Shown here: positions 1 through 34,456 of the stretch, one piece after another
Layout of the letters: each line of letters begins with the position of its first letter
Numbering within the stretch: the first letter of the stretch is position 1
NCBI GenBank assembly: GCA_964538855.1
Contig: CAZIEY010000002.1
Location: forward strand, 219,007 to 253,462
Source of the DNA: an uncultured Candidatus Saccharibacteria bacterium
GTDB lineage: Bacteria > Patescibacteriota > Minisyncoccia > Phycocordibacterales > JAACPR01
Direction of reading: 5' to 3'
Length of the DNA: 34,456 nt
Notes under the pieces: model-generated
Told to the model about the DNA's origin: nothing
Databases searched by the model: none
What the model saw: the letters and a program-made list of their open reading frames with translations, nothing else
Translations under genes and position numbers: made by a program

Positions 1-15
1 ATAAACTAATCAATA

Positions 16-1134
16 ATGATTAACTCTTCTTTTTCAATACTCATCGTTTCAAATCCATTTGGATATGGACCGACTGGTCAAGCTATAAATCTCATAAAAG
101 GTCTTCAAAATAAATCTAAAGACGAGGATTTTAAATTTAACATCTTCTTTGCGGGATCTGGTTTATGTTTGGATATAATTAAAGATGTTGATGGTATAAA
201 TATTATTGAAGTTGATGAACGGGATGAACAATCATTATTCGATACAATCGAAACAATTCCAAATTTAAAACTTTGTATTGGCGTTCAAAATAGATTTATA
301 CCCATCGCAAGTAAAAAAGCTGGTATTAGATGTTATTTCATAGACGGACTAGCCTGGTTATGGGATCCATATCCTGCTCATTTTTTAATTGCCGATAGAA
401 TCTTGTGGACCGACTTCCCCACCCTCAATACTTCGAAAATAGAGAATGAAAAAGTTACCATTATAGGAGAACTCGCGTCTAAAGTAATTTGGAAACCAAG
501 AACCAAGGATGAATTTATTCTGTTATGTTTAGGTGGCCAAGAAAATCCCTTAAGATCTGGATTGCAAGAAAATTATCTAAAACTCACACAAATTGTAATC
601 AATCGTGTAGCACTAAAAACTAACATCAATATAATAGTCACTCTAGGACAAAGAGCTCGTCAATTCATAGAGCAACTACCAGAGGGTAGCTCATTGGTAA
701 AGTTTCTAAGTGTAAGCCATAAAGATAATCTTGAATTATTTTCTTATTGTAAAAAGTTTATTAGTGTAGGAGGTCAAAGCAGCACATTTGAATCTTTAAA
801 CTCTAATATACCTACAATATTCTACCTTCCATCAAACTTAAGCCAAATTCAACTAATCAAAAAATTTAATCTTACAGAAATAAATTGGGATGATTTTGTA
901 CGTATACCACACACCTTCTACAGCCTATCCGAAAAAGAAGCTATAGACACTCTCGAAGGATATTCTCATGAAATATTAAGTAGTGAGGATACAATATCGA
1001 AAATTGTCGATAATCTTGCAGTACAAATACAAAATCAATCTTATTCTAAAATACAAAACAAATACGATAGCATCAAAAAGGGTGGACATAACGACGTATA
1101 CGATTTTATTAAAAAAGATATCTTTAATGTATAA
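16..1134 (+). CDS. GT-B fold glycosyltransferase-like protein (GT1/MurG-like), specificity unknown
   Basis: The 372-aa ORF fills the interval. The N-terminus (SNPFGYGPTGQAINLIKGL) resembles the GT1 G-x-G-D/H-x-x-P loop. The C-terminal ISVGGQSSTFESLNSNIPTIF resembles the GT28/GT1 nucleotide-sugar binding segment. The assignment is by motif only. Confidence 0.45.
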   Translation: MINSSFSILIVSNPFGYGPTGQAINLIKGLQNKSKDEDFKFNIFFAGSGLCLDIIKDVDGINIIEVDERDEQSLFDTIETIPNLKLCIGVQNRFIPIASKKAGIRCYFIDGLAWLWDPYPAHFLIADRILWTDFPTLNTSKIENEKVTIIGELASKVIWKPRTKDEFILLCLGGQENPLRSGLQENYLKLTQIVINRVALKTNINIIVTLGQRARQFIEQLPEGSSLVKFLSVSHKDNLELFSYCKKFISVGGQSSTFESLNSNIPTIFYLPSNLSQIQLIKKFNLTEINWDDFVRIPHTFYSLSEKEAIDTLEGYSHEILSSEDTISKIVDNLAVQIQNQSYSKIQNKYDSIKKGGHNDVYDFIKKDIFNV

Positions 1135-1142
1135 TGTAAAAT

Positions 1143-1973
1143 ATGTCTAAAATATTAGTGACGGGCGGCAAGGGTTTTATTGGATCTCATTTAGTCGATA
1201 GGTTGGTCGAAAATCATGATGTGATAGTAATAGATAATGAATTATCTGGTCACAACGTAAATCCTAAAGCCACTTATCATAAAGTTGATATACGTAAAAA
1301 AGAAGATATTTCAAAATTTTTTAATGGTATCGATTATGTATTTCACATGGCAGCTATACCTCGCACAGTGTGGTGTATAGACGATCCAATCTTGTGTTAT
1401 GAAACAAATATTATGGGATCGTTAAATGTATTAGAATCAGCACGACAACACAAAATAAAGCGTGTAGTACTAACATCAAGTAACATTGTGTACGCAGCCG
1501 ATACACCCTATAAAACTAGTAAGATTGGGATGGAACAAATTGCTCAGGTATACTCGAGTTTGTATAACCTTTCGACTGTCTGTCTTAGAAATTCTAATGT
1601 ATACGGCGCACGCCAGAGAGAAGATGGAATCGGACCAAATTGTTTTGCATCAATCAAAAAATCAATTAGAGAAAATGGCTATATACAAATTACTGGTGAC
1701 GGAGAACAAACGAGAGACTTTACCCATGTATCAGATATAGTAGAAGCACACATACTTGCTATGAATCATACAATTCAAGGTAATATTGATTTGTGTACTG
1801 GTAGAAATGTAACACTTAATTATGTCGCATCTCTTTTTAATGCACCAATTAAATATATTCCCGAAAGAACTGGTGACATTAAACACATCGTTCAAAATAG
1901 TACAATAACGGAAAACATATTGAATTGGAAAGCCAAAGTTAAGTTAGAGGATGGTATCAAAGATGTACTTTAA
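1143..1973 (+). CDS. NAD-dependent sugar epimerase/dehydratase (extended SDR family)
   Basis: Rossmann motif VTGGKGFIGSHLV at the N-terminus. TSS...YKTSK fits the Ser / YxxxK catalytic pattern. The gene starts 9 nt after the previous ORF. Confidence 0.85.
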   Translation: MSKILVTGGKGFIGSHLVDRLVENHDVIVIDNELSGHNVNPKATYHKVDIRKKEDISKFFNGIDYVFHMAAIPRTVWCIDDPILCYETNIMGSLNVLESARQHKIKRVVLTSSNIVYAADTPYKTSKIGMEQIAQVYSSLYNLSTVCLRNSNVYGARQREDGIGPNCFASIKKSIRENGYIQITGDGEQTRDFTHVSDIVEAHILAMNHTIQGNIDLCTGRNVTLNYVASLFNAPIKYIPERTGDIKHIVQNSTITENILNWKAKVKLEDGIKDVL

Positions 1974-2965
1974 AACTGCCGCAAATACTCTTTTTCATCA
2001 ACATTAGCAACCATATCGTCAGAGACTCTAATAATTGACTCTGTTGTTTTTTCACAGATATCTATTAACTTTAAGTGATTGATAAAACATGTATTCTTAC
2101 GACTCTTACTCATCTTTTGACCATCAAATGCTTGCAGTGTTGGACAAAAAAGCATTTTAGGTTCTTTAAATTCTTTAAAATACGTCTTCATAAATGTCTT
2201 TCTTACATTGTAATCACCCTCACTGTAATGATCTCCACCACTCATAGTCACTTCTGTTTTAAATATCTTTAACCGAGCTGTTAACATTGCTTTGTGATAC
2301 CACCAATAATCAAAATACTTAAATGCAGAAATAACCTTATGGTTACATTTGTGGCATTCCCAGGATATTTTATTTTTTATTACAATAGTATCTCCGTGTG
2401 CACTTCTACATTTAGGGCAAATAACACCGGCATACTTAATCGGCGTCTGCAATACATCATGTCCGCTGTACTTTTTAAATATTTTTGATTGTTTTACTGG
2501 ATTTTTTATAGTTTCTAATAATAATCTTTTAAAATGCGTTTTCTCCTTGAGAGATGAATTTCTCACTAAATTAATGGTAACGAACGGAAAATCTTTTATC
2601 ACAGATTTTTTAAAACACCCCTCAATGATTGGTTGCCAATGATCTGCTATATAAGTACAGCAACTACAGGTTGATTTTGTAAATTGTAAAGATGTGTTTT
2701 TAGGATAAATATTAAAGGGATACTTTCTAATATCAGGTCCATCCAATTCATCTTGTTCGTAATCGTTGATTGATAAAGTGAATCTAAGTTTGGGAGTTTT
2801 ACCGAGTCTTTTTAGCTCCTTACATAATAAATATGGGTATACAACGATAGATAATAAATTACCGCCATGAAACCCATAAGGTCTAATACCGAAATGAACT
2901 CTTTCGTTTCCTTTTAGTTCTTGGGCAAGTTTTTTTAAACCAGATAAATAAAGATAGGGTTTCAT
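1970..2965 (-). CDS. Class I aminoacyl-tRNA-synthetase-like ligase (class I LysRS-like catalytic core, no anticodon-binding domain)
   Basis: GIRPYGFHGGN is a HIGH-type signature (aa 26-36). GGDH is at aa 243-246 and GQKMSKSRKN (KMSKS signature) at aa 282-291. CPKC...CHKC forms a putative Zn ribbon at aa 183-207. At 331 aa the protein is too short to include a tRNA anticodon-binding domain. Confidence 0.6.
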   Translation of the reverse strand: MKPYLYLSGLKKLAQELKGNERVHFGIRPYGFHGGNLLSIVVYPYLLCKELKRLGKTPKLRFTLSINDYEQDELDGPDIRKYPFNIYPKNTSLQFTKSTCSCCTYIADHWQPIIEGCFKKSVIKDFPFVTINLVRNSSLKEKTHFKRLLLETIKNPVKQSKIFKKYSGHDVLQTPIKYAGVICPKCRSAHGDTIVIKNKISWECHKCNHKVISAFKYFDYWWYHKAMLTARLKIFKTEVTMSGGDHYSEGDYNVRKTFMKTYFKEFKEPKMLFCPTLQAFDGQKMSKSRKNTCFINHLKLIDICEKTTESIIRVSDDMVANVDEKEYLRQF

Positions 2966-2969
2966 AATA

Positions 2970-3923
2970 CTATTTTATAAGTTTAGAAAAATATACATAT
3001 TTACGATACATAAAAGACTTAATAATTCTCTTAGTTGAATTTGGGTCTTCTACTAAATCACAGAAATAGGTTGCGCAATCAGAAAGTGTTGTGAATGTAA
3101 TCCATTCAAACAAATGTGTATCTTTTTGAATTTTATTAACAACAACACTGTTATACCCTTCCAAAAAAGCGTCAAATAACATCATATCGGGTTCATCAGC
3201 ACCATCAGGAAATGACCATTCAACTACCGCAAGTGCCAAATCTTTTATAGAAGGACCTACACACGCCCAATCAAAATCAATAAGACCGACTACATTATCT
3301 TGAGTATCAAAAAATACGTTGCCAGGACGATAATCATTATGAATGATTGATATCTGATCCTTGTGTTCTGTACCAAACTTCAACGCTTTCTCGACCTGTA
3401 AAAGGAATTCTTGTCCACCTTCGAAATTTTGTTTGAAAAATGATTCATGAGATAAGACTCTCTTCAATTCTTTGAGAATGTCTCGCTCACGTGGTACATC
3501 AGTCACAAAATCTTTTAGAGCTTCGGTCATTAGACCTAAATTACATCCAGCATTATATGCCTGTATGCGTGTAGGCAAATGATCTTTATCCACTTGAATG
3601 TGTGCACCAAATAAAAAGTCAAAAACCACGCAAACTGCACCATCAATTAAAGAATATGAATCATGATTTGTGTTTAAAATAACTTTCGGAATAGATATTT
3701 TTTTAGAATCTAAATGTTGTAATAATTTATACTCAAAAACAATGTCTTGTATCGGCAACCTTTTACTGACACGCACAATACTTTTATGTGTTTCCCCTAC
3801 AACAAATACAAAATTATCTGCGGATTCACGCAACAAAATAATTGGGGTCTTTTCCAATAAATTATAATTCTTTAATACATTTTCTATTTTTGATGTCTCT
3901 ATCATGATATTAATTTTAACCAC
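2970..3923 (-). CDS. APH/choline-kinase-fold phosphotransferase
   Basis: IIHNDYRPGNVFF (HxDxxxxN catalytic loop) and LIDFDWA (DFD Mg-binding motif). An alternative start at 3905 (MIETSK) would give an ATGA start/stop overlap with the upstream GT4 gene. Confidence 0.8.
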   Translation of the reverse strand: MVKINIMIETSKIENVLKNYNLLEKTPIILLRESADNFVFVVGETHKSIVRVSKRLPIQDIVFEYKLLQHLDSKKISIPKVILNTNHDSYSLIDGAVCVVFDFLFGAHIQVDKDHLPTRIQAYNAGCNLGLMTEALKDFVTDVPRERDILKELKRVLSHESFFKQNFEGGQEFLLQVEKALKFGTEHKDQISIIHNDYRPGNVFFDTQDNVVGLIDFDWACVGPSIKDLALAVVEWSFPDGADEPDMMLFDAFLEGYNSVVVNKIQKDTHLFEWITFTTLSDCATYFCDLVEDPNSTKRIIKSFMYRKYVYFSKLIK

Positions 3924-5089
3924 AAATCTTTAGTGAGGACAGACCAAGGTTCAAATTCTTTAGCAGAATATTTGGATAGAGTGTCTGTGTACAAATTTAT
4001 ATACTGAGGAACTAACACGTCCCAATCAAAAAGCTCTGCGTGTTTATACCCACCGTGAATAAGTTTCTGTTTCAAATCCTTATTATTAAGCACACGCTTC
4101 ATCACCTCAGCCAACTCATTAACATCACCACAATTGAACAATATCCCACTATAACCATCAATAACATACTCTGGTATCCCTCCGACATTACTTGCAATAA
4201 CAAGGCATCCCGCAGCCTGTGCTTCGATATTTACCAAACCACCGCCCTCTGAAATAGAGGGTACTACTGTAAATTCAGCACCCTTGAGAAGAGCGATTCC
4301 TTCTGACAAAGTTATTGTACCTACAAAACTGACACGATGTTCAAGTCCAAGCTTCTGTACTAATTGTAGCAAATTACCCTTCTCTTCTCCATCTCCCGCA
4401 ATAACTAAATGTAACTTTGGGAAGATATCTTTTATTAAATTAAAAGATTTAATTAGTACATCAATGCCTTTCGAGGGGTCTAATCGTCTAAAAGCAAAGA
4501 TATAGCTTTCAGAAAAGTTTTTAGGTGAAATCTTTTTAATTTCAGATACGTTTATACCAGCATACAATGTTCCAATATTACCTACCTCTGGAAGTAATAA
4601 CTGTAAATGGTTAGATAGAAAATTTGAAACTGAATTAATACAATCTGCTTGTTTTATAGAATCGGGAACAAATTCTACACCCTGGTTCCAAATTAATCCT
4701 GGGTTTGGATCTACAGGATCAGGAATATCCCCTCCAGCAATTGTCATAATTACAGGTACACCCCATTTTCGAGCTAACATCAGGCCAATGAGTGGTAATG
4801 GGCGTCTAACACCCACTACATGTATAACATCTGAGTGTAGATCCAATTCTATTTTTTTTATAGTTTCAATAAGATCACTGAATTCGGTTTCCGTTTTTGC
4901 ACTTGGTACTCTATACACAGAAACACCTTCAATAACCTCAAATGGGGTTAATGTGGAGGGCCACTGTTTAGTGATTATAGAGACTTTGAATCCCAACTTA
5001 ATATAGCGCCTAGACAATTCAGTCACCATTGTTTCTATACCGCCAACATGCGGTGTATATAACGAAGTAATAAAAAGTATTTTTTTCAT
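3902..5089 (-). CDS. GT4-family glycosyltransferase
   Basis: The N-terminus TSLYTPHVGGIETMV and the C-terminal SEGGGLVNIEAQAAGCLVIASNVGGIPEYV (E-x7-E motif) are typical of GT4/GT-B retaining transferases. Confidence 0.85.
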   Translation of the reverse strand: MKKILFITSLYTPHVGGIETMVTELSRRYIKLGFKVSIITKQWPSTLTPFEVIEGVSVYRVPSAKTETEFSDLIETIKKIELDLHSDVIHVVGVRRPLPLIGLMLARKWGVPVIMTIAGGDIPDPVDPNPGLIWNQGVEFVPDSIKQADCINSVSNFLSNHLQLLLPEVGNIGTLYAGINVSEIKKISPKNFSESYIFAFRRLDPSKGIDVLIKSFNLIKDIFPKLHLVIAGDGEEKGNLLQLVQKLGLEHRVSFVGTITLSEGIALLKGAEFTVVPSISEGGGLVNIEAQAAGCLVIASNVGGIPEYVIDGYSGILFNCGDVNELAEVMKRVLNNKDLKQKLIHGGYKHAELFDWDVLVPQYINLYTDTLSKYSAKEFEPWSVLTKDLWLKLIS

Positions 5090-5799
5090 GACTTCTTTAT
5101 CTTATATAAAATCTGACCATCTAACGGATTATTGGAAATTCTGCCCGTAGCATAATTTACGTATTTCTTTTCAACAATGACCAAATTCGAATCTCTGATA
5201 ATTGAATCGAGCTCAAAAGGATTAAATATGTGCACCATAGTTTCTAATTTAGATTCTTCATGTTTAATACTCAAAGGGAAATCTCCGTTTGTGTCTTTTT
5301 TGATAAACACATCCTTTAAAAAGTTTTTAAATACGTTTTTTAAGCCATACTGAGATACATTATATCGATTGTTAACATCGATAAATGCATACCCATCATT
5401 ATCTAATAGCTCAGAAATATGAGACATCACAGACACGCGTTTTGCGTGTGTAGTAACATGTCCCAACACATTCCACAAACATAAGATTAAATCAAATTTA
5501 CCGTCAATAAATTTTTTACCTGAAATATCCGCAATTATAGTTTTAAAGTTATTATTACTATCTAATTGTTCAAGCATATAAGGGCTATTATCAACGAGTA
5601 CAACTTCCCTAATATTCATCTTTGTAGCGATATTACGCGTACGTGATCCAGTACCGGCCCCCAAATCTAATATATTTTTTGGTTTGACTTTAGTTTGTAA
5701 TATAAAAGTATTAATAGATTCAATATATTGTTGTCTTGTCTTAGAATATGAATCGTATTGTTCAGAAAAGCGATCGTAAAAGATATTTGATGAGAGCAT
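5086..5799 (-). CDS. Class I SAM-dependent methyltransferase
   Basis: ILDLGAGTGSRT (motif I) followed by VLVDNSPYM (acidic motif II). There is a 4-nt overlap with the downstream GT4 gene. Confidence 0.8.
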   Translation of the reverse strand: MLSSNIFYDRFSEQYDSYSKTRQQYIESINTFILQTKVKPKNILDLGAGTGSRTRNIATKMNIREVVLVDNSPYMLEQLDSNNNFKTIIADISGKKFIDGKFDLILCLWNVLGHVTTHAKRVSVMSHISELLDNDGYAFIDVNNRYNVSQYGLKNVFKNFLKDVFIKKDTNGDFPLSIKHEESKLETMVHIFNPFELDSIIRDSNLVIVEKKYVNYATGRISNNPLDGQILYKIKKS

Positions 5800-5802
5800 A
5801 TT

Positions 5803-6903
5803 TTATTGTGTTAAAAATTCTCTAATACAATCTGATACATATTTAATTTCCTCTTCAGTTAAATCATTGAACATTGGTAACGCAAGTAAACGGTCAGACG
5901 CATCTTCCGTAACAGGAAATCGATCTTTGCAGAATGAATACATGGGAAATTGAGTTATTGATGGAAAATAGTTTTTACTAACCTCAACACCCTTTTGTTT
6001 TAAAAAATCATGGACAGAATCTCTCGTTATTTTATCTTTAAACAAAACAAAATAGATAAACCAACTTCTTTCGAATTCTGACATTTGTTGGGGCAGTTTA
6101 ATATCTTTGATATCAGACAAATACTTTTTATATAAATCAGATGATTTATTTCTACTACTCAAAATAGCATCAACTCTCTTGAGTTGTTCACGCCCAAAAG
6201 CAGCTTGAATTTCAGTCATTCTAAAATTAAAGCCAAGTGTAACTTTTTTTAACCAATTTTCTCCAGATGCTCTACCCTGATCTCTCATTGATCTGCAACG
6301 TGTTGCCAAATCAACATCATCAGTCACAATCATACCCCCCTCACCAGCTGTAGTTATCTGCTTATTTTCATGAAATCCATATACACTTAAATCACCTAGT
6401 TGAGAGACAGGAAATCTCGCAGAAGGAGTACCAATAGCTTCGCAAGAGTCTTCGATGATTTTTAGTCCATATCGGTCTTTAATTTCTTTAATCTTTTCAT
6501 AATTAACAGGTAAACCCAAAATGTGCACTAACATAATTCCCTTTGTTTTGGGTCCTATTTTTGACTCAATTAAAGACGGGTCGATATTTAAAGTGTTTGG
6601 GTCAATATCAACAAAAACAGGAGTTACGTTTTCAAATAATAATGCATTTGAAGATGCGATATAACTAAATGGCGTGGTAATTACTTCATCTCCTTTGCCC
6701 CAACCCAAAAGACGAACAGCTAAATGGAGTCCGCTAGTTCCACTATTAACTGATATTGCATACTTTTTATTAACATATTGTGCAAATTCATTTTCAAATT
6801 TTTCTACCTCAGAACCACGACTCAATTTCTTAGACTGCAAAACTCTTTGGATTGCATCTATTTCTGTTTGTGTAATATCTGCTTTATAGAGAGGTATCTT
6901 CAT
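5803..6903 (-). CDS. DegT/DnrJ/EryC1/StrS-family PLP-dependent sugar aminotransferase
   Basis: NSGTSGLHLA and SVYGFHENKQITTAGEGGMIVT (PLP-lysine context SxxxxK...GEGG). The length of 366 aa is typical for the family. Confidence 0.9.
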   Translation of the reverse strand: MKIPLYKADITQTEIDAIQRVLQSKKLSRGSEVEKFENEFAQYVNKKYAISVNSGTSGLHLAVRLLGWGKGDEVITTPFSYIASSNALLFENVTPVFVDIDPNTLNIDPSLIESKIGPKTKGIMLVHILGLPVNYEKIKEIKDRYGLKIIEDSCEAIGTPSARFPVSQLGDLSVYGFHENKQITTAGEGGMIVTDDVDLATRCRSMRDQGRASGENWLKKVTLGFNFRMTEIQAAFGREQLKRVDAILSSRNKSSDLYKKYLSDIKDIKLPQQMSEFERSWFIYFVLFKDKITRDSVHDFLKQKGVEVSKNYFPSITQFPMYSFCKDRFPVTEDASDRLLALPMFNDLTEEEIKYVSDCIREFLTQ

Positions 6904-6908
6904 GAATT

Positions 6909-7436
6909 TTACGAAAACATATCATTAATTATTTTACACGCTTCCTCCAATGTATCAACTCTTAAATGAGAGTGGTAATTCAACCAATAATCTTTACTGT
7001 GAGCATTACCAAATATAATAATCGGTTTATTATTTTGATGTGCATAAAAAACCTCCATTGCAGTGCCAATCATACTTGCTTCGGAATATGTATCATTCAC
7101 CAAAAGAACATCACAATAATAGACGTCGTTCAAATCACGGATGACTGCGGCACGCGGATCAGTGAAAACTTCTTTTTCTTCTCTACCCCTTAACGCGTGT
7201 AGCACATTGAATTTGGATGATAAAAGTTCAACTGCCAGATTTCTCCACCCCAAAGAGTCGGCTCTAGACAACCCCCTAATCGGCCCACTTAAAAATACTG
7301 TTTTTGTTTTATTCACAATAATTTGATTTAACCATAAAAACCGTGTCTGAGCAAGAATATAACGCAATTTTCTAACGAATATCCTGCGATACTTTTCTAG
7401 TCCTGCATAGCTTAGCAATTCCCTGTTCTCTGTCAT
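6909..7436 (-). CDS. Nucleoside 2-deoxyribosyltransferase-like (NDT/Rcl/BlsM-MilB superfamily) protein
   Basis: VFLSGPIRG (N-terminal nucleotide-binding strand) and SMIGTAMEVFYAHQNNKPIIIF (GT-x-x-E-x-G/x-x-A...KP catalytic-Glu motif). The start is uncertain: the ATG at 7436 leaves only 10 nt before the divergent recombinase gene, and an internal GTG (VNKTKTVFLSGP) is possible. Confidence 0.55.
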   Translation of the reverse strand: MTENRELLSYAGLEKYRRIFVRKLRYILAQTRFLWLNQIIVNKTKTVFLSGPIRGLSRADSLGWRNLAVELLSSKFNVLHALRGREEKEVFTDPRAAVIRDLNDVYYCDVLLVNDTYSEASMIGTAMEVFYAHQNNKPIIIFGNAHSKDYWLNYHSHLRVDTLEEACKIINDMFS

Positions 7437-7446
7437 TAATTAGTAC

Positions 7447-8730
7447 ATGACTAATACGGAACAAGACCAAATGAAATATTGCTTATATGCTCGTAAATCA
7501 ACTGAAGCAGAAGAGAAACAAGCCCTTTCAATTGATTCTCAAATCAAGGAAATGAAGCAGATTGCCGAGCGTGAGAACTTAACTATAGTTGAGATACGTA
7601 AGGAATCACACTCTGCAAAAGAGTCTGGGCAAAGACCGGTATTTGAGGAAATTGTAAAAGATATCGATACTGGTATATTCAATGGAATTATTACATGGGC
7701 ACCTGATAGACTTTCCAGAAATGCAGGTGATCTTGGAAAGCTTGTAGATAGAATGGATCAAAGAAAGCTAATTCAGATCAAAACTTTTGGTCAAACATTC
7801 ACCAATTCACCAAGTGATAAATTTTTGTTGATGATTTTATGTTCTCAAGCAAAACTAGAGAATGACAACAAAAGTATCAACGTAAAGCGTGGTATGAGAA
7901 CTCGTTGTGAAATGGGTTTATGGCCTGCACAACCTCCTACAGGTTATAGAAAAGTAAATGACAGAACTGCAAGGTGCGAAGTTGAGATTGATCCCGAACG
8001 AGCTGATACTATACGGCAGATATTCGAGAAAATTAGTTATGAAAAATGGAGTGTATCAAAGGTGCATGCGTGGCTACGATATGATCTAAATTTCAAGACA
8101 CACAGAGGATTTCACTTGAGTATCGGTAATGTATTCAAAATAATCAATAATACTTTTTATTACGGTCGCTTTGAATTTCCTCAAGGTGCTGGTATTTGGT
8201 ATGAGGGAAAACATAAACCAATTATCTCTAAGGAACTGTTTGACGAAACGCGAAACTCTATTAAGTCGCAAATGATAAAATCACGAGGTAAGGAATTTGC
8301 TTTTACTCGAATTATGAAATGTGGGGTGTGTGGATCAGGTATTACCGCTGACGAAAAGTTCAAGAAATTAGTGAGTGGCGGAGTTAATAGACATGTCTAT
8401 TATCGATGCACAAAAACGAAAGACAGGAATTGTAAAAATCCTGCACTGAATGAAACCGAACTTATCGAATCACTAATCGATATGGTCGATACTTTGGACA
8501 TAAACAAGGTAAAGCTCACTGCGAAACTTGATTTGGAAATCCAAAAGTTTAAGAAATTACAAGCAATGTTTATAGGAAAAAAGAAAACAGTAAAAATAGA
8601 ACCTATCGATCTCAGGGATTACACGAAGTTCGTATTAAGAGAAGGCGTGTCTTTAGAACAAAGATCTATTTTAGAATGTATTAGCAGTGAACTTATATTA
8701 AAGAATAGAGAAATTAAATTACTTAATTAA
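7447..8730 (+). CDS. Large serine recombinase (resolvase catalytic domain + recombinase domain + zinc ribbon)
   Basis: YCLYARKSTEAEEKQALSIDSQ (catalytic Ser region) and WAPDRLSRN. The recombinase-domain segment includes PTGYRK. The Zn ribbon reads CGVCGSGITADE...YYRCTK...C. An alternative start is at 7471 (MKYCLYARKS). Confidence 0.85.
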   Translation: MTNTEQDQMKYCLYARKSTEAEEKQALSIDSQIKEMKQIAERENLTIVEIRKESHSAKESGQRPVFEEIVKDIDTGIFNGIITWAPDRLSRNAGDLGKLVDRMDQRKLIQIKTFGQTFTNSPSDKFLLMILCSQAKLENDNKSINVKRGMRTRCEMGLWPAQPPTGYRKVNDRTARCEVEIDPERADTIRQIFEKISYEKWSVSKVHAWLRYDLNFKTHRGFHLSIGNVFKIINNTFYYGRFEFPQGAGIWYEGKHKPIISKELFDETRNSIKSQMIKSRGKEFAFTRIMKCGVCGSGITADEKFKKLVSGGVNRHVYYRCTKTKDRNCKNPALNETELIESLIDMVDTLDINKVKLTAKLDLEIQKFKKLQAMFIGKKKTVKIEPIDLRDYTKFVLREGVSLEQRSILECISSELILKNREIKLLN

Positions 8731-10498
8731 ATTCTGATTCATTTGAGATTATATGTTCAATAAGGTCAAATATTTTTTCAAAATCCTTAAAATCATCTTT
8801 TGTTCCATTTTGACAAATCCAATCACATAAATTACCCTTCTCATCTTTATTTATTTCCCATTTTTCAGGAATTGTAACATCCACCCCTCTTTCTATTTTT
8901 GTTATCGCACATGTAATATCAATATATGCTTTTTTATTTTCTATGGCTTTTTTCAAGAACGTTTTAGTAAATAAATTTTCAATTCCTTTTGTAACAACAT
9001 TATCTCTTACTGTTGGAATAACTCTTTTAAAGACTTTTCCAGTATTGCTATCTTGTTTATTAGTATCACAATCATATAGTAAGATTACTTTTTGGGGAAT
9101 TATTTCCGATAATCTTGTTTTATTATTGAAATTTCCCCAAATTTTATCCAAATTCCCATACCCAACAACATCACGAATTTCTATTTTTTCTAAAATTTCC
9201 GACTTACTTAGTAATTCACTTGCTTTTGTTATATATCTAATATCATAATCACCCTCAACAAATAGAATTGTTTTTGTTGATTTTGCAATTTGTTCTGTAA
9301 TTTCTTTCTCAAACTTTTCAGTTTCTTTCAAAACCTTGTAAGCATTTTCAAACTCAGAAAACCTTTCTGTTGTTATTAGTTCTCCCTTCGGCATATTTCT
9401 TACTTCGAATCCATTTTCCCCGAAAATCTTTCTCATTCCTAATAGAAACAATGGCGAGTGAGTAGTAATAATAAATTGAATCTTAGGAAATAACTGTACC
9501 AGTTCTGGTAATACTGAATTTTGTAAATCTGTATGCAAATGGACATCTATTTCGTCTATTGCGACTATTCCCTGAATTTGTTCTGTAGTTTTTGGTGGAT
9601 TATCACCATGACGAATAATATTTATAAAAAGATTTAAAAGTATAGATTCGCCCAAAGATAAGTTATCAATACTTGGAAGTAATTCTTGAATCCACTGACC
9701 TTTATCGTTTACTTCACCAATTGACACCCTATATCTTCCTCTTGGGCCAACTCCGAATCTGATGTTGTCTCTCTTTTTAATTTTCCTTAAAATGTTGTTT
9801 ATATTTTGCCACGTAATCCGATCTGTAATATTTTTAGGGTTATTTGTAAAATCCAAAACCAAATCCATTAAAAATGATTTGCTTTCTTGTGTTGATGAAA
9901 TTATTTCGATTTCTTTATTTAATCTTCCCGCAAACTTTTTTTTATCTTGAAATCTCGCGTAATCAACAAATGGTTCATTTTTCCAAAATGGCTCTTCATA
10001 CCTGTATGCCGGTTGATAGAAATGAACATTTTGAATCCACTCATCTTCTAAGTATTCTTTTCTCTCATCATCTATGTTTGTTATTTGTTTTTGGTTATCA
10101 TTTTTATCATTCGGAGATAATACAAAACCTTGAATAAGATTTGCAAAATCTTCCTTTTTTACTTTGCCAATTTTATCAAAATATTCTAAATCTTTATTTT
10201 TATGGTCAATAAACTTTAAAAGAGAAACCCCCTTATCTTTTCCTGTTTGTAAATTTATACCACCTGAAACTTTATAATATTTATACCCGAGTCCCTCCTT
10301 AACCTGAACATCATCAAAGAGTTTTCCTCCAATTTCATACAACCCATCGATAATCTGCGAATGTAAAATTGTCTTTCCGGATCCATTTTCTCCAACAAAT
10401 ATAATGGGTTTTGGATCACCATTTTCCTTAAAAGGTAATTCGATGGCGAGTTCTTCTATTGGTCCAATATTTTTGATTGCAATATTTTTTAAATACAT
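8723..10498 (-). CDS. OLD-family-like ABC-type ATPase with C-terminal TOPRIM-like domain
   Basis: Walker A is VGENGSGKT, the signature-like segment is LSLGES, Walker B is IVAIDEIDVHLH, and the H-loop is ITTHSP. The C-terminal ILFVEGDYDIRY (Glu motif) and LLYDCDTN (DxD) fit TOPRIM/DUF4435. The ORF track starts at a TTG at 10516, but the ATG at 10498 (MYLKNIAIKNIGPI) matches the usual N-terminus of this family. Confidence 0.7.
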   Translation of the reverse strand: MYLKNIAIKNIGPIEELAIELPFKENGDPKPIIFVGENGSGKTILHSQIIDGLYEIGGKLFDDVQVKEGLGYKYYKVSGGINLQTGKDKGVSLLKFIDHKNKDLEYFDKIGKVKKEDFANLIQGFVLSPNDKNDNQKQITNIDDERKEYLEDEWIQNVHFYQPAYRYEEPFWKNEPFVDYARFQDKKKFAGRLNKEIEIISSTQESKSFLMDLVLDFTNNPKNITDRITWQNINNILRKIKKRDNIRFGVGPRGRYRVSIGEVNDKGQWIQELLPSIDNLSLGESILLNLFINIIRHGDNPPKTTEQIQGIVAIDEIDVHLHTDLQNSVLPELVQLFPKIQFIITTHSPLFLLGMRKIFGENGFEVRNMPKGELITTERFSEFENAYKVLKETEKFEKEITEQIAKSTKTILFVEGDYDIRYITKASELLSKSEILEKIEIRDVVGYGNLDKIWGNFNNKTRLSEIIPQKVILLYDCDTNKQDSNTGKVFKRVIPTVRDNVVTKGIENLFTKTFLKKAIENKKAYIDITCAITKIERGVDVTIPEKWEINKDEKGNLCDWICQNGTKDDFKDFEKIFDLIEHIISNESEFN

Positions 10499-10613
10499 AA
10501 AATGAGCATACCACAACTAGCCAAAGTTTAATATCGCAAAAAAGGCAAACCAATCTGTTGCTATTCAATTCGTCAAACTAACCCTTCTCGAGTGCTCGAA
10601 CTAGCTCTCTAAA

Positions 10614-10688
10614 TGGTGACCCTACAGGGAATCGAACCCTGATTTAAGCCTTGAGAAGGCTCTGTCCTAGCCGTTAGACGATAGGGCC
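10614..10688 (-). tRNA. tRNA-Glu (anticodon CUC), CCA encoded
   Basis: The reverse complement reads GGCCCTA-TC-GTCT-AACGGCTA-GGAC-A-GAGCC-TTCTCAA-GGCTT-AAAT-CAGGG-TTCGATT-CCCTG-TAGGGTC-A-CCA. This is a full 75-nt cloverleaf with the GTTCGATTC T-loop and anticodon CTC. Confidence 0.9.
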
Positions 10689-10735
10689 ATGCTACGGGAA
10701 ATAATAGTACCATATTTTGTGGATTTGGGGAGAGA

Positions 10736-10788
10736 AAATAAAAAACCGTGATAGATGGCGTGCTAACGAATGCACGTGTATCTACCAC
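10736..10788 (-). terminator. Rho-independent terminator of the 320-nt RNA candidate
   Basis: Minus strand: GTGGTAGAT...(inner CGTGC/GCACG)...ATCTATCAC stem followed by GGTTTTTATTTT. Confidence 0.6.
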
Positions 10789-11058
10789 AGTTTCGAAAGG
10801 CCTCGGTTGGTACGTGGTTCCAATCGGGGAGTTAGTGGTGCTTTCGCGACGTAATCTCCCTGCAAGGATCTCTCCATAGTACCGTTCGCCACCTTGCCTT
10901 TCCTGGACCTTTTCTGGGGTATCTAATCCCAGATGGATGGTCTTGCAATGAAAGTAGGGACTTCGTGAATTGATAAGTTGCCTTTCCTAGAACGTTATCC
11001 GAAGACAACGACAGGGGGAAAGACACACTCAGAGCAACCTCACGTACTTTCATTTTCC
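10740..11058 (-). ncRNA. Unclassified structured RNA candidate (about 320 nt, promoter-to-terminator unit)
   Basis: The interval lies between murF and tRNA-Glu, and its only ORF is an implausible 73-aa one. On the minus strand it has a promoter (TTGACA-17 nt-TGcTAACGT) and a long terminator hairpin followed by a T-run. Internal helices include a 10-bp AATGAAAGTA/TACTTTCATT helix, a CGTTGTC-UUCG-GATAACG tetraloop hairpin and a GCGAAAGC GNRA hairpin. I could not match it to RNase P, tmRNA, SRP or 6S consensus motifs. Confidence 0.5.
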
Positions 11059-11065
11059 GAATATT

Positions 11066-11094
11066 ACGTTAGCATGACATCAATATAATGTCAA
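11066..11094 (-). promoter_or_regulatory. Sigma70-type promoter for the 320-nt RNA candidate
   Basis: Minus strand: TTGACA (11094-11089), a 17-nt spacer, then an extended -10 TGc-TAACGT (11074-11066). Confidence 0.4.
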
Positions 11095-11123
11095 GCATTA
11101 TTCATAAAAAACCTAAATCACCC

Positions 11124-12386
11124 TTATTTCAAGCCCTCAACCACCCTCTCCATCCCCATCGCGCGACTTCCCTTTATTAAAATGATGCTACCTTTGGTTT
11201 TCTTTTGTAATTTTTGAACTTCATCAATCGCATTTTCAGCAGATTTAAAACAGCGGATTTTTGATTTGTGCAATTTCGCAAGATGCGCCGCTTCTGCCAC
11301 TGCTTCTGCACGAATTCCAATCGTCACCAAATAATCAACCGGGATCTGACCAACAAGCGTACCGATTTTTTGATGCTCGCTATTAGAGAAGCGCCCTATT
11401 TCGAGCATGTCGCCGAGCACCGCAATTTTCAAACCTCGCGCCTCGACTTTTTTCAACGTCACAAGCGCCGCTTGCATCGACAATGGGGATGCATTATACG
11501 AATCATCAATAATCACCGAGCTGTTTCGCCCCTGCACAATATTCATGCGCCCAGGAGCCGGTCGATATGCCCTCATCGCAGCCACCGAATCAGTTGCTCG
11601 AATTCCGAGAGAAACCCCAGCAATCACGCTCGCGATTACCGCGTACGCATAATTATCACCAAGCACTCCGTTCATGCTGAATGGGATACTGTGACCTTCA
11701 AAATTTATCTTGAAATTCAAACCTGTCACCGGTCGATTCACATTTATTTCGTTATACACACAATGACTGTGAGTCGCCACAATATCGGCGCTATTGCGAA
11801 TTCCGTACGTATAAACTTTGCACATTGATTTCGCTTTCAATTTCATCACGTTCGCATCGTCAGCATTCAAAATAAGAGCGCCTCCACGTTCAATGTAATT
11901 AACAATCTTTGCCTTCTCGACCATGACTTGTTCTGGCGAATCAAAATTTTCAACATGCGCAGGAATTTCTCCGAAAGCAGTTACAATCGCAATGCGCGGT
12001 TTGAGCCAACCAGCAGCCGCATCCATATCACCCGGCTTGTCTACACCAATTTCAAGCACGAGCCATGTCGGATAATTCCGCCGAAAAATCGCCACAAAAC
12101 CAAGCCACACGATTTTCACCCACCCCTTTTTATCACTTTGCGCTGATTCGCATCCAATGATGGTGAGTGCCACACCCATCTCGCTATTATAGCTTTTAAT
12201 ATTTTTCCGGACAGAAAATCGCGTACCGAGAGCTTCTGCAACCATGTCTTTTGTCGTGGTCTTGCCCACCGTTCCAGTCACCGCTAAAATTTTTGGGCGA
12301 TGCACAAGAAGAATTATCCGCGCTTCGAGCTTGATGAGAAATGCGCAAAAAGTTTTTATGTAGTCTGTCAGGTGTTCGTATGTCAT
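11124..12386 (-). CDS. murF: UDP-N-acetylmuramoyl-tripeptide--D-alanyl-D-alanine ligase
   Basis: The Mur ligase P-loop is VTGTVGKTTTKDM. SYNSEMGV and DDSYNASP are also present. The gene sits at the end of the mraZ-rsmH-ftsL-ftsI cluster. Confidence 0.9.
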   Translation of the reverse strand: MTYEHLTDYIKTFCAFLIKLEARIILLVHRPKILAVTGTVGKTTTKDMVAEALGTRFSVRKNIKSYNSEMGVALTIIGCESAQSDKKGWVKIVWLGFVAIFRRNYPTWLVLEIGVDKPGDMDAAAGWLKPRIAIVTAFGEIPAHVENFDSPEQVMVEKAKIVNYIERGGALILNADDANVMKLKAKSMCKVYTYGIRNSADIVATHSHCVYNEINVNRPVTGLNFKINFEGHSIPFSMNGVLGDNYAYAVIASVIAGVSLGIRATDSVAAMRAYRPAPGRMNIVQGRNSSVIIDDSYNASPLSMQAALVTLKKVEARGLKIAVLGDMLEIGRFSNSEHQKIGTLVGQIPVDYLVTIGIRAEAVAEAAHLAKLHKSKIRCFKSAENAIDEVQKLQKKTKGSIILIKGSRAMGMERVVEGLK

Positions 12387-14125
12387 GGTTGTTTTGCTTT
12401 TTTGGCTTCTCGATCAGGCGGAATTTCGTAATAGTTTATGAGATATTTGGTGATATTCATAAAACTGTCAGTCAACGTATCAGACGCGAATGCATCCGTC
12501 TGTGGCTCTATTATATACAAAAATACGATAAATTGTGGGTCGAATGCGGGGAAATATCCGAAAAATGAGTGCAAAAATCGGTCATCATAATATCCGCGCG
12601 CGCTTTTGTTTGCGATTTGAGCGGTTCCTGTTTTTGCTGCGATGCTGTAATTTGGCATTGCGACACGCCCTCCACGCAAGGCGGTATCAACAACCTCGGT
12701 CAACATACGGGAAATTTCTTCCGAAGTCTCTTTCTTGAAAATTCGACGAGGTTCTGGAAAATCTACTTTTTTTGAAAAGCCTGACTGATATTCGATTTCG
12801 CGTACGAGATGTGGCGTGACGAGCAATCCCCCATTTCCGAGCGACGCAAGCGCAGTTGTCACCGCGATTGGTGAAAGCGCAATTCCTTGACCAAATGATG
12901 CGGTTGCATATTCAATATCACGCCCGCCCGTCAAATTGGCAATGAGCGACGCAGTTTCGTTCGGCAAATCAATTCCGGATTTTTCGCCAAACAGTCGGCG
13001 CATATAATCACCGAACACATCGTTACCAACCCGCGCCGCCACATTTGCCGCTCCAATATTCCACGAATTATTTAAAACTTGTTGCATCGTAGTAATTCCG
13101 TGCGCCTTTTTGTCGTGATTATAAAAAGTAAAACCGTTAAGCGTGACGGAACCTTTGTCGTCATACGTTGTGTGCGCGGTCACCTTGCCTTGGTCCAAAC
13201 CAATAGCCATCGTAATTGGTTTTATAATTGAACCCATTTCATACACACTTTCGACCAAATCATTCTGATACACGCTCGCGTCCGAAACCATATTAAAAGT
13301 ATTGATGTCAAAATTTGGTACGAGCGCCATCGCTGTGATTTCTCCGGTTTTCGGATCCATGATAATACCACCGACATTTTTGCCTCCGTACTTTTTAATG
13401 AGAACCGCAATTTCTGTTTCCAAAAACTGTTGCACTACTGGTTCAATAGTCAGGTGAAGCGATCCCTTTGCATCGGTAGGCTTTGCAACTGCGTCTTTGA
13501 TATTAGAGAAAATTTCCACGAAAAAGTTCGTGAAGAGATTTTCACTCGTTCGATCAAGTACTGATTCATATTGACGTTCTAAACCGTACTGCCCCTTTAA
13601 TTCGTTCTGATCGTTATATGCCATAAATCCGATGGTGTGTGCCGCCAAATCTGCGCCTGGATAAAATCGCCACTTCTCTTTAAAAAGGCTGACACCCTTC
13701 AACGACTTCTCCGTAATGGTATCTGCGGTTTCCTGACTGACACGTTTAGCAAGCTCTTCATACTGATCATTTTCTTTTTCAGCTTTATATAAAAATATTT
13801 CCGGATCAATTTCAATTTCGCTCGACAATACATTGAAAACATCTTCGGGAAATTCAATTAATTTTGGATTTAAAATAACTTTGTAACCAACCTTCAAAGT
13901 TGCCGCCGCAATCGCAGTACCATCTTTTGAAGTAAAATAAATTGAACCTCGGTCAAACACATCGGATTGTTTGCCATAATATTGATGGTCCGCGCGGTCG
14001 GTGTAATATTCGCGTTTCACCACCTGCACATAATAGAGACGCAATTCAATAATAAAAGCCACAAAAAGTACTGCAATGAGTACTGCGATTAACCTCCATT
14101 TTATCGTAATATTTTGCCTATTCAT
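12383..14125 (-). CDS. ftsI: Class B penicillin-binding protein / peptidoglycan D,D-transpeptidase
   Basis: The three transpeptidase motifs are SIIK (SxxK), SWN (SxN) and KTGT. An N-terminal TM segment is present. The gene lies in dcw-cluster context. I chose the start at 14125 (MNRQNITIKW), which overlaps the ftsL-like stop as ATGAATAG. The ORF track extends to 14179. Confidence 0.9.
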   Translation of the reverse strand: MNRQNITIKWRLIAVLIAVLFVAFIIELRLYYVQVVKREYYTDRADHQYYGKQSDVFDRGSIYFTSKDGTAIAAATLKVGYKVILNPKLIEFPEDVFNVLSSEIEIDPEIFLYKAEKENDQYEELAKRVSQETADTITEKSLKGVSLFKEKWRFYPGADLAAHTIGFMAYNDQNELKGQYGLERQYESVLDRTSENLFTNFFVEIFSNIKDAVAKPTDAKGSLHLTIEPVVQQFLETEIAVLIKKYGGKNVGGIIMDPKTGEITAMALVPNFDINTFNMVSDASVYQNDLVESVYEMGSIIKPITMAIGLDQGKVTAHTTYDDKGSVTLNGFTFYNHDKKAHGITTMQQVLNNSWNIGAANVAARVGNDVFGDYMRRLFGEKSGIDLPNETASLIANLTGGRDIEYATASFGQGIALSPIAVTTALASLGNGGLLVTPHLVREIEYQSGFSKKVDFPEPRRIFKKETSEEISRMLTEVVDTALRGGRVAMPNYSIAAKTGTAQIANKSARGYYDDRFLHSFFGYFPAFDPQFIVFLYIIEPQTDAFASDTLTDSFMNITKYLINYYEIPPDREAKKAKQP

Positions 14126-14435
14126 TAAATGACAATTTTGTGCTTCCGTTTCGTGAGACGAACACTTTCGAAGATTCATCGATGTGTACGAGTCCGAAAT
14201 CAGACGCCAAACTCTTGTCTATTGTGTCATTTTTTTCAATAAAAGAAAGCTCCAATTCGCCGATTCTGGATTGCATTTCCGCGATTTTATCCGACATTCG
14301 TTCCTGTGCAGCCGCATTAAACGCCGCGCTATTCACGAAATATAAATATGTGAATACAAGCATCACCGCAAGCGCGATGAGCATGTGCACAATTGTCTTA
14401 TTCGAGGAATTTATTTTGTTGATGATAAGGTTCAT
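14118..14435 (-). CDS. ftsL: FtsL-like cell-division membrane protein
   Basis: The 105-aa protein has a single N-terminal TM followed by a coiled-coil-like segment. It lies between rsmH and ftsI. The call is by position and architecture only. Confidence 0.55.
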   Translation of the reverse strand: MNLIINKINSSNKTIVHMLIALAVMLVFTYLYFVNSAAFNAAAQERMSDKIAEMQSRIGELELSFIEKNDTIDKSLASDFGLVHIDESSKVFVSRNGSTKLSFNE

Positions 14436-14454
14436 AGTTTTTTAAGGTACTGCT

Positions 14455-15366
14455 TTACATTTTTTCAATGATGCGGAGTTTTGCGCTTCGTGACCGACGA
14501 TTCCCTACTATTTCTTCACGCGTCGGGACTATCGGTTTTTTGTTAATAAAGGTGGCGACTTTTTCTTTGACCAAATCCCGGAAATAATTTTTGACGATGC
14601 GGTCTTCGAGACTGTGGAAGGTGATAACGGCGATTCTTCCCTGCGGTGCGAGTGTTTCAAATGAATCGCGTAGTGCTATTTTCAGTCTCTCCAATTCATT
14701 GTTGACTGCGATGCGAATAGCTTGGAAGGTTTTGGTTGCTGGGTGCGATTTTCCTTTTCGATAAAAGAATGGGACTGATTCGTAGATAATTTTGGCGAGT
14801 TCTGCTGAGGTTTTAATTGGGGCTTTTTCGCGAGCTTCTACAATTGCTGCGGCGATTCGTCGTGAAAAAGTTTCTTCTCCAAATCCGTAGATGATGTCCG
14901 CGAGATTTTCTTCTTCAAAATTATTCACCACATCATAAGCAGTCAATTGTGAGGCGGATGGATTTTTCGAGTACGTCATCATGAGTGGTCCGTCGTGCTG
15001 AAACGAGAATCCGCGTTCTGGATTGTCGATTTCGAAACTGCTGTACCCGAGGTCAAAGATGACTTTATTGATTGATGAGATTTTTTCTGTGGCGAGAACT
15101 TCTTTTACTTCGTCGAAGTACGCATTTGCGAAGATAAATTTGGCAGATGAACCAGCGAATTTTTCTGTGGCTCGATCGCCCGCATCACTGTCGGCGTCAA
15201 TACCAATGACTTTCAAATTTTTCGCACCAGTCTGTGTCGCTGCAAAAGCGTGCCCTGCTCCACCCAAAGTCATATCAACGATGACATCTCCATCTTTGAT
15301 GTCTAACCCATCGATTGTTTCTTTTAAAAGTACTGATTTGTGTTCCATGGTGGTAGTGCGCTGCAA
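14455..15366 (-). CDS. rsmH: 16S rRNA (cytosine1402-N4)-methyltransferase
   Basis: VLLKETIDGL, VDMTLGGAGHA and ITFHSLEDRIVK are the typical RsmH/MraW motifs. A TTG start at 15366 lies 6 nt after a GGAG. Confidence 0.9.
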   Translation of the reverse strand: MQRTTTMEHKSVLLKETIDGLDIKDGDVIVDMTLGGAGHAFAATQTGAKNLKVIGIDADSDAGDRATEKFAGSSAKFIFANAYFDEVKEVLATEKISSINKVIFDLGYSSFEIDNPERGFSFQHDGPLMMTYSKNPSASQLTAYDVVNNFEEENLADIIYGFGEETFSRRIAAAIVEAREKAPIKTSAELAKIIYESVPFFYRKGKSHPATKTFQAIRIAVNNELERLKIALRDSFETLAPQGRIAVITFHSLEDRIVKNYFRDLVKEKVATFINKKPIVPTREEIVGNRRSRSAKLRIIEKM

Positions 15367-15379
15367 GGTACTCTCCGAA

Positions 15380-15814
15380 TTAAATCGCTCCGATTTCTCC
15401 TAACTTCTGCGCCATCTGATCTGCATCCTTCAAAACATTTTTCTTGTAGTCTTCCCATCGATCGTTGTCCCAAATTTCTACTCGGTTGTGAACTCCGGCA
15501 AACACAACCTGCTGTTTCACCCCGGCGAATTCTCGCAAATGATCTGGGATAAGTATTCTTCCGACCGAGTCCACTGCAACTTCGCTTGCTCCTGCGAGCA
15601 TAAATCGATTGAAGCCTCGTGTCCCTGCCTGCCCCATTCCGAGATTGCCGAGCTTACCTGCAATCGTGTTCCATTCTTTTAGTTGGTACATGAACAAACA
15701 GTTGTCCAAACCTCGTGTGATGATAATTTTCTTTCCAATCTCTTTGCGAAATTTTATCGGCAAAGAAATTCGTTTTTTATCATCGAGCGTGTGTTTGAAT
15801 TCTCCGATTAACAT
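15380..15814 (-). CDS. mraZ: Transcriptional regulator MraZ
   Basis: MLIGEFKHTLDDKKRISLPIKFR plus a second DxxGR repeat (VDSVGRILIP). The start at 15814 is chosen by homology to the usual MraZ N-terminus. The longer ORF-track start at 15907 would cover the promoter repeats. Confidence 0.9.
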   Translation of the reverse strand: MLIGEFKHTLDDKKRISLPIKFRKEIGKKIIITRGLDNCLFMYQLKEWNTIAGKLGNLGMGQAGTRGFNRFMLAGASEVAVDSVGRILIPDHLREFAGVKQQVVFAGVHNRVEIWDNDRWEDYKKNVLKDADQMAQKLGEIGAI

Positions 15815-15830
15815 GTGTTTAGTTTTTTGG

Positions 15831-15884
15831 CAATTGTTCCCAGCAATTGTTCCCAGCAATTGCCCTTTTCCCACCCAATCCCAC
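15831..15884 (-). promoter_or_regulatory. Candidate MraZ operator / repeat array upstream of mraZ
   Basis: The plus strand reads CAATTGTTCCCAG CAATTGTTCCCAG CAATTGCCC, a 13-nt tandem of about 2.7 copies, followed by CCCAC at 15870 and 15880. On the minus strand this gives repeated TGGG/GTGGG motifs, two of them 10 nt apart. Confidence 0.4.
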
Positions 15885-15937
15885 TTACCTACTATTCTAT
15901 CCCACAATAGTGCACTTACCTACAAAATTATCCACAT

Positions 15938-15974
15938 AAAAACACCCAGCATTTGCTGGGTGTTTTTGTGTTTT
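15938..15974. terminator. Bidirectional Rho-independent terminator
   Basis: AAAAA-CACCCAGC-ATTT-GCTGGGTG-TTTTTGTGTTTT. The 8-bp GC-rich stem is flanked by an A-run and a T-run. It lies 20 nt downstream of the 15994 stop on the minus strand. Confidence 0.7.
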
Positions 15975-15993
15975 ATTCTATGTAAATAATGCC

Positions 15994-16413
15994 TTAGGAC
16001 GCTGCAGTAACAGATCCAACATTGTCTTTAATTTTCCATGCGGAAATACCGTAAAAAATAATCAATTCAACGAGGTCCAAAAGTAGAGGCAATTCTCCAC
16101 CTAAAATATAATTTATTGATTCGACAATGATAATTAACGCCAAAAGATACGCTGAAGCAATCAAAGTAATTTTTCGTGCATCTCTGATTTCGTATGTCTG
16201 ATTAATTACATACGCAGAATATATGGTTACAACAATTGAAGCCAGTATATTAATAATGATATACACAAGCGAAACCATTTGAGACTCTGATTCGCTCAAT
16301 TCGAGTAATGCTGTTGGAAACATCACAATGAACATTACTAGGATGGACAATAAGACTGATCGTAAGAAATGAATAAATGAGATTCGTGCTGACGTTGATT
16401 GTTTCTTATTCAT
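15994..16413 (-). CDS. Hypothetical integral membrane protein (about 4 TM)
   Basis: The 139-aa ORF has four hydrophobic segments. It has its own promoter (TTGACT-17-TAAGAT) ending 6 nt before the ATG, and a terminator downstream. Confidence 0.6.
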   Translation of the reverse strand: MNKKQSTSARISFIHFLRSVLLSILVMFIVMFPTALLELSESESQMVSLVYIIINILASIVVTIYSAYVINQTYEIRDARKITLIASAYLLALIIIVESINYILGGELPLLLDLVELIIFYGISAWKIKDNVGSVTAAS

Positions 16414-16454
16414 AAATTCATCTTAAATTACTTTATAAACCTAGTCAATGAAAG

Positions 16455-16667
16455 TAAAATAAAAACAAGCACCGATTGGCGCTTGTCGAATGAGTATCCC
16501 GGAAGAGGGAGAAATTGGTGGCCGAAGCCTAAAGAACATGAAGTTTTAAAGTCGGGCGGCCATAGGCACTTGATCATGCCACGACTGGGAGCTGGCAAAT
16601 GCCTATCCCCTTTAAGAACGCCGACGTCAACCGGCTTCTATTCAAAGATTCGGATGAATCTAAGAAC
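16455..16667 (-). ncRNA. Unclassified small RNA candidate (about 213 nt, promoter-to-terminator unit)
   Basis: Minus strand: TTGCAT-16 nt-TATAAT promoter (16701-16674) and a strong terminator ACAAGCGCC-AATC-GGTGCTTGT-TTTTTATTTT (16486-16455). Internal stems are AGATTC-ATCC-GAATCT, ATAGGCAT/GTGCCTAT enclosing TGCCA/TGGCA, and a GGC-UUCG-GCC hairpin. No credible ORF is present. Confidence 0.45.
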
Positions 16668-16673
16668 TTTTAT

Positions 16674-16701
16674 ATTATACCCCATTTATAATATTATGCA
16701 A
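16674..16701 (-). promoter_or_regulatory. Near-consensus sigma70 promoter for the 213-nt RNA candidate
   Basis: Minus strand: TTGCAT (16701-16696), a 16-nt spacer, then TATAAT (16679-16674). Confidence 0.5.
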
Positions 16702-16789
16702 GTTACCCGTAATCCTTATACGAGTTTACAATTCCATACCCTATGCAATTATTGAATTGCATCCAGGCTATGAGTTAGAAAAATTTCAA

Positions 16790-16821
16790 ACAAAAAACAG
16801 CGCCGTCACGAATCGGCGCTG
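16790..16821 (-). terminator. Rho-independent terminator after the 68-aa ORF
   Basis: Minus strand: CAGCGCCG-ATTCGTGA-CGGCGCTG followed by TTTTTTG. It lies 25 nt after the stop at 16847. Confidence 0.7.
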
Positions 16822-16846
16822 TCGCAAATAGGATCGGGATCCAAAA

Positions 16847-17053
16847 TCATTCGTGAACAATTTTCATCGACACACAACCTCCCTCTCCGCGGTTCCCAGT
16901 GTGGAAGACAAATTGGGGACGGAAAGGTTTATACGCCGAACTTCCATCACAACGAGCTGAGGCAACGTGAGAAAATTGGGCGAAGGCATCTTCTGTCGGT
17001 AGGCTAAACGGCCTATCGATTTCACTAACGGTCTGTCCATCCTGATTAACCAT
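16847..17053 (-). CDS. Hypothetical small protein (68 aa)
   Basis: A GGAG Shine-Dalgarno sequence lies 7 nt upstream of the ATG (AGAGGAGAGACTCATCATG). A terminator follows immediately downstream. I recognise no family. Confidence 0.5.
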   Translation of the reverse strand: MVNQDGQTVSEIDRPFSLPTEDAFAQFSHVASARCDGSSAYKPFRPQFVFHTGNRGEGGCVSMKIVHE

Positions 17054-17198
17054 GATGAGTCTCTCCTCTGTGAAGAACTTTCCGGGAAAAAATTTCTCGG
17101 ATTATTTTTAGACTACACCCTTCTTTGGCTTTAGGCAAGAAACGAACCCCCGGCCAGCTCTCGTGCTGACGCGGGGGTCTGAGTGCGGTAGGAAACAC

Positions 17199-17432
17199 TC
17201 AGTCAGAGATCATAGCCAAAATGAGAAGGAGCATGGACAGATCCAGAGTGTGATACCGCGGTCGCAAAGACTTGAATTTGAGACGGAGGATCATCCGAAG
17301 CCCTACCGCGACACCACTCGCCACCCACAAAACGTAGGCAAGTTTTTCGATATGGTACAATCGAGTAATCATTGCCAACACAACGAGAAAAAAATAACCC
17401 TCGGTGTATTTATACAACGATTCAATAGACAT
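17199..17432 (-). CDS. Hypothetical small membrane protein (77 aa from the internal ATG)
   Basis: The start at 17432 (MSIESLYKY) is preceded by GGGAG. Two to three hydrophobic segments are present. A TTGACG-16-TAATCT promoter sits right after the lysS stop. An ACCCCCG...CGGGGGT hairpin with a T-rich tail lies downstream. Confidence 0.45.
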   Translation of the reverse strand: MSIESLYKYTEGYFFLVVLAMITRLYHIEKLAYVLWVASGVAVGLRMILRLKFKSLRPRYHTLDLSMLLLILAMISD

Positions 17433-17525
17433 GGAATACTCCCGGTTTTCGGTTTGCAGACACAATGAGGCAGGGTGCCCCATTTTCCACAATTCAGATT
17501 ACTCTTTTTTAAAAAGTCGTCAACC

Positions 17526-18986
17526 CTATTTCTTTGGCTTCATCAACGGGAACAATACAGTCTCACGAATGGGTTTGCCCGCAAGCACAGAGAAAAGACG
17601 GTCACCAACCGGAGCTGAACCGAATGCAGGTGGCATACCATGTTCCAACATTTCAACGAATTCAAAGTCGGGCATCATTGCTTCATCATCACCTCGATCA
17701 ATTAATTTTTGCTGTTCTTCGAATCGTGCGCGTTGATCGATAGGATCATTCAATTCAGAGAATGAGTTGCTAAACTCACTACCTGCCACAATCAATTGCA
17801 AACGCTCGGTCACCTCAGGATTATCCTCGCAAGATTTTGCAAGTGGTGAAACCAATTTTGGATGTTTAGTGAGCCACACAGGACCCGCAATAGATTTTCG
17901 ACAATATTTCCAAAGCGTATCAGTCAATCGTTCACGAGTTTCCCCATCATACGACACACCGAGTTCGGTTAATTTTGCTTTCATTTCGTCTTCAGCTGCT
18001 TTCAATACATCGACCCCAGTTTTTTCCAACACATACGGAACATATTCAATCACAGGCCAAGTACCCGACAAATCAACTTTCATACCTTTTACATCAAATG
18101 ATAGAGTGCCGAAAGTTTCTTGAACAACATGTTGCACCAATTTTTCGATAAAGCCGCGACCCTCGACGTAATCCATGTACGCAGCGTAAAATTCCATGTT
18201 CGTAAATTCTTGGAGATGTTCAGGACTTGAACCTTCATTACGATACACACGGCCGATTTCAAACACTCTTTCAAAACCCGCAGCGAGAGCGCGTTTCTGC
18301 CACAATTCACCAACCGAAATTCGCAAATAGACCGGAATATCAAAGTCGTTGTGATGAGTTACGAACGGTCGAGCTTCTGCCCCACCAGTTGTAGTTTCAA
18401 GTGTTGGTGTCGTAATTTCCAAAAATCCTTGGTCGAGCATGTATTGTCGAGCTGATCGCCAGAATTTTGAATGCTTTTCGATTAGGTCGTGCAATTCCGG
18501 ATTCATCAAAATGTCCAAGTATCGCTTTCGATATCGTTCGTCATCATCAACAAGGCCGGCCCATTTGTCAGGTAGTGGCGAAATTGCTTTCGTTAAAATA
18601 TTCCACGATTTTATGAGGAGACTTTTCGCACCGCGCTGAGTCGTGAAAAGTGGACCAGTTGCTTCGATAAAATCACCCATATCGATAGTGTCAACAAAAA
18701 GCGCAAAGTCCGCTTCTGGCATTTCATCTTTTTTAAGTACGAGTTGCGTTTTGCCAGTTCCATCAAAAATTTCCACGAACAAAATTGCTCCTTGTCCACG
18801 AATAATCATCACTCGACCCGCGAGCGTCACATTTTTTTGAGAAGCAGAAAGTTCGTCGAATTTAGCAAGCGCATCCGCAACAGAAATATCACGCTTTGTG
18901 CGCGCAGCAAACGGGTTTTGTCCCGCCTTTTTTAACTTTTCTAACTTTTCAAGCCGAACTTTTTGTAAATCCTCTAATGCTGTCAT
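17526..18986 (-). CDS. lysS: Lysine--tRNA ligase (class II)
   Basis: An N-terminal OB-fold region is followed by the class II motifs FEIGRVYRNEGSSPEHLQEFTNMEFYAAY and a C-terminal GMPPAFG. Confidence 0.95.
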   Translation of the reverse strand: MTALEDLQKVRLEKLEKLKKAGQNPFAARTKRDISVADALAKFDELSASQKNVTLAGRVMIIRGQGAILFVEIFDGTGKTQLVLKKDEMPEADFALFVDTIDMGDFIEATGPLFTTQRGAKSLLIKSWNILTKAISPLPDKWAGLVDDDERYRKRYLDILMNPELHDLIEKHSKFWRSARQYMLDQGFLEITTPTLETTTGGAEARPFVTHHNDFDIPVYLRISVGELWQKRALAAGFERVFEIGRVYRNEGSSPEHLQEFTNMEFYAAYMDYVEGRGFIEKLVQHVVQETFGTLSFDVKGMKVDLSGTWPVIEYVPYVLEKTGVDVLKAAEDEMKAKLTELGVSYDGETRERLTDTLWKYCRKSIAGPVWLTKHPKLVSPLAKSCEDNPEVTERLQLIVAGSEFSNSFSELNDPIDQRARFEEQQKLIDRGDDEAMMPDFEFVEMLEHGMPPAFGSAPVGDRLFSVLAGKPIRETVLFPLMKPKK

Positions 18987-19043
18987 ACTGGGGAATATTA
19001 TACTACAAAAGCAAAATTTTGTCTTATTTGCTTTTATTTTATA

Positions 19044-19505
19044 TTACTCAATATCGACTACGGTGTAGTTCACGACTCCATTTGGGGTTTCAAAAGAAAA
19101 ACTGTCTTTCTTTTTCTTGCCCATCATAGCTTGACCCAAAGGAGATTCGTACGAAAGTCGACCTTCGGAAATATCAGCTTCTTCGGCACCCACGAGACGA
19201 TAAGTTACTTTTGTACCGTCTTTTTTCTTGAGATTTACTGTTGAACCAACGACAACAGAGTCCCCCTTTCCTGCAGTCAAAATGACACTATTTTTAAGAG
19301 TCTCTTCTAGTTGCTCAATTCGAGCCTCGATTTCACCCTGCTGATTTCGGGCGTCATGGTATTCTGCATTTTCTGACAAATCACCAAGAGACCGGGCATA
19401 ACCCAATTTTTCAGCAACTTCTCGACGCTCTACGGTCTTTAAGTTTTCTAGTTCAGCTTCGAGCTCTACTTTTTTTTCCTTTGATAAATAATGCTTTTGT
19501 GACAT
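19044..19505 (-). CDS. greA: Transcription elongation factor GreA
   Basis: The coiled-coil N-terminus carries DLSENAEYHDAR, and the C-terminal domain is FKBP-like. The protein is 153 aa. Confidence 0.95.
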   Translation of the reverse strand: MSQKHYLSKEKKVELEAELENLKTVERREVAEKLGYARSLGDLSENAEYHDARNQQGEIEARIEQLEETLKNSVILTAGKGDSVVVGSTVNLKKKDGTKVTYRLVGAEEADISEGRLSYESPLGQAMMGKKKKDSFSFETPNGVVNYTVVDIE

Positions 19506-19539
19506 TTTTTATGTATTTTATAAAGTCTATTAGTGTGGA

Positions 19540-19567
19540 ATTATACACGAAAAATACAAAGGGTCAA
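19540..19567 (-). promoter_or_regulatory. Near-consensus sigma70 promoter of greA
   Basis: Minus strand: TTGACC (19567-19562), a 16-nt spacer, then TATAAT (19545-19540). The roughly 28-nt leader is AT-rich with no obvious SD. Confidence 0.5.
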
Positions 19568-19588
19568 CCAACACAATCGTGTGGACAA

Positions 19589-21274
19589 TTATTGAAATAT
19601 TTCTGATCGGGCAACCTTGAGCCAATCAAAAAATTGTCGACTGACTGCATTACTTCCGAGACGCGTTCCGGCGACTCCACTCTCGAGAAAGACGACATAC
19701 GCGTACTTGGGATTTTGATAAGGAAAGAATCCGGCATGCCATGCGTTCACACGATCTTTTCTGACCCCAATTTCGGCGGTTCCAGTTTTTGATGCAATCT
19801 GAATATCATCATATTTTACACCTGTTGCAGTACCAAAAAGAACCGCGTCACGCATTCCCGCCTGAACTACAGACCAAACCCAATCATCAACACCTGCAAT
19901 TTTAGAAGTCATCGGTTCAAACTTATCTGACGAAAAAATTTGAGGTTCAACAAGAGTCCCTCTGTTTGCAATTGCGGCCACTCCTCGTAAAATTTGCAAT
20001 GGTGTGACTTGTACTCCATATTGCCCAATCACCGTGTAATAAGTATCGCCAAGTCGCCACTCATCATCAAAGACTTTGCGTTTCCACTCTGGATTTGGGA
20101 TTGTACCAGACGCTCCCGCAAAAAATGGATTTCGAATTTCTGACCCAAAACCAAATTTTTGAAAATACTGCTCTACACGAGTAATGCCGAGACCCGGAAA
20201 ACCTTCACGACCACCCCCAATAGTGTAAAAGAAAATGTTTGACGAGTGCGCCAATGCTTCCCTAATATTAACTGGCCCATACGCCTGATAGTCACGGAAA
20301 AGAGTTGGATTGTCGGGATTGTATGGATTTGGAACAGTAATATATTCCGTACTGACGATCTTGTCTGTTGTATTAATTATTCTTTCTTGTAAAGCTCCCA
20401 CTGCCACGTACGGTTTTACAATAGAACCAGGTGCGTACAAACCATCGACCACTCTATTCAAAAACGGATTACGTTTGTCATTCAAGAAACGATTGATCGC
20501 CGCATGATCAGATCCGTCGGCCAAAATATTTGAATCATATTCTGGATAATTCGTCAGCACGAGCAATTCGCCAGTATAAATATCCATAACAGCTGCCCCA
20601 CCGCCAACATAGCCAGCGGTATCAATCACATTTTTTAATGCGTCATACATTGTCGATTGCATTTCTGCATCAATGGTCAATTGAATATTTTCACTCGGCT
20701 CTGGAGTGCGAATAATATTTTCCGATACTGCATTATTATGAGCATCGGTCTCGATAATTCGCAAACCATTTTTTGGTTGCAATACATTATTGAAGAACTT
20801 TTCAACACCAGTTACACCTTCGATATCCTTGTCGTAATAAAACCCAGCAGAATCTTTTTTAGGATACGAAACATAACCAAGAAGGCTCGCAAAGCCCCCT
20901 TTTTCAATATACTTTCTCACACTGAATTCCTCTGGACCATCTTCGTTCCAAGCGAGCGGAACCAGATTCTTGTCGTAAATAATTCCTCGATCAGAAAATA
21001 CAAGCGAGTGGCGTAAGTGATTATTGGCGCTTCGGTTCGCGAAGTTCTCGCCGTTTGTAATTTGAATTGACCACGATTTAAAAGTAAAAATAGCAACGAC
21101 TATTGCAAAAAAAATATCTACAAATAAAAAAGTGCTCTGTGCCACAGGACGTTCGATGCGACCTTCGAATTGATATGTATCGAAACCGGGCAAATTAGTC
21201 GCGTCTAGGAAAATTTCATCTGGATCGATGCGATGATTGTACTTCTTATTAAAAAATTTACGGAAATTAATCAT
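19589..21274 (-). CDS. mrdA: Penicillin-binding protein 2 (elongasome transpeptidase)
   Basis: The transpeptidase motifs are SIVK (SxxK), SSN (SxN) and KTGT. An N-terminal TM is present. The gene lies directly downstream of mreB-mreC and a small membrane gene. Confidence 0.9.
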   Translation of the reverse strand: MINFRKFFNKKYNHRIDPDEIFLDATNLPGFDTYQFEGRIERPVAQSTFLFVDIFFAIVVAIFTFKSWSIQITNGENFANRSANNHLRHSLVFSDRGIIYDKNLVPLAWNEDGPEEFSVRKYIEKGGFASLLGYVSYPKKDSAGFYYDKDIEGVTGVEKFFNNVLQPKNGLRIIETDAHNNAVSENIIRTPEPSENIQLTIDAEMQSTMYDALKNVIDTAGYVGGGAAVMDIYTGELLVLTNYPEYDSNILADGSDHAAINRFLNDKRNPFLNRVVDGLYAPGSIVKPYVAVGALQERIINTTDKIVSTEYITVPNPYNPDNPTLFRDYQAYGPVNIREALAHSSNIFFYTIGGGREGFPGLGITRVEQYFQKFGFGSEIRNPFFAGASGTIPNPEWKRKVFDDEWRLGDTYYTVIGQYGVQVTPLQILRGVAAIANRGTLVEPQIFSSDKFEPMTSKIAGVDDWVWSVVQAGMRDAVLFGTATGVKYDDIQIASKTGTAEIGVRKDRVNAWHAGFFPYQNPKYAYVVFLESGVAGTRLGSNAVSRQFFDWLKVARSEIFQ

Positions 21275-21280
21275 ACAATG

Positions 21281-21532
21281 TTATATCAAGAGACTTCTCT
21301 TCACATTAGTTAAAATGTACAGCGCAATTGTCAATGAAATCGTAAAAACAATATCGAGGCCTGCAAGAGAAAGATTAGAACCATATAGCACATCGATAAT
21401 GAGGCCAACAAAAATAACTTCGTACAAATTATCGAAATAAAAAATACCGATTAGTGAAAAAATCACCGGAATCCACCATGGGAGAATAAAAGCCGAGATT
21501 ATTAAGAAAGCCCCGTACAAGACCCGTTTCAT
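21281..21532 (-). CDS. Small polytopic membrane protein, MreD-like by position
   Basis: The 83-aa protein has 3 hydrophobic segments and sits between mreC and mrdA, where mreD normally lies. It is much shorter than canonical MreD. Confidence 0.4.
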   Translation of the reverse strand: MKRVLYGAFLIISAFILPWWIPVIFSLIGIFYFDNLYEVIFVGLIIDVLYGSNLSLAGLDIVFTISLTIALYILTNVKRSLLI

Positions 21533-21536
21533 GCAC

Positions 21537-22340
21537 TTATTCTACTACACTATCGCGAATTTGAACAAAATTAGTTTCAGAAAAATTAAATGGGTATTGA
21601 AAATGGACAATCTTGAACGAATTTTTCTCAATCACTTCGATATTATCAACTATACCAATGATGGAATTTCCATGTTCCATTGAATAAATAAGGTCGCCTT
21701 CAGAGACTGCAAGATCCTTTGGGATACTTATATCAAACGCTAATCCACCTTGCCCTTCAGCCTCGGCGACGACAGTGTCATTGATTCTGACAGGAATTTT
21801 ATGCCCCGCAGTTGAATAGAGGGTTACGATCGCATTTTTTTTGTGAATTTCTGTAATTTTTCCAACCAAAGTATTTCGGATGAAAACGGATTGACCAACG
21901 ACGACTTCCCCATCAGTACGAATCACAAATGTATCGTATGGTGAAAAAGGTGGAGTTAAAATAATCTCTGCCACTATCTCTTTTTGATTTCTCTCACGCA
22001 TTTCGAGAATTGAGCGTAACTCCGCATTCTCTTTTTTCACTGATTGAGTGGCAAGCAATTCAATGTGAAGAAATTTCTTCTCATTTTCTAATTCAGTATT
22101 TTGCGCGACGAGTTTCGGTTTAGAATAAAAATAGTAACCCAGATTTCGTATCGGAGAAAAAATAAAATTTGCGGTTTTAGTTACAGGATATAAAACCGTA
22201 TGCATCACATTTGCAGAAAAGTTTCGAAAGATCACACCAAACAACAAAATGAGAACTGCAATACCTACAAATAATAGATTGCGTTTGCGACGATTATTTT
22301 TTTCACTACTTCTTTGGAGGTAAGTCATCGGCGGTTTCAA
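21537..22340 (-). CDS. mreC: Rod shape-determining protein MreC
   Basis: The architecture is an N-terminal TM, a coiled coil (ELENEKKFLHIELLATQSVKKENAELR) and beta-rich C-terminal domains. The gene follows mreB. Confidence 0.8.
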   Translation of the reverse strand: MKPPMTYLQRSSEKNNRRKRNLLFVGIAVLILLFGVIFRNFSANVMHTVLYPVTKTANFIFSPIRNLGYYFYSKPKLVAQNTELENEKKFLHIELLATQSVKKENAELRSILEMRERNQKEIVAEIILTPPFSPYDTFVIRTDGEVVVGQSVFIRNTLVGKITEIHKKNAIVTLYSTAGHKIPVRINDTVVAEAEGQGGLAFDISIPKDLAVSEGDLIYSMEHGNSIIGIVDNIEVIEKNSFKIVHFQYPFNFSETNFVQIRDSVVE

Positions 22341-23391
22341 TTAAAATATCACGGTAATCATCCAAGTTCTCTAAAATTATACCAGTTCCCCGAGCAACCG
22401 CAGTGAGCGGTTCTGGTGCAATGTGAATAGCCATAGCCAACTCTTGTTCGAGCAACACATCCAATCCCTTGATGAGGGCACCGCCACCCGCCACATAAAT
22501 TCCTCGCTGCATAATATCAGAGACGATTTCAGGTGGTGTGGTTTCGAGAACTTCTTTTGTTGCTTGAATCAGCGCGTCGAATGATGGGTTAAGTGCTTCA
22601 CGAACATCAGAATCAGTAATCACCACTTCACGTGGAAGACCTGTGATCAAATCGCGCCCACGAACAGTTGCCTCGAGGGGTTCTTTGTCAGCGAAAACTT
22701 TACAGACTTGTTTTTTTACTTCTTCAGCAGTTCGTTCTCCGATAAGAATTTTAAATTCACTGCGCACATACGCGATAATATCATTATTCATTTTGTCACC
22801 CGCGATTTTAAGAGTTTTCGAGCGCACGATTCCACCAAGCGAAATCACAGCGATGTCAGTTGTCCCACCACCAATATCGATAATCATACTCCCGACAGGA
22901 TCATTGACCGGCAGACGAATTCCAATTGCCGCAGCCATCGGCTCCTCGACAATATGAACCTCGCGGGCACCAGAATTAATTGTCGCGTCGCGAACGGCAC
23001 GTGTTTCAACATTCGTAATTCCACATGGCACACCAATCACCACACGTGGACCAAGCAATTTTTTATTATCTTCCTGAGACTTTCGCACGAGGTAACCAAT
23101 CATTTCTTCGGTCACTTCAAAATCAGAAATCACCCCATCAACGAGTGGTCTCACCGCGGTAAGGTGAAGTGGAGTTCGCCCAAGCATCTTGCGTGCATCA
23201 TTTCCAACTGCGACAACTCGACCTGTTTTTTGATTGATAGCAACGACAGATGGTTCATTAATAATCACACCCTTGCCTGGCACATAGACAAGCGTATTTG
23301 CAGTACCCAAATCAATACCAATATCATTCGACAAAAGCGGCACGATTTTCGTGTTCCAATATTTTCGTAGGCTCCAATTTTTCTTGGCCAT
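22306..23391 (-). CDS. mreB: Rod shape-determining protein MreB
   Basis: Actin-fold motifs are IGIDLGTANTLVYV, DIGGGTTDIAVISLGG and VAGGGALIKGLD. Confidence 0.95.
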   Translation of the reverse strand: MAKKNWSLRKYWNTKIVPLLSNDIGIDLGTANTLVYVPGKGVIINEPSVVAINQKTGRVVAVGNDARKMLGRTPLHLTAVRPLVDGVISDFEVTEEMIGYLVRKSQEDNKKLLGPRVVIGVPCGITNVETRAVRDATINSGAREVHIVEEPMAAAIGIRLPVNDPVGSMIIDIGGGTTDIAVISLGGIVRSKTLKIAGDKMNNDIIAYVRSEFKILIGERTAEEVKKQVCKVFADKEPLEATVRGRDLITGLPREVVITDSDVREALNPSFDALIQATKEVLETTPPEIVSDIMQRGIYVAGGGALIKGLDVLLEQELAMAIHIAPEPLTAVARGTGIILENLDDYRDILIETADDLPPKK

Positions 23392-23392
23392 A

Positions 23393-24631
23393 TTATTCGA
23401 GCGATTTAATTAGATCAGCAACTAGCACAAGCACTGATGTGCCAGATTTACGCTCAACGACTTCTACTTTTCCTGATTCAGTAAAGTTTTTCCCAAAAAT
23501 AATTCGAGTTGGAATTCCAATAAGATCGCTTTCAGCGAGTTTTTCTCCGGCACGAATTTCGCGATTATCATACAGCACATCAAAACCAAGACCGACCATC
23601 TGATCGTATAGCTCGTCAGCGTCTTTGGTATCTGAAAGTAAGTTTACGAGATGATATTTAAAAGGCGCAATTGCGTCTGGCCAGACGAGACCTTTGTCAT
23701 CAGCGAATACTTCGGCAACTGTGCCCATAAGACGACCAATACCAATACCATAACTGCCCATAATGACTGGAACGCGAGCACCTTTTCCATTGTCGACAAT
23801 CAATTCGAGAGGCTCTGAGAAACGAGTTCCTAAATTGAAGATATTACCAACTTCAACAGTTTTTAATTCTGTAACTTTATCTTTGTTAATTTTCAATTCA
23901 GCAAGAACTTCTTCGTTGAAGACTTCTTTATTTACTGCAATATTTTTTTCTTCGTCCAAATAGATAATATCTTCTCCGACATCAGTCACCGTTTGAAATT
24001 CATGAGAATATTTTGCAAAAGAACCTCCGGATGCAAATGTGACGTAGGTACGATCACCAAGACCGACTCGTTCAAATACAGTTATGTAAGCCTTCTTAAG
24101 CTTTTCATATATAGCGTCGTGGTCAGCTTGTGTAAGCGAAAAAGAATACAAATCTTTCATTAAAAATTCGCGACCACGCATGATGCCAGATTTTGCACGC
24201 AATTCGTTGCGGAATTTTGTTTGAAATTGATACACAAGCACAGGCAAATCTTTGTAGGAATTGATGTGCTGTGTCATCATTTTTGTAATCGGTTCCTCGT
24301 GAGTACAACCTAAACCGAGTTCTGTTTTATTTTTTAGAGACGTTTTAAACCACACGTCGATTTTTTCATCGTCCCAACGATCGGTTTTTTTCCACACAGC
24401 AGGATCCTGAAGTGCAGTCATTTCCAGCTCCTGACCACCGACGCGGTTCATTTCTTCACGAACGATTTTTTTAATTTTATTCATGACGCGCACACCGAAT
24501 GGAAGCACATCGTACACACCTGCCATTTCTTTATTGATAAAGCCGGCGCGAATTAAAAGCGCGGCGCTTTTCGACACCTCGTCCTTTGGCGCATCCCGGC
24601 GCACTTTTGTAAAAATACTGCTTTGTTTCAT
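23393..24631 (-). CDS. proS: Proline--tRNA ligase, short form lacking the INS editing domain
   Basis: The N-terminus SKSAALLIRAGFINKEMAGVYDVLPFGVRVMNKI is ProRS-like. Class II motif 2 is FRNELRAKSGIMRGREFLMKDLYSF and motif 3 is GSYGIGIGRL. A C-terminal anticodon-binding domain is present. The protein is only 412 aa. Confidence 0.85.
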   Translation of the reverse strand: MKQSSIFTKVRRDAPKDEVSKSAALLIRAGFINKEMAGVYDVLPFGVRVMNKIKKIVREEMNRVGGQELEMTALQDPAVWKKTDRWDDEKIDVWFKTSLKNKTELGLGCTHEEPITKMMTQHINSYKDLPVLVYQFQTKFRNELRAKSGIMRGREFLMKDLYSFSLTQADHDAIYEKLKKAYITVFERVGLGDRTYVTFASGGSFAKYSHEFQTVTDVGEDIIYLDEEKNIAVNKEVFNEEVLAELKINKDKVTELKTVEVGNIFNLGTRFSEPLELIVDNGKGARVPVIMGSYGIGIGRLMGTVAEVFADDKGLVWPDAIAPFKYHLVNLLSDTKDADELYDQMVGLGFDVLYDNREIRAGEKLAESDLIGIPTRIIFGKNFTESGKVEVVERKSGTSVLVLVADLIKSLE

Positions 24632-24679
24632 TGGGTATACTATATCAAAATTTGCGAAAATGGGAAAATAATTTAGAAA

Positions 24680-24705
24680 TCAAAAAACCGCGTGGGGGCG
24701 CGGTT
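24680..24705 (-). terminator. Rho-independent terminator overlapping the stop codon of the 176-aa ORF
   Basis: Minus strand: AACCGCG-CCCCCA-CGCGGTT-TTTTTGA. The hairpin encodes the last residues (PRPHAVF), and the TGA stop lies in the U-tract. Confidence 0.6.
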
Positions 24706-25210
24706 CCCAGATACTTACATCTGGATCATCTGGGCTAAATTTTCGTCTAGTCTTAAGAGGAATAACAAATTGAATGCGTAAGAAGTTTTTAATTTCAATA
24801 CGTGCAGGGACCCCACCCCCTTCTTTCTTTCTTATTTCCCCGATAGATCTCATCATCGCATCTTTCGGGATCTTCTTGAGCACTCGATCTCCCCACTCAT
24901 TGGTCCACTCCACAATAACATCGCCATGCAACATGAAATGGACCTTTGGAGACGTGGCCTTGGGTGGCAGAAAAAGCTGCATACTATCAACTAGGCAGCT
25001 TTCGCGAGTAACATTCGTTACCGTCACGAAAAAATCAAAAAGGGGTTCGACTTGCTCCAAGTTTTTAATCCCCAATTTTTCTGGATGAATTTTGGGAACT
25101 GAAAACTGAGCAGTGTGAATCCGGAAGAAATCAACACCTTCCACTTGTGCGGAAACCGAGATTTGAGCAGAAGTCATTGCCCATAAAACAAAGATCAGAA
25201 GGCGATTCAT
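24680..25210 (-). CDS. Hypothetical secreted protein
   Basis: The signal-peptide-like N-terminus is MNRLLIFVLWAMTSAQISVSAQ. An AAGGAG SD lies 6 nt upstream. I recognise no family. Confidence 0.6.
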   Translation of the reverse strand: MNRLLIFVLWAMTSAQISVSAQVEGVDFFRIHTAQFSVPKIHPEKLGIKNLEQVEPLFDFFVTVTNVTRESCLVDSMQLFLPPKATSPKVHFMLHGDVIVEWTNEWGDRVLKKIPKDAMMRSIGEIRKKEGGGVPARIEIKNFLRIQFVIPLKTRRKFSPDDPDVSIWEPRPHAVF

Positions 25211-25310
25211 CGAAAGCTCCTTGGGTTAGTTTCGGTTTTTGTCGCTCCTATAACATAGATTGACATAAACATTAGTAGGTTGTCAAATCTACTCCCTCCT
25301 CCTACACGCT

Positions 25311-26402
25311 TTAAAACAACTTCCACACATCATGCACTGTCACCACAATCATGAAAAGGATGAGAATTAAAAATCCAATTGTGTTTGCAGCATTTGCAAA
25401 TGTAGGCTTAATTTTTCGACGAGTGATACCTTCAACTGCAAGAAAAAGAAGACGGCCACCATCGAGGGCCGGAAACGGCATAATGTTTAAAACTGCGAGG
25501 TTGAGCGAGAGAAACGCAGTGAACGCAAGTACGTTCGCAAAACCAAATTTCGCTGCGGAACTCACCATATCGACAATACCAACAGGACCAGAAACTTGAT
25601 TCAAGTTGCCTGTACCAGAAAAGAGTGACCCGAGCAAAGACCCCAGACCAAAGAAAATCATTTTCAAGCCCGACCAAGTCATTTTTGCAGCTTCAATAAT
25701 TGCGAGATGAATCGGCAATGACAATTCCCCCATTCTATCCATAGAAATTCCGAGTGCTTTTGCATCACCCAAAATTCCTGAAACTGGTGCAACCTCGAAA
25801 TATTTCATTTCTGTGCCACGTGCAATATTGAGTGTAATTTGTTTATCAGTCTCTGTAATAATCTTTTTGACTTGTTCAACAAGGAGTGTATCCCCTTCGA
25901 ATTTCTCCTGTTCATTTGCGATCGACACAATACGGTCACCAGCCATAAGACCAATGCGCGCAGCTGGAGAATTCTCAACAGTGTCTGTAATCACAACGCC
26001 AGGATTTTTGATGTCAGCGACATTATCGTCAGTAATAGTAGTCGGAGCACCGCTCATCAAAATCACCACAAAAAGTGCCCACGCAAAAATAATATTGAAC
26101 ATTACGCCCGCAACGAGAACCGCCGCCTGTACCCATCGAGATTTGTTCACAAAACTATCGGTTCGCGTCGCATCGAGTGATTCTTCGTCAGGATTTTCTC
26201 CGAAAATTTTCACGTAGCCACCGAACGGAATCAAATTGAGCGAATATTTCGTCCCGCCTCTCGTGTGTGAAAAAAGCGTCGGCGGAAAACCAATTGCAAA
26301 CTCATCGACACGAATGCCGTTTTTCTTTGCGACTAAGAAGTGTCCTAGTTCATGAACAAAAATCAGTGCACCTAAGATAATTATAAAAATTATGACTGAC
26401 AT
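25311..26402 (-). CDS. rseP: RIP metalloprotease RseP (M50 site-2 protease)
   Basis: HELGHF (HExxH) lies in TM1, a central PDZ-like segment is present, and the C-terminal motif is NIMPFPALDGG. Confidence 0.9.
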   Translation of the reverse strand: MSVIIFIIILGALIFVHELGHFLVAKKNGIRVDEFAIGFPPTLFSHTRGGTKYSLNLIPFGGYVKIFGENPDEESLDATRTDSFVNKSRWVQAAVLVAGVMFNIIFAWALFVVILMSGAPTTITDDNVADIKNPGVVITDTVENSPAARIGLMAGDRIVSIANEQEKFEGDTLLVEQVKKIITETDKQITLNIARGTEMKYFEVAPVSGILGDAKALGISMDRMGELSLPIHLAIIEAAKMTWSGLKMIFFGLGSLLGSLFSGTGNLNQVSGPVGIVDMVSSAAKFGFANVLAFTAFLSLNLAVLNIMPFPALDGGRLLFLAVEGITRRKIKPTFANAANTIGFLILILFMIVVTVHDVWKLF

Positions 26403-26429
26403 AGATAATCACCATCTTACTATAAAAAC

Positions 26430-26549
26430 ACAAAATCAGAAAGTATACATTTGAAATGTCTGGTTGAGCATCAACACAAAACGCACATTCATTGCTGAAC
26501 GTGCGTGATGTGATCCGAGGACTTTCAAATGTATACTTTCTGATTTTGT
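26430..26549. repeat. 27-bp perfect inverted repeat (long hairpin) in the frr-rseP intergenic region
   Basis: ACAAAATCAGAAAGTATACATTTGAAA (26430-26456) is the exact reverse complement of 26523-26549. An inner ACGCAC...GTGCGT hairpin is also present. On the minus strand the structure is followed by GTTTTTATAG. Confidence 0.85.
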
Positions 26550-26557
26550 TATCTATA

Positions 26558-27106
26558 CTAAGACTTAATCTCAAGCTCCTTATCACTTGTCATCTTCTCG
26601 AGTTTACTTTGAGTATCATCGACCATTTTTTGCATCTCTTCTTTGAGACGGAATTTATCATCTTCGGACATACTGCCTGCTTTTTCTTGTTTTTGAATAT
26701 CAGACCAAACTTCATCGCGCTCTTTACGAAGAGAAATTTTAGCTTCTTCCAATTTTTTCTTGGCTTGTCTTACAAGCAAATCTCGTCGCTCTCCGGTCAA
26801 TTCAGGAAAAATCACGCGCATACCGGCCGCATTAGTGAGCACAGAAACGCCGAGATCTGCCATGTTAATAGACTTTTCAATCGCCGAAGATTGCGTCGCA
26901 TCAAACGGATTAATTTTCAAGGTGCGCGCATCCTCGACCGCTACTGTCGCGACCTGATTCAAAGGCATTCGAGAACCCCACGCCTCAACAAACACACTAT
27001 CAAGAAGCGCTGAAGTCGCCCGTCCGGTTCGGATCGCGAAAAATTCTTTCTTGAGCCATTCCTCTTTTTGCATCAACCCCGCCTTAAATTTTTTGAAATC
27101 GTACAT
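26558..27106 (-). CDS. frr: Ribosome recycling factor
   Basis: The 182-aa sequence shows full-length similarity to typical Frr (FFAIRTGRATSALLDSV, DLGVSV, ISLRKERDE). Confidence 0.95.
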   Translation of the reverse strand: MYDFKKFKAGLMQKEEWLKKEFFAIRTGRATSALLDSVFVEAWGSRMPLNQVATVAVEDARTLKINPFDATQSSAIEKSINMADLGVSVLTNAAGMRVIFPELTGERRDLLVRQAKKKLEEAKISLRKERDEVWSDIQKQEKAGSMSEDDKFRLKEEMQKMVDDTQSKLEKMTSDKELEIKS

Positions 27107-27118
27107 ATTTTTATTAAA

Positions 27119-27823
27119 TTATTTTTTCATTATATCAGATTTTGGAATAGTGAGCATTATATGTTCGAGAATTGTTTTCAGAGACGCACTCGGGACATTC
27201 ACAAATTGTGCGGAGCTAGCTATATCACGCAGTGGTCCAGCAATGTCTATATGCCCAGCGAGAAGTCGTCGATTCATTTCTTTGAGGATTTTCTGCACCA
27301 ATTCCCGCACATCAGATTTTGGAATTTTTTCATCTTTAATTTTTTTGAGTAAGCCTTCGACCATCGCGAGACGCTCTTTATACGACATTTGTACAATGTC
27401 AGAATAAGTCGCAATATCCGCATCGTCAGTTTTTTGAGACGTACCGATTTCCAAAAGCACTGCCCGCGACAACACTGTCGGCAAAATAATATTAATTTCC
27501 GGCACCACGAAAAAAATGTAGTTGCCAGGAATCGGCTCCTCGAGCAATTTGAGGAGCGCATTCTGAGCCTCACGCGTTGCATTTGAAAACGCGAGAATTG
27601 AAATTGAAACTTCTCCCAATTTTATTTTACGGTTTTTGGTTTCGGCGAAAAGGCGTGCTTCGTCAATCAATAGCGAATCAAAATGGTGAAAATGAAAATT
27701 TGAATTTCCGTCACATACGAAATTAAGAAGATCGACGCAAAGTTTTTTGATTTCTGAAATGGCGTGATCGCGCGGACCAACAGCGATGTTAAAGTGATGG
27801 AGATTTTTCTGGCTTGTGGTCAT
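27119..27823 (-). CDS. holB: DNA polymerase III delta-prime-like clamp-loader subunit
   Basis: NALLKLLEEPIPGNYIFFVV...ILPTVLSRAVLL is the clamp-loader sensor / SRC-like region. No P-loop is present. The start is taken at 27823 (MTTSQKNL). The ORF-track extension to 27964 overlaps the neighbouring small gene and looks spurious. Confidence 0.65.
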   Translation of the reverse strand: MTTSQKNLHHFNIAVGPRDHAISEIKKLCVDLLNFVCDGNSNFHFHHFDSLLIDEARLFAETKNRKIKLGEVSISILAFSNATREAQNALLKLLEEPIPGNYIFFVVPEINIILPTVLSRAVLLEIGTSQKTDDADIATYSDIVQMSYKERLAMVEGLLKKIKDEKIPKSDVRELVQKILKEMNRRLLAGHIDIAGPLRDIASSAQFVNVPSASLKTILEHIMLTIPKSDIMKK

Positions 27824-27908
27824 GCGACTATTATATATGGAATTGAGGGAGATTGTAAAAAAAGGACCCCACAACCGCTCATGCGATTGTGGGGGGTGTA
27901 CCAGATGG

Positions 27909-28121
27909 TCACCAACCGCCGAAGGTCGGAGGACCTTTACCGAAATTGAAGGCCCACATCGCAATTACCGCGATGGCCATGAACAAAACGCAGACAAAGA
28001 CCAGACCAAGGAAGAGGAGACCTTGAGTCTCCCCGAAAGCCCAGAAGGCCAGCCTGGCACCAGCCCAGAAGAAGGCTAGTGCTAACACTAGCAACCCTGC
28101 AATAGCAAACTTCCTTTTCAT
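27909..28121 (-). CDS. Hypothetical small membrane protein (70 aa, 2 TM)
   Basis: The start at 28121 (MKRKFAIAG) is preceded by GGGAGG 4 nt upstream. Two long hydrophobic segments are present. Confidence 0.45.
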   Translation of the reverse strand: MKRKFAIAGLLVLALAFFWAGARLAFWAFGETQGLLFLGLVFVCVLFMAIAVIAMWAFNFGKGPPTFGGW

Positions 28122-28234
28122 AGAACCTCCCATCCTCGCTTAGGTAATCGCACTCGGCGATGAATGAAGGGTAAGCGAAACCCTTTATGAAAGCCCTAAT
28201 TCACAATACTATAGTATATAAGCTAGGTCAACCC

Positions 28235-29245
28235 CTACTTTGAAATGATTGTCTTTTTGTAAGTATCTAAATGGTTAAGCGCAATCCCTGTTCCCTTCGC
28301 AACACAATAATACGGATCTTTCGCAAGATTTGCCTTTACACCCGTACGACGATAAACCAACTCCGGAAAGTTGCGCAACATCGAAGAACCACCGGTCATT
28401 GTAACGCCAGTGTCAATAATGTCTGACGCCAATTCTGGCGGAGTGTCTTGCAGCACGTCTTTAATCGCCTTAATAATTTCATAAAGTTCCTTGCTAATAG
28501 CTTTGACAATTTCATTTGTTTTAATTTCGGCAGAACGTGGAAGACCAGTTAAAAAGTCGCGACCTTTGATAGTCATCTCTAATTCGTCTTCGAGAAAAAT
28601 CGCCGATCCGATCTTGATTTTAATTTGTTCGGCAGTGCGGTCTCCAATTGCAAGGTTAAAAGTTTTTTTCACGTAATCAGAAATCGCTTGGTCGATACGA
28701 TTACCTGCGCATTTAACTGACGTCGAAGCAACGATTCCACCAAGCGAAATTACCGCAACGTCGGTTGTGCCTCCACCAATATCAACAACCATACGACCCT
28801 GCGCCTCATGAATTGGAATACCCGCCCCGAGCGCCGCCAAAATCGGTTCTTTGACTACGTATGCATTTTTTGCGCCTGCCTTTATCGCCGCTTCGATAAC
28901 CGCCCGACGTTCAGTCGACGTCACACCCGCTGGCACCGACACCATCACTTCTGGTTTGAAAAAAGAAAACTTGCCGAGTGCTTTATGAAAAAAATATGAA
29001 AGCATTGCTTCGGTCACGCGATAGTCCGCGATCACACCATCACGCATCGGTCGATACGCAATAATACTTTCCGGAGTTTTTCCAATCATGTCTTTGGCTT
29101 CGATACCAACCGCCAAAATTCTATTGTCTTGCTCGGAAACAGCAACAACCGAAGGCTCGTTCAAGACAATTCCCTTGCCTGGCACAAACACGAGCGTGTT
29201 CGCCGTTCCTAAATCAATCCCTAATTTTGGTGTGAAAAATCCCAT
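28235..29245 (-). CDS. MreB/Mbl-family actin-like protein (second paralogue)
   Basis: LGIDLGTANTLVFVPGKGIVLNEPSVVAV, DIGGGTTDVAVISLGG and MTGGSSMLRNF. The start is chosen at 29245 (MGFFTPKLGIDLGT). The ORF track starts at 29284. Confidence 0.9.
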   Translation of the reverse strand: MGFFTPKLGIDLGTANTLVFVPGKGIVLNEPSVVAVSEQDNRILAVGIEAKDMIGKTPESIIAYRPMRDGVIADYRVTEAMLSYFFHKALGKFSFFKPEVMVSVPAGVTSTERRAVIEAAIKAGAKNAYVVKEPILAALGAGIPIHEAQGRMVVDIGGGTTDVAVISLGGIVASTSVKCAGNRIDQAISDYVKKTFNLAIGDRTAEQIKIKIGSAIFLEDELEMTIKGRDFLTGLPRSAEIKTNEIVKAISKELYEIIKAIKDVLQDTPPELASDIIDTGVTMTGGSSMLRNFPELVYRRTGVKANLAKDPYYCVAKGTGIALNHLDTYKKTIISK

Positions 29246-29301
29246 AGATGCGGCAATTGTAATACTTTTTAGGTGTTTGCACAATTTGCTATACTTCCTA
29301 T

Positions 29302-31218
29302 ATGTACCTCGTCCGTGTTACCCCATTTTCTAAAAGCGTCCGCGCGGATCATTTATCGTATTTCTCAGCAAATGAAATTGCACCAGGTTCAATTGTGACG
29401 GTACCGCTCCGCAAGAAAATTATTCCAGGACTCGTCCTCGAGTGTTCACCAATCGACGACCTCAAGCAAGAAATTAAGCAATCGGAATTTGGCTTTAAAA
29501 AGATAAAAAGTGTCACGACTGGCGCACTCTTTTCTTCGAGCTTTATTAGCGCGGCACAAATGACCGCGAGATTTTTCGCGTCTTCAACCGGTTCAATCAT
29601 CAACGCACTTGTGCCACGAAATATTTTGACGCAATTTGAGATGTTTCAATTTACGACGCGTGACAATCTAAAGAAACCGGATGAAGACAAAAATAATTTA
29701 AAGTACATCATCCAAACTTCGGACGAAGAGCGATTCTCAAATTACAAAAATATTATTCGTGGAACATTCGCAAAAAATAAATCTGTATTTTTCTGTGTTC
29801 CGACGATAGAAGATGCGATGAGTGCACAAAATCGCCTCACCAAAGGTATCGAGTCAAGTTCCTTCATCATCCACAGTGGCTTAAGTAAAAAGAAACTCGA
29901 AGAGACTTGGCAAAGAATTTCAACAGAAACACGTCCGTGCGTAGTGATTGGTACTGCAAAATTTTTAGGTGTACCAATTCAAAATATGGGTACAATCATA
30001 ATTGAGCGAGAAAATTCGGTAGCATATCAAACCATGACCCGACCGTATTTTGATTTACGAAAATTTGCTGAAGCATACGCAGAGACCGCAGGTGCAACTA
30101 TATTTTTCGGTGATATGTTGCTCCGCGCTGAAACACTATGGCGATTCGATAATCAAGAACTCGTCGAATACACTCCAATAAAATTCCGATCGCTCACCAG
30201 TGCCGAAACCGAAATTGTCGACATGAAAAAAGAGCGCGAGATTTCCGGTGAAGTCAAAAAATATTCTGTACTATCGAACAAATTGGCAGAAATTGTAACG
30301 AACGCCCACACAAATAACAACCGCACATTTTTGTTTGTCTCGCGTAAAGGTCTCGCTCCGCTTGTGGTGTGCGGGGATTGTGGCACCGTTGTCACCTGCC
30401 GAACTTGTAATGCGCCTGTTGTTCTATACGGAAAAAACGCAACGGAACGTGAAAACTTTTTCAAGTGTCACTCATGCGGAGAAAAACGCCACGCCGGCGA
30501 ATTATGTAAAAAATGTGTTGGGTGGAGATTAATCACTCTCGGCATTGGTACCGAAGGTGTCGCTCAATCTATACAGGAAATTTTACCGGAAGCAAAAGTT
30601 ACAATTCTCGATAAAGACACTGCGAAAACATCGGCCAAAGCCCGTGAAATCATTTCTGAGTTTTTGAAAAATCCCCGCGGAATTTTAGTTGGGACAGAAA
30701 TGGCACTTCTCTATTTACGTGAACCAATCGAAAATGTGGGGATTGTTTCAATCGATTCAATGTTTTCATTACCTGACTTTCATATCAAAGAGCGCGTGCT
30801 CAACATTTTACTTCGTGCGCGCACTATCGCTTCACATCATTTTATTGTACAGACTCGACAAGTCGAAAATTCAATTTTTGAAGACGCAGTACGTGGCAAC
30901 CTCGCCCATTTTTATCGACAAGAATTTATTGACCGAAAAAAATTCAACTATCCTCCATTTTCAATCATTATCAAAGTCAGCGCTGCTTCCAAAGATCGCG
31001 CACATCTTGAGAAAGAATTTGCAGTACTCGAACAATATTTTGCTCCGCACCAATTTCAATACTTCCCTGCTTTTCGAGAACGAGTACGCGAATTCTATAT
31101 CATGAACGGTGTAATAAAGATTCCACGCGAAAAATGGATTGACCCCGTACTCGCTGAAAAACTGATGCATTTAGGTCCGCAATATAAAGTGGTAGTAGAT
31201 GCGGAGAGTGTGATTTAA
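29302..31218 (+). CDS. priA: Primosomal protein N' (PriA) homologue with substituted helicase ATPase motifs
   Basis: The Cys-rich region is CGDCGTVVTCRTCNAPVVLYG...FKCHSCGE...CKKC. HSGL and IGT segments and a C-terminal domain are present. QTSDEERFSNY sits where GVTGSGKTEVY is expected, and IIIERENS where VIDEEHD is expected. Confidence 0.8.
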   Translation: MYLVRVTPFSKSVRADHLSYFSANEIAPGSIVTVPLRKKIIPGLVLECSPIDDLKQEIKQSEFGFKKIKSVTTGALFSSSFISAAQMTARFFASSTGSIINALVPRNILTQFEMFQFTTRDNLKKPDEDKNNLKYIIQTSDEERFSNYKNIIRGTFAKNKSVFFCVPTIEDAMSAQNRLTKGIESSSFIIHSGLSKKKLEETWQRISTETRPCVVIGTAKFLGVPIQNMGTIIIERENSVAYQTMTRPYFDLRKFAEAYAETAGATIFFGDMLLRAETLWRFDNQELVEYTPIKFRSLTSAETEIVDMKKEREISGEVKKYSVLSNKLAEIVTNAHTNNNRTFLFVSRKGLAPLVVCGDCGTVVTCRTCNAPVVLYGKNATERENFFKCHSCGEKRHAGELCKKCVGWRLITLGIGTEGVAQSIQEILPEAKVTILDKDTAKTSAKAREIISEFLKNPRGILVGTEMALLYLREPIENVGIVSIDSMFSLPDFHIKERVLNILLRARTIASHHFIVQTRQVENSIFEDAVRGNLAHFYRQEFIDRKKFNYPPFSIIIKVSAASKDRAHLEKEFAVLEQYFAPHQFQYFPAFRERVREFYIMNGVIKIPREKWIDPVLAEKLMHLGPQYKVVVDAESVI

Positions 31219-31263
31219 ACCTTGATTTTCCCTACTTTTTTGGCATACTAACAACATCGACTT

Positions 31264-31782
31264 ATGAAGAAAATCATCCAACAAGACAACAAAATATTAC
31301 GTGCCATTGCACAAGAAGTTCCGGTCAATGAGATCCCAAGCAAAAAAGTCCAGGACATTCTGCGCGACATGAACGAAGCTCTCGCGTCACAACATGACGG
31401 CGTTGCCATTGCCGCTCCACAAATCGCCGTATCACTTCGTATCTTTTTAGTAAATCCACAAGTGTACGACACCATAAAAACAGACGGACCTCGCCCTCTC
31501 GTATTCATCAACCCACGCATTTTAAAAATGTCGCGCGACCGTAAAGCGATGTCAGAAGGTTGCCTCTCGGTGCGCCCTTGGTATGGCAAAGTAAAACGCG
31601 CAAGCAAAGCCACTGTCGAAGCGTGGAATGAACGAGGTGAAAAATTTACTATCGACGGAGTAGGACTTCTTGCACAAATTTTCCAACACGAGATTGATCA
31701 CTTGAACGGCGTACTGTTTATTGACAAAGCAAAAGATTTGCGAGAACTGCCCGGGACGGAAATTGGTGAGGGGGTGAAATAA
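31264..31782 (+). CDS. def: Peptide deformylase
   Basis: The three signature motifs are GVAIAAPQI (motif 1), EGCLS (motif 2) and HEIDHL (motif 3). Confidence 0.95.
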   Translation: MKKIIQQDNKILRAIAQEVPVNEIPSKKVQDILRDMNEALASQHDGVAIAAPQIAVSLRIFLVNPQVYDTIKTDGPRPLVFINPRILKMSRDRKAMSEGCLSVRPWYGKVKRASKATVEAWNERGEKFTIDGVGLLAQIFQHEIDHLNGVLFIDKAKDLRELPGTEIGEGVK

Positions 31783-31871
31783 TTAATTTTTATAAAATTG
31801 ACAAATAGCTCATAAATAGGTACAGTATATTTGTTGTTCTTTTTTGTGTCTCAAAACTCAGGAGAAAACTA

Positions 31872-32453
31872 GTGAATATCTGGAATTGGATTGCTAACAG
31901 CACGGCGGTCGTGTTGTATGTCTGCGTGTGGTTTCTTGTGACCAGGTCTCAGACGAAGCAAAGCTTCGCCTCGTGGATATTATGGGCGACAATCGACACT
32001 GTTGCGGCTGCAGCGATTATCTGCAAAGGTGGCAACTTCGAATTGCCGACGGTGTATTCCGTTGGCAGTATCGTCATTGCAGCATCGCTTTTCATGAAAA
32101 GAGAGTATGGGTGGCGAAGGTTTGACTCATATGTCACCGCACTCGTGTTGATTTGCATCGTGATATGGTGGCAAGCAGGTCCTGTCGCCGCGGTGGTTGC
32201 AAGTTCAATTGCTATGTTCATCGCAGGCCTACCAATGCTGCGCGATGCGTACGAATCACCGTTCGATGTGCCAGTGGTGGTGTACATCCTGGCGACAATC
32301 GGAAACTTGTGCGGGGTTGTTGCCGGTAAAAACTGGAGTGTCCAGGAGCGGCTATATCCACTTCTGGCATTTGCGTACACCCTGATACTTGTGATCATCA
32401 TATATTGGAGACGAATCTCTATGCTTCGACAGCAAAGAAACTCGTCACGCTGA
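31872..32453 (+). CDS. Hypothetical integral membrane protein (about 6 TM)
   Basis: A GTG start lies 7 nt after AGGAG. An upstream TTGACA-17-TACAGT promoter and a strong terminator downstream are present. I recognise no family. Confidence 0.6.
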   Translation: MNIWNWIANSTAVVLYVCVWFLVTRSQTKQSFASWILWATIDTVAAAAIICKGGNFELPTVYSVGSIVIAASLFMKREYGWRRFDSYVTALVLICIVIWWQAGPVAAVVASSIAMFIAGLPMLRDAYESPFDVPVVVYILATIGNLCGVVAGKNWSVQERLYPLLAFAYTLILVIIIYWRRISMLRQQRNSSR

Positions 32454-32470
32454 GCCCCAAAGTTCAGTGA

Positions 32471-32520
32471 AAGGTCCGGACAAACATCCGGACCTTGTCT
32501 TATTTCACTTTATTTTTGTT
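32471..32520 (+). terminator. Rho-independent terminator
   Basis: AAGGTCCGGA-CAAACA-TCCGGACCTT (10-bp stem) followed by a T-rich tract. Confidence 0.75.
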
Positions 32521-32553
32521 CTTTTTTTTGTCATACTAATCACAACTAACTTC

Positions 32554-33426
32554 ATGAAACCAAACTTTGCCTTTTTCGGAACAGACTCATTCAGCGTCAC
32601 AGTGCTCGACTGTTTGCAACAATCCGGACTTGTGCCGACATTAATTGTGACTGCGCCTGACCGCCCTGCCGGCCGGGGTCACACCATGCAATCTCCTGCT
32701 GCGAAATTGTGGGCAGACAAAAATAATGTACCGGTGATGCAACCAGAAAAACTGGATGCGGATTTTATCGCGGCACTCTCTGCAAAAAGTTTCGATGTAT
32801 TCGCGCTCGCGTCGTATGGAAAAATCGTGCCTCAGGCAGTGCTCGACATTCCCAAAAAAGGTGTGCTCAATGTACACCCGTCGTTGTTGCCGAAATATCG
32901 CGGCGCAAGTCCTATCGAAAGCGCAATGCTTGCCGATGATCGCGAAACCGGTGTGACCATTATGCTCATGGATTCAAAGATGGATCATGGGCCGATTGTG
33001 GCTCAGGAAAAAGTTTTCTTCGCGGAATGGCCGAGCAAAGCAAAAGTCGAAGAAGAGTTAGCGAATTTAGGTGGACAGATGTTGGCACGAGCTCTGCCAC
33101 AATGGGTGTTGGGCGCAGTCGAAGCACTAGAACAAAATCACGACGTGGCGACATTTACAAAAAAGATTTCAAAGGAAGACGGTGCGGTGGAATTTGCAAC
33201 ATTGTTCGAAGTCGCGAATGCTCGCAAAAATTTTCTAAAAATTAAAGCTCTCAATCCGTGGCCTGGCGTATTTTTCTTTTATCCTCACGGAGGTCGTGAC
33301 ATGCGTGTGAAAATTATCGACGCTGATTTTACAAACGGCGCATTATCAATCAAGCGCGTCATTCCCGAAGGTCGCAAAGAAATGAGTTGGGAGGATTTTC
33401 AAAAAGGGTTCATAATACACAACTAG
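32554..33426 (+). CDS. fmt: Methionyl-tRNA formyltransferase
   Basis: FFGTDSFS, NVHPSLLPKYRGASPIE and the C-terminal domain are present. The start at 32554 (MKPNFAFFGT) lies after the terminator. The ORF-track start at 32467 would span that terminator. Confidence 0.9.
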   Translation: MKPNFAFFGTDSFSVTVLDCLQQSGLVPTLIVTAPDRPAGRGHTMQSPAAKLWADKNNVPVMQPEKLDADFIAALSAKSFDVFALASYGKIVPQAVLDIPKKGVLNVHPSLLPKYRGASPIESAMLADDRETGVTIMLMDSKMDHGPIVAQEKVFFAEWPSKAKVEEELANLGGQMLARALPQWVLGAVEALEQNHDVATFTKKISKEDGAVEFATLFEVANARKNFLKIKALNPWPGVFFFYPHGGRDMRVKIIDADFTNGALSIKRVIPEGRKEMSWEDFQKGFIIHN

Positions 33427-33520
33427 TACTGGACTTTTTTTACATATATGTTACTATATGCGACGGTCAAACGCACAACCAGGTGCGTCGCCGTTCTTTG
33501 TTTGATAAGGAGTTTTTTTC

Positions 33521-33655
33521 ATGTCTTCTCGTCGAAGATGGAACCAGGTAGGACTCAAACCCGACCAAATCGTCCCCGCGATAATTGGTCTTCTCGTACT
33601 GATTTTTCTGACCTGGGCTATGTGCACAGGGATAGCCGGTGGTTTTCGTTGGTAG
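33521..33655 (+). CDS. Hypothetical 44-aa single-pass membrane peptide
   Basis: An AAGGAG SD lies 7 nt upstream of the ATG. The peptide MSSRRRWNQVGLKPDQIVPAIIGLLVLIFLTWAMCTGIAGGFRW has a basic N-terminus followed by one TM. A terminator follows. Confidence 0.4.
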   Translation: MSSRRRWNQVGLKPDQIVPAIIGLLVLIFLTWAMCTGIAGGFRW

Positions 33656-33674
33656 CCCAACAAAAACCCCTGCC

Positions 33675-33710
33675 AAAAACCGCGTCGCCCTACAGCGCCG
33701 CGGTTTTTTC
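33675..33710. terminator. Bidirectional Rho-independent terminator
   Basis: AAAAACCGCG...CGCGGTTTTTT lies between the 44-aa ORF (+) and hpf (-). Confidence 0.6.
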
Positions 33711-33730
33711 TATTAATACCCTTATCATGA

Positions 33731-34114
33731 CTACTCCTTCCCCCTTCCAAACCTCAACCAGCTTTTTAATTTACTTGCGCCTTTGCGCACACGGTCGATA
33801 GTGCGCTCTTTGTTGCGACGAACTTGGCGAACGATTTCGTCACTTGCGATTTCGATCGCGGCGCGCAAGTCTTCTTGAGTTGATTCGGCCCGGCGGAATT
33901 GTCCTTTGTAGGAGACGTTAAATTCGGCGCGGAAAATTTTTCCATGAGTGTGATGTTCAGTCGTCTTGCCCACTTCGACGTCGACGAGCACTTCTTCGTC
34001 TGGCGCGACCGGCATAAACTTTTCAAAATGCGCAATTTTATCATTCACGAGTGCGCGAATGTCTCCGGTAAGCTCCATATTTTTACCTTGAATATTTGTG
34101 GTGAATTGTGCCAT
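33731..34114 (-). CDS. hpf: Ribosome hibernation-promoting factor (HPF/RaiA family, short form)
   Basis: NIQGKNMELTGDIRALVNDKIAHFEKF and the basic C-terminus match the HPF/YfiA fold pattern. Confidence 0.85.
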   Translation of the reverse strand: MAQFTTNIQGKNMELTGDIRALVNDKIAHFEKFMPVAPDEEVLVDVEVGKTTEHHTHGKIFRAEFNVSYKGQFRRAESTQEDLRAAIEIASDEIVRQVRRNKERTIDRVRKGASKLKSWLRFGRGKE

Positions 34115-34118
34115 GTTT

Positions 34119-34343
34119 TTATTCGTTACCTATTTTGATAAGTTTTCCTTGACTATGATGCCCCGATATAATTTTAACACCGCCGAGAGGATTTTTAAAG
34201 TATTCACGCACTAGTTCAAGCACACGCCGATTCGCTTCGTTGCGCTCCGGTTTTTCTCGGACAGAAATTTCAAGACGAGATTCCCCCACCTCCTTGACTG
34301 ATTCTTGTCTTTGTCCTGTTTTCACATACACGTGTACGTACAT
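34119..34343 (-). CDS. DUF167 (YggU-like) family protein
   Basis: EISVREKPERNEANRRVLELVREYF...VKIISGHHSQGKLIKI matches the P-x-x-G-x-AN...SG...K pattern of DUF167. The likely start is at 34343 (MYVHVYVK). Confidence 0.65.
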   Translation of the reverse strand: MYVHVYVKTGQRQESVKEVGESRLEISVREKPERNEANRRVLELVREYFKNPLGGVKIISGHHSQGKLIKIGNE

Positions 34344-34381
34344 GTTGAATTTATAGCACAATCTGGTATATTGATACAGAT

Positions 34382-34456
34382 TCCCCTGTAGCTCAGCTGG
34401 TAGAGCAATCGACTGTTAATCGATTGGTCGTAGGTTCGATCCCTACCGGGGGAGCC
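34382..34456 (+). tRNA. tRNA-Asn (anticodon GUU), final A of CCA cut by the window end
   Basis: TCCCCTG-TA-GCTC-AGCTGGTA-GAGC-A-ATCGA-CTGTTAA-TCGAT-TGGTC-GTAGG-TTCGATC-CCTAC-CGGGGGA-G-CC. The cloverleaf is intact, and a TTGAAT-16-TATATT promoter lies upstream. Confidence 0.9.

What the first reader, a model, noticed from the sequence alone, without database searches (positions are those of the whole stretch)
1970..2965. Truncated class I LysRS-like paralogue without an anticodon-binding domain, embedded in a sugar operon
The protein keeps both class I signatures (FHGGN as the HIGH-type element, and KMSKS exactly) and a GGDH segment in the arrangement seen in class I LysRS. It also has a CPKC...CHKC zinc-ribbon insertion. 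The genome already encodes a complete class II LysRS (lysS at 17526-18986). At 331 aa this protein cannot carry the tRNA anticodon-binding domain, so it probably activates an amino acid and transfers it to a non-tRNA acceptor. The established precedent is MshC, a CysRS paralogue that ligates cysteine to an amino sugar. GluQRS is another truncated paralogue.
Basis: partly seen in the sequence, partly recalled or inferred. Interest (0 to 1): 0.7.

Follow-up and report, generated by a model that had tools for sequence, protein, structure and literature searches.

The report
Stand-alone LysRS-I-like ligase in nucleoside-sugar operon
This gene encodes only the catalytic half of a class I lysyl-tRNA synthetase, and in ultra-small (CPR) bacteria it sits in a conserved operon whose partner enzymes resemble those that build sugar-nucleoside antibiotics, so it probably attaches an amino acid to a small molecule rather than to tRNA.

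Summary
Window 1970-2965 (minus strand) encodes a 331-aa protein that is a true homologue of the class I LysRS catalytic domain. Pfam PF01921 scores 37.6 bits (cut-off 27), hhalign against genuine LysRS-I gives E 4.6e-24, and Foldseek's best hit is 1IRX at E 8.6e-14. The protein ends about 45 residues after KMSKS, so it has no anticodon-binding domain. A bona fide class II LysRS lies at 17526-18986.

HxGN, GxDH and MSK are invariant in the aligned family members. Several LysRS-I-invariant pocket residues are replaced, so lysine cannot be assumed. The Cys4 "zinc ribbon" is inherited from LysRS-I and is not a new insertion.

The family is small (127 hits among 1.84 billion representatives), mostly from CPR/Patescibacteria, and uncharacterised. 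It is tightly linked to a MilB-like N-glycosidase, a GT-B distantly related to cytosylglucuronate synthase, and a DegT aminotransferase. A methyltransferase, a GT4 and an APH kinase (sometimes fused to it) are usually present, and a ribosomal-protection-type ABC-F is usually adjacent.

Best reading: an ATP-dependent amino-acid ligase that acylates a hexosyl-(amino)nucleoside or amino sugar. I rate it a new variant of a known kind. Function is inferred, not shown.

The parts
1970..2965 (-). Truncated class I LysRS-like protein (331 aa). It has the Rossmann catalytic domain with HxGN (33-36), a Cys4 zinc-ribbon insertion domain (183-207), GGDH (243-246) and KMSKS (284-288), and no anticodon-binding domain.
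2970..3923 (-). APH-family small-molecule kinase lying 4 nt upstream of the ligase gene. In some genomes it is fused to the ligase (P0136).
   Evidence: Pfam PF01636 at 75 bits; fusion P0136; present in 20 of 33 loci
3902..5089 (-). GT4 glycosyltransferase. Its best NCBIfam hits are BshA and MshA, both below their cut-offs.
   Evidence: present in 22 of 33 loci
5086..5799 (-). SAM-dependent methyltransferase
   Evidence: present in 23 of 33 loci
5803..6903 (-). DegT/DnrJ/EryC1-type PLP sugar aminotransferase
   Evidence: PF01041 at 357.8 bits; present in 28 of 33 loci
6909..7316 (-). Small protein of about 135 aa with the nucleoside 2-deoxyribosyltransferase / N-glycosidase fold (MilB-like). 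The likely start is GTG at 7316; the mechanical ORF runs on to ATG at 7436.
   Evidence: present in 26 of 33 loci
16..1134 (+). GT-B glycosyltransferase distantly related to cytosylglucuronate (CGA) synthase. It is convergent with the ligase gene here and directly downstream on the same strand in most other loci.
   Evidence: TIGR04467 is the best or only NCBIfam hit in 5 of 5 orthologues; GT1 donor motif; present in 30 of 33 loci
1143..1973 (+). NAD-dependent epimerase/dehydratase (SDR). It is a possible source of the keto-sugar for the aminotransferase. It is an accessory member, found in 7 of 33 loci.
   Evidence: PF01370 at 170 bits
7447..8730 (+). Large serine recombinase flanking the low-GC island that carries the operon (context)
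   Evidence: GC values
17526..18986 (-). Housekeeping class II lysyl-tRNA synthetase (context). It shows that the paralogue is not needed for Lys-tRNA synthesis.

Best explanation
The gene encodes a stand-alone catalytic domain that evolved from class I lysyl-tRNA synthetase and has lost the tRNA anticodon-binding domain. It keeps the ATP-handling signatures. The most likely mechanism is that it activates an amino acid with ATP to an aminoacyl-adenylate and passes the aminoacyl group to a small-molecule acceptor made by its operon partners, rather than to tRNA.

The proposed pathway, all of it inferred, has these steps:
- The MilB-like N-glycosidase frees a nucleobase from a nucleotide.
- The CGA-synthase-like GT-B joins that base to an NDP-hexose, giving a hexopyranosyl nucleoside.
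- The SDR and the DegT aminotransferase install an amino group.
- The LysRS-I-like ligase acylates that amine (or a sugar hydroxyl). This is the same chemistry an aaRS performs on the terminal adenosine of tRNA, applied here to a free nucleoside.
- The methyltransferase, GT4 and APH kinase tailor or mask the product.

The product would be an aminoacyl-(amino)hexosyl nucleoside of the blasticidin / gougerotin / mildiomycin / puromycin kind. The adjacent ribosomal-protection-type ABC-F would fit a ribosome-directed product.

What is shown: the homology, the fold, the domain loss, the motif conservation and the gene linkage. What is inferred: ATP-dependent activation, the acceptor, the amino acid and the product. 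My layered confidence is about 0.97 for the homology and domain loss, about 0.85 for a role in the operon's pathway, about 0.6 for ATP-dependent transfer to a small non-tRNA acceptor, and about 0.4 for the acceptor being a nucleoside.
For: Homology and truncation:
- Pfam PF01921 scores above its cut-off.
- hhalign against genuine LysRS-I gives E 4.6e-24 and covers only template residues 27-294 of about 540.
- Foldseek's best hit is 1IRX at E 8.6e-14. GluRS and CysRS follow at about 1e-6.

Retained adenylation machinery:
- H33, G35, N36, G243, M285 and K287 are invariant, and D245 and H246 are at least 96% conserved, in 52 sequences that share only 38-67% identity with the query.
- A stand-alone sister subfamily outside the operon has lost exactly these motifs. 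This shows they are maintained by selection in the operon family.

Not a tRNA synthetase:
- No NCBIfam LysRS model matches.
- A class II LysRS is present in the same window.
- LysRS-I-invariant pocket residues are replaced by different residues that are invariant within the family.

Pathway linkage across 33 loci:
- The GT-B is present in 30, DegT in 28, the NDT-like protein in 26, an ABC-F in 24, the MTase in 23, GT4 in 22 and APH in 20.
- An APH-ligase fusion protein exists.

Partner identities:
- The small protein folds like NDT-family enzymes and the MilB CMP N-glycosidase (TM 0.72-0.75, rmsd about 3 A).
- All five GT-B orthologues tested hit the CGA-synthase model TIGR04467, and essentially nothing else, at E 1e-6 to 1e-11.
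- The ABC-F scores best on NF000355 (ribosomal protection-like) and passes its cut-off in two of three loci.
- The ABC-F lies 117 bp beyond the window's left edge in this same genome.

Soluble pathway: none of the operon proteins is a membrane protein.
Against: - No biochemical data exist for any member of the family.
- The CGA-synthase match is far below the equivalog cut-off (28-44 bits against 300). The N-glycosidase assignment rests on fold, so a nucleobase as substrate is unproven.
- No radical-SAM decarboxylase (BlsE/MilG type) is present in the operon, and no transporter gene was seen in the operon or in the other loci examined apart from an MFS gene about 4 kb upstream in L005.
- The SDR that would make the keto-sugar is found in only 7 of 33 loci.
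- Reduced operon variants lack GT4, the MTase and APH.
- Some distant family members are stand-alone genes.
- In this genome the ABC-F has core-genome GC (46.8%) while the operon is at 31-37%, so the adjacency might partly reflect the insertion site.
- ABC-F proteins also have housekeeping roles.
- The amino-acid specificity is unknown.
Confidence: 0.55

Rival explanations
1. The enzyme is an ATP-dependent amino-acid ligase, but its acceptor has no nucleobase. It would be an amino sugar or glycoside. One version is a mycothiol/bacillithiol-like small metabolite, made by a GT4 attaching a sugar to an aglycone, amination, and then aminoacylation. Another version is an NDP-amino-sugar destined for a glycan that carries an N-aminoacyl group.
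For: - The GT4's best NCBIfam hits are BshA (116 bits) and MshA (105 bits).
- DegT, SDR and MTase are typical tailoring enzymes for NDP-sugars.
- BshC appears among the structural neighbours of the ligase model (4wbd, E 7.8e-6).
- The cluster has lower GC than its flanks, as glycan islands often do.
- MshC is an established precedent (general knowledge).
Against: - The GT4 scores are far below the BshA and MshA cut-offs and are generic for GT4 enzymes.
- GT4 is missing from reduced operon variants, whereas the MilB-like N-glycosidase and the CGA-synthase-like GT-B are the most constant partners.
- There is no flippase, polymerase, priming transferase or any other membrane protein in the operon.
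- No deacetylase or nucleotidyltransferase was found in the window's operon.
Confidence: 0.2
2. The enzyme is an aminoacyl-tRNA-dependent transferase and not an adenylating enzyme. It would take an aminoacyl group from charged tRNA and move it onto the pathway intermediate. This is what is reported for BlsK, the [3Fe-4S] leucyl transferase of blasticidin S biosynthesis.
For: - BlsK acts in a cytosyl-nucleoside pathway that also contains MilB/BlsM-, CGA-synthase- and DegT-type enzymes, and it uses leucyl-tRNA and an Fe-S cluster (review PMC12710036).
- MilH is annotated in the same way (PMC11784345).
- The family has four invariant Cys plus a fifth Cys (C48) conserved in more than 90% of members, which could bind a metal cluster.
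- My unverified recollection is that BlsK was originally described as resembling lysyl-tRNA synthetase.
Against: - HxGN, GxDH and the MSK lysine, which bind ATP and the adenylate, are invariant or nearly so. They would not be needed for a pure transferase, and a sister subfamily has lost them.
- The four Cys match the Cys4 site of genuine LysRS-I position for position.
- With no anticodon-binding domain there is no obvious way to grip a tRNA.
- No Streptomyces or BlsK-named protein was seen among the top 120 hits of the named-database searches or among the 20 tail hits whose sources I looked up. The exhaustive search carries no names, so the rest of its 127 hits were not checked.
- BlsK's fold could not be checked, because the primary paper is not held.
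Confidence: 0.1
3. The enzyme modifies a macromolecule. It could aminoacylate a modified nucleoside in tRNA or rRNA, as GluQRS does on queuosine, or a translation factor, as the class II LysRS paralogue EpmA does on EF-P. The sugar enzymes would build the rest of the modification, and the ABC-F link would reflect a role in translation.
For: - GluQRS is likewise a class I catalytic domain with no anticodon-binding domain (general knowledge).
- The family is mildly basic (median pI 8.4).
- An ABC-F translation factor is adjacent in 24 of 33 loci.
- Some distant relatives are stand-alone genes, as expected for an enzyme that acts on a universal substrate.
Against: - The operon contains no tRNA-guanine transglycosylase, RNA-binding protein or EF-P gene.
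- The cluster is an accessory, low-GC, patchily distributed island and not a core translation trait.
- The constant partners are small-molecule enzymes (N-glycosidase, GT-B, aminotransferase).
- The stand-alone relatives near gcvTHP have lost the catalytic motifs.
Confidence: 0.08
4. It is a gene fragment, or one half of a split LysRS-I, with no independent function.
For: It covers only the N-terminal ~55% of a LysRS-I. JGI auto-annotates relatives as 'lysyl-tRNA synthetase class I'.
Against: - Family length is conserved at about 332 aa across more than 100 clusters that share only 38-67% identity with the query.
- Family-specific invariant residues and a family-specific insert exist.
- Among the neighbours with Pfam assignments or matches to the query set, none is a gene for the missing C-terminal half, in any locus examined.
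- The fold prediction is very confident (pLDDT 96.3).
- A class II LysRS is present.
Confidence: 0.02

Closest known systems
Class I lysyl-tRNA synthetase (LysRS-I, LysK; PDB 1IRX; Pfam PF01921, TIGR00467)
   Same: The Rossmann catalytic domain is homologous. The HxGN, GxDH and KMSxS motifs and the Cys4 metal site of the insertion domain all align in register.
   Different: The protein lacks about 240 C-terminal residues, which in LysRS-I are the stem-contact and anticodon-binding domains. It shares 16-22% identity with LysRS-I, and no TIGR00467 hit was reported at E <= 1. LysRS-I-invariant residues W, R, K, W, E, Y, S and G are replaced by H224, K225, W221, L232, T240, P275, D251 and R255, most of them invariant in the family (L232 and T240 are the query's residues at less conserved positions). 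There is an extra QDxLDGPD insert, and the gene lies in a biosynthetic operon.
MshC (cysteine:GlcN-inositol ligase, a CysRS paralogue) and BshC
   Same: The proposed logic is the same: a class I aaRS-type catalytic domain activates an amino acid with ATP and acylates the amine of a sugar derivative made by neighbouring or pathway enzymes, which include a GT4.
   Different: The evolutionary origin differs (LysRS-I, not CysRS). There is no Pfam or NCBIfam match to CysRS or MshC. Structural similarity to CysRS and BshC is much weaker than to LysRS-I (E about 1e-6 against 1e-13). The operon partners point to a nucleoside and not to an inositol or malate glycoside.
GluQRS (YadB), glutamyl-queuosine tRNA-Asp synthetase
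   Same: Both are class I aaRS catalytic domains that have lost the anticodon-binding domain. Both are about 300-330 aa and keep the adenylation motifs.
   Different: GluQRS descends from GluRS and modifies a tRNA nucleoside. It is a stand-alone housekeeping gene and not part of a sugar or nucleoside operon. GluRS structures match the model only at about 1e-6 with TM 0.37-0.41.
Early steps of cytosyl-hexose peptidyl-nucleoside pathways (mildiomycin MilB/MilC/MilD, blasticidin S BlsM/BlsD/BlsH, and the aminoacylating BlsK/MilH)
   Same: The same set of enzyme types is present: a nucleotide N-glycosidase with the NDT fold, a CGA-synthase-type GT-B, a DegT aminotransferase and an aminoacylating enzyme. 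An APH kinase and an ABC-F sit alongside, as in the self-resistance modules of some ribosome-targeting nucleoside antibiotics (pathway roles from PMC11784345 and PMC12710036).
   Different: All the matches are remote: GT-B 28-44 bits against a 300-bit cut-off, and N-glycosidase 21-22% identity. The operon has no radical-SAM decarboxylase, ATP-grasp ligase or aminomutase. The hosts are CPR bacteria and not actinomycetes. The aminoacylating enzyme here keeps its ATP motifs, whereas BlsK is reported to be tRNA-dependent.

Membership tests
Pfam PF01921 tRNA-synt_1f (class I LysRS catalytic domain superfamily) | Score above the Pfam gathering threshold over most of the catalytic-domain model | tested here: met
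   37.6 bits against a cut-off of 27, residues 17-296 on model positions 20-294 of 360. hhalign against genuine LysRS-I gives E 4.6e-24. Foldseek hit to 1IRX at E 8.6e-14.
Functional class I lysyl-tRNA synthetase (TIGR00467 lysS_arch) | C-terminal stem-contact and alpha-helical anticodon-binding domains (full length about 500-540 aa) | tested here: not met
   The protein is 331 aa and ends about 45 residues after KMSKS. The alignment covers only LysRS-I positions 27-294. TM normalised to 1IRX is 0.46, against 0.67 normalised to the query.
Functional class I lysyl-tRNA synthetase (TIGR00467 lysS_arch) | Scores above the equivalog cut-off (147.55 bits) | tested here: not met
   No TIGR00467 hit at E <= 1. 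Genuine LysRS-I from the same search tail score 120-521 bits.
Functional class I lysyl-tRNA synthetase (TIGR00467 lysS_arch) | Residues invariant in LysRS-I outside the ATP motifs (candidate lysine and tRNA-acceptor pocket) | tested here: not met
   Eleven LysRS-I-invariant positions carry different residues in this family, most of them family-invariant, and there is an extra insert. Which of these residues contact lysine rests on memory of the LysRS-I literature and was not verified here.
Class I aaRS adenylate-forming catalytic core | HIGH-type and KMSKS-type signatures conserved across the family | tested here: met
   H33, G35, N36, M285 and K287 are invariant in 52 sequences. G243, D245 and H246 are at least 96% conserved.
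MshC (TIGR03447) / CysRS lineage | Sequence membership in the CysRS/MshC family (tRNA-synt_1e) | tested here: not met
   No Pfam or NCBIfam hit to CysRS or MshC at E <= 1. CysRS structures match only at E about 2e-6 with TM 0.48.
MshC-like mechanism (ATP-dependent aminoacylation of a sugar amine) | Amino-acid-dependent ATP-PPi exchange and transfer to an amino-sugar acceptor | not testable with these tools
   This needs enzyme assays. Only indirect support is available: motif conservation and linkage to DegT.
GluQRS / GluRS lineage | Sequence membership in tRNA-synt_1c, with tRNA-Asp queuosine as acceptor | tested here: not met
   No Pfam or NCBIfam GluRS or GluQRS hit. GluRS structures match at E about 1e-6 with TM 0.37-0.41. 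The acceptor cannot be tested.
BlsK-type tRNA-dependent [3Fe-4S] aminoacyltransferase | Homology to BlsK/MilH, an Fe-S cluster and dependence on aminoacyl-tRNA | not tested
   No BlsK sequence or primary paper was available. No actinomycete or BlsK-named protein was seen among the hits whose names or sources I could see. The library searched carries no names.
Cytosylglucuronate (CGA) synthase TIGR04467 (operon partner at 16-1134) | Score above the equivalog cut-off (300 bits) | tested here: not met
   27.8 bits in the window and 35.8-44.5 bits in four orthologues. It is the best hit in all five (sole hit in three; the other hits are at E >= 0.018), which marks them as distant relatives and not orthologues.
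MilB/BlsM-type nucleotide N-glycosidase (operon partner at 6909-7316) | NDT-superfamily fold with the catalytic Glu in a G-T-x-x-E motif | tested here: met
   The AF2 model (pLDDT 89.7) matches NDTs and MilB (4jem_A TM 0.75, rmsd 2.9 A, 21% identity). G84, T85 and E88 are invariant. Substrate identity (CMP or another nucleotide) was not tested.
Known anti-phage defence systems (PADLOC) | Match of the ligase or its operon partners to a defence-system model | tested here: not met
   No hit for the ligase, GT4, DegT, the NDT-like protein, the GT-B or the SDR. The only other matches are a generic methyltransferase-domain hit and a marginal APH hit (PD-T4-6, E 7e-4, no stretch passing on its own). 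The neighbouring ATPase at 8723-10516 is PtuA-like.

The most novel reading that the evidence does not exclude
CPR/Patescibacteria, which are thought to have almost no secondary metabolism, carry a mobile low-GC operon that makes an aminoacyl-aminohexosyl nucleoside. This would be a mimic of the aminoacylated 3' end of tRNA, in the manner of puromycin, blasticidin or gougerotin. The key step would be carried out by a new class of aaRS paralogue: a LysRS-I catalytic domain re-tooled to aminoacylate a free nucleoside in place of A76. The adjacent ribosomal-protection-type ABC-F, and the APH kinase with a His-phosphatase, would protect the producer.
Probability: 0.25. Interest if true: 0.85.

Novelty: new variant of a known kind. 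Interest (0 to 1): 0.68.

Why it matters
aaRS paralogues that have left translation (MshC, GluQRS, EpmA, amino-acid:carrier-protein ligases, cyclodipeptide synthases) each opened a new area of biochemistry. To my knowledge, and in the literature I could search, no paralogue derived from class I LysRS has been described.

This one defines a compact family of about 332 aa, and it is currently auto-annotated as "lysyl-tRNA synthetase class I" or "hypothetical". That label can mislead metabolic reconstructions of CPR genomes.

Its fixed association with MilB-, CGA-synthase- and DegT-like enzymes and an ARE-type ABC-F gives a directly testable hypothesis: ultra-small, host-dependent bacteria make an aminoacylated sugar-nucleoside. 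If true, that would bear on how they interact with hosts or competitors, and it would add a new enzymatic route to peptidyl nucleosides. Even if the acceptor turns out to be a plain amino sugar, the enzyme would be a new amide- or ester-forming ligase with a small, well-folded scaffold.

Tried and rejected
- **BlsK as the closest characterised relative.** The primary paper (PNAS 2021) is not held. Secondary sources give the mechanism only, not the fold. No Streptomyces or BlsK-named protein appeared among the hits whose names or sources I could see, and the exhaustive search carries no names. This lead is left as an untested rival.
- **Sequence-only PDB searches.** Searches with the single protein and with the family profile gave nothing significant. 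The fold search and hhalign were needed instead.
- **Profile search of the 5.8-billion-protein database.** It stayed inside the family and added no named relatives.
- **Remote Ala-rich hit P0227 as a possible BlsK-type protein.** Its context is gcvTHP-X-purL and it has lost the catalytic motifs, so it belongs to a different subfamily. Rejected.
- **Archaeal truncated relatives (P0241, P0250).** They lie among ribosomal and housekeeping genes and say nothing about this operon.
- **Riboswitch or T-box that might name the metabolite or amino acid.** None was found in the window or in five related loci.
- **Promoter and terminator scan.** Counts were at or below shuffle expectation, so it was uninformative.
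- **Exact look-up of the window's protein.** It is not on record. I worked around this with the neighbouring gene's product.
- **Known defence system.** No match for the operon.
- **Surface-glycan cluster.** Disfavoured because the operon has no membrane proteins.
- **Pseudogene or split LysRS.** Rejected on the conservation evidence.
Full report
**1. The observation**

The ORF at 1970-2965 is real but lies on the minus strand. It starts with ATG and encodes 331 aa. It starts 4 nt after the stop of the upstream kinase gene, and its stop overlaps the convergent SDR gene.

**2. Is it really a class I LysRS catalytic domain?**

Yes, on four independent lines of evidence.

- Pfam PF01921 (tRNA-synt_1f) scores 37.6 bits against a gathering cut-off of 27. 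The match spans residues 17-296 on model positions 20-294 of 360.
- A 52-sequence family profile (A1) aligns with a profile of six genuine LysRS-I proteins. Five of the six score 335-521 bits on TIGR00467. The hhalign probability is 99.6% with E 4.6e-24 over 254 columns. HxGN pairs with HIGN, both Cys pairs pair with the LysRS-I Cys pairs, GGDH with GKDH and KMSKS with KMSSS.
- An AlphaFold2 model is very confident (pLDDT 96.3, pTM 0.92). Its best PDB match is the class I LysRS structure 1IRX (E 8.6e-14, TM 0.67 normalised to the query, 16% identity). GluRS, CysRS, BshC and TyrRS follow seven orders of magnitude behind.
- The alignment stops at LysRS-I position ~294 of ~540. The protein therefore lacks the stem-contact and anticodon-binding domains.

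Plain sequence searches of the PDB were not sensitive enough to see any of this.

A genuine class II LysRS is encoded at 17526-18986. NF001756 scores 490 bits against a 468 cut-off, and TIGR00499 scores 434 against 427.6. The paralogue is therefore not needed for translation.

The Cys4 element is not an insertion, because genuine LysRS-I has four invariant Cys at the equivalent positions.

**3. The family**

A search of 5.8 billion clustered proteins gave 135 hits with the single sequence and 238 with the profile. Nearly all are 315-360 aa. They are either unnamed or auto-named "lysyl-tRNA synthetase class I", and they come from Patescibacteria/CPR metagenome bins.

An exhaustive HMMER pass over 1.84 billion 50%-identity representatives found only 127 proteins at E <= 1e-3, of which 67 were at E <= 1e-30. 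The tail of that list reaches genuine LysRS-I. This is a small, tight and uncharacterised family.

Species-representative genomes place it in Staskawicz-, Nomura-, Shapiro- and Beckwithbacteria, in Paceibacterota and in "Saccharibacteria"-labelled bins. A few bins carry other labels.

The following positions are invariant or nearly invariant in the 52 aligned sequences, which share only 38-67% identity with the query:

- G26, I27, R28, P29, H33, G35 and N36 (the HxGN region)
- N67, D68 and E70
- C183, C186, C204 and C207
- W221, H224 and K225
- R231
- G243, D245 and H246
- D251 and R255
- P275
- M285, K287 and N291
- C48, conserved in more than 90% of sequences

Compared with genuine LysRS-I, the ATP and adenylate signatures are retained. 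Eleven positions that are invariant in LysRS-I carry different residues in this family, most of them family-invariant: S→Y30, DDxD→NDxE, K→W221, W→H224, R→K225, W→L232, E→T240, S→D251, G→R255 and Y→P275. There is also a family-specific insert, QDxLDGPD. I read this as a remodelled amino-acid and acceptor pocket, so lysine should not be assumed. Which of those residues contact lysine in LysRS-I is from memory and was not verified here.

A sister subfamily gives a useful internal control. These are stand-alone genes in a gcvTHP-X-purL context (P0207, P0227, P0199). They keep the Cys4 site but have lost HxGN, GxDH and KMSKS. The adenylation motifs are therefore not frozen relics. They are maintained by selection in the operon-linked family.

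**4. Genomic context**

In the window the gene is the sixth of a co-directional, tightly packed minus-strand operon:

- an NDT-like small protein (6909-7316; the mechanical ORF is over-extended to 7436)
- a DegT aminotransferase (5803-6903)
- a SAM methyltransferase (5086-5799)
- a GT4 glycosyltransferase (3902-5089)
- an APH-family kinase (2970-3923)
- the LysRS-I-like gene (1970-2965)

It is met convergently by an SDR epimerase/dehydratase (1143-1973) and a 372-aa GT-B protein (16-1134).

I compared 33 loci that carry the gene: the window, public contigs and 28 species-representative genomes. Within about 10 kb, the partners occur as follows:

| Partner | Loci (of 33) |
|---|---|
| GT-B | 30 |
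| DegT | 28 |
| NDT-like protein | 26 |
| ABC-F-type ATPase | 24 |
| Methyltransferase | 23 |
| GT4 | 22 |
| APH kinase | 20 |
| His-phosphatase | 8 |
| SDR | 7 |

Some absences are simply contig ends. The canonical order is NDT-like, DegT, MTase, GT4, APH, ligase, GT-B, all on one strand. It is kept across loci whose ligases share only 44-61% identity with the query.

Reduced variants such as L005 and L021-L024 lose GT4, the MTase and APH but keep the triad of NDT-like protein, ligase and GT-B. A 652-aa protein (P0136) fuses the APH kinase to the ligase.

None of the operon proteins is predicted to be membrane-embedded. No riboswitch or T-box is associated with the operon, and it matches no known defence system.

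**5. The partners**

- **The small protein.** It is highly conserved (289 homologues, 62-87% identity). Its model (pLDDT 89.7) matches nucleoside 2'-deoxyribosyltransferases and MilB, the CMP N-glycosidase of mildiomycin biosynthesis. MilB gives the best superpositions among the top hits (TM 0.72-0.75, rmsd 2.9-3.4 A, 21-22% identity). BcmB and DNPH1 also match. The G-T-x-x-E motif is invariant.
- **The GT-B.** It has no Pfam match. In all five orthologues tested, the best NCBIfam hit (the sole hit in three) is TIGR04467, hydroxymethylcytosylglucuronate/cytosylglucuronate synthase, at 28-44 bits and E 1e-6 to 1e-11. That is far below the 300-bit equivalog cut-off. Its profile finds the GT1 donor-binding motif of YjiC and OleD.
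- **The ABC-F.** It scores best on NF000355, "ribosomal protection-like ABC-F", at 384, 438 and 344 bits against a cut-off of 380. This is above its scores on the EttA and Uup models.

In this very genome, the contig L037 is 100% identical to window 1-7763. It shows the ABC-F starting 117 bp beyond the window's left edge, followed by a His-phosphatase. One locus also has a cytidine-deaminase-family gene next to the GT-B.

**6. Mechanism proposed**

Shown:

- The protein is a LysRS-I-derived catalytic domain with no anticodon-binding domain.
- Its ATP motifs are conserved.
- It is genetically locked to a soluble set of enzymes that handle nucleotides and sugars.

Inferred:

- It forms an aminoacyl-adenylate and transfers the aminoacyl group to a pathway intermediate.
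- The MilB-like, CGA-synthase-like and DegT-like trio matches the opening steps of cytosyl-hexose peptidyl-nucleoside pathways (roles as listed in PMC11784345). I therefore think the acceptor is most likely a hexopyranosyl (amino)nucleoside.
- This is mechanistically economical. An aaRS catalytic site already aminoacylates a nucleoside, the terminal adenosine A76 of tRNA. Losing the anticodon domain and remodelling the pocket would let it take a free nucleoside.
- Methylation, a second glycosylation and phosphorylation would be tailoring or masking steps.
- An ARE-type ABC-F, and a kinase paired with a phosphatase, would fit self-protection against a ribosome-directed product. That parallel with nucleoside-antibiotic producers comes from general knowledge and was not tested here.

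My layered confidence is:

| Claim | Confidence |
|---|---|
| Homology and domain loss | ~0.97 |
| Functions within the operon's pathway | ~0.85 |
| ATP-dependent transfer to a small non-tRNA acceptor | ~0.6 |
| The acceptor is a nucleoside | ~0.4 |
| The product is a ribosome-targeting antibiotic | ~0.25 |

**7. Caveats and rivals**

- The CGA-synthase and N-glycosidase assignments are remote.
- The operon has no radical-SAM decarboxylase, and a transporter gene was seen near only one locus (an MFS gene in L005).
- The SDR is usually absent.
- Distant non-CPR family members are stand-alone genes.
- In this genome the operon is 31-37% GC, while the ABC-F and His-phosphatase (47% and 44%) match the core genome at 42.7%. 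The operon therefore belongs to a ~10.5-kb low-GC island together with a large serine recombinase and a PtuA-like ATPase, and the island ends at tRNA-Glu.
- The operon has lower GC than its flanks in 11 of 11 canonical loci. That fits an accessory cluster exchanged horizontally, but it weakens any argument that the ABC-F was co-inherited with it.

The rivals are:

- an amino-sugar or glycoside acceptor of the mycothiol/bacillithiol type, or an NDP-sugar for a glycan (0.2)
- a BlsK-like aminoacyl-tRNA-dependent transferase (0.1). BlsK is a [3Fe-4S], leucyl-tRNA-dependent enzyme according to PMC12710036. I could not obtain its sequence or its primary paper.
- a GluQRS- or EpmA-like modifier of RNA or protein (0.08)
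- a gene fragment or split LysRS (0.02)

**8. Comparison with known systems and novelty**

The protein is a member of the PF01921 superfamily. It fails the tests for a functional LysRS-I: it has no anticodon-binding domain, no TIGR00467 hit and an altered pocket. It is not a member of the CysRS/MshC or GluRS/GluQRS lineages, which are functional analogues only.

I found no description of a truncated LysRS-I paralogue, or of this operon, in the searchable literature. I rate it a new variant of a known kind: an aaRS paralogue recruited to non-translational aminoacylation, from a lineage not previously known to have produced one, in an unexpected host group and pathway context.

Noticed in passing
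window 1-10688: The operon (31-37% GC), a large serine recombinase (7447-8730) and a PtuA-like (Septu-type) AAA ATPase (8723-10516, 29% GC) form a ~10.5-kb low-GC island. It is bounded by tRNA-Glu(CTC) at 10614-10688, and the core genome is 42.7% GC. The operon also has lower GC than its flanks in 11 of 11 other loci.
   Followed up: partly
L037 7880-10478 (same genome, beyond the window's left edge): A ribosomal-protection-like ABC-F (495 aa), a His_Phos_1 phosphatase and a LOOT RNA motif (RF03000, 77.7 bits, L037 10360-10478) lie immediately left of window position 1.
   Followed up: partly
P0207 / P0227 / P0199; loci L036, L038, L039: A stand-alone sister subfamily of about 300-aa LysRS-I-like proteins sits between the glycine-cleavage genes gcvTHP and purL in non-CPR bacteria (one cluster member is labelled Dehalococcoidia). 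It keeps the Cys4 site but has lost HxGN, GxDH and KMSKS, so it is probably non-catalytic or has been repurposed.
   Followed up: partly
P0241, P0250; locus L006 9001-10044: Archaeal truncated LysRS-I-like proteins (336-347 aa) with intact HxGN and KMSKS lie among ribosomal-protein and other housekeeping genes. They form a different subfamily, possibly a split or auxiliary LysRS.
   Followed up: no
P0136 (652 aa), P0140 (524 aa), P0143 (556 aa): These are fusion proteins. P0136 is an APH kinase joined to the LysRS-I-like domain. P0140 and P0143 carry N-terminal extensions of about 200-240 aa with no Pfam match.
   Followed up: partly
P0245 (240 aa): An ABC ATPase N-terminus is joined to a fragment of the family's conserved 'HWWYHKPMLLARMEIFKIDITLSG' segment. 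This is probably a frameshift or assembly chimera between neighbouring ABC-F and ligase genes.
   Followed up: no
L004 11138-11527 and 4751-5284: In one locus a 129-aa cytidine-deaminase-family gene (47 bits, below the cdd cut-off) and a Ham1/ITPase-like gene flank the operon. Both are nucleotide-handling enzymes, and the deaminase family includes the blasticidin-S deaminases.
   Followed up: no
window 6909-7436: The mechanical 175-aa ORF for the NDT-like protein is over-extended. All orthologues are 132-138 aa, and the alignment supports a GTG start at 7316.
   Followed up: yes
window 22306-23391 and 28235-29284: There are two full-length MreB paralogues, plus MreC and two PBP2-type transpeptidases, alongside a dcw cluster (mraZ, mraW, Mur ligase). 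That is a substantial cell-shape gene set for a small-genome bacterium.
   Followed up: no

What the first reader, a model, noticed from the sequence alone, without database searches (positions are those of the whole stretch)
10740..11058. About 320-nt promoter-to-terminator structured RNA between murF and tRNA-Glu that fits no family I can recognise
The 435-nt gap between murF and tRNA-Glu has only an implausible 73-aa ORF, yet it has its own TTGACA-17-TGcTAACGT promoter and a long terminator. Between them lie many stable helices. A roughly 110-nt irregular hairpin is closed by a perfect 10-bp AATGAAAGTA/TACTTTCATT stem and capped by a UUCG tetraloop. There is also a GNRA (GCGAAAGC) hairpin and a UCUGGG/CCCAGA hairpin. 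The size and the location next to a tRNA suggest a housekeeping RNA (rnpB or ssrA). However, I could not find the universal RNase P elements (GGAAAGUCC and ACAGAA..GGCUUA in the right topology), a tmRNA tRNA-like end or tag frame, or the SRP domain IV motif. It is either a very divergent housekeeping RNA or a new class.
Basis: seen in the sequence. Interest (0 to 1): 0.7.

Follow-up and report, generated by a model that had tools for sequence, protein, structure and literature searches.

The report
Type-variable orphan RNA gene beside tRNA-Glu
Between murF and tRNA-Glu of an uncultured Patescibacteria (CPR) bacterium lies a separately transcribed, non-coding, folded RNA of about 320 nt that matches no known RNA family. 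It is not a housekeeping RNA but an accessory cassette that occurs in a few very different, swapped versions in one small group of relatives.

Summary
On the minus strand, 11094->10738, there is a TTGACA-17-TGcTAACGT promoter, a ~320-nt non-coding stretch and a long two-part terminator, followed by tRNA-Glu(CTC), which appears to have its own promoter.

No Rfam 15 family matches, even at E<=10. The 73-aa ORF is not coding.

Relatives change the interpretation. In most Paceibacteria sampled, murF abuts tRNA-Glu. Only in the window's genus-level clade does this gap hold cassettes, including this RNA ("RNA-A").

RNA-A comes in about four discrete types:
- Within a type it is better conserved than the flanking genes: 94% against 80-82%.
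- Between types it is at random-level identity, although murF DNA is 87-93% identical.
- Modules are shuffled between types.

A ~110-nt 5' hairpin is present in every type and shows compensatory changes. Two types carry a hairpin whose 9-nt loop equals the 16S rRNA 790 loop; that similarity is only marginally significant.

Verdict: a real, new, clade-restricted structured RNA family, accessory and horizontally exchanged, not a divergent RNase P, tmRNA, SRP or 6S RNA. I infer a stable trans-acting binding or decoy RNA, but the function is not shown. The data are thin: about 5 variants and no expression data.

The parts
11066..11094 (-). Promoter: -35 TTGACA (11094-11089), 17-nt spacer, extended -10 TGc-TAACGT (11074-11066). 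The expected start is about 11059-11057.
   Evidence: Read directly; pattern match. A perfect TTGACA with a 16-17-nt spacer stands at the same place before the RNA-A homologues in L004, L005 and L008. L029 has TTGACC there. The promoter scanner did not call it because the -10 matches only 3 of 6.
10738..11059 (-). RNA-A transcript, about 320 nt, from the inferred start to the U-run.
   Evidence: MFE -112.2 kcal/mol, z = -4.6. No Rfam match. Homologues are L021, L004/L022, L005/L006, L008/L009 and L029/L030.
10947..11054 (-). H1: a 108-nt irregular hairpin closed by the perfect 10-bp stem AAUGAAAGUA/UACUUUCAUU and capped by a UUCG tetraloop (11003-11000).
   Evidence: (I3). A hairpin of 107-118 nt lies at the same distance from the start in all four types. 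Window against L029: 37 pairs, all paired in both, 6 changed on both sides, against 0-1 when the partner is slid. The test using single-sequence MFE gives P = 0.011-0.025.
10913..10933 (-). Hairpin UCUGGG-AUUAGAUAC-CCCAGA. GGAUUAGAUACCC is identical to E. coli 16S rRNA 785-797 (helix 24, the '790 loop').
   Evidence: exact 13-mer, score 26, against shuffles with a 95th percentile of 25 and a maximum of 29, so marginal. The same 9-nt loop on a different stem (CUGG/CUGG) is in L029/L030, and the loop is also in L021.
10894..10912 (-). Second copy of a 19-nt internal repeat (..AGGAAAGGCAA). The first copy, 10978-10996, is the 3' strand of H1. The second copy contains GAAAGGC (10902-10896), which can pair with GCCUUUC (10801-10795).
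   Evidence: D1, 84% identity. The pairing is in the MFE structure. Between the window and L021 one of these pairs changes C-G to U-A (read). An alternative register, AAAGGUCY with RGRCCUUU, fits equally well, so this helix is tentative.
10827..10866 (-). 3'-domain hairpin: GGGAG/CUCCC, extended by UYG/CGA, enclosing the GCGAAAGC mini-hairpin and a conserved CUAAC segment.
   Evidence: Alignment A6. G-C changes to A-U in L008a. Helix 1 has 8 pairs, 2 of them changed on both sides.
10792..10798 (-). Conserved UUUCGAA just before the terminator. UUCGAA is self-complementary.
   Evidence: TCGAA is invariant in the five sequences of A6, which cover three of the four types. TTTCGA is the corresponding block in L029 in the R1 alignment.
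10738..10794 (-). Two-part intrinsic terminator: an outer 15-bp stem, an inner CGUGC/GCACG stem, then a U-run. Its sequence is conserved across types.
   Evidence: terminator helices 3-4 have 18 pairs, 2 of them changed on both sides. The terminator scanner missed it, probably because of its shape.
11104..11113 (-). GGTTTTTTAT, a 10-nt perfect direct repeat of the terminator tail at 10747-10738. The two copies bracket the 366-bp cassette.
   Evidence: D2. It may be a junction of insertion or recombination. It was not shown to be more than chance.
10614..10688 (-). tRNA-Glu(CTC), the conserved neighbour. An extended -10 (TGgTACTAT) lies about 20 nt upstream, and the CCA end is encoded.
   Evidence: The same tRNA follows murF in all relatives that reach that far.

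Best explanation
The unit is a real, independently transcribed, non-coding RNA gene. I call it RNA-A. It belongs to a small family found only in one genus-level clade of Paceibacteria (Patescibacteria/CPR).

It is an accessory cassette, not a core gene. It was inserted into the ancestrally tight murF|tRNA-Glu junction. In this clade that junction is a hot spot for self-contained cassettes, each with a TTGACA promoter and a terminator.

Shown from sequence:
- Layout: a sigma-70-type promoter, a short leader, a ~110-nt irregular hairpin (H1), one to three short hairpins, a multi-helix 3' domain, a UUUCGAA block, and a long two-part terminator hairpin.
- Discrete types: each is highly conserved within itself, unalignable to the others, mosaic in its modules, and distributed against the phylogeny of the flanking genes. 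This implies horizontal exchange.

Inferred:
- The long 3' hairpin and H1 make a stable RNA that acts in trans.
- It works as a binding or decoy RNA for a type-specific partner (a protein or another RNA), using exposed conserved loops: the 16S-790-like AUUAGAUAC loop in two types, the CUAAC segment and UUUCGAA.
- It probably acts in a conflict or compatibility setting, such as defence, immunity or partner specificity, rather than in core RNA metabolism.

My confidence is about 0.7 that it is a functional ncRNA gene, about 0.85 that it is accessory rather than housekeeping, and about 0.3 for the binding/decoy mechanism. The figure given is a blend.
For: A non-coding transcription unit:
- Promoter and terminator are read and conserved in relatives.
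- The ORF shows no coding signature.
- No hydrophobic mini-ORF is shared between types.

Structure:
- z = -4.6 for the window, -5.2, -5.0 and -3.5 for the units in L004, L005 and L013.
- H1 is present in all types and has 6 of 37 pairs changed on both sides, against 0-1 in slid controls.
- The 3' domain has 28 pairs, 97% paired, 5 changed on both sides against 0-1.

No known family: Rfam 15 at E<=10.

Insertion and hot spot:
- murF is 33-127 nt from tRNA-Glu in L010, L024 and L026-28.
- Cassettes of ORF133/159, S-box+sat-cysC, RNA-A and RNA-B occupy the gap in the window's clade.

Discrete types:
- L005 against L008: murF 81.7% nt (third codon positions 63.5%), sat-cysC 79.9%, but RNA-A 94%, with 92-98% in 60-nt windows.
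- L008 against L029: murF 92.7%, sat-cysC 90.9%, RNA-A 46%.
- Window against L004: murF 86.5%, RNA 5' part 47.6%, against a shuffled mean of 47.9%.

Mosaic modules:
- H1 of the window resembles that of L029.
- The 3' domain of the window resembles that of L005 and L008a.
- The 790-like loop is shared by the window and L029.
- Covariance model R1, built without L029, finds L029/L030 at E about 0.009.
Against: - There are no expression data, so the transcript, its ends and its stability are inferred.
- Only about 5 non-redundant variants from one clade exist. Covariation rests on pairs of sequences and on structures predicted from those same sequences.
- Tested against single-sequence MFE structures, support is modest for H1 (P = 0.011-0.025) and not significant for L005 to L008a (P = 0.35) or window to L021 (P = 0.47). 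The reverse comparison, L008a to L005, is borderline (P = 0.05).
- Without the terminator the fold is only z = -2.2.
- High identity within a type could reflect recent transfer rather than purifying selection.
- No partner is known. No complementarity longer than 11 nt exists elsewhere in the window.
- The 16S-loop similarity is only marginally above chance and is absent from two of the four types.
Confidence: 0.5

Rival explanations
1. It is a very divergent housekeeping RNA: RNase P RNA, tmRNA, SRP RNA or 6S RNA. CPR versions of these escape the standard models.
For: - The size is right (290-390 nt), it stands alone with its own promoter and terminator, and it lies next to a tRNA gene.
- CPR RNase P RNAs are known to be diverged. 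Some were found only with RF00010 at a threshold of 5 bits (PMC8172020, read).
- A short hairpin is followed by GGAAAG(G/U)C, which pairs with a downstream segment. This loosely recalls P3, J3/4 and P4 of RNase P.
Against: - On a 701-nt query at E<=10, where matches as weak as 8 bits were listed, there was no match to any RNase P, tmRNA, SRP or 6S model. The same holds for relatives. ARAGORN finds no tmRNA.
- Only 65-94 nt lie between the two strands of the P4-like helix. RNase P needs about 250 nt there. No ACAGAA or other conserved-region motifs were found by eye in the right order.
- The RNA is missing from the junction in L023 and in more distant relatives.
- It is at random identity between strains with 87-93% identical murF.
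Confidence: 0.05
2. It is functionless DNA: a decaying remnant of an inserted element or pseudogene that kept a promoter and a terminator and folds well by chance.
For: - It sits in a variable hot spot next to a low-GC island.
- It is absent from some close relatives.
- There is no similarity between types.
- The fold without the terminator is only z = -2.2.
- A 10-nt direct repeat brackets the cassette.
Against: - Within a type the RNA is the best-conserved stretch of the locus: 92-98% against 63-88% in the adjoining coding sequence. Third codon positions are only 58-64% identical.
- H1 keeps its position and size in all types and shows compensatory changes.
- The promoter -35 hexamer and the terminator are kept in every type.
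- No ORF remnant is shared.
Confidence: 0.17
3. It is the RNA part of a two-component conflict system, such as an RNA antitoxin or regulator of a neighbouring protein (ORF133/159) or of the PtuA-like ATPase downstream.
For: - In L004/L022 and L021 the order is RNA-A, terminator, ORF133. That is the general layout of type III toxin-antitoxin loci.
- The RNA shows type polymorphism and horizontal exchange.
- A PtuA-like ATPase lies just after the tRNA (PADLOC 3.6e-32).
Against: - ORF133 has its own TTGACA promoter.
- The window, L005, L008 and L029 have RNA-A without ORF133. L023 has ORF159 without RNA-A.
- The RNA has no tandem repeats of the ToxI kind. The only internal repeat found is a single 19-nt pair.
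- The ATPase is not next to RNA-A in any relative.
- No reverse transcriptase is in the window.
Confidence: 0.1
4. It is a cis-acting element, for example a conditional terminator or leader that controls read-through into tRNA-Glu, or an insulator between the dcw operon and the tRNA.
For: - It lies directly upstream of the tRNA.
- The paired repeats CUUUCC, GGAAAG, GGAAAG and CCUUUC allow alternative pairings, as in attenuators.
Against: - The tRNA appears to have its own extended -10 promoter. That stretch is 93-95% identical in L004 and L005, and a similar motif precedes the tRNA in L013.
- In L004, L021 and L022 the RNA is followed by ORF133, not by the tRNA. In L008 it is followed by another RNA-like unit.
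- It has its own promoter.
- There is no T-box or riboswitch match.
Confidence: 0.06
5. It encodes the 73-aa protein (11053-10832).
For: The ORF exists with an ATG start. BLASTP aligns it weakly to an ORF in L029: 34% over 38 aa.
Against: - Amino-acid identity (34%) is well below nucleotide identity over the same hairpin (about two thirds).
- Substitutions fall 14/12/14 on codon positions 1/2/3, and 1-nt and 2-nt gaps break the frame.
- L021 has a 1-nt deletion inside the ORF.
- The L029 ORF starts with TTG at the third base of the extracted unit, at or before the inferred start.
- No ORF is shared with L004 or L005.
Confidence: 0.02

Closest known systems
Orphan structured bacterial RNAs that lie beside tRNA genes in variable regions (ROOL RF03087, GOLLD RF01998)
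   Same: They are stand-alone, promoter-to-terminator folded RNAs of unknown function, often next to tRNA genes and in variable or mobile regions. That description of ROOL and GOLLD is from my own knowledge.
   Different: No match to either model at E<=5-10. RNA-A is smaller (290-390 nt against about 580-800). There is no prophage context, and nothing turned up in viral, phage or plasmid collections. Its range is far narrower, and it occurs in discrete types rather than with one conserved core.
Bacterial RNase P RNA, including the diverged CPR forms (PMC8172020)
   Same: The size is similar, it lies near a tRNA, and a hairpin is followed by GGAAAG(G/U)C that pairs with a distant segment.
   Different: There is no Rfam signal, the P4 topology is wrong, there is too little sequence between the strands, no conserved regions I-V were found by eye, and it is not conserved between close relatives.
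6S RNA
   Same: It is stand-alone with a sigma-70-type promoter, has an irregular rod-like hairpin, and shows low sequence conservation.
   Different: H1 is only about 110 nt and has no large central bubble; its largest internal loop is 6x5 nt. A separate 3' domain follows. There is no RF00013 match. It is an accessory gene.
rRNA-mimicking RNA elements, such as ribosomal-protein leaders
   Same: A hairpin presents a loop identical to the 16S helix-24 790 loop on a G-C-closed stem.
   Different: It is not upstream of a ribosomal-protein gene and is a free-standing transcript. The similarity is marginal statistically and is present in only two of the four types.
RNA antitoxins of type III (and type I) toxin-antitoxin loci
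   Same: The order RNA, terminator, ORF occurs in some relatives. The RNA is strongly type-specific and patchily distributed.
   Different: It has no tandem repeat units. The ORF has its own promoter and is not always present. There is no shared small hydrophobic ORF.

Membership tests
Bacterial RNase P RNA (RF00010/RF00011) | Match to the covariance model. Diverged CPR forms still score at least 5 bits with RF00010 (PMC8172020). | tested here: not met
   No RNase P match at E<=10 on 701 nt, where matches down to 8 bits were listed. None in L004, L005, L008, L013 or L029.
Bacterial RNase P RNA (RF00010/RF00011) | P4 pseudoknot: GGAAAGUCC after P3, pairing with ..ACAGAA-CCGGCUUA just before the 3' strand of P1, with about 250 nt (P5-P18) in between. 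| tested here: not met
   Read by eye. GGAAAGGC (window) or GGAAAGUC (L029) pairs with a segment only 65-94 nt away. No ACAGAA precedes it. It is followed by the terminator, not by a P1 strand.
Bacterial RNase P RNA (RF00010/RF00011) | An essential single-copy gene, conserved among close relatives. | tested here: not met
   Random-level identity between strains with 87-93% identical murF. Absent from the junction in L023. Whole genomes could not be searched.
tmRNA | A tRNA-like acceptor and T-arm formed by the two ends, and a tag reading frame. | tested here: not met
   ARAGORN finds tRNAs only. No tmRNA-clan match at E<=10.
SRP RNA (4.5S or large type) | The domain IV motif: a GNRA-capped helix 8 with the conserved symmetric and asymmetric loops. 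| tested here: not met
   No RF00169 or RF01854 match at E<=10. The H1 apex is UUCG with pyrimidine-rich internal loops.
6S RNA | A rod of about 180 nt whose ends pair and which has a large central bubble; it binds the sigma-70 holoenzyme. | tested here: not met
   No RF00013 match. The ends do not pair and there is no large bubble in the MFE or centroid structures. Binding is not testable with these tools.
T-box leader or riboswitch | A conserved aptamer or T-box sequence and a terminator/antiterminator placed ahead of the regulated gene. | tested here: not met
   No Rfam match. The same scan does find the SAM-I riboswitch in relatives. The downstream tRNA appears to have its own promoter.
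Type III toxin-antitoxin RNA | Tandem repeats of the antitoxin unit, then a terminator, then a co-transcribed toxin gene that is always linked. | tested here: not met
   The only internal repeat is one 19-nt pair. ORF133 is absent from the window, L005, L008 and L029, and it has its own promoter.
Retron ncRNA (with PtuA-type effector) | A neighbouring reverse transcriptase gene, and an msr-msd RNA with flanking inverted repeats. | tested here: not met
   No RVT domain in the 20 window ORFs scanned with Pfam. No retron RNA match. The PtuA-like ATPase is not linked to RNA-A in relatives.
ROOL / GOLLD | Match to RF03087 or RF01998. | tested here: not met
   No match at E<=5-10.
RNA-A (the family proposed here) | TTGACA promoter; a ~110-nt 5' hairpin starting about 10 nt after the transcription start; a UUUCGA(A) block; a two-part terminator with inner stem CGUGCA/UGCACG. 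| tested here: met
   Present in the window, L004/L022, L005/L006, L008/L009 and L029/L030 (L029/L030 have TTGACC as the -35). L021, which is cut off at its 5' end, shows the 3' features.

The most novel reading that the evidence does not exclude
RNA-A, and the related ~500-580-nt RNA-B found in relatives, may be a new kind of type-polymorphic, horizontally exchanged structured RNA in CPR bacteria. It would act in a conflict or compatibility system. One example is a decoy that presents rRNA-like loops, such as the 16S 790 loop, to a ribosome-binding or rRNA-targeting factor of a phage, a host or a rival strain. Discrete types would then be kept by diversifying selection, much as for immunity proteins.
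Probability: 0.1. Interest if true: 0.8.

Novelty: categorically new. Interest (0 to 1): 0.5.

Why it matters
CPR/Patescibacteria are a large, uncultured part of bacterial diversity with tiny genomes. Few RNAs specific to them are known to me, and my literature searches found none like this one.

An RNA gene that is more conserved than its protein-coding neighbours within a type, unalignable between types, mosaic in its modules, and swapped between near-identical strains is unusual for a bacterial non-coding RNA. That pattern is typical of specificity or immunity determinants.

If it is real, it gives a handle on RNA-based interactions in episymbiotic bacteria. It also gives a concrete locus, the murF|tRNA-Glu hot spot, at which to look for more such RNAs.

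"Categorically new" here means that no known family or class fits. It does not mean that a new mechanism has been shown.

Tried and rejected
- **Rfam 15:** searched at gathering scores and at E<=5-10 on the window and on relatives. Only tRNA and, in relatives, SAM-I matched.
- **Genome collection via MurF:** only two distant loci came back, one a Saccharibacteria genome with murF-tRNA-Glu synteny but no RNA.
- **Metagenome scan with the terminator pattern:** one true hit, L021.
- **Viral-contig scans:** the terminator pattern gave only chance hits inside coding sequence. The H1 and 3'-domain patterns gave none.
- **Phage and plasmid BLASTN:** no match.
- **A 'P1' helix** between the 5' end and CCGAUU: dropped. 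The 5' strand lies at or before the likely transcription start, and the alignment-based fold pairs CGA locally instead.
- **A scrambled 16S relic:** only the 790-loop 13-mer reaches the top 5% of shuffles. The other 16S and 23S similarities are at chance level and are not collinear.
- **A transposon-like element:** the 18-nt inverted repeat between promoter and terminator (I1) is not seen in the L004 promoter and terminator sequences (read).
- **A type I toxin mRNA:** no shared hydrophobic small ORF.
- **An antisense regulator of a gene in the window:** no complementarity longer than 11 nt.
- **Extending the family to L013 and L008b:** covariance model R1 and nhmmer find nothing there. They remain positional analogues only.
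- **Literature searches** for CPR ncRNAs or 790-loop mimics: nothing relevant apart from the diverged CPR RNase P RNAs.
Full report
**What is there.** The feature is on the minus strand. murF (12386-11124; TIGR01143, 2.6e-72) ends the cluster mraZ-rsmH-(ftsL)-ftsI-murF. tRNA-Glu(CTC) is at 10688-10614. The 435-nt gap between them holds these parts:
- TTGACA (11094-11089), a 17-nt spacer and TGc-TAACGT (11074-11066).
- About 320 nt with no credible ORF.
- A two-part hairpin of 15+5 bp followed by U6 (about 10794-10740).

The tRNA then follows, preceded by what looks like its own extended -10 (TGgTACTAT).

- The perfect 10-bp stem closes a 108-nt irregular hairpin, H1 (11054-10947), with a UUCG cap.
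- UCUGGG/CCCAGA is at 10933-10913.
- GCGAAAGC is at 10847-10840.

The whole unit folds with z = -4.6. Without the terminator z is -2.2, and the antisense strand gives -1.4. Thermodynamics alone is therefore only moderately persuasive.

**Not a known family, not coding.**
- Rfam 15 gives only the tRNA, at gathering scores and at E<=10 on a 701-nt query. That second scan listed matches as weak as 8 bits.
- ARAGORN finds no tmRNA.
- The 73-aa ORF is not coding. Against the homologous hairpin of L029, substitutions fall 14/12/14 on codon positions 1/2/3, and 1-nt and 2-nt gaps break the frame.
- The near-identical copy in L021 has a 1-nt deletion inside the ORF.
- No ORF is shared with the other types, and there is no shared hydrophobic mini-ORF.

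**Organism and locus history.** MurF homologues place the window in Patescibacteria, class Paceibacteria. In relatives with 47-52% identical MurF, and in a Saccharibacteria genome, murF is followed by tRNA-Glu(CTC). The gap is 33-127 nt in L010, L024 and L026-28. In the Saccharibacteria locus (L001) an ORF on the opposite strand fills a ~480-nt gap. Variable cargo comes after the tRNA, for example a diversity-generating retroelement in L026/L027.

Only in the window's own clade (MurF 73-92% identical: P0001-P0004) is the murF|tRNA-Glu junction filled. The fillers are self-contained cassettes, each with a TTGACA promoter and a terminator:
- **RNA-A**, the finding.
- **An orphan ORF** of 133-159 aa: L004, L021, L022, L023.
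- **A SAM-I riboswitch plus sat-cysC**: L005, L008, L029.
- **A second RNA, 'RNA-B'**, about 500-580 nt: L008, L029.

L023 has the ORF only and no RNA-A. L013 (MurF 51%) has an unrelated ~300-nt promoter-to-terminator unit at the same position. In the window, everything 3' of the tRNA (1-10600) is 30-37% GC against 40-49% for the rest. That stretch carries a PtuA-like ATPase, a serine recombinase and sugar-modification genes.

**The RNA-A family.** Homologues are:

| Locus | Position |
|---|---|
| L021 (partial) | 1-188 |
| L004 (= L022) | 4393-4785 |
| L005 (= L006) | 6085-6370 |
| L008 (= L009) | 6716-7002 |
| L029 (about the same as L030) | 6674-7041 |

They share these features:
- The promoter.
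- A 107-118-nt hairpin starting about 10 nt after the expected transcription start.
- A UUUCGA(A) block.
- A two-part terminator with the inner stem CGUGCA/UGCACG.

A covariance model of the 3' domain, built without L029, finds L029 and L030 at E about 0.009. It finds nothing else in 139 kb of loci or elsewhere in the window.

**Evidence for structure.**
- H1, window against L029: 37 pairs, all paired in both sequences, 6 changed on both sides, 13 changed on one side, none broken. Slid controls give 0-1.
- When the MFE of one sequence alone is used as the structure, fewer pairs are broken than expected (P = 0.011-0.025).
- 3' domain, five sequences: 28 pairs, 97% paired, 5 changed on both sides against 0-1 in slid controls.
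- The closest pairs are less informative: L005 to L008a gives P = 0.35, the reverse direction 0.05, and window to L021 0.47.

This supports a conserved fold in H1, the 3' hairpin and the terminator. The long-range helix GAAAGGC/GCCUUUC remains tentative, because an alternative register fits the window/L021 differences equally well.

**The unexpected part: discrete, swapped types.**

| Pair | murF nt identity | sat-cysC | RNA-A |
|---|---|---|---|
| L005 vs L008 | 81.7% (third positions 63.5%) | 79.9% | 94% (92-98% in 60-nt windows) |
| L008 vs L029 | 92.7% | 90.9% | 46% (chance level) |
| window vs L004 | 86.5% | not applicable | 5' two-thirds 47.6% (shuffled mean 47.9%) |

RNA-A is the best-conserved stretch of the locus between L005 and L008. 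The types are also mosaic:
- H1 of the window resembles that of L029.
- The 3' domain of the window resembles that of L005 and L008.
- A CCAUCC hairpin is shared by L004 and L029.
- The AUUAGAUAC hairpin is shared by the window, L021 and L029.

The distribution of types therefore contradicts the phylogeny of the flanking genes. RNA-A is exchanged horizontally, and either purifying selection or recent transfer keeps each type intact. This pattern does not fit an essential housekeeping RNA. It resembles that of specificity or immunity determinants.

**The 16S-like loop.** GGAUUAGAUACCC (10929-10917) equals E. coli 16S 785-797. The 9-nt loop and its G-C closure match helix 24, the 790 loop. L029 has the same loop on a different stem. 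The local-alignment score (26) lies only at about the 95th-97th percentile of shuffles. Two types lack the hairpin. The other resemblances to rRNA are at chance level. I treat this as a lead for a decoy or mimic function, not as a finding.

**Interpretation.**
- Shown: a conserved, non-coding promoter-to-terminator cassette; a conserved 5' hairpin and 3' domain; no known family; accessory status; discrete exchanged types.
- Inferred: a stable trans-acting RNA that binds a type-specific partner through exposed conserved loops, probably in a conflict or compatibility role.

The rivals are scored in their own section: a divergent housekeeping RNA, functionless remnant DNA, part of a toxin-antitoxin or defence pair, a cis-regulator of the tRNA, and a small protein.

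**Limits.**
- There are about five non-redundant variants from one clade.
- There are no expression data.
- I had no access to whole genomes to confirm canonical rnpB, ssrA, ffs or ssrS elsewhere.

Noticed in passing
window 1-10600: Everything 3' of tRNA-Glu is low in GC (30-37% against 40-49% for the rest of the window). It carries a PtuA-like (Septu-type) ATPase at 10516-8723(-), a convergent large serine recombinase at 7447-8730(+), and sugar-modification genes (aminotransferase, glycosyltransferase, methyltransferase, epimerase). It is probably an island acquired at the tRNA. No repeat of the tRNA's 3' end was found in 5500-10720.
   Followed up: partly
L008 4322-4900; L029 4288-4790: A second promoter-to-terminator RNA ('RNA-B', about 500-580 nt) lies between murF and the S-box leader. 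It has long near-identical blocks (for example GUAGUCCCAACGGCGGnUUGCGGCUGAAGGGGUUCAA) separated by variable hairpins. 16 pairs are changed on both sides, and overall identity is 58.5% while murF is 92.7% identical. There is no Rfam match. It shares a GAUACC...AAAGG motif with RNA-A.
   Followed up: partly
L013 5322-5625: A relative with 51% identical MurF has an unrelated ~300-nt unit at the same place, between murF and tRNA-Glu. It has TTGACA-17-TAATCT, a fold with z = -3.5 and a terminator. It has no Rfam match and is not found by model R1.
   Followed up: partly
L008 7030-7266: A further promoter-like site and RNA-like stretch follows RNA-A in tandem and is cut off by the end of the contig. 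It contains GAUACCCC and GUUCGAAAC. It is not recognised by nhmmer or by R1.
   Followed up: no
L004 4894-5295; L021 315-~716 (start read, end by length); L022 557-1000; L023 1989-2468: An orphan protein of 133-159 aa with its own TTGACA promoter and terminator occupies the same hot spot. It has no Pfam hit on record and only 3 clusters in the 5.8-billion-protein database. The L023 protein looks related by eye only; this was not tested.
   Followed up: partly
L005 4334-4428; L008 4960-5054; L029 4846-4940: A SAM-I (S-box) riboswitch above Rfam's gathering score lies in front of a bifunctional sulfate adenylyltransferase/APS kinase gene that has been inserted between murF and tRNA-Glu.
   Followed up: yes
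L026 4443-6100; L027 5726-7305: In a more distant relative, a diversity-generating retroelement (RVT_1 reverse transcriptase plus bAvd) lies just after tRNA-Glu. This shows that the tRNA's 3' side is also a variable site.
   Followed up: no
L013 8214-8326: A near-threshold match to LOOT RNA (RF03000): 44.5 bits against a gathering score of 46.4, E = 2.3e-5.
   Followed up: no
window 10738-10747 and 11104-11113; 10894-10912 and 10978-10996: A perfect 10-nt direct repeat (GGTTTTTTAT on the RNA strand) brackets the 366-bp cassette. A 19-nt internal repeat (84% identity) duplicates the 3' strand of H1 downstream. This gives four mutually complementary CUUUCC/GGAAAG elements that could form alternative pairings.
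   Followed up: partly
window 11124-14179: The cell-wall cluster runs ftsI directly into murF with no murE between them. MurF is short (420 aa), and its first ~100 residues are not covered by the best-scoring stretch of the TIGR01143 match.
   Followed up: no
window 15907-17526: A 1.6-kb stretch between mraZ and lysS has only short ORFs (139 aa or less). It has no Rfam match at gathering scores and was not examined further.
   Followed up: no
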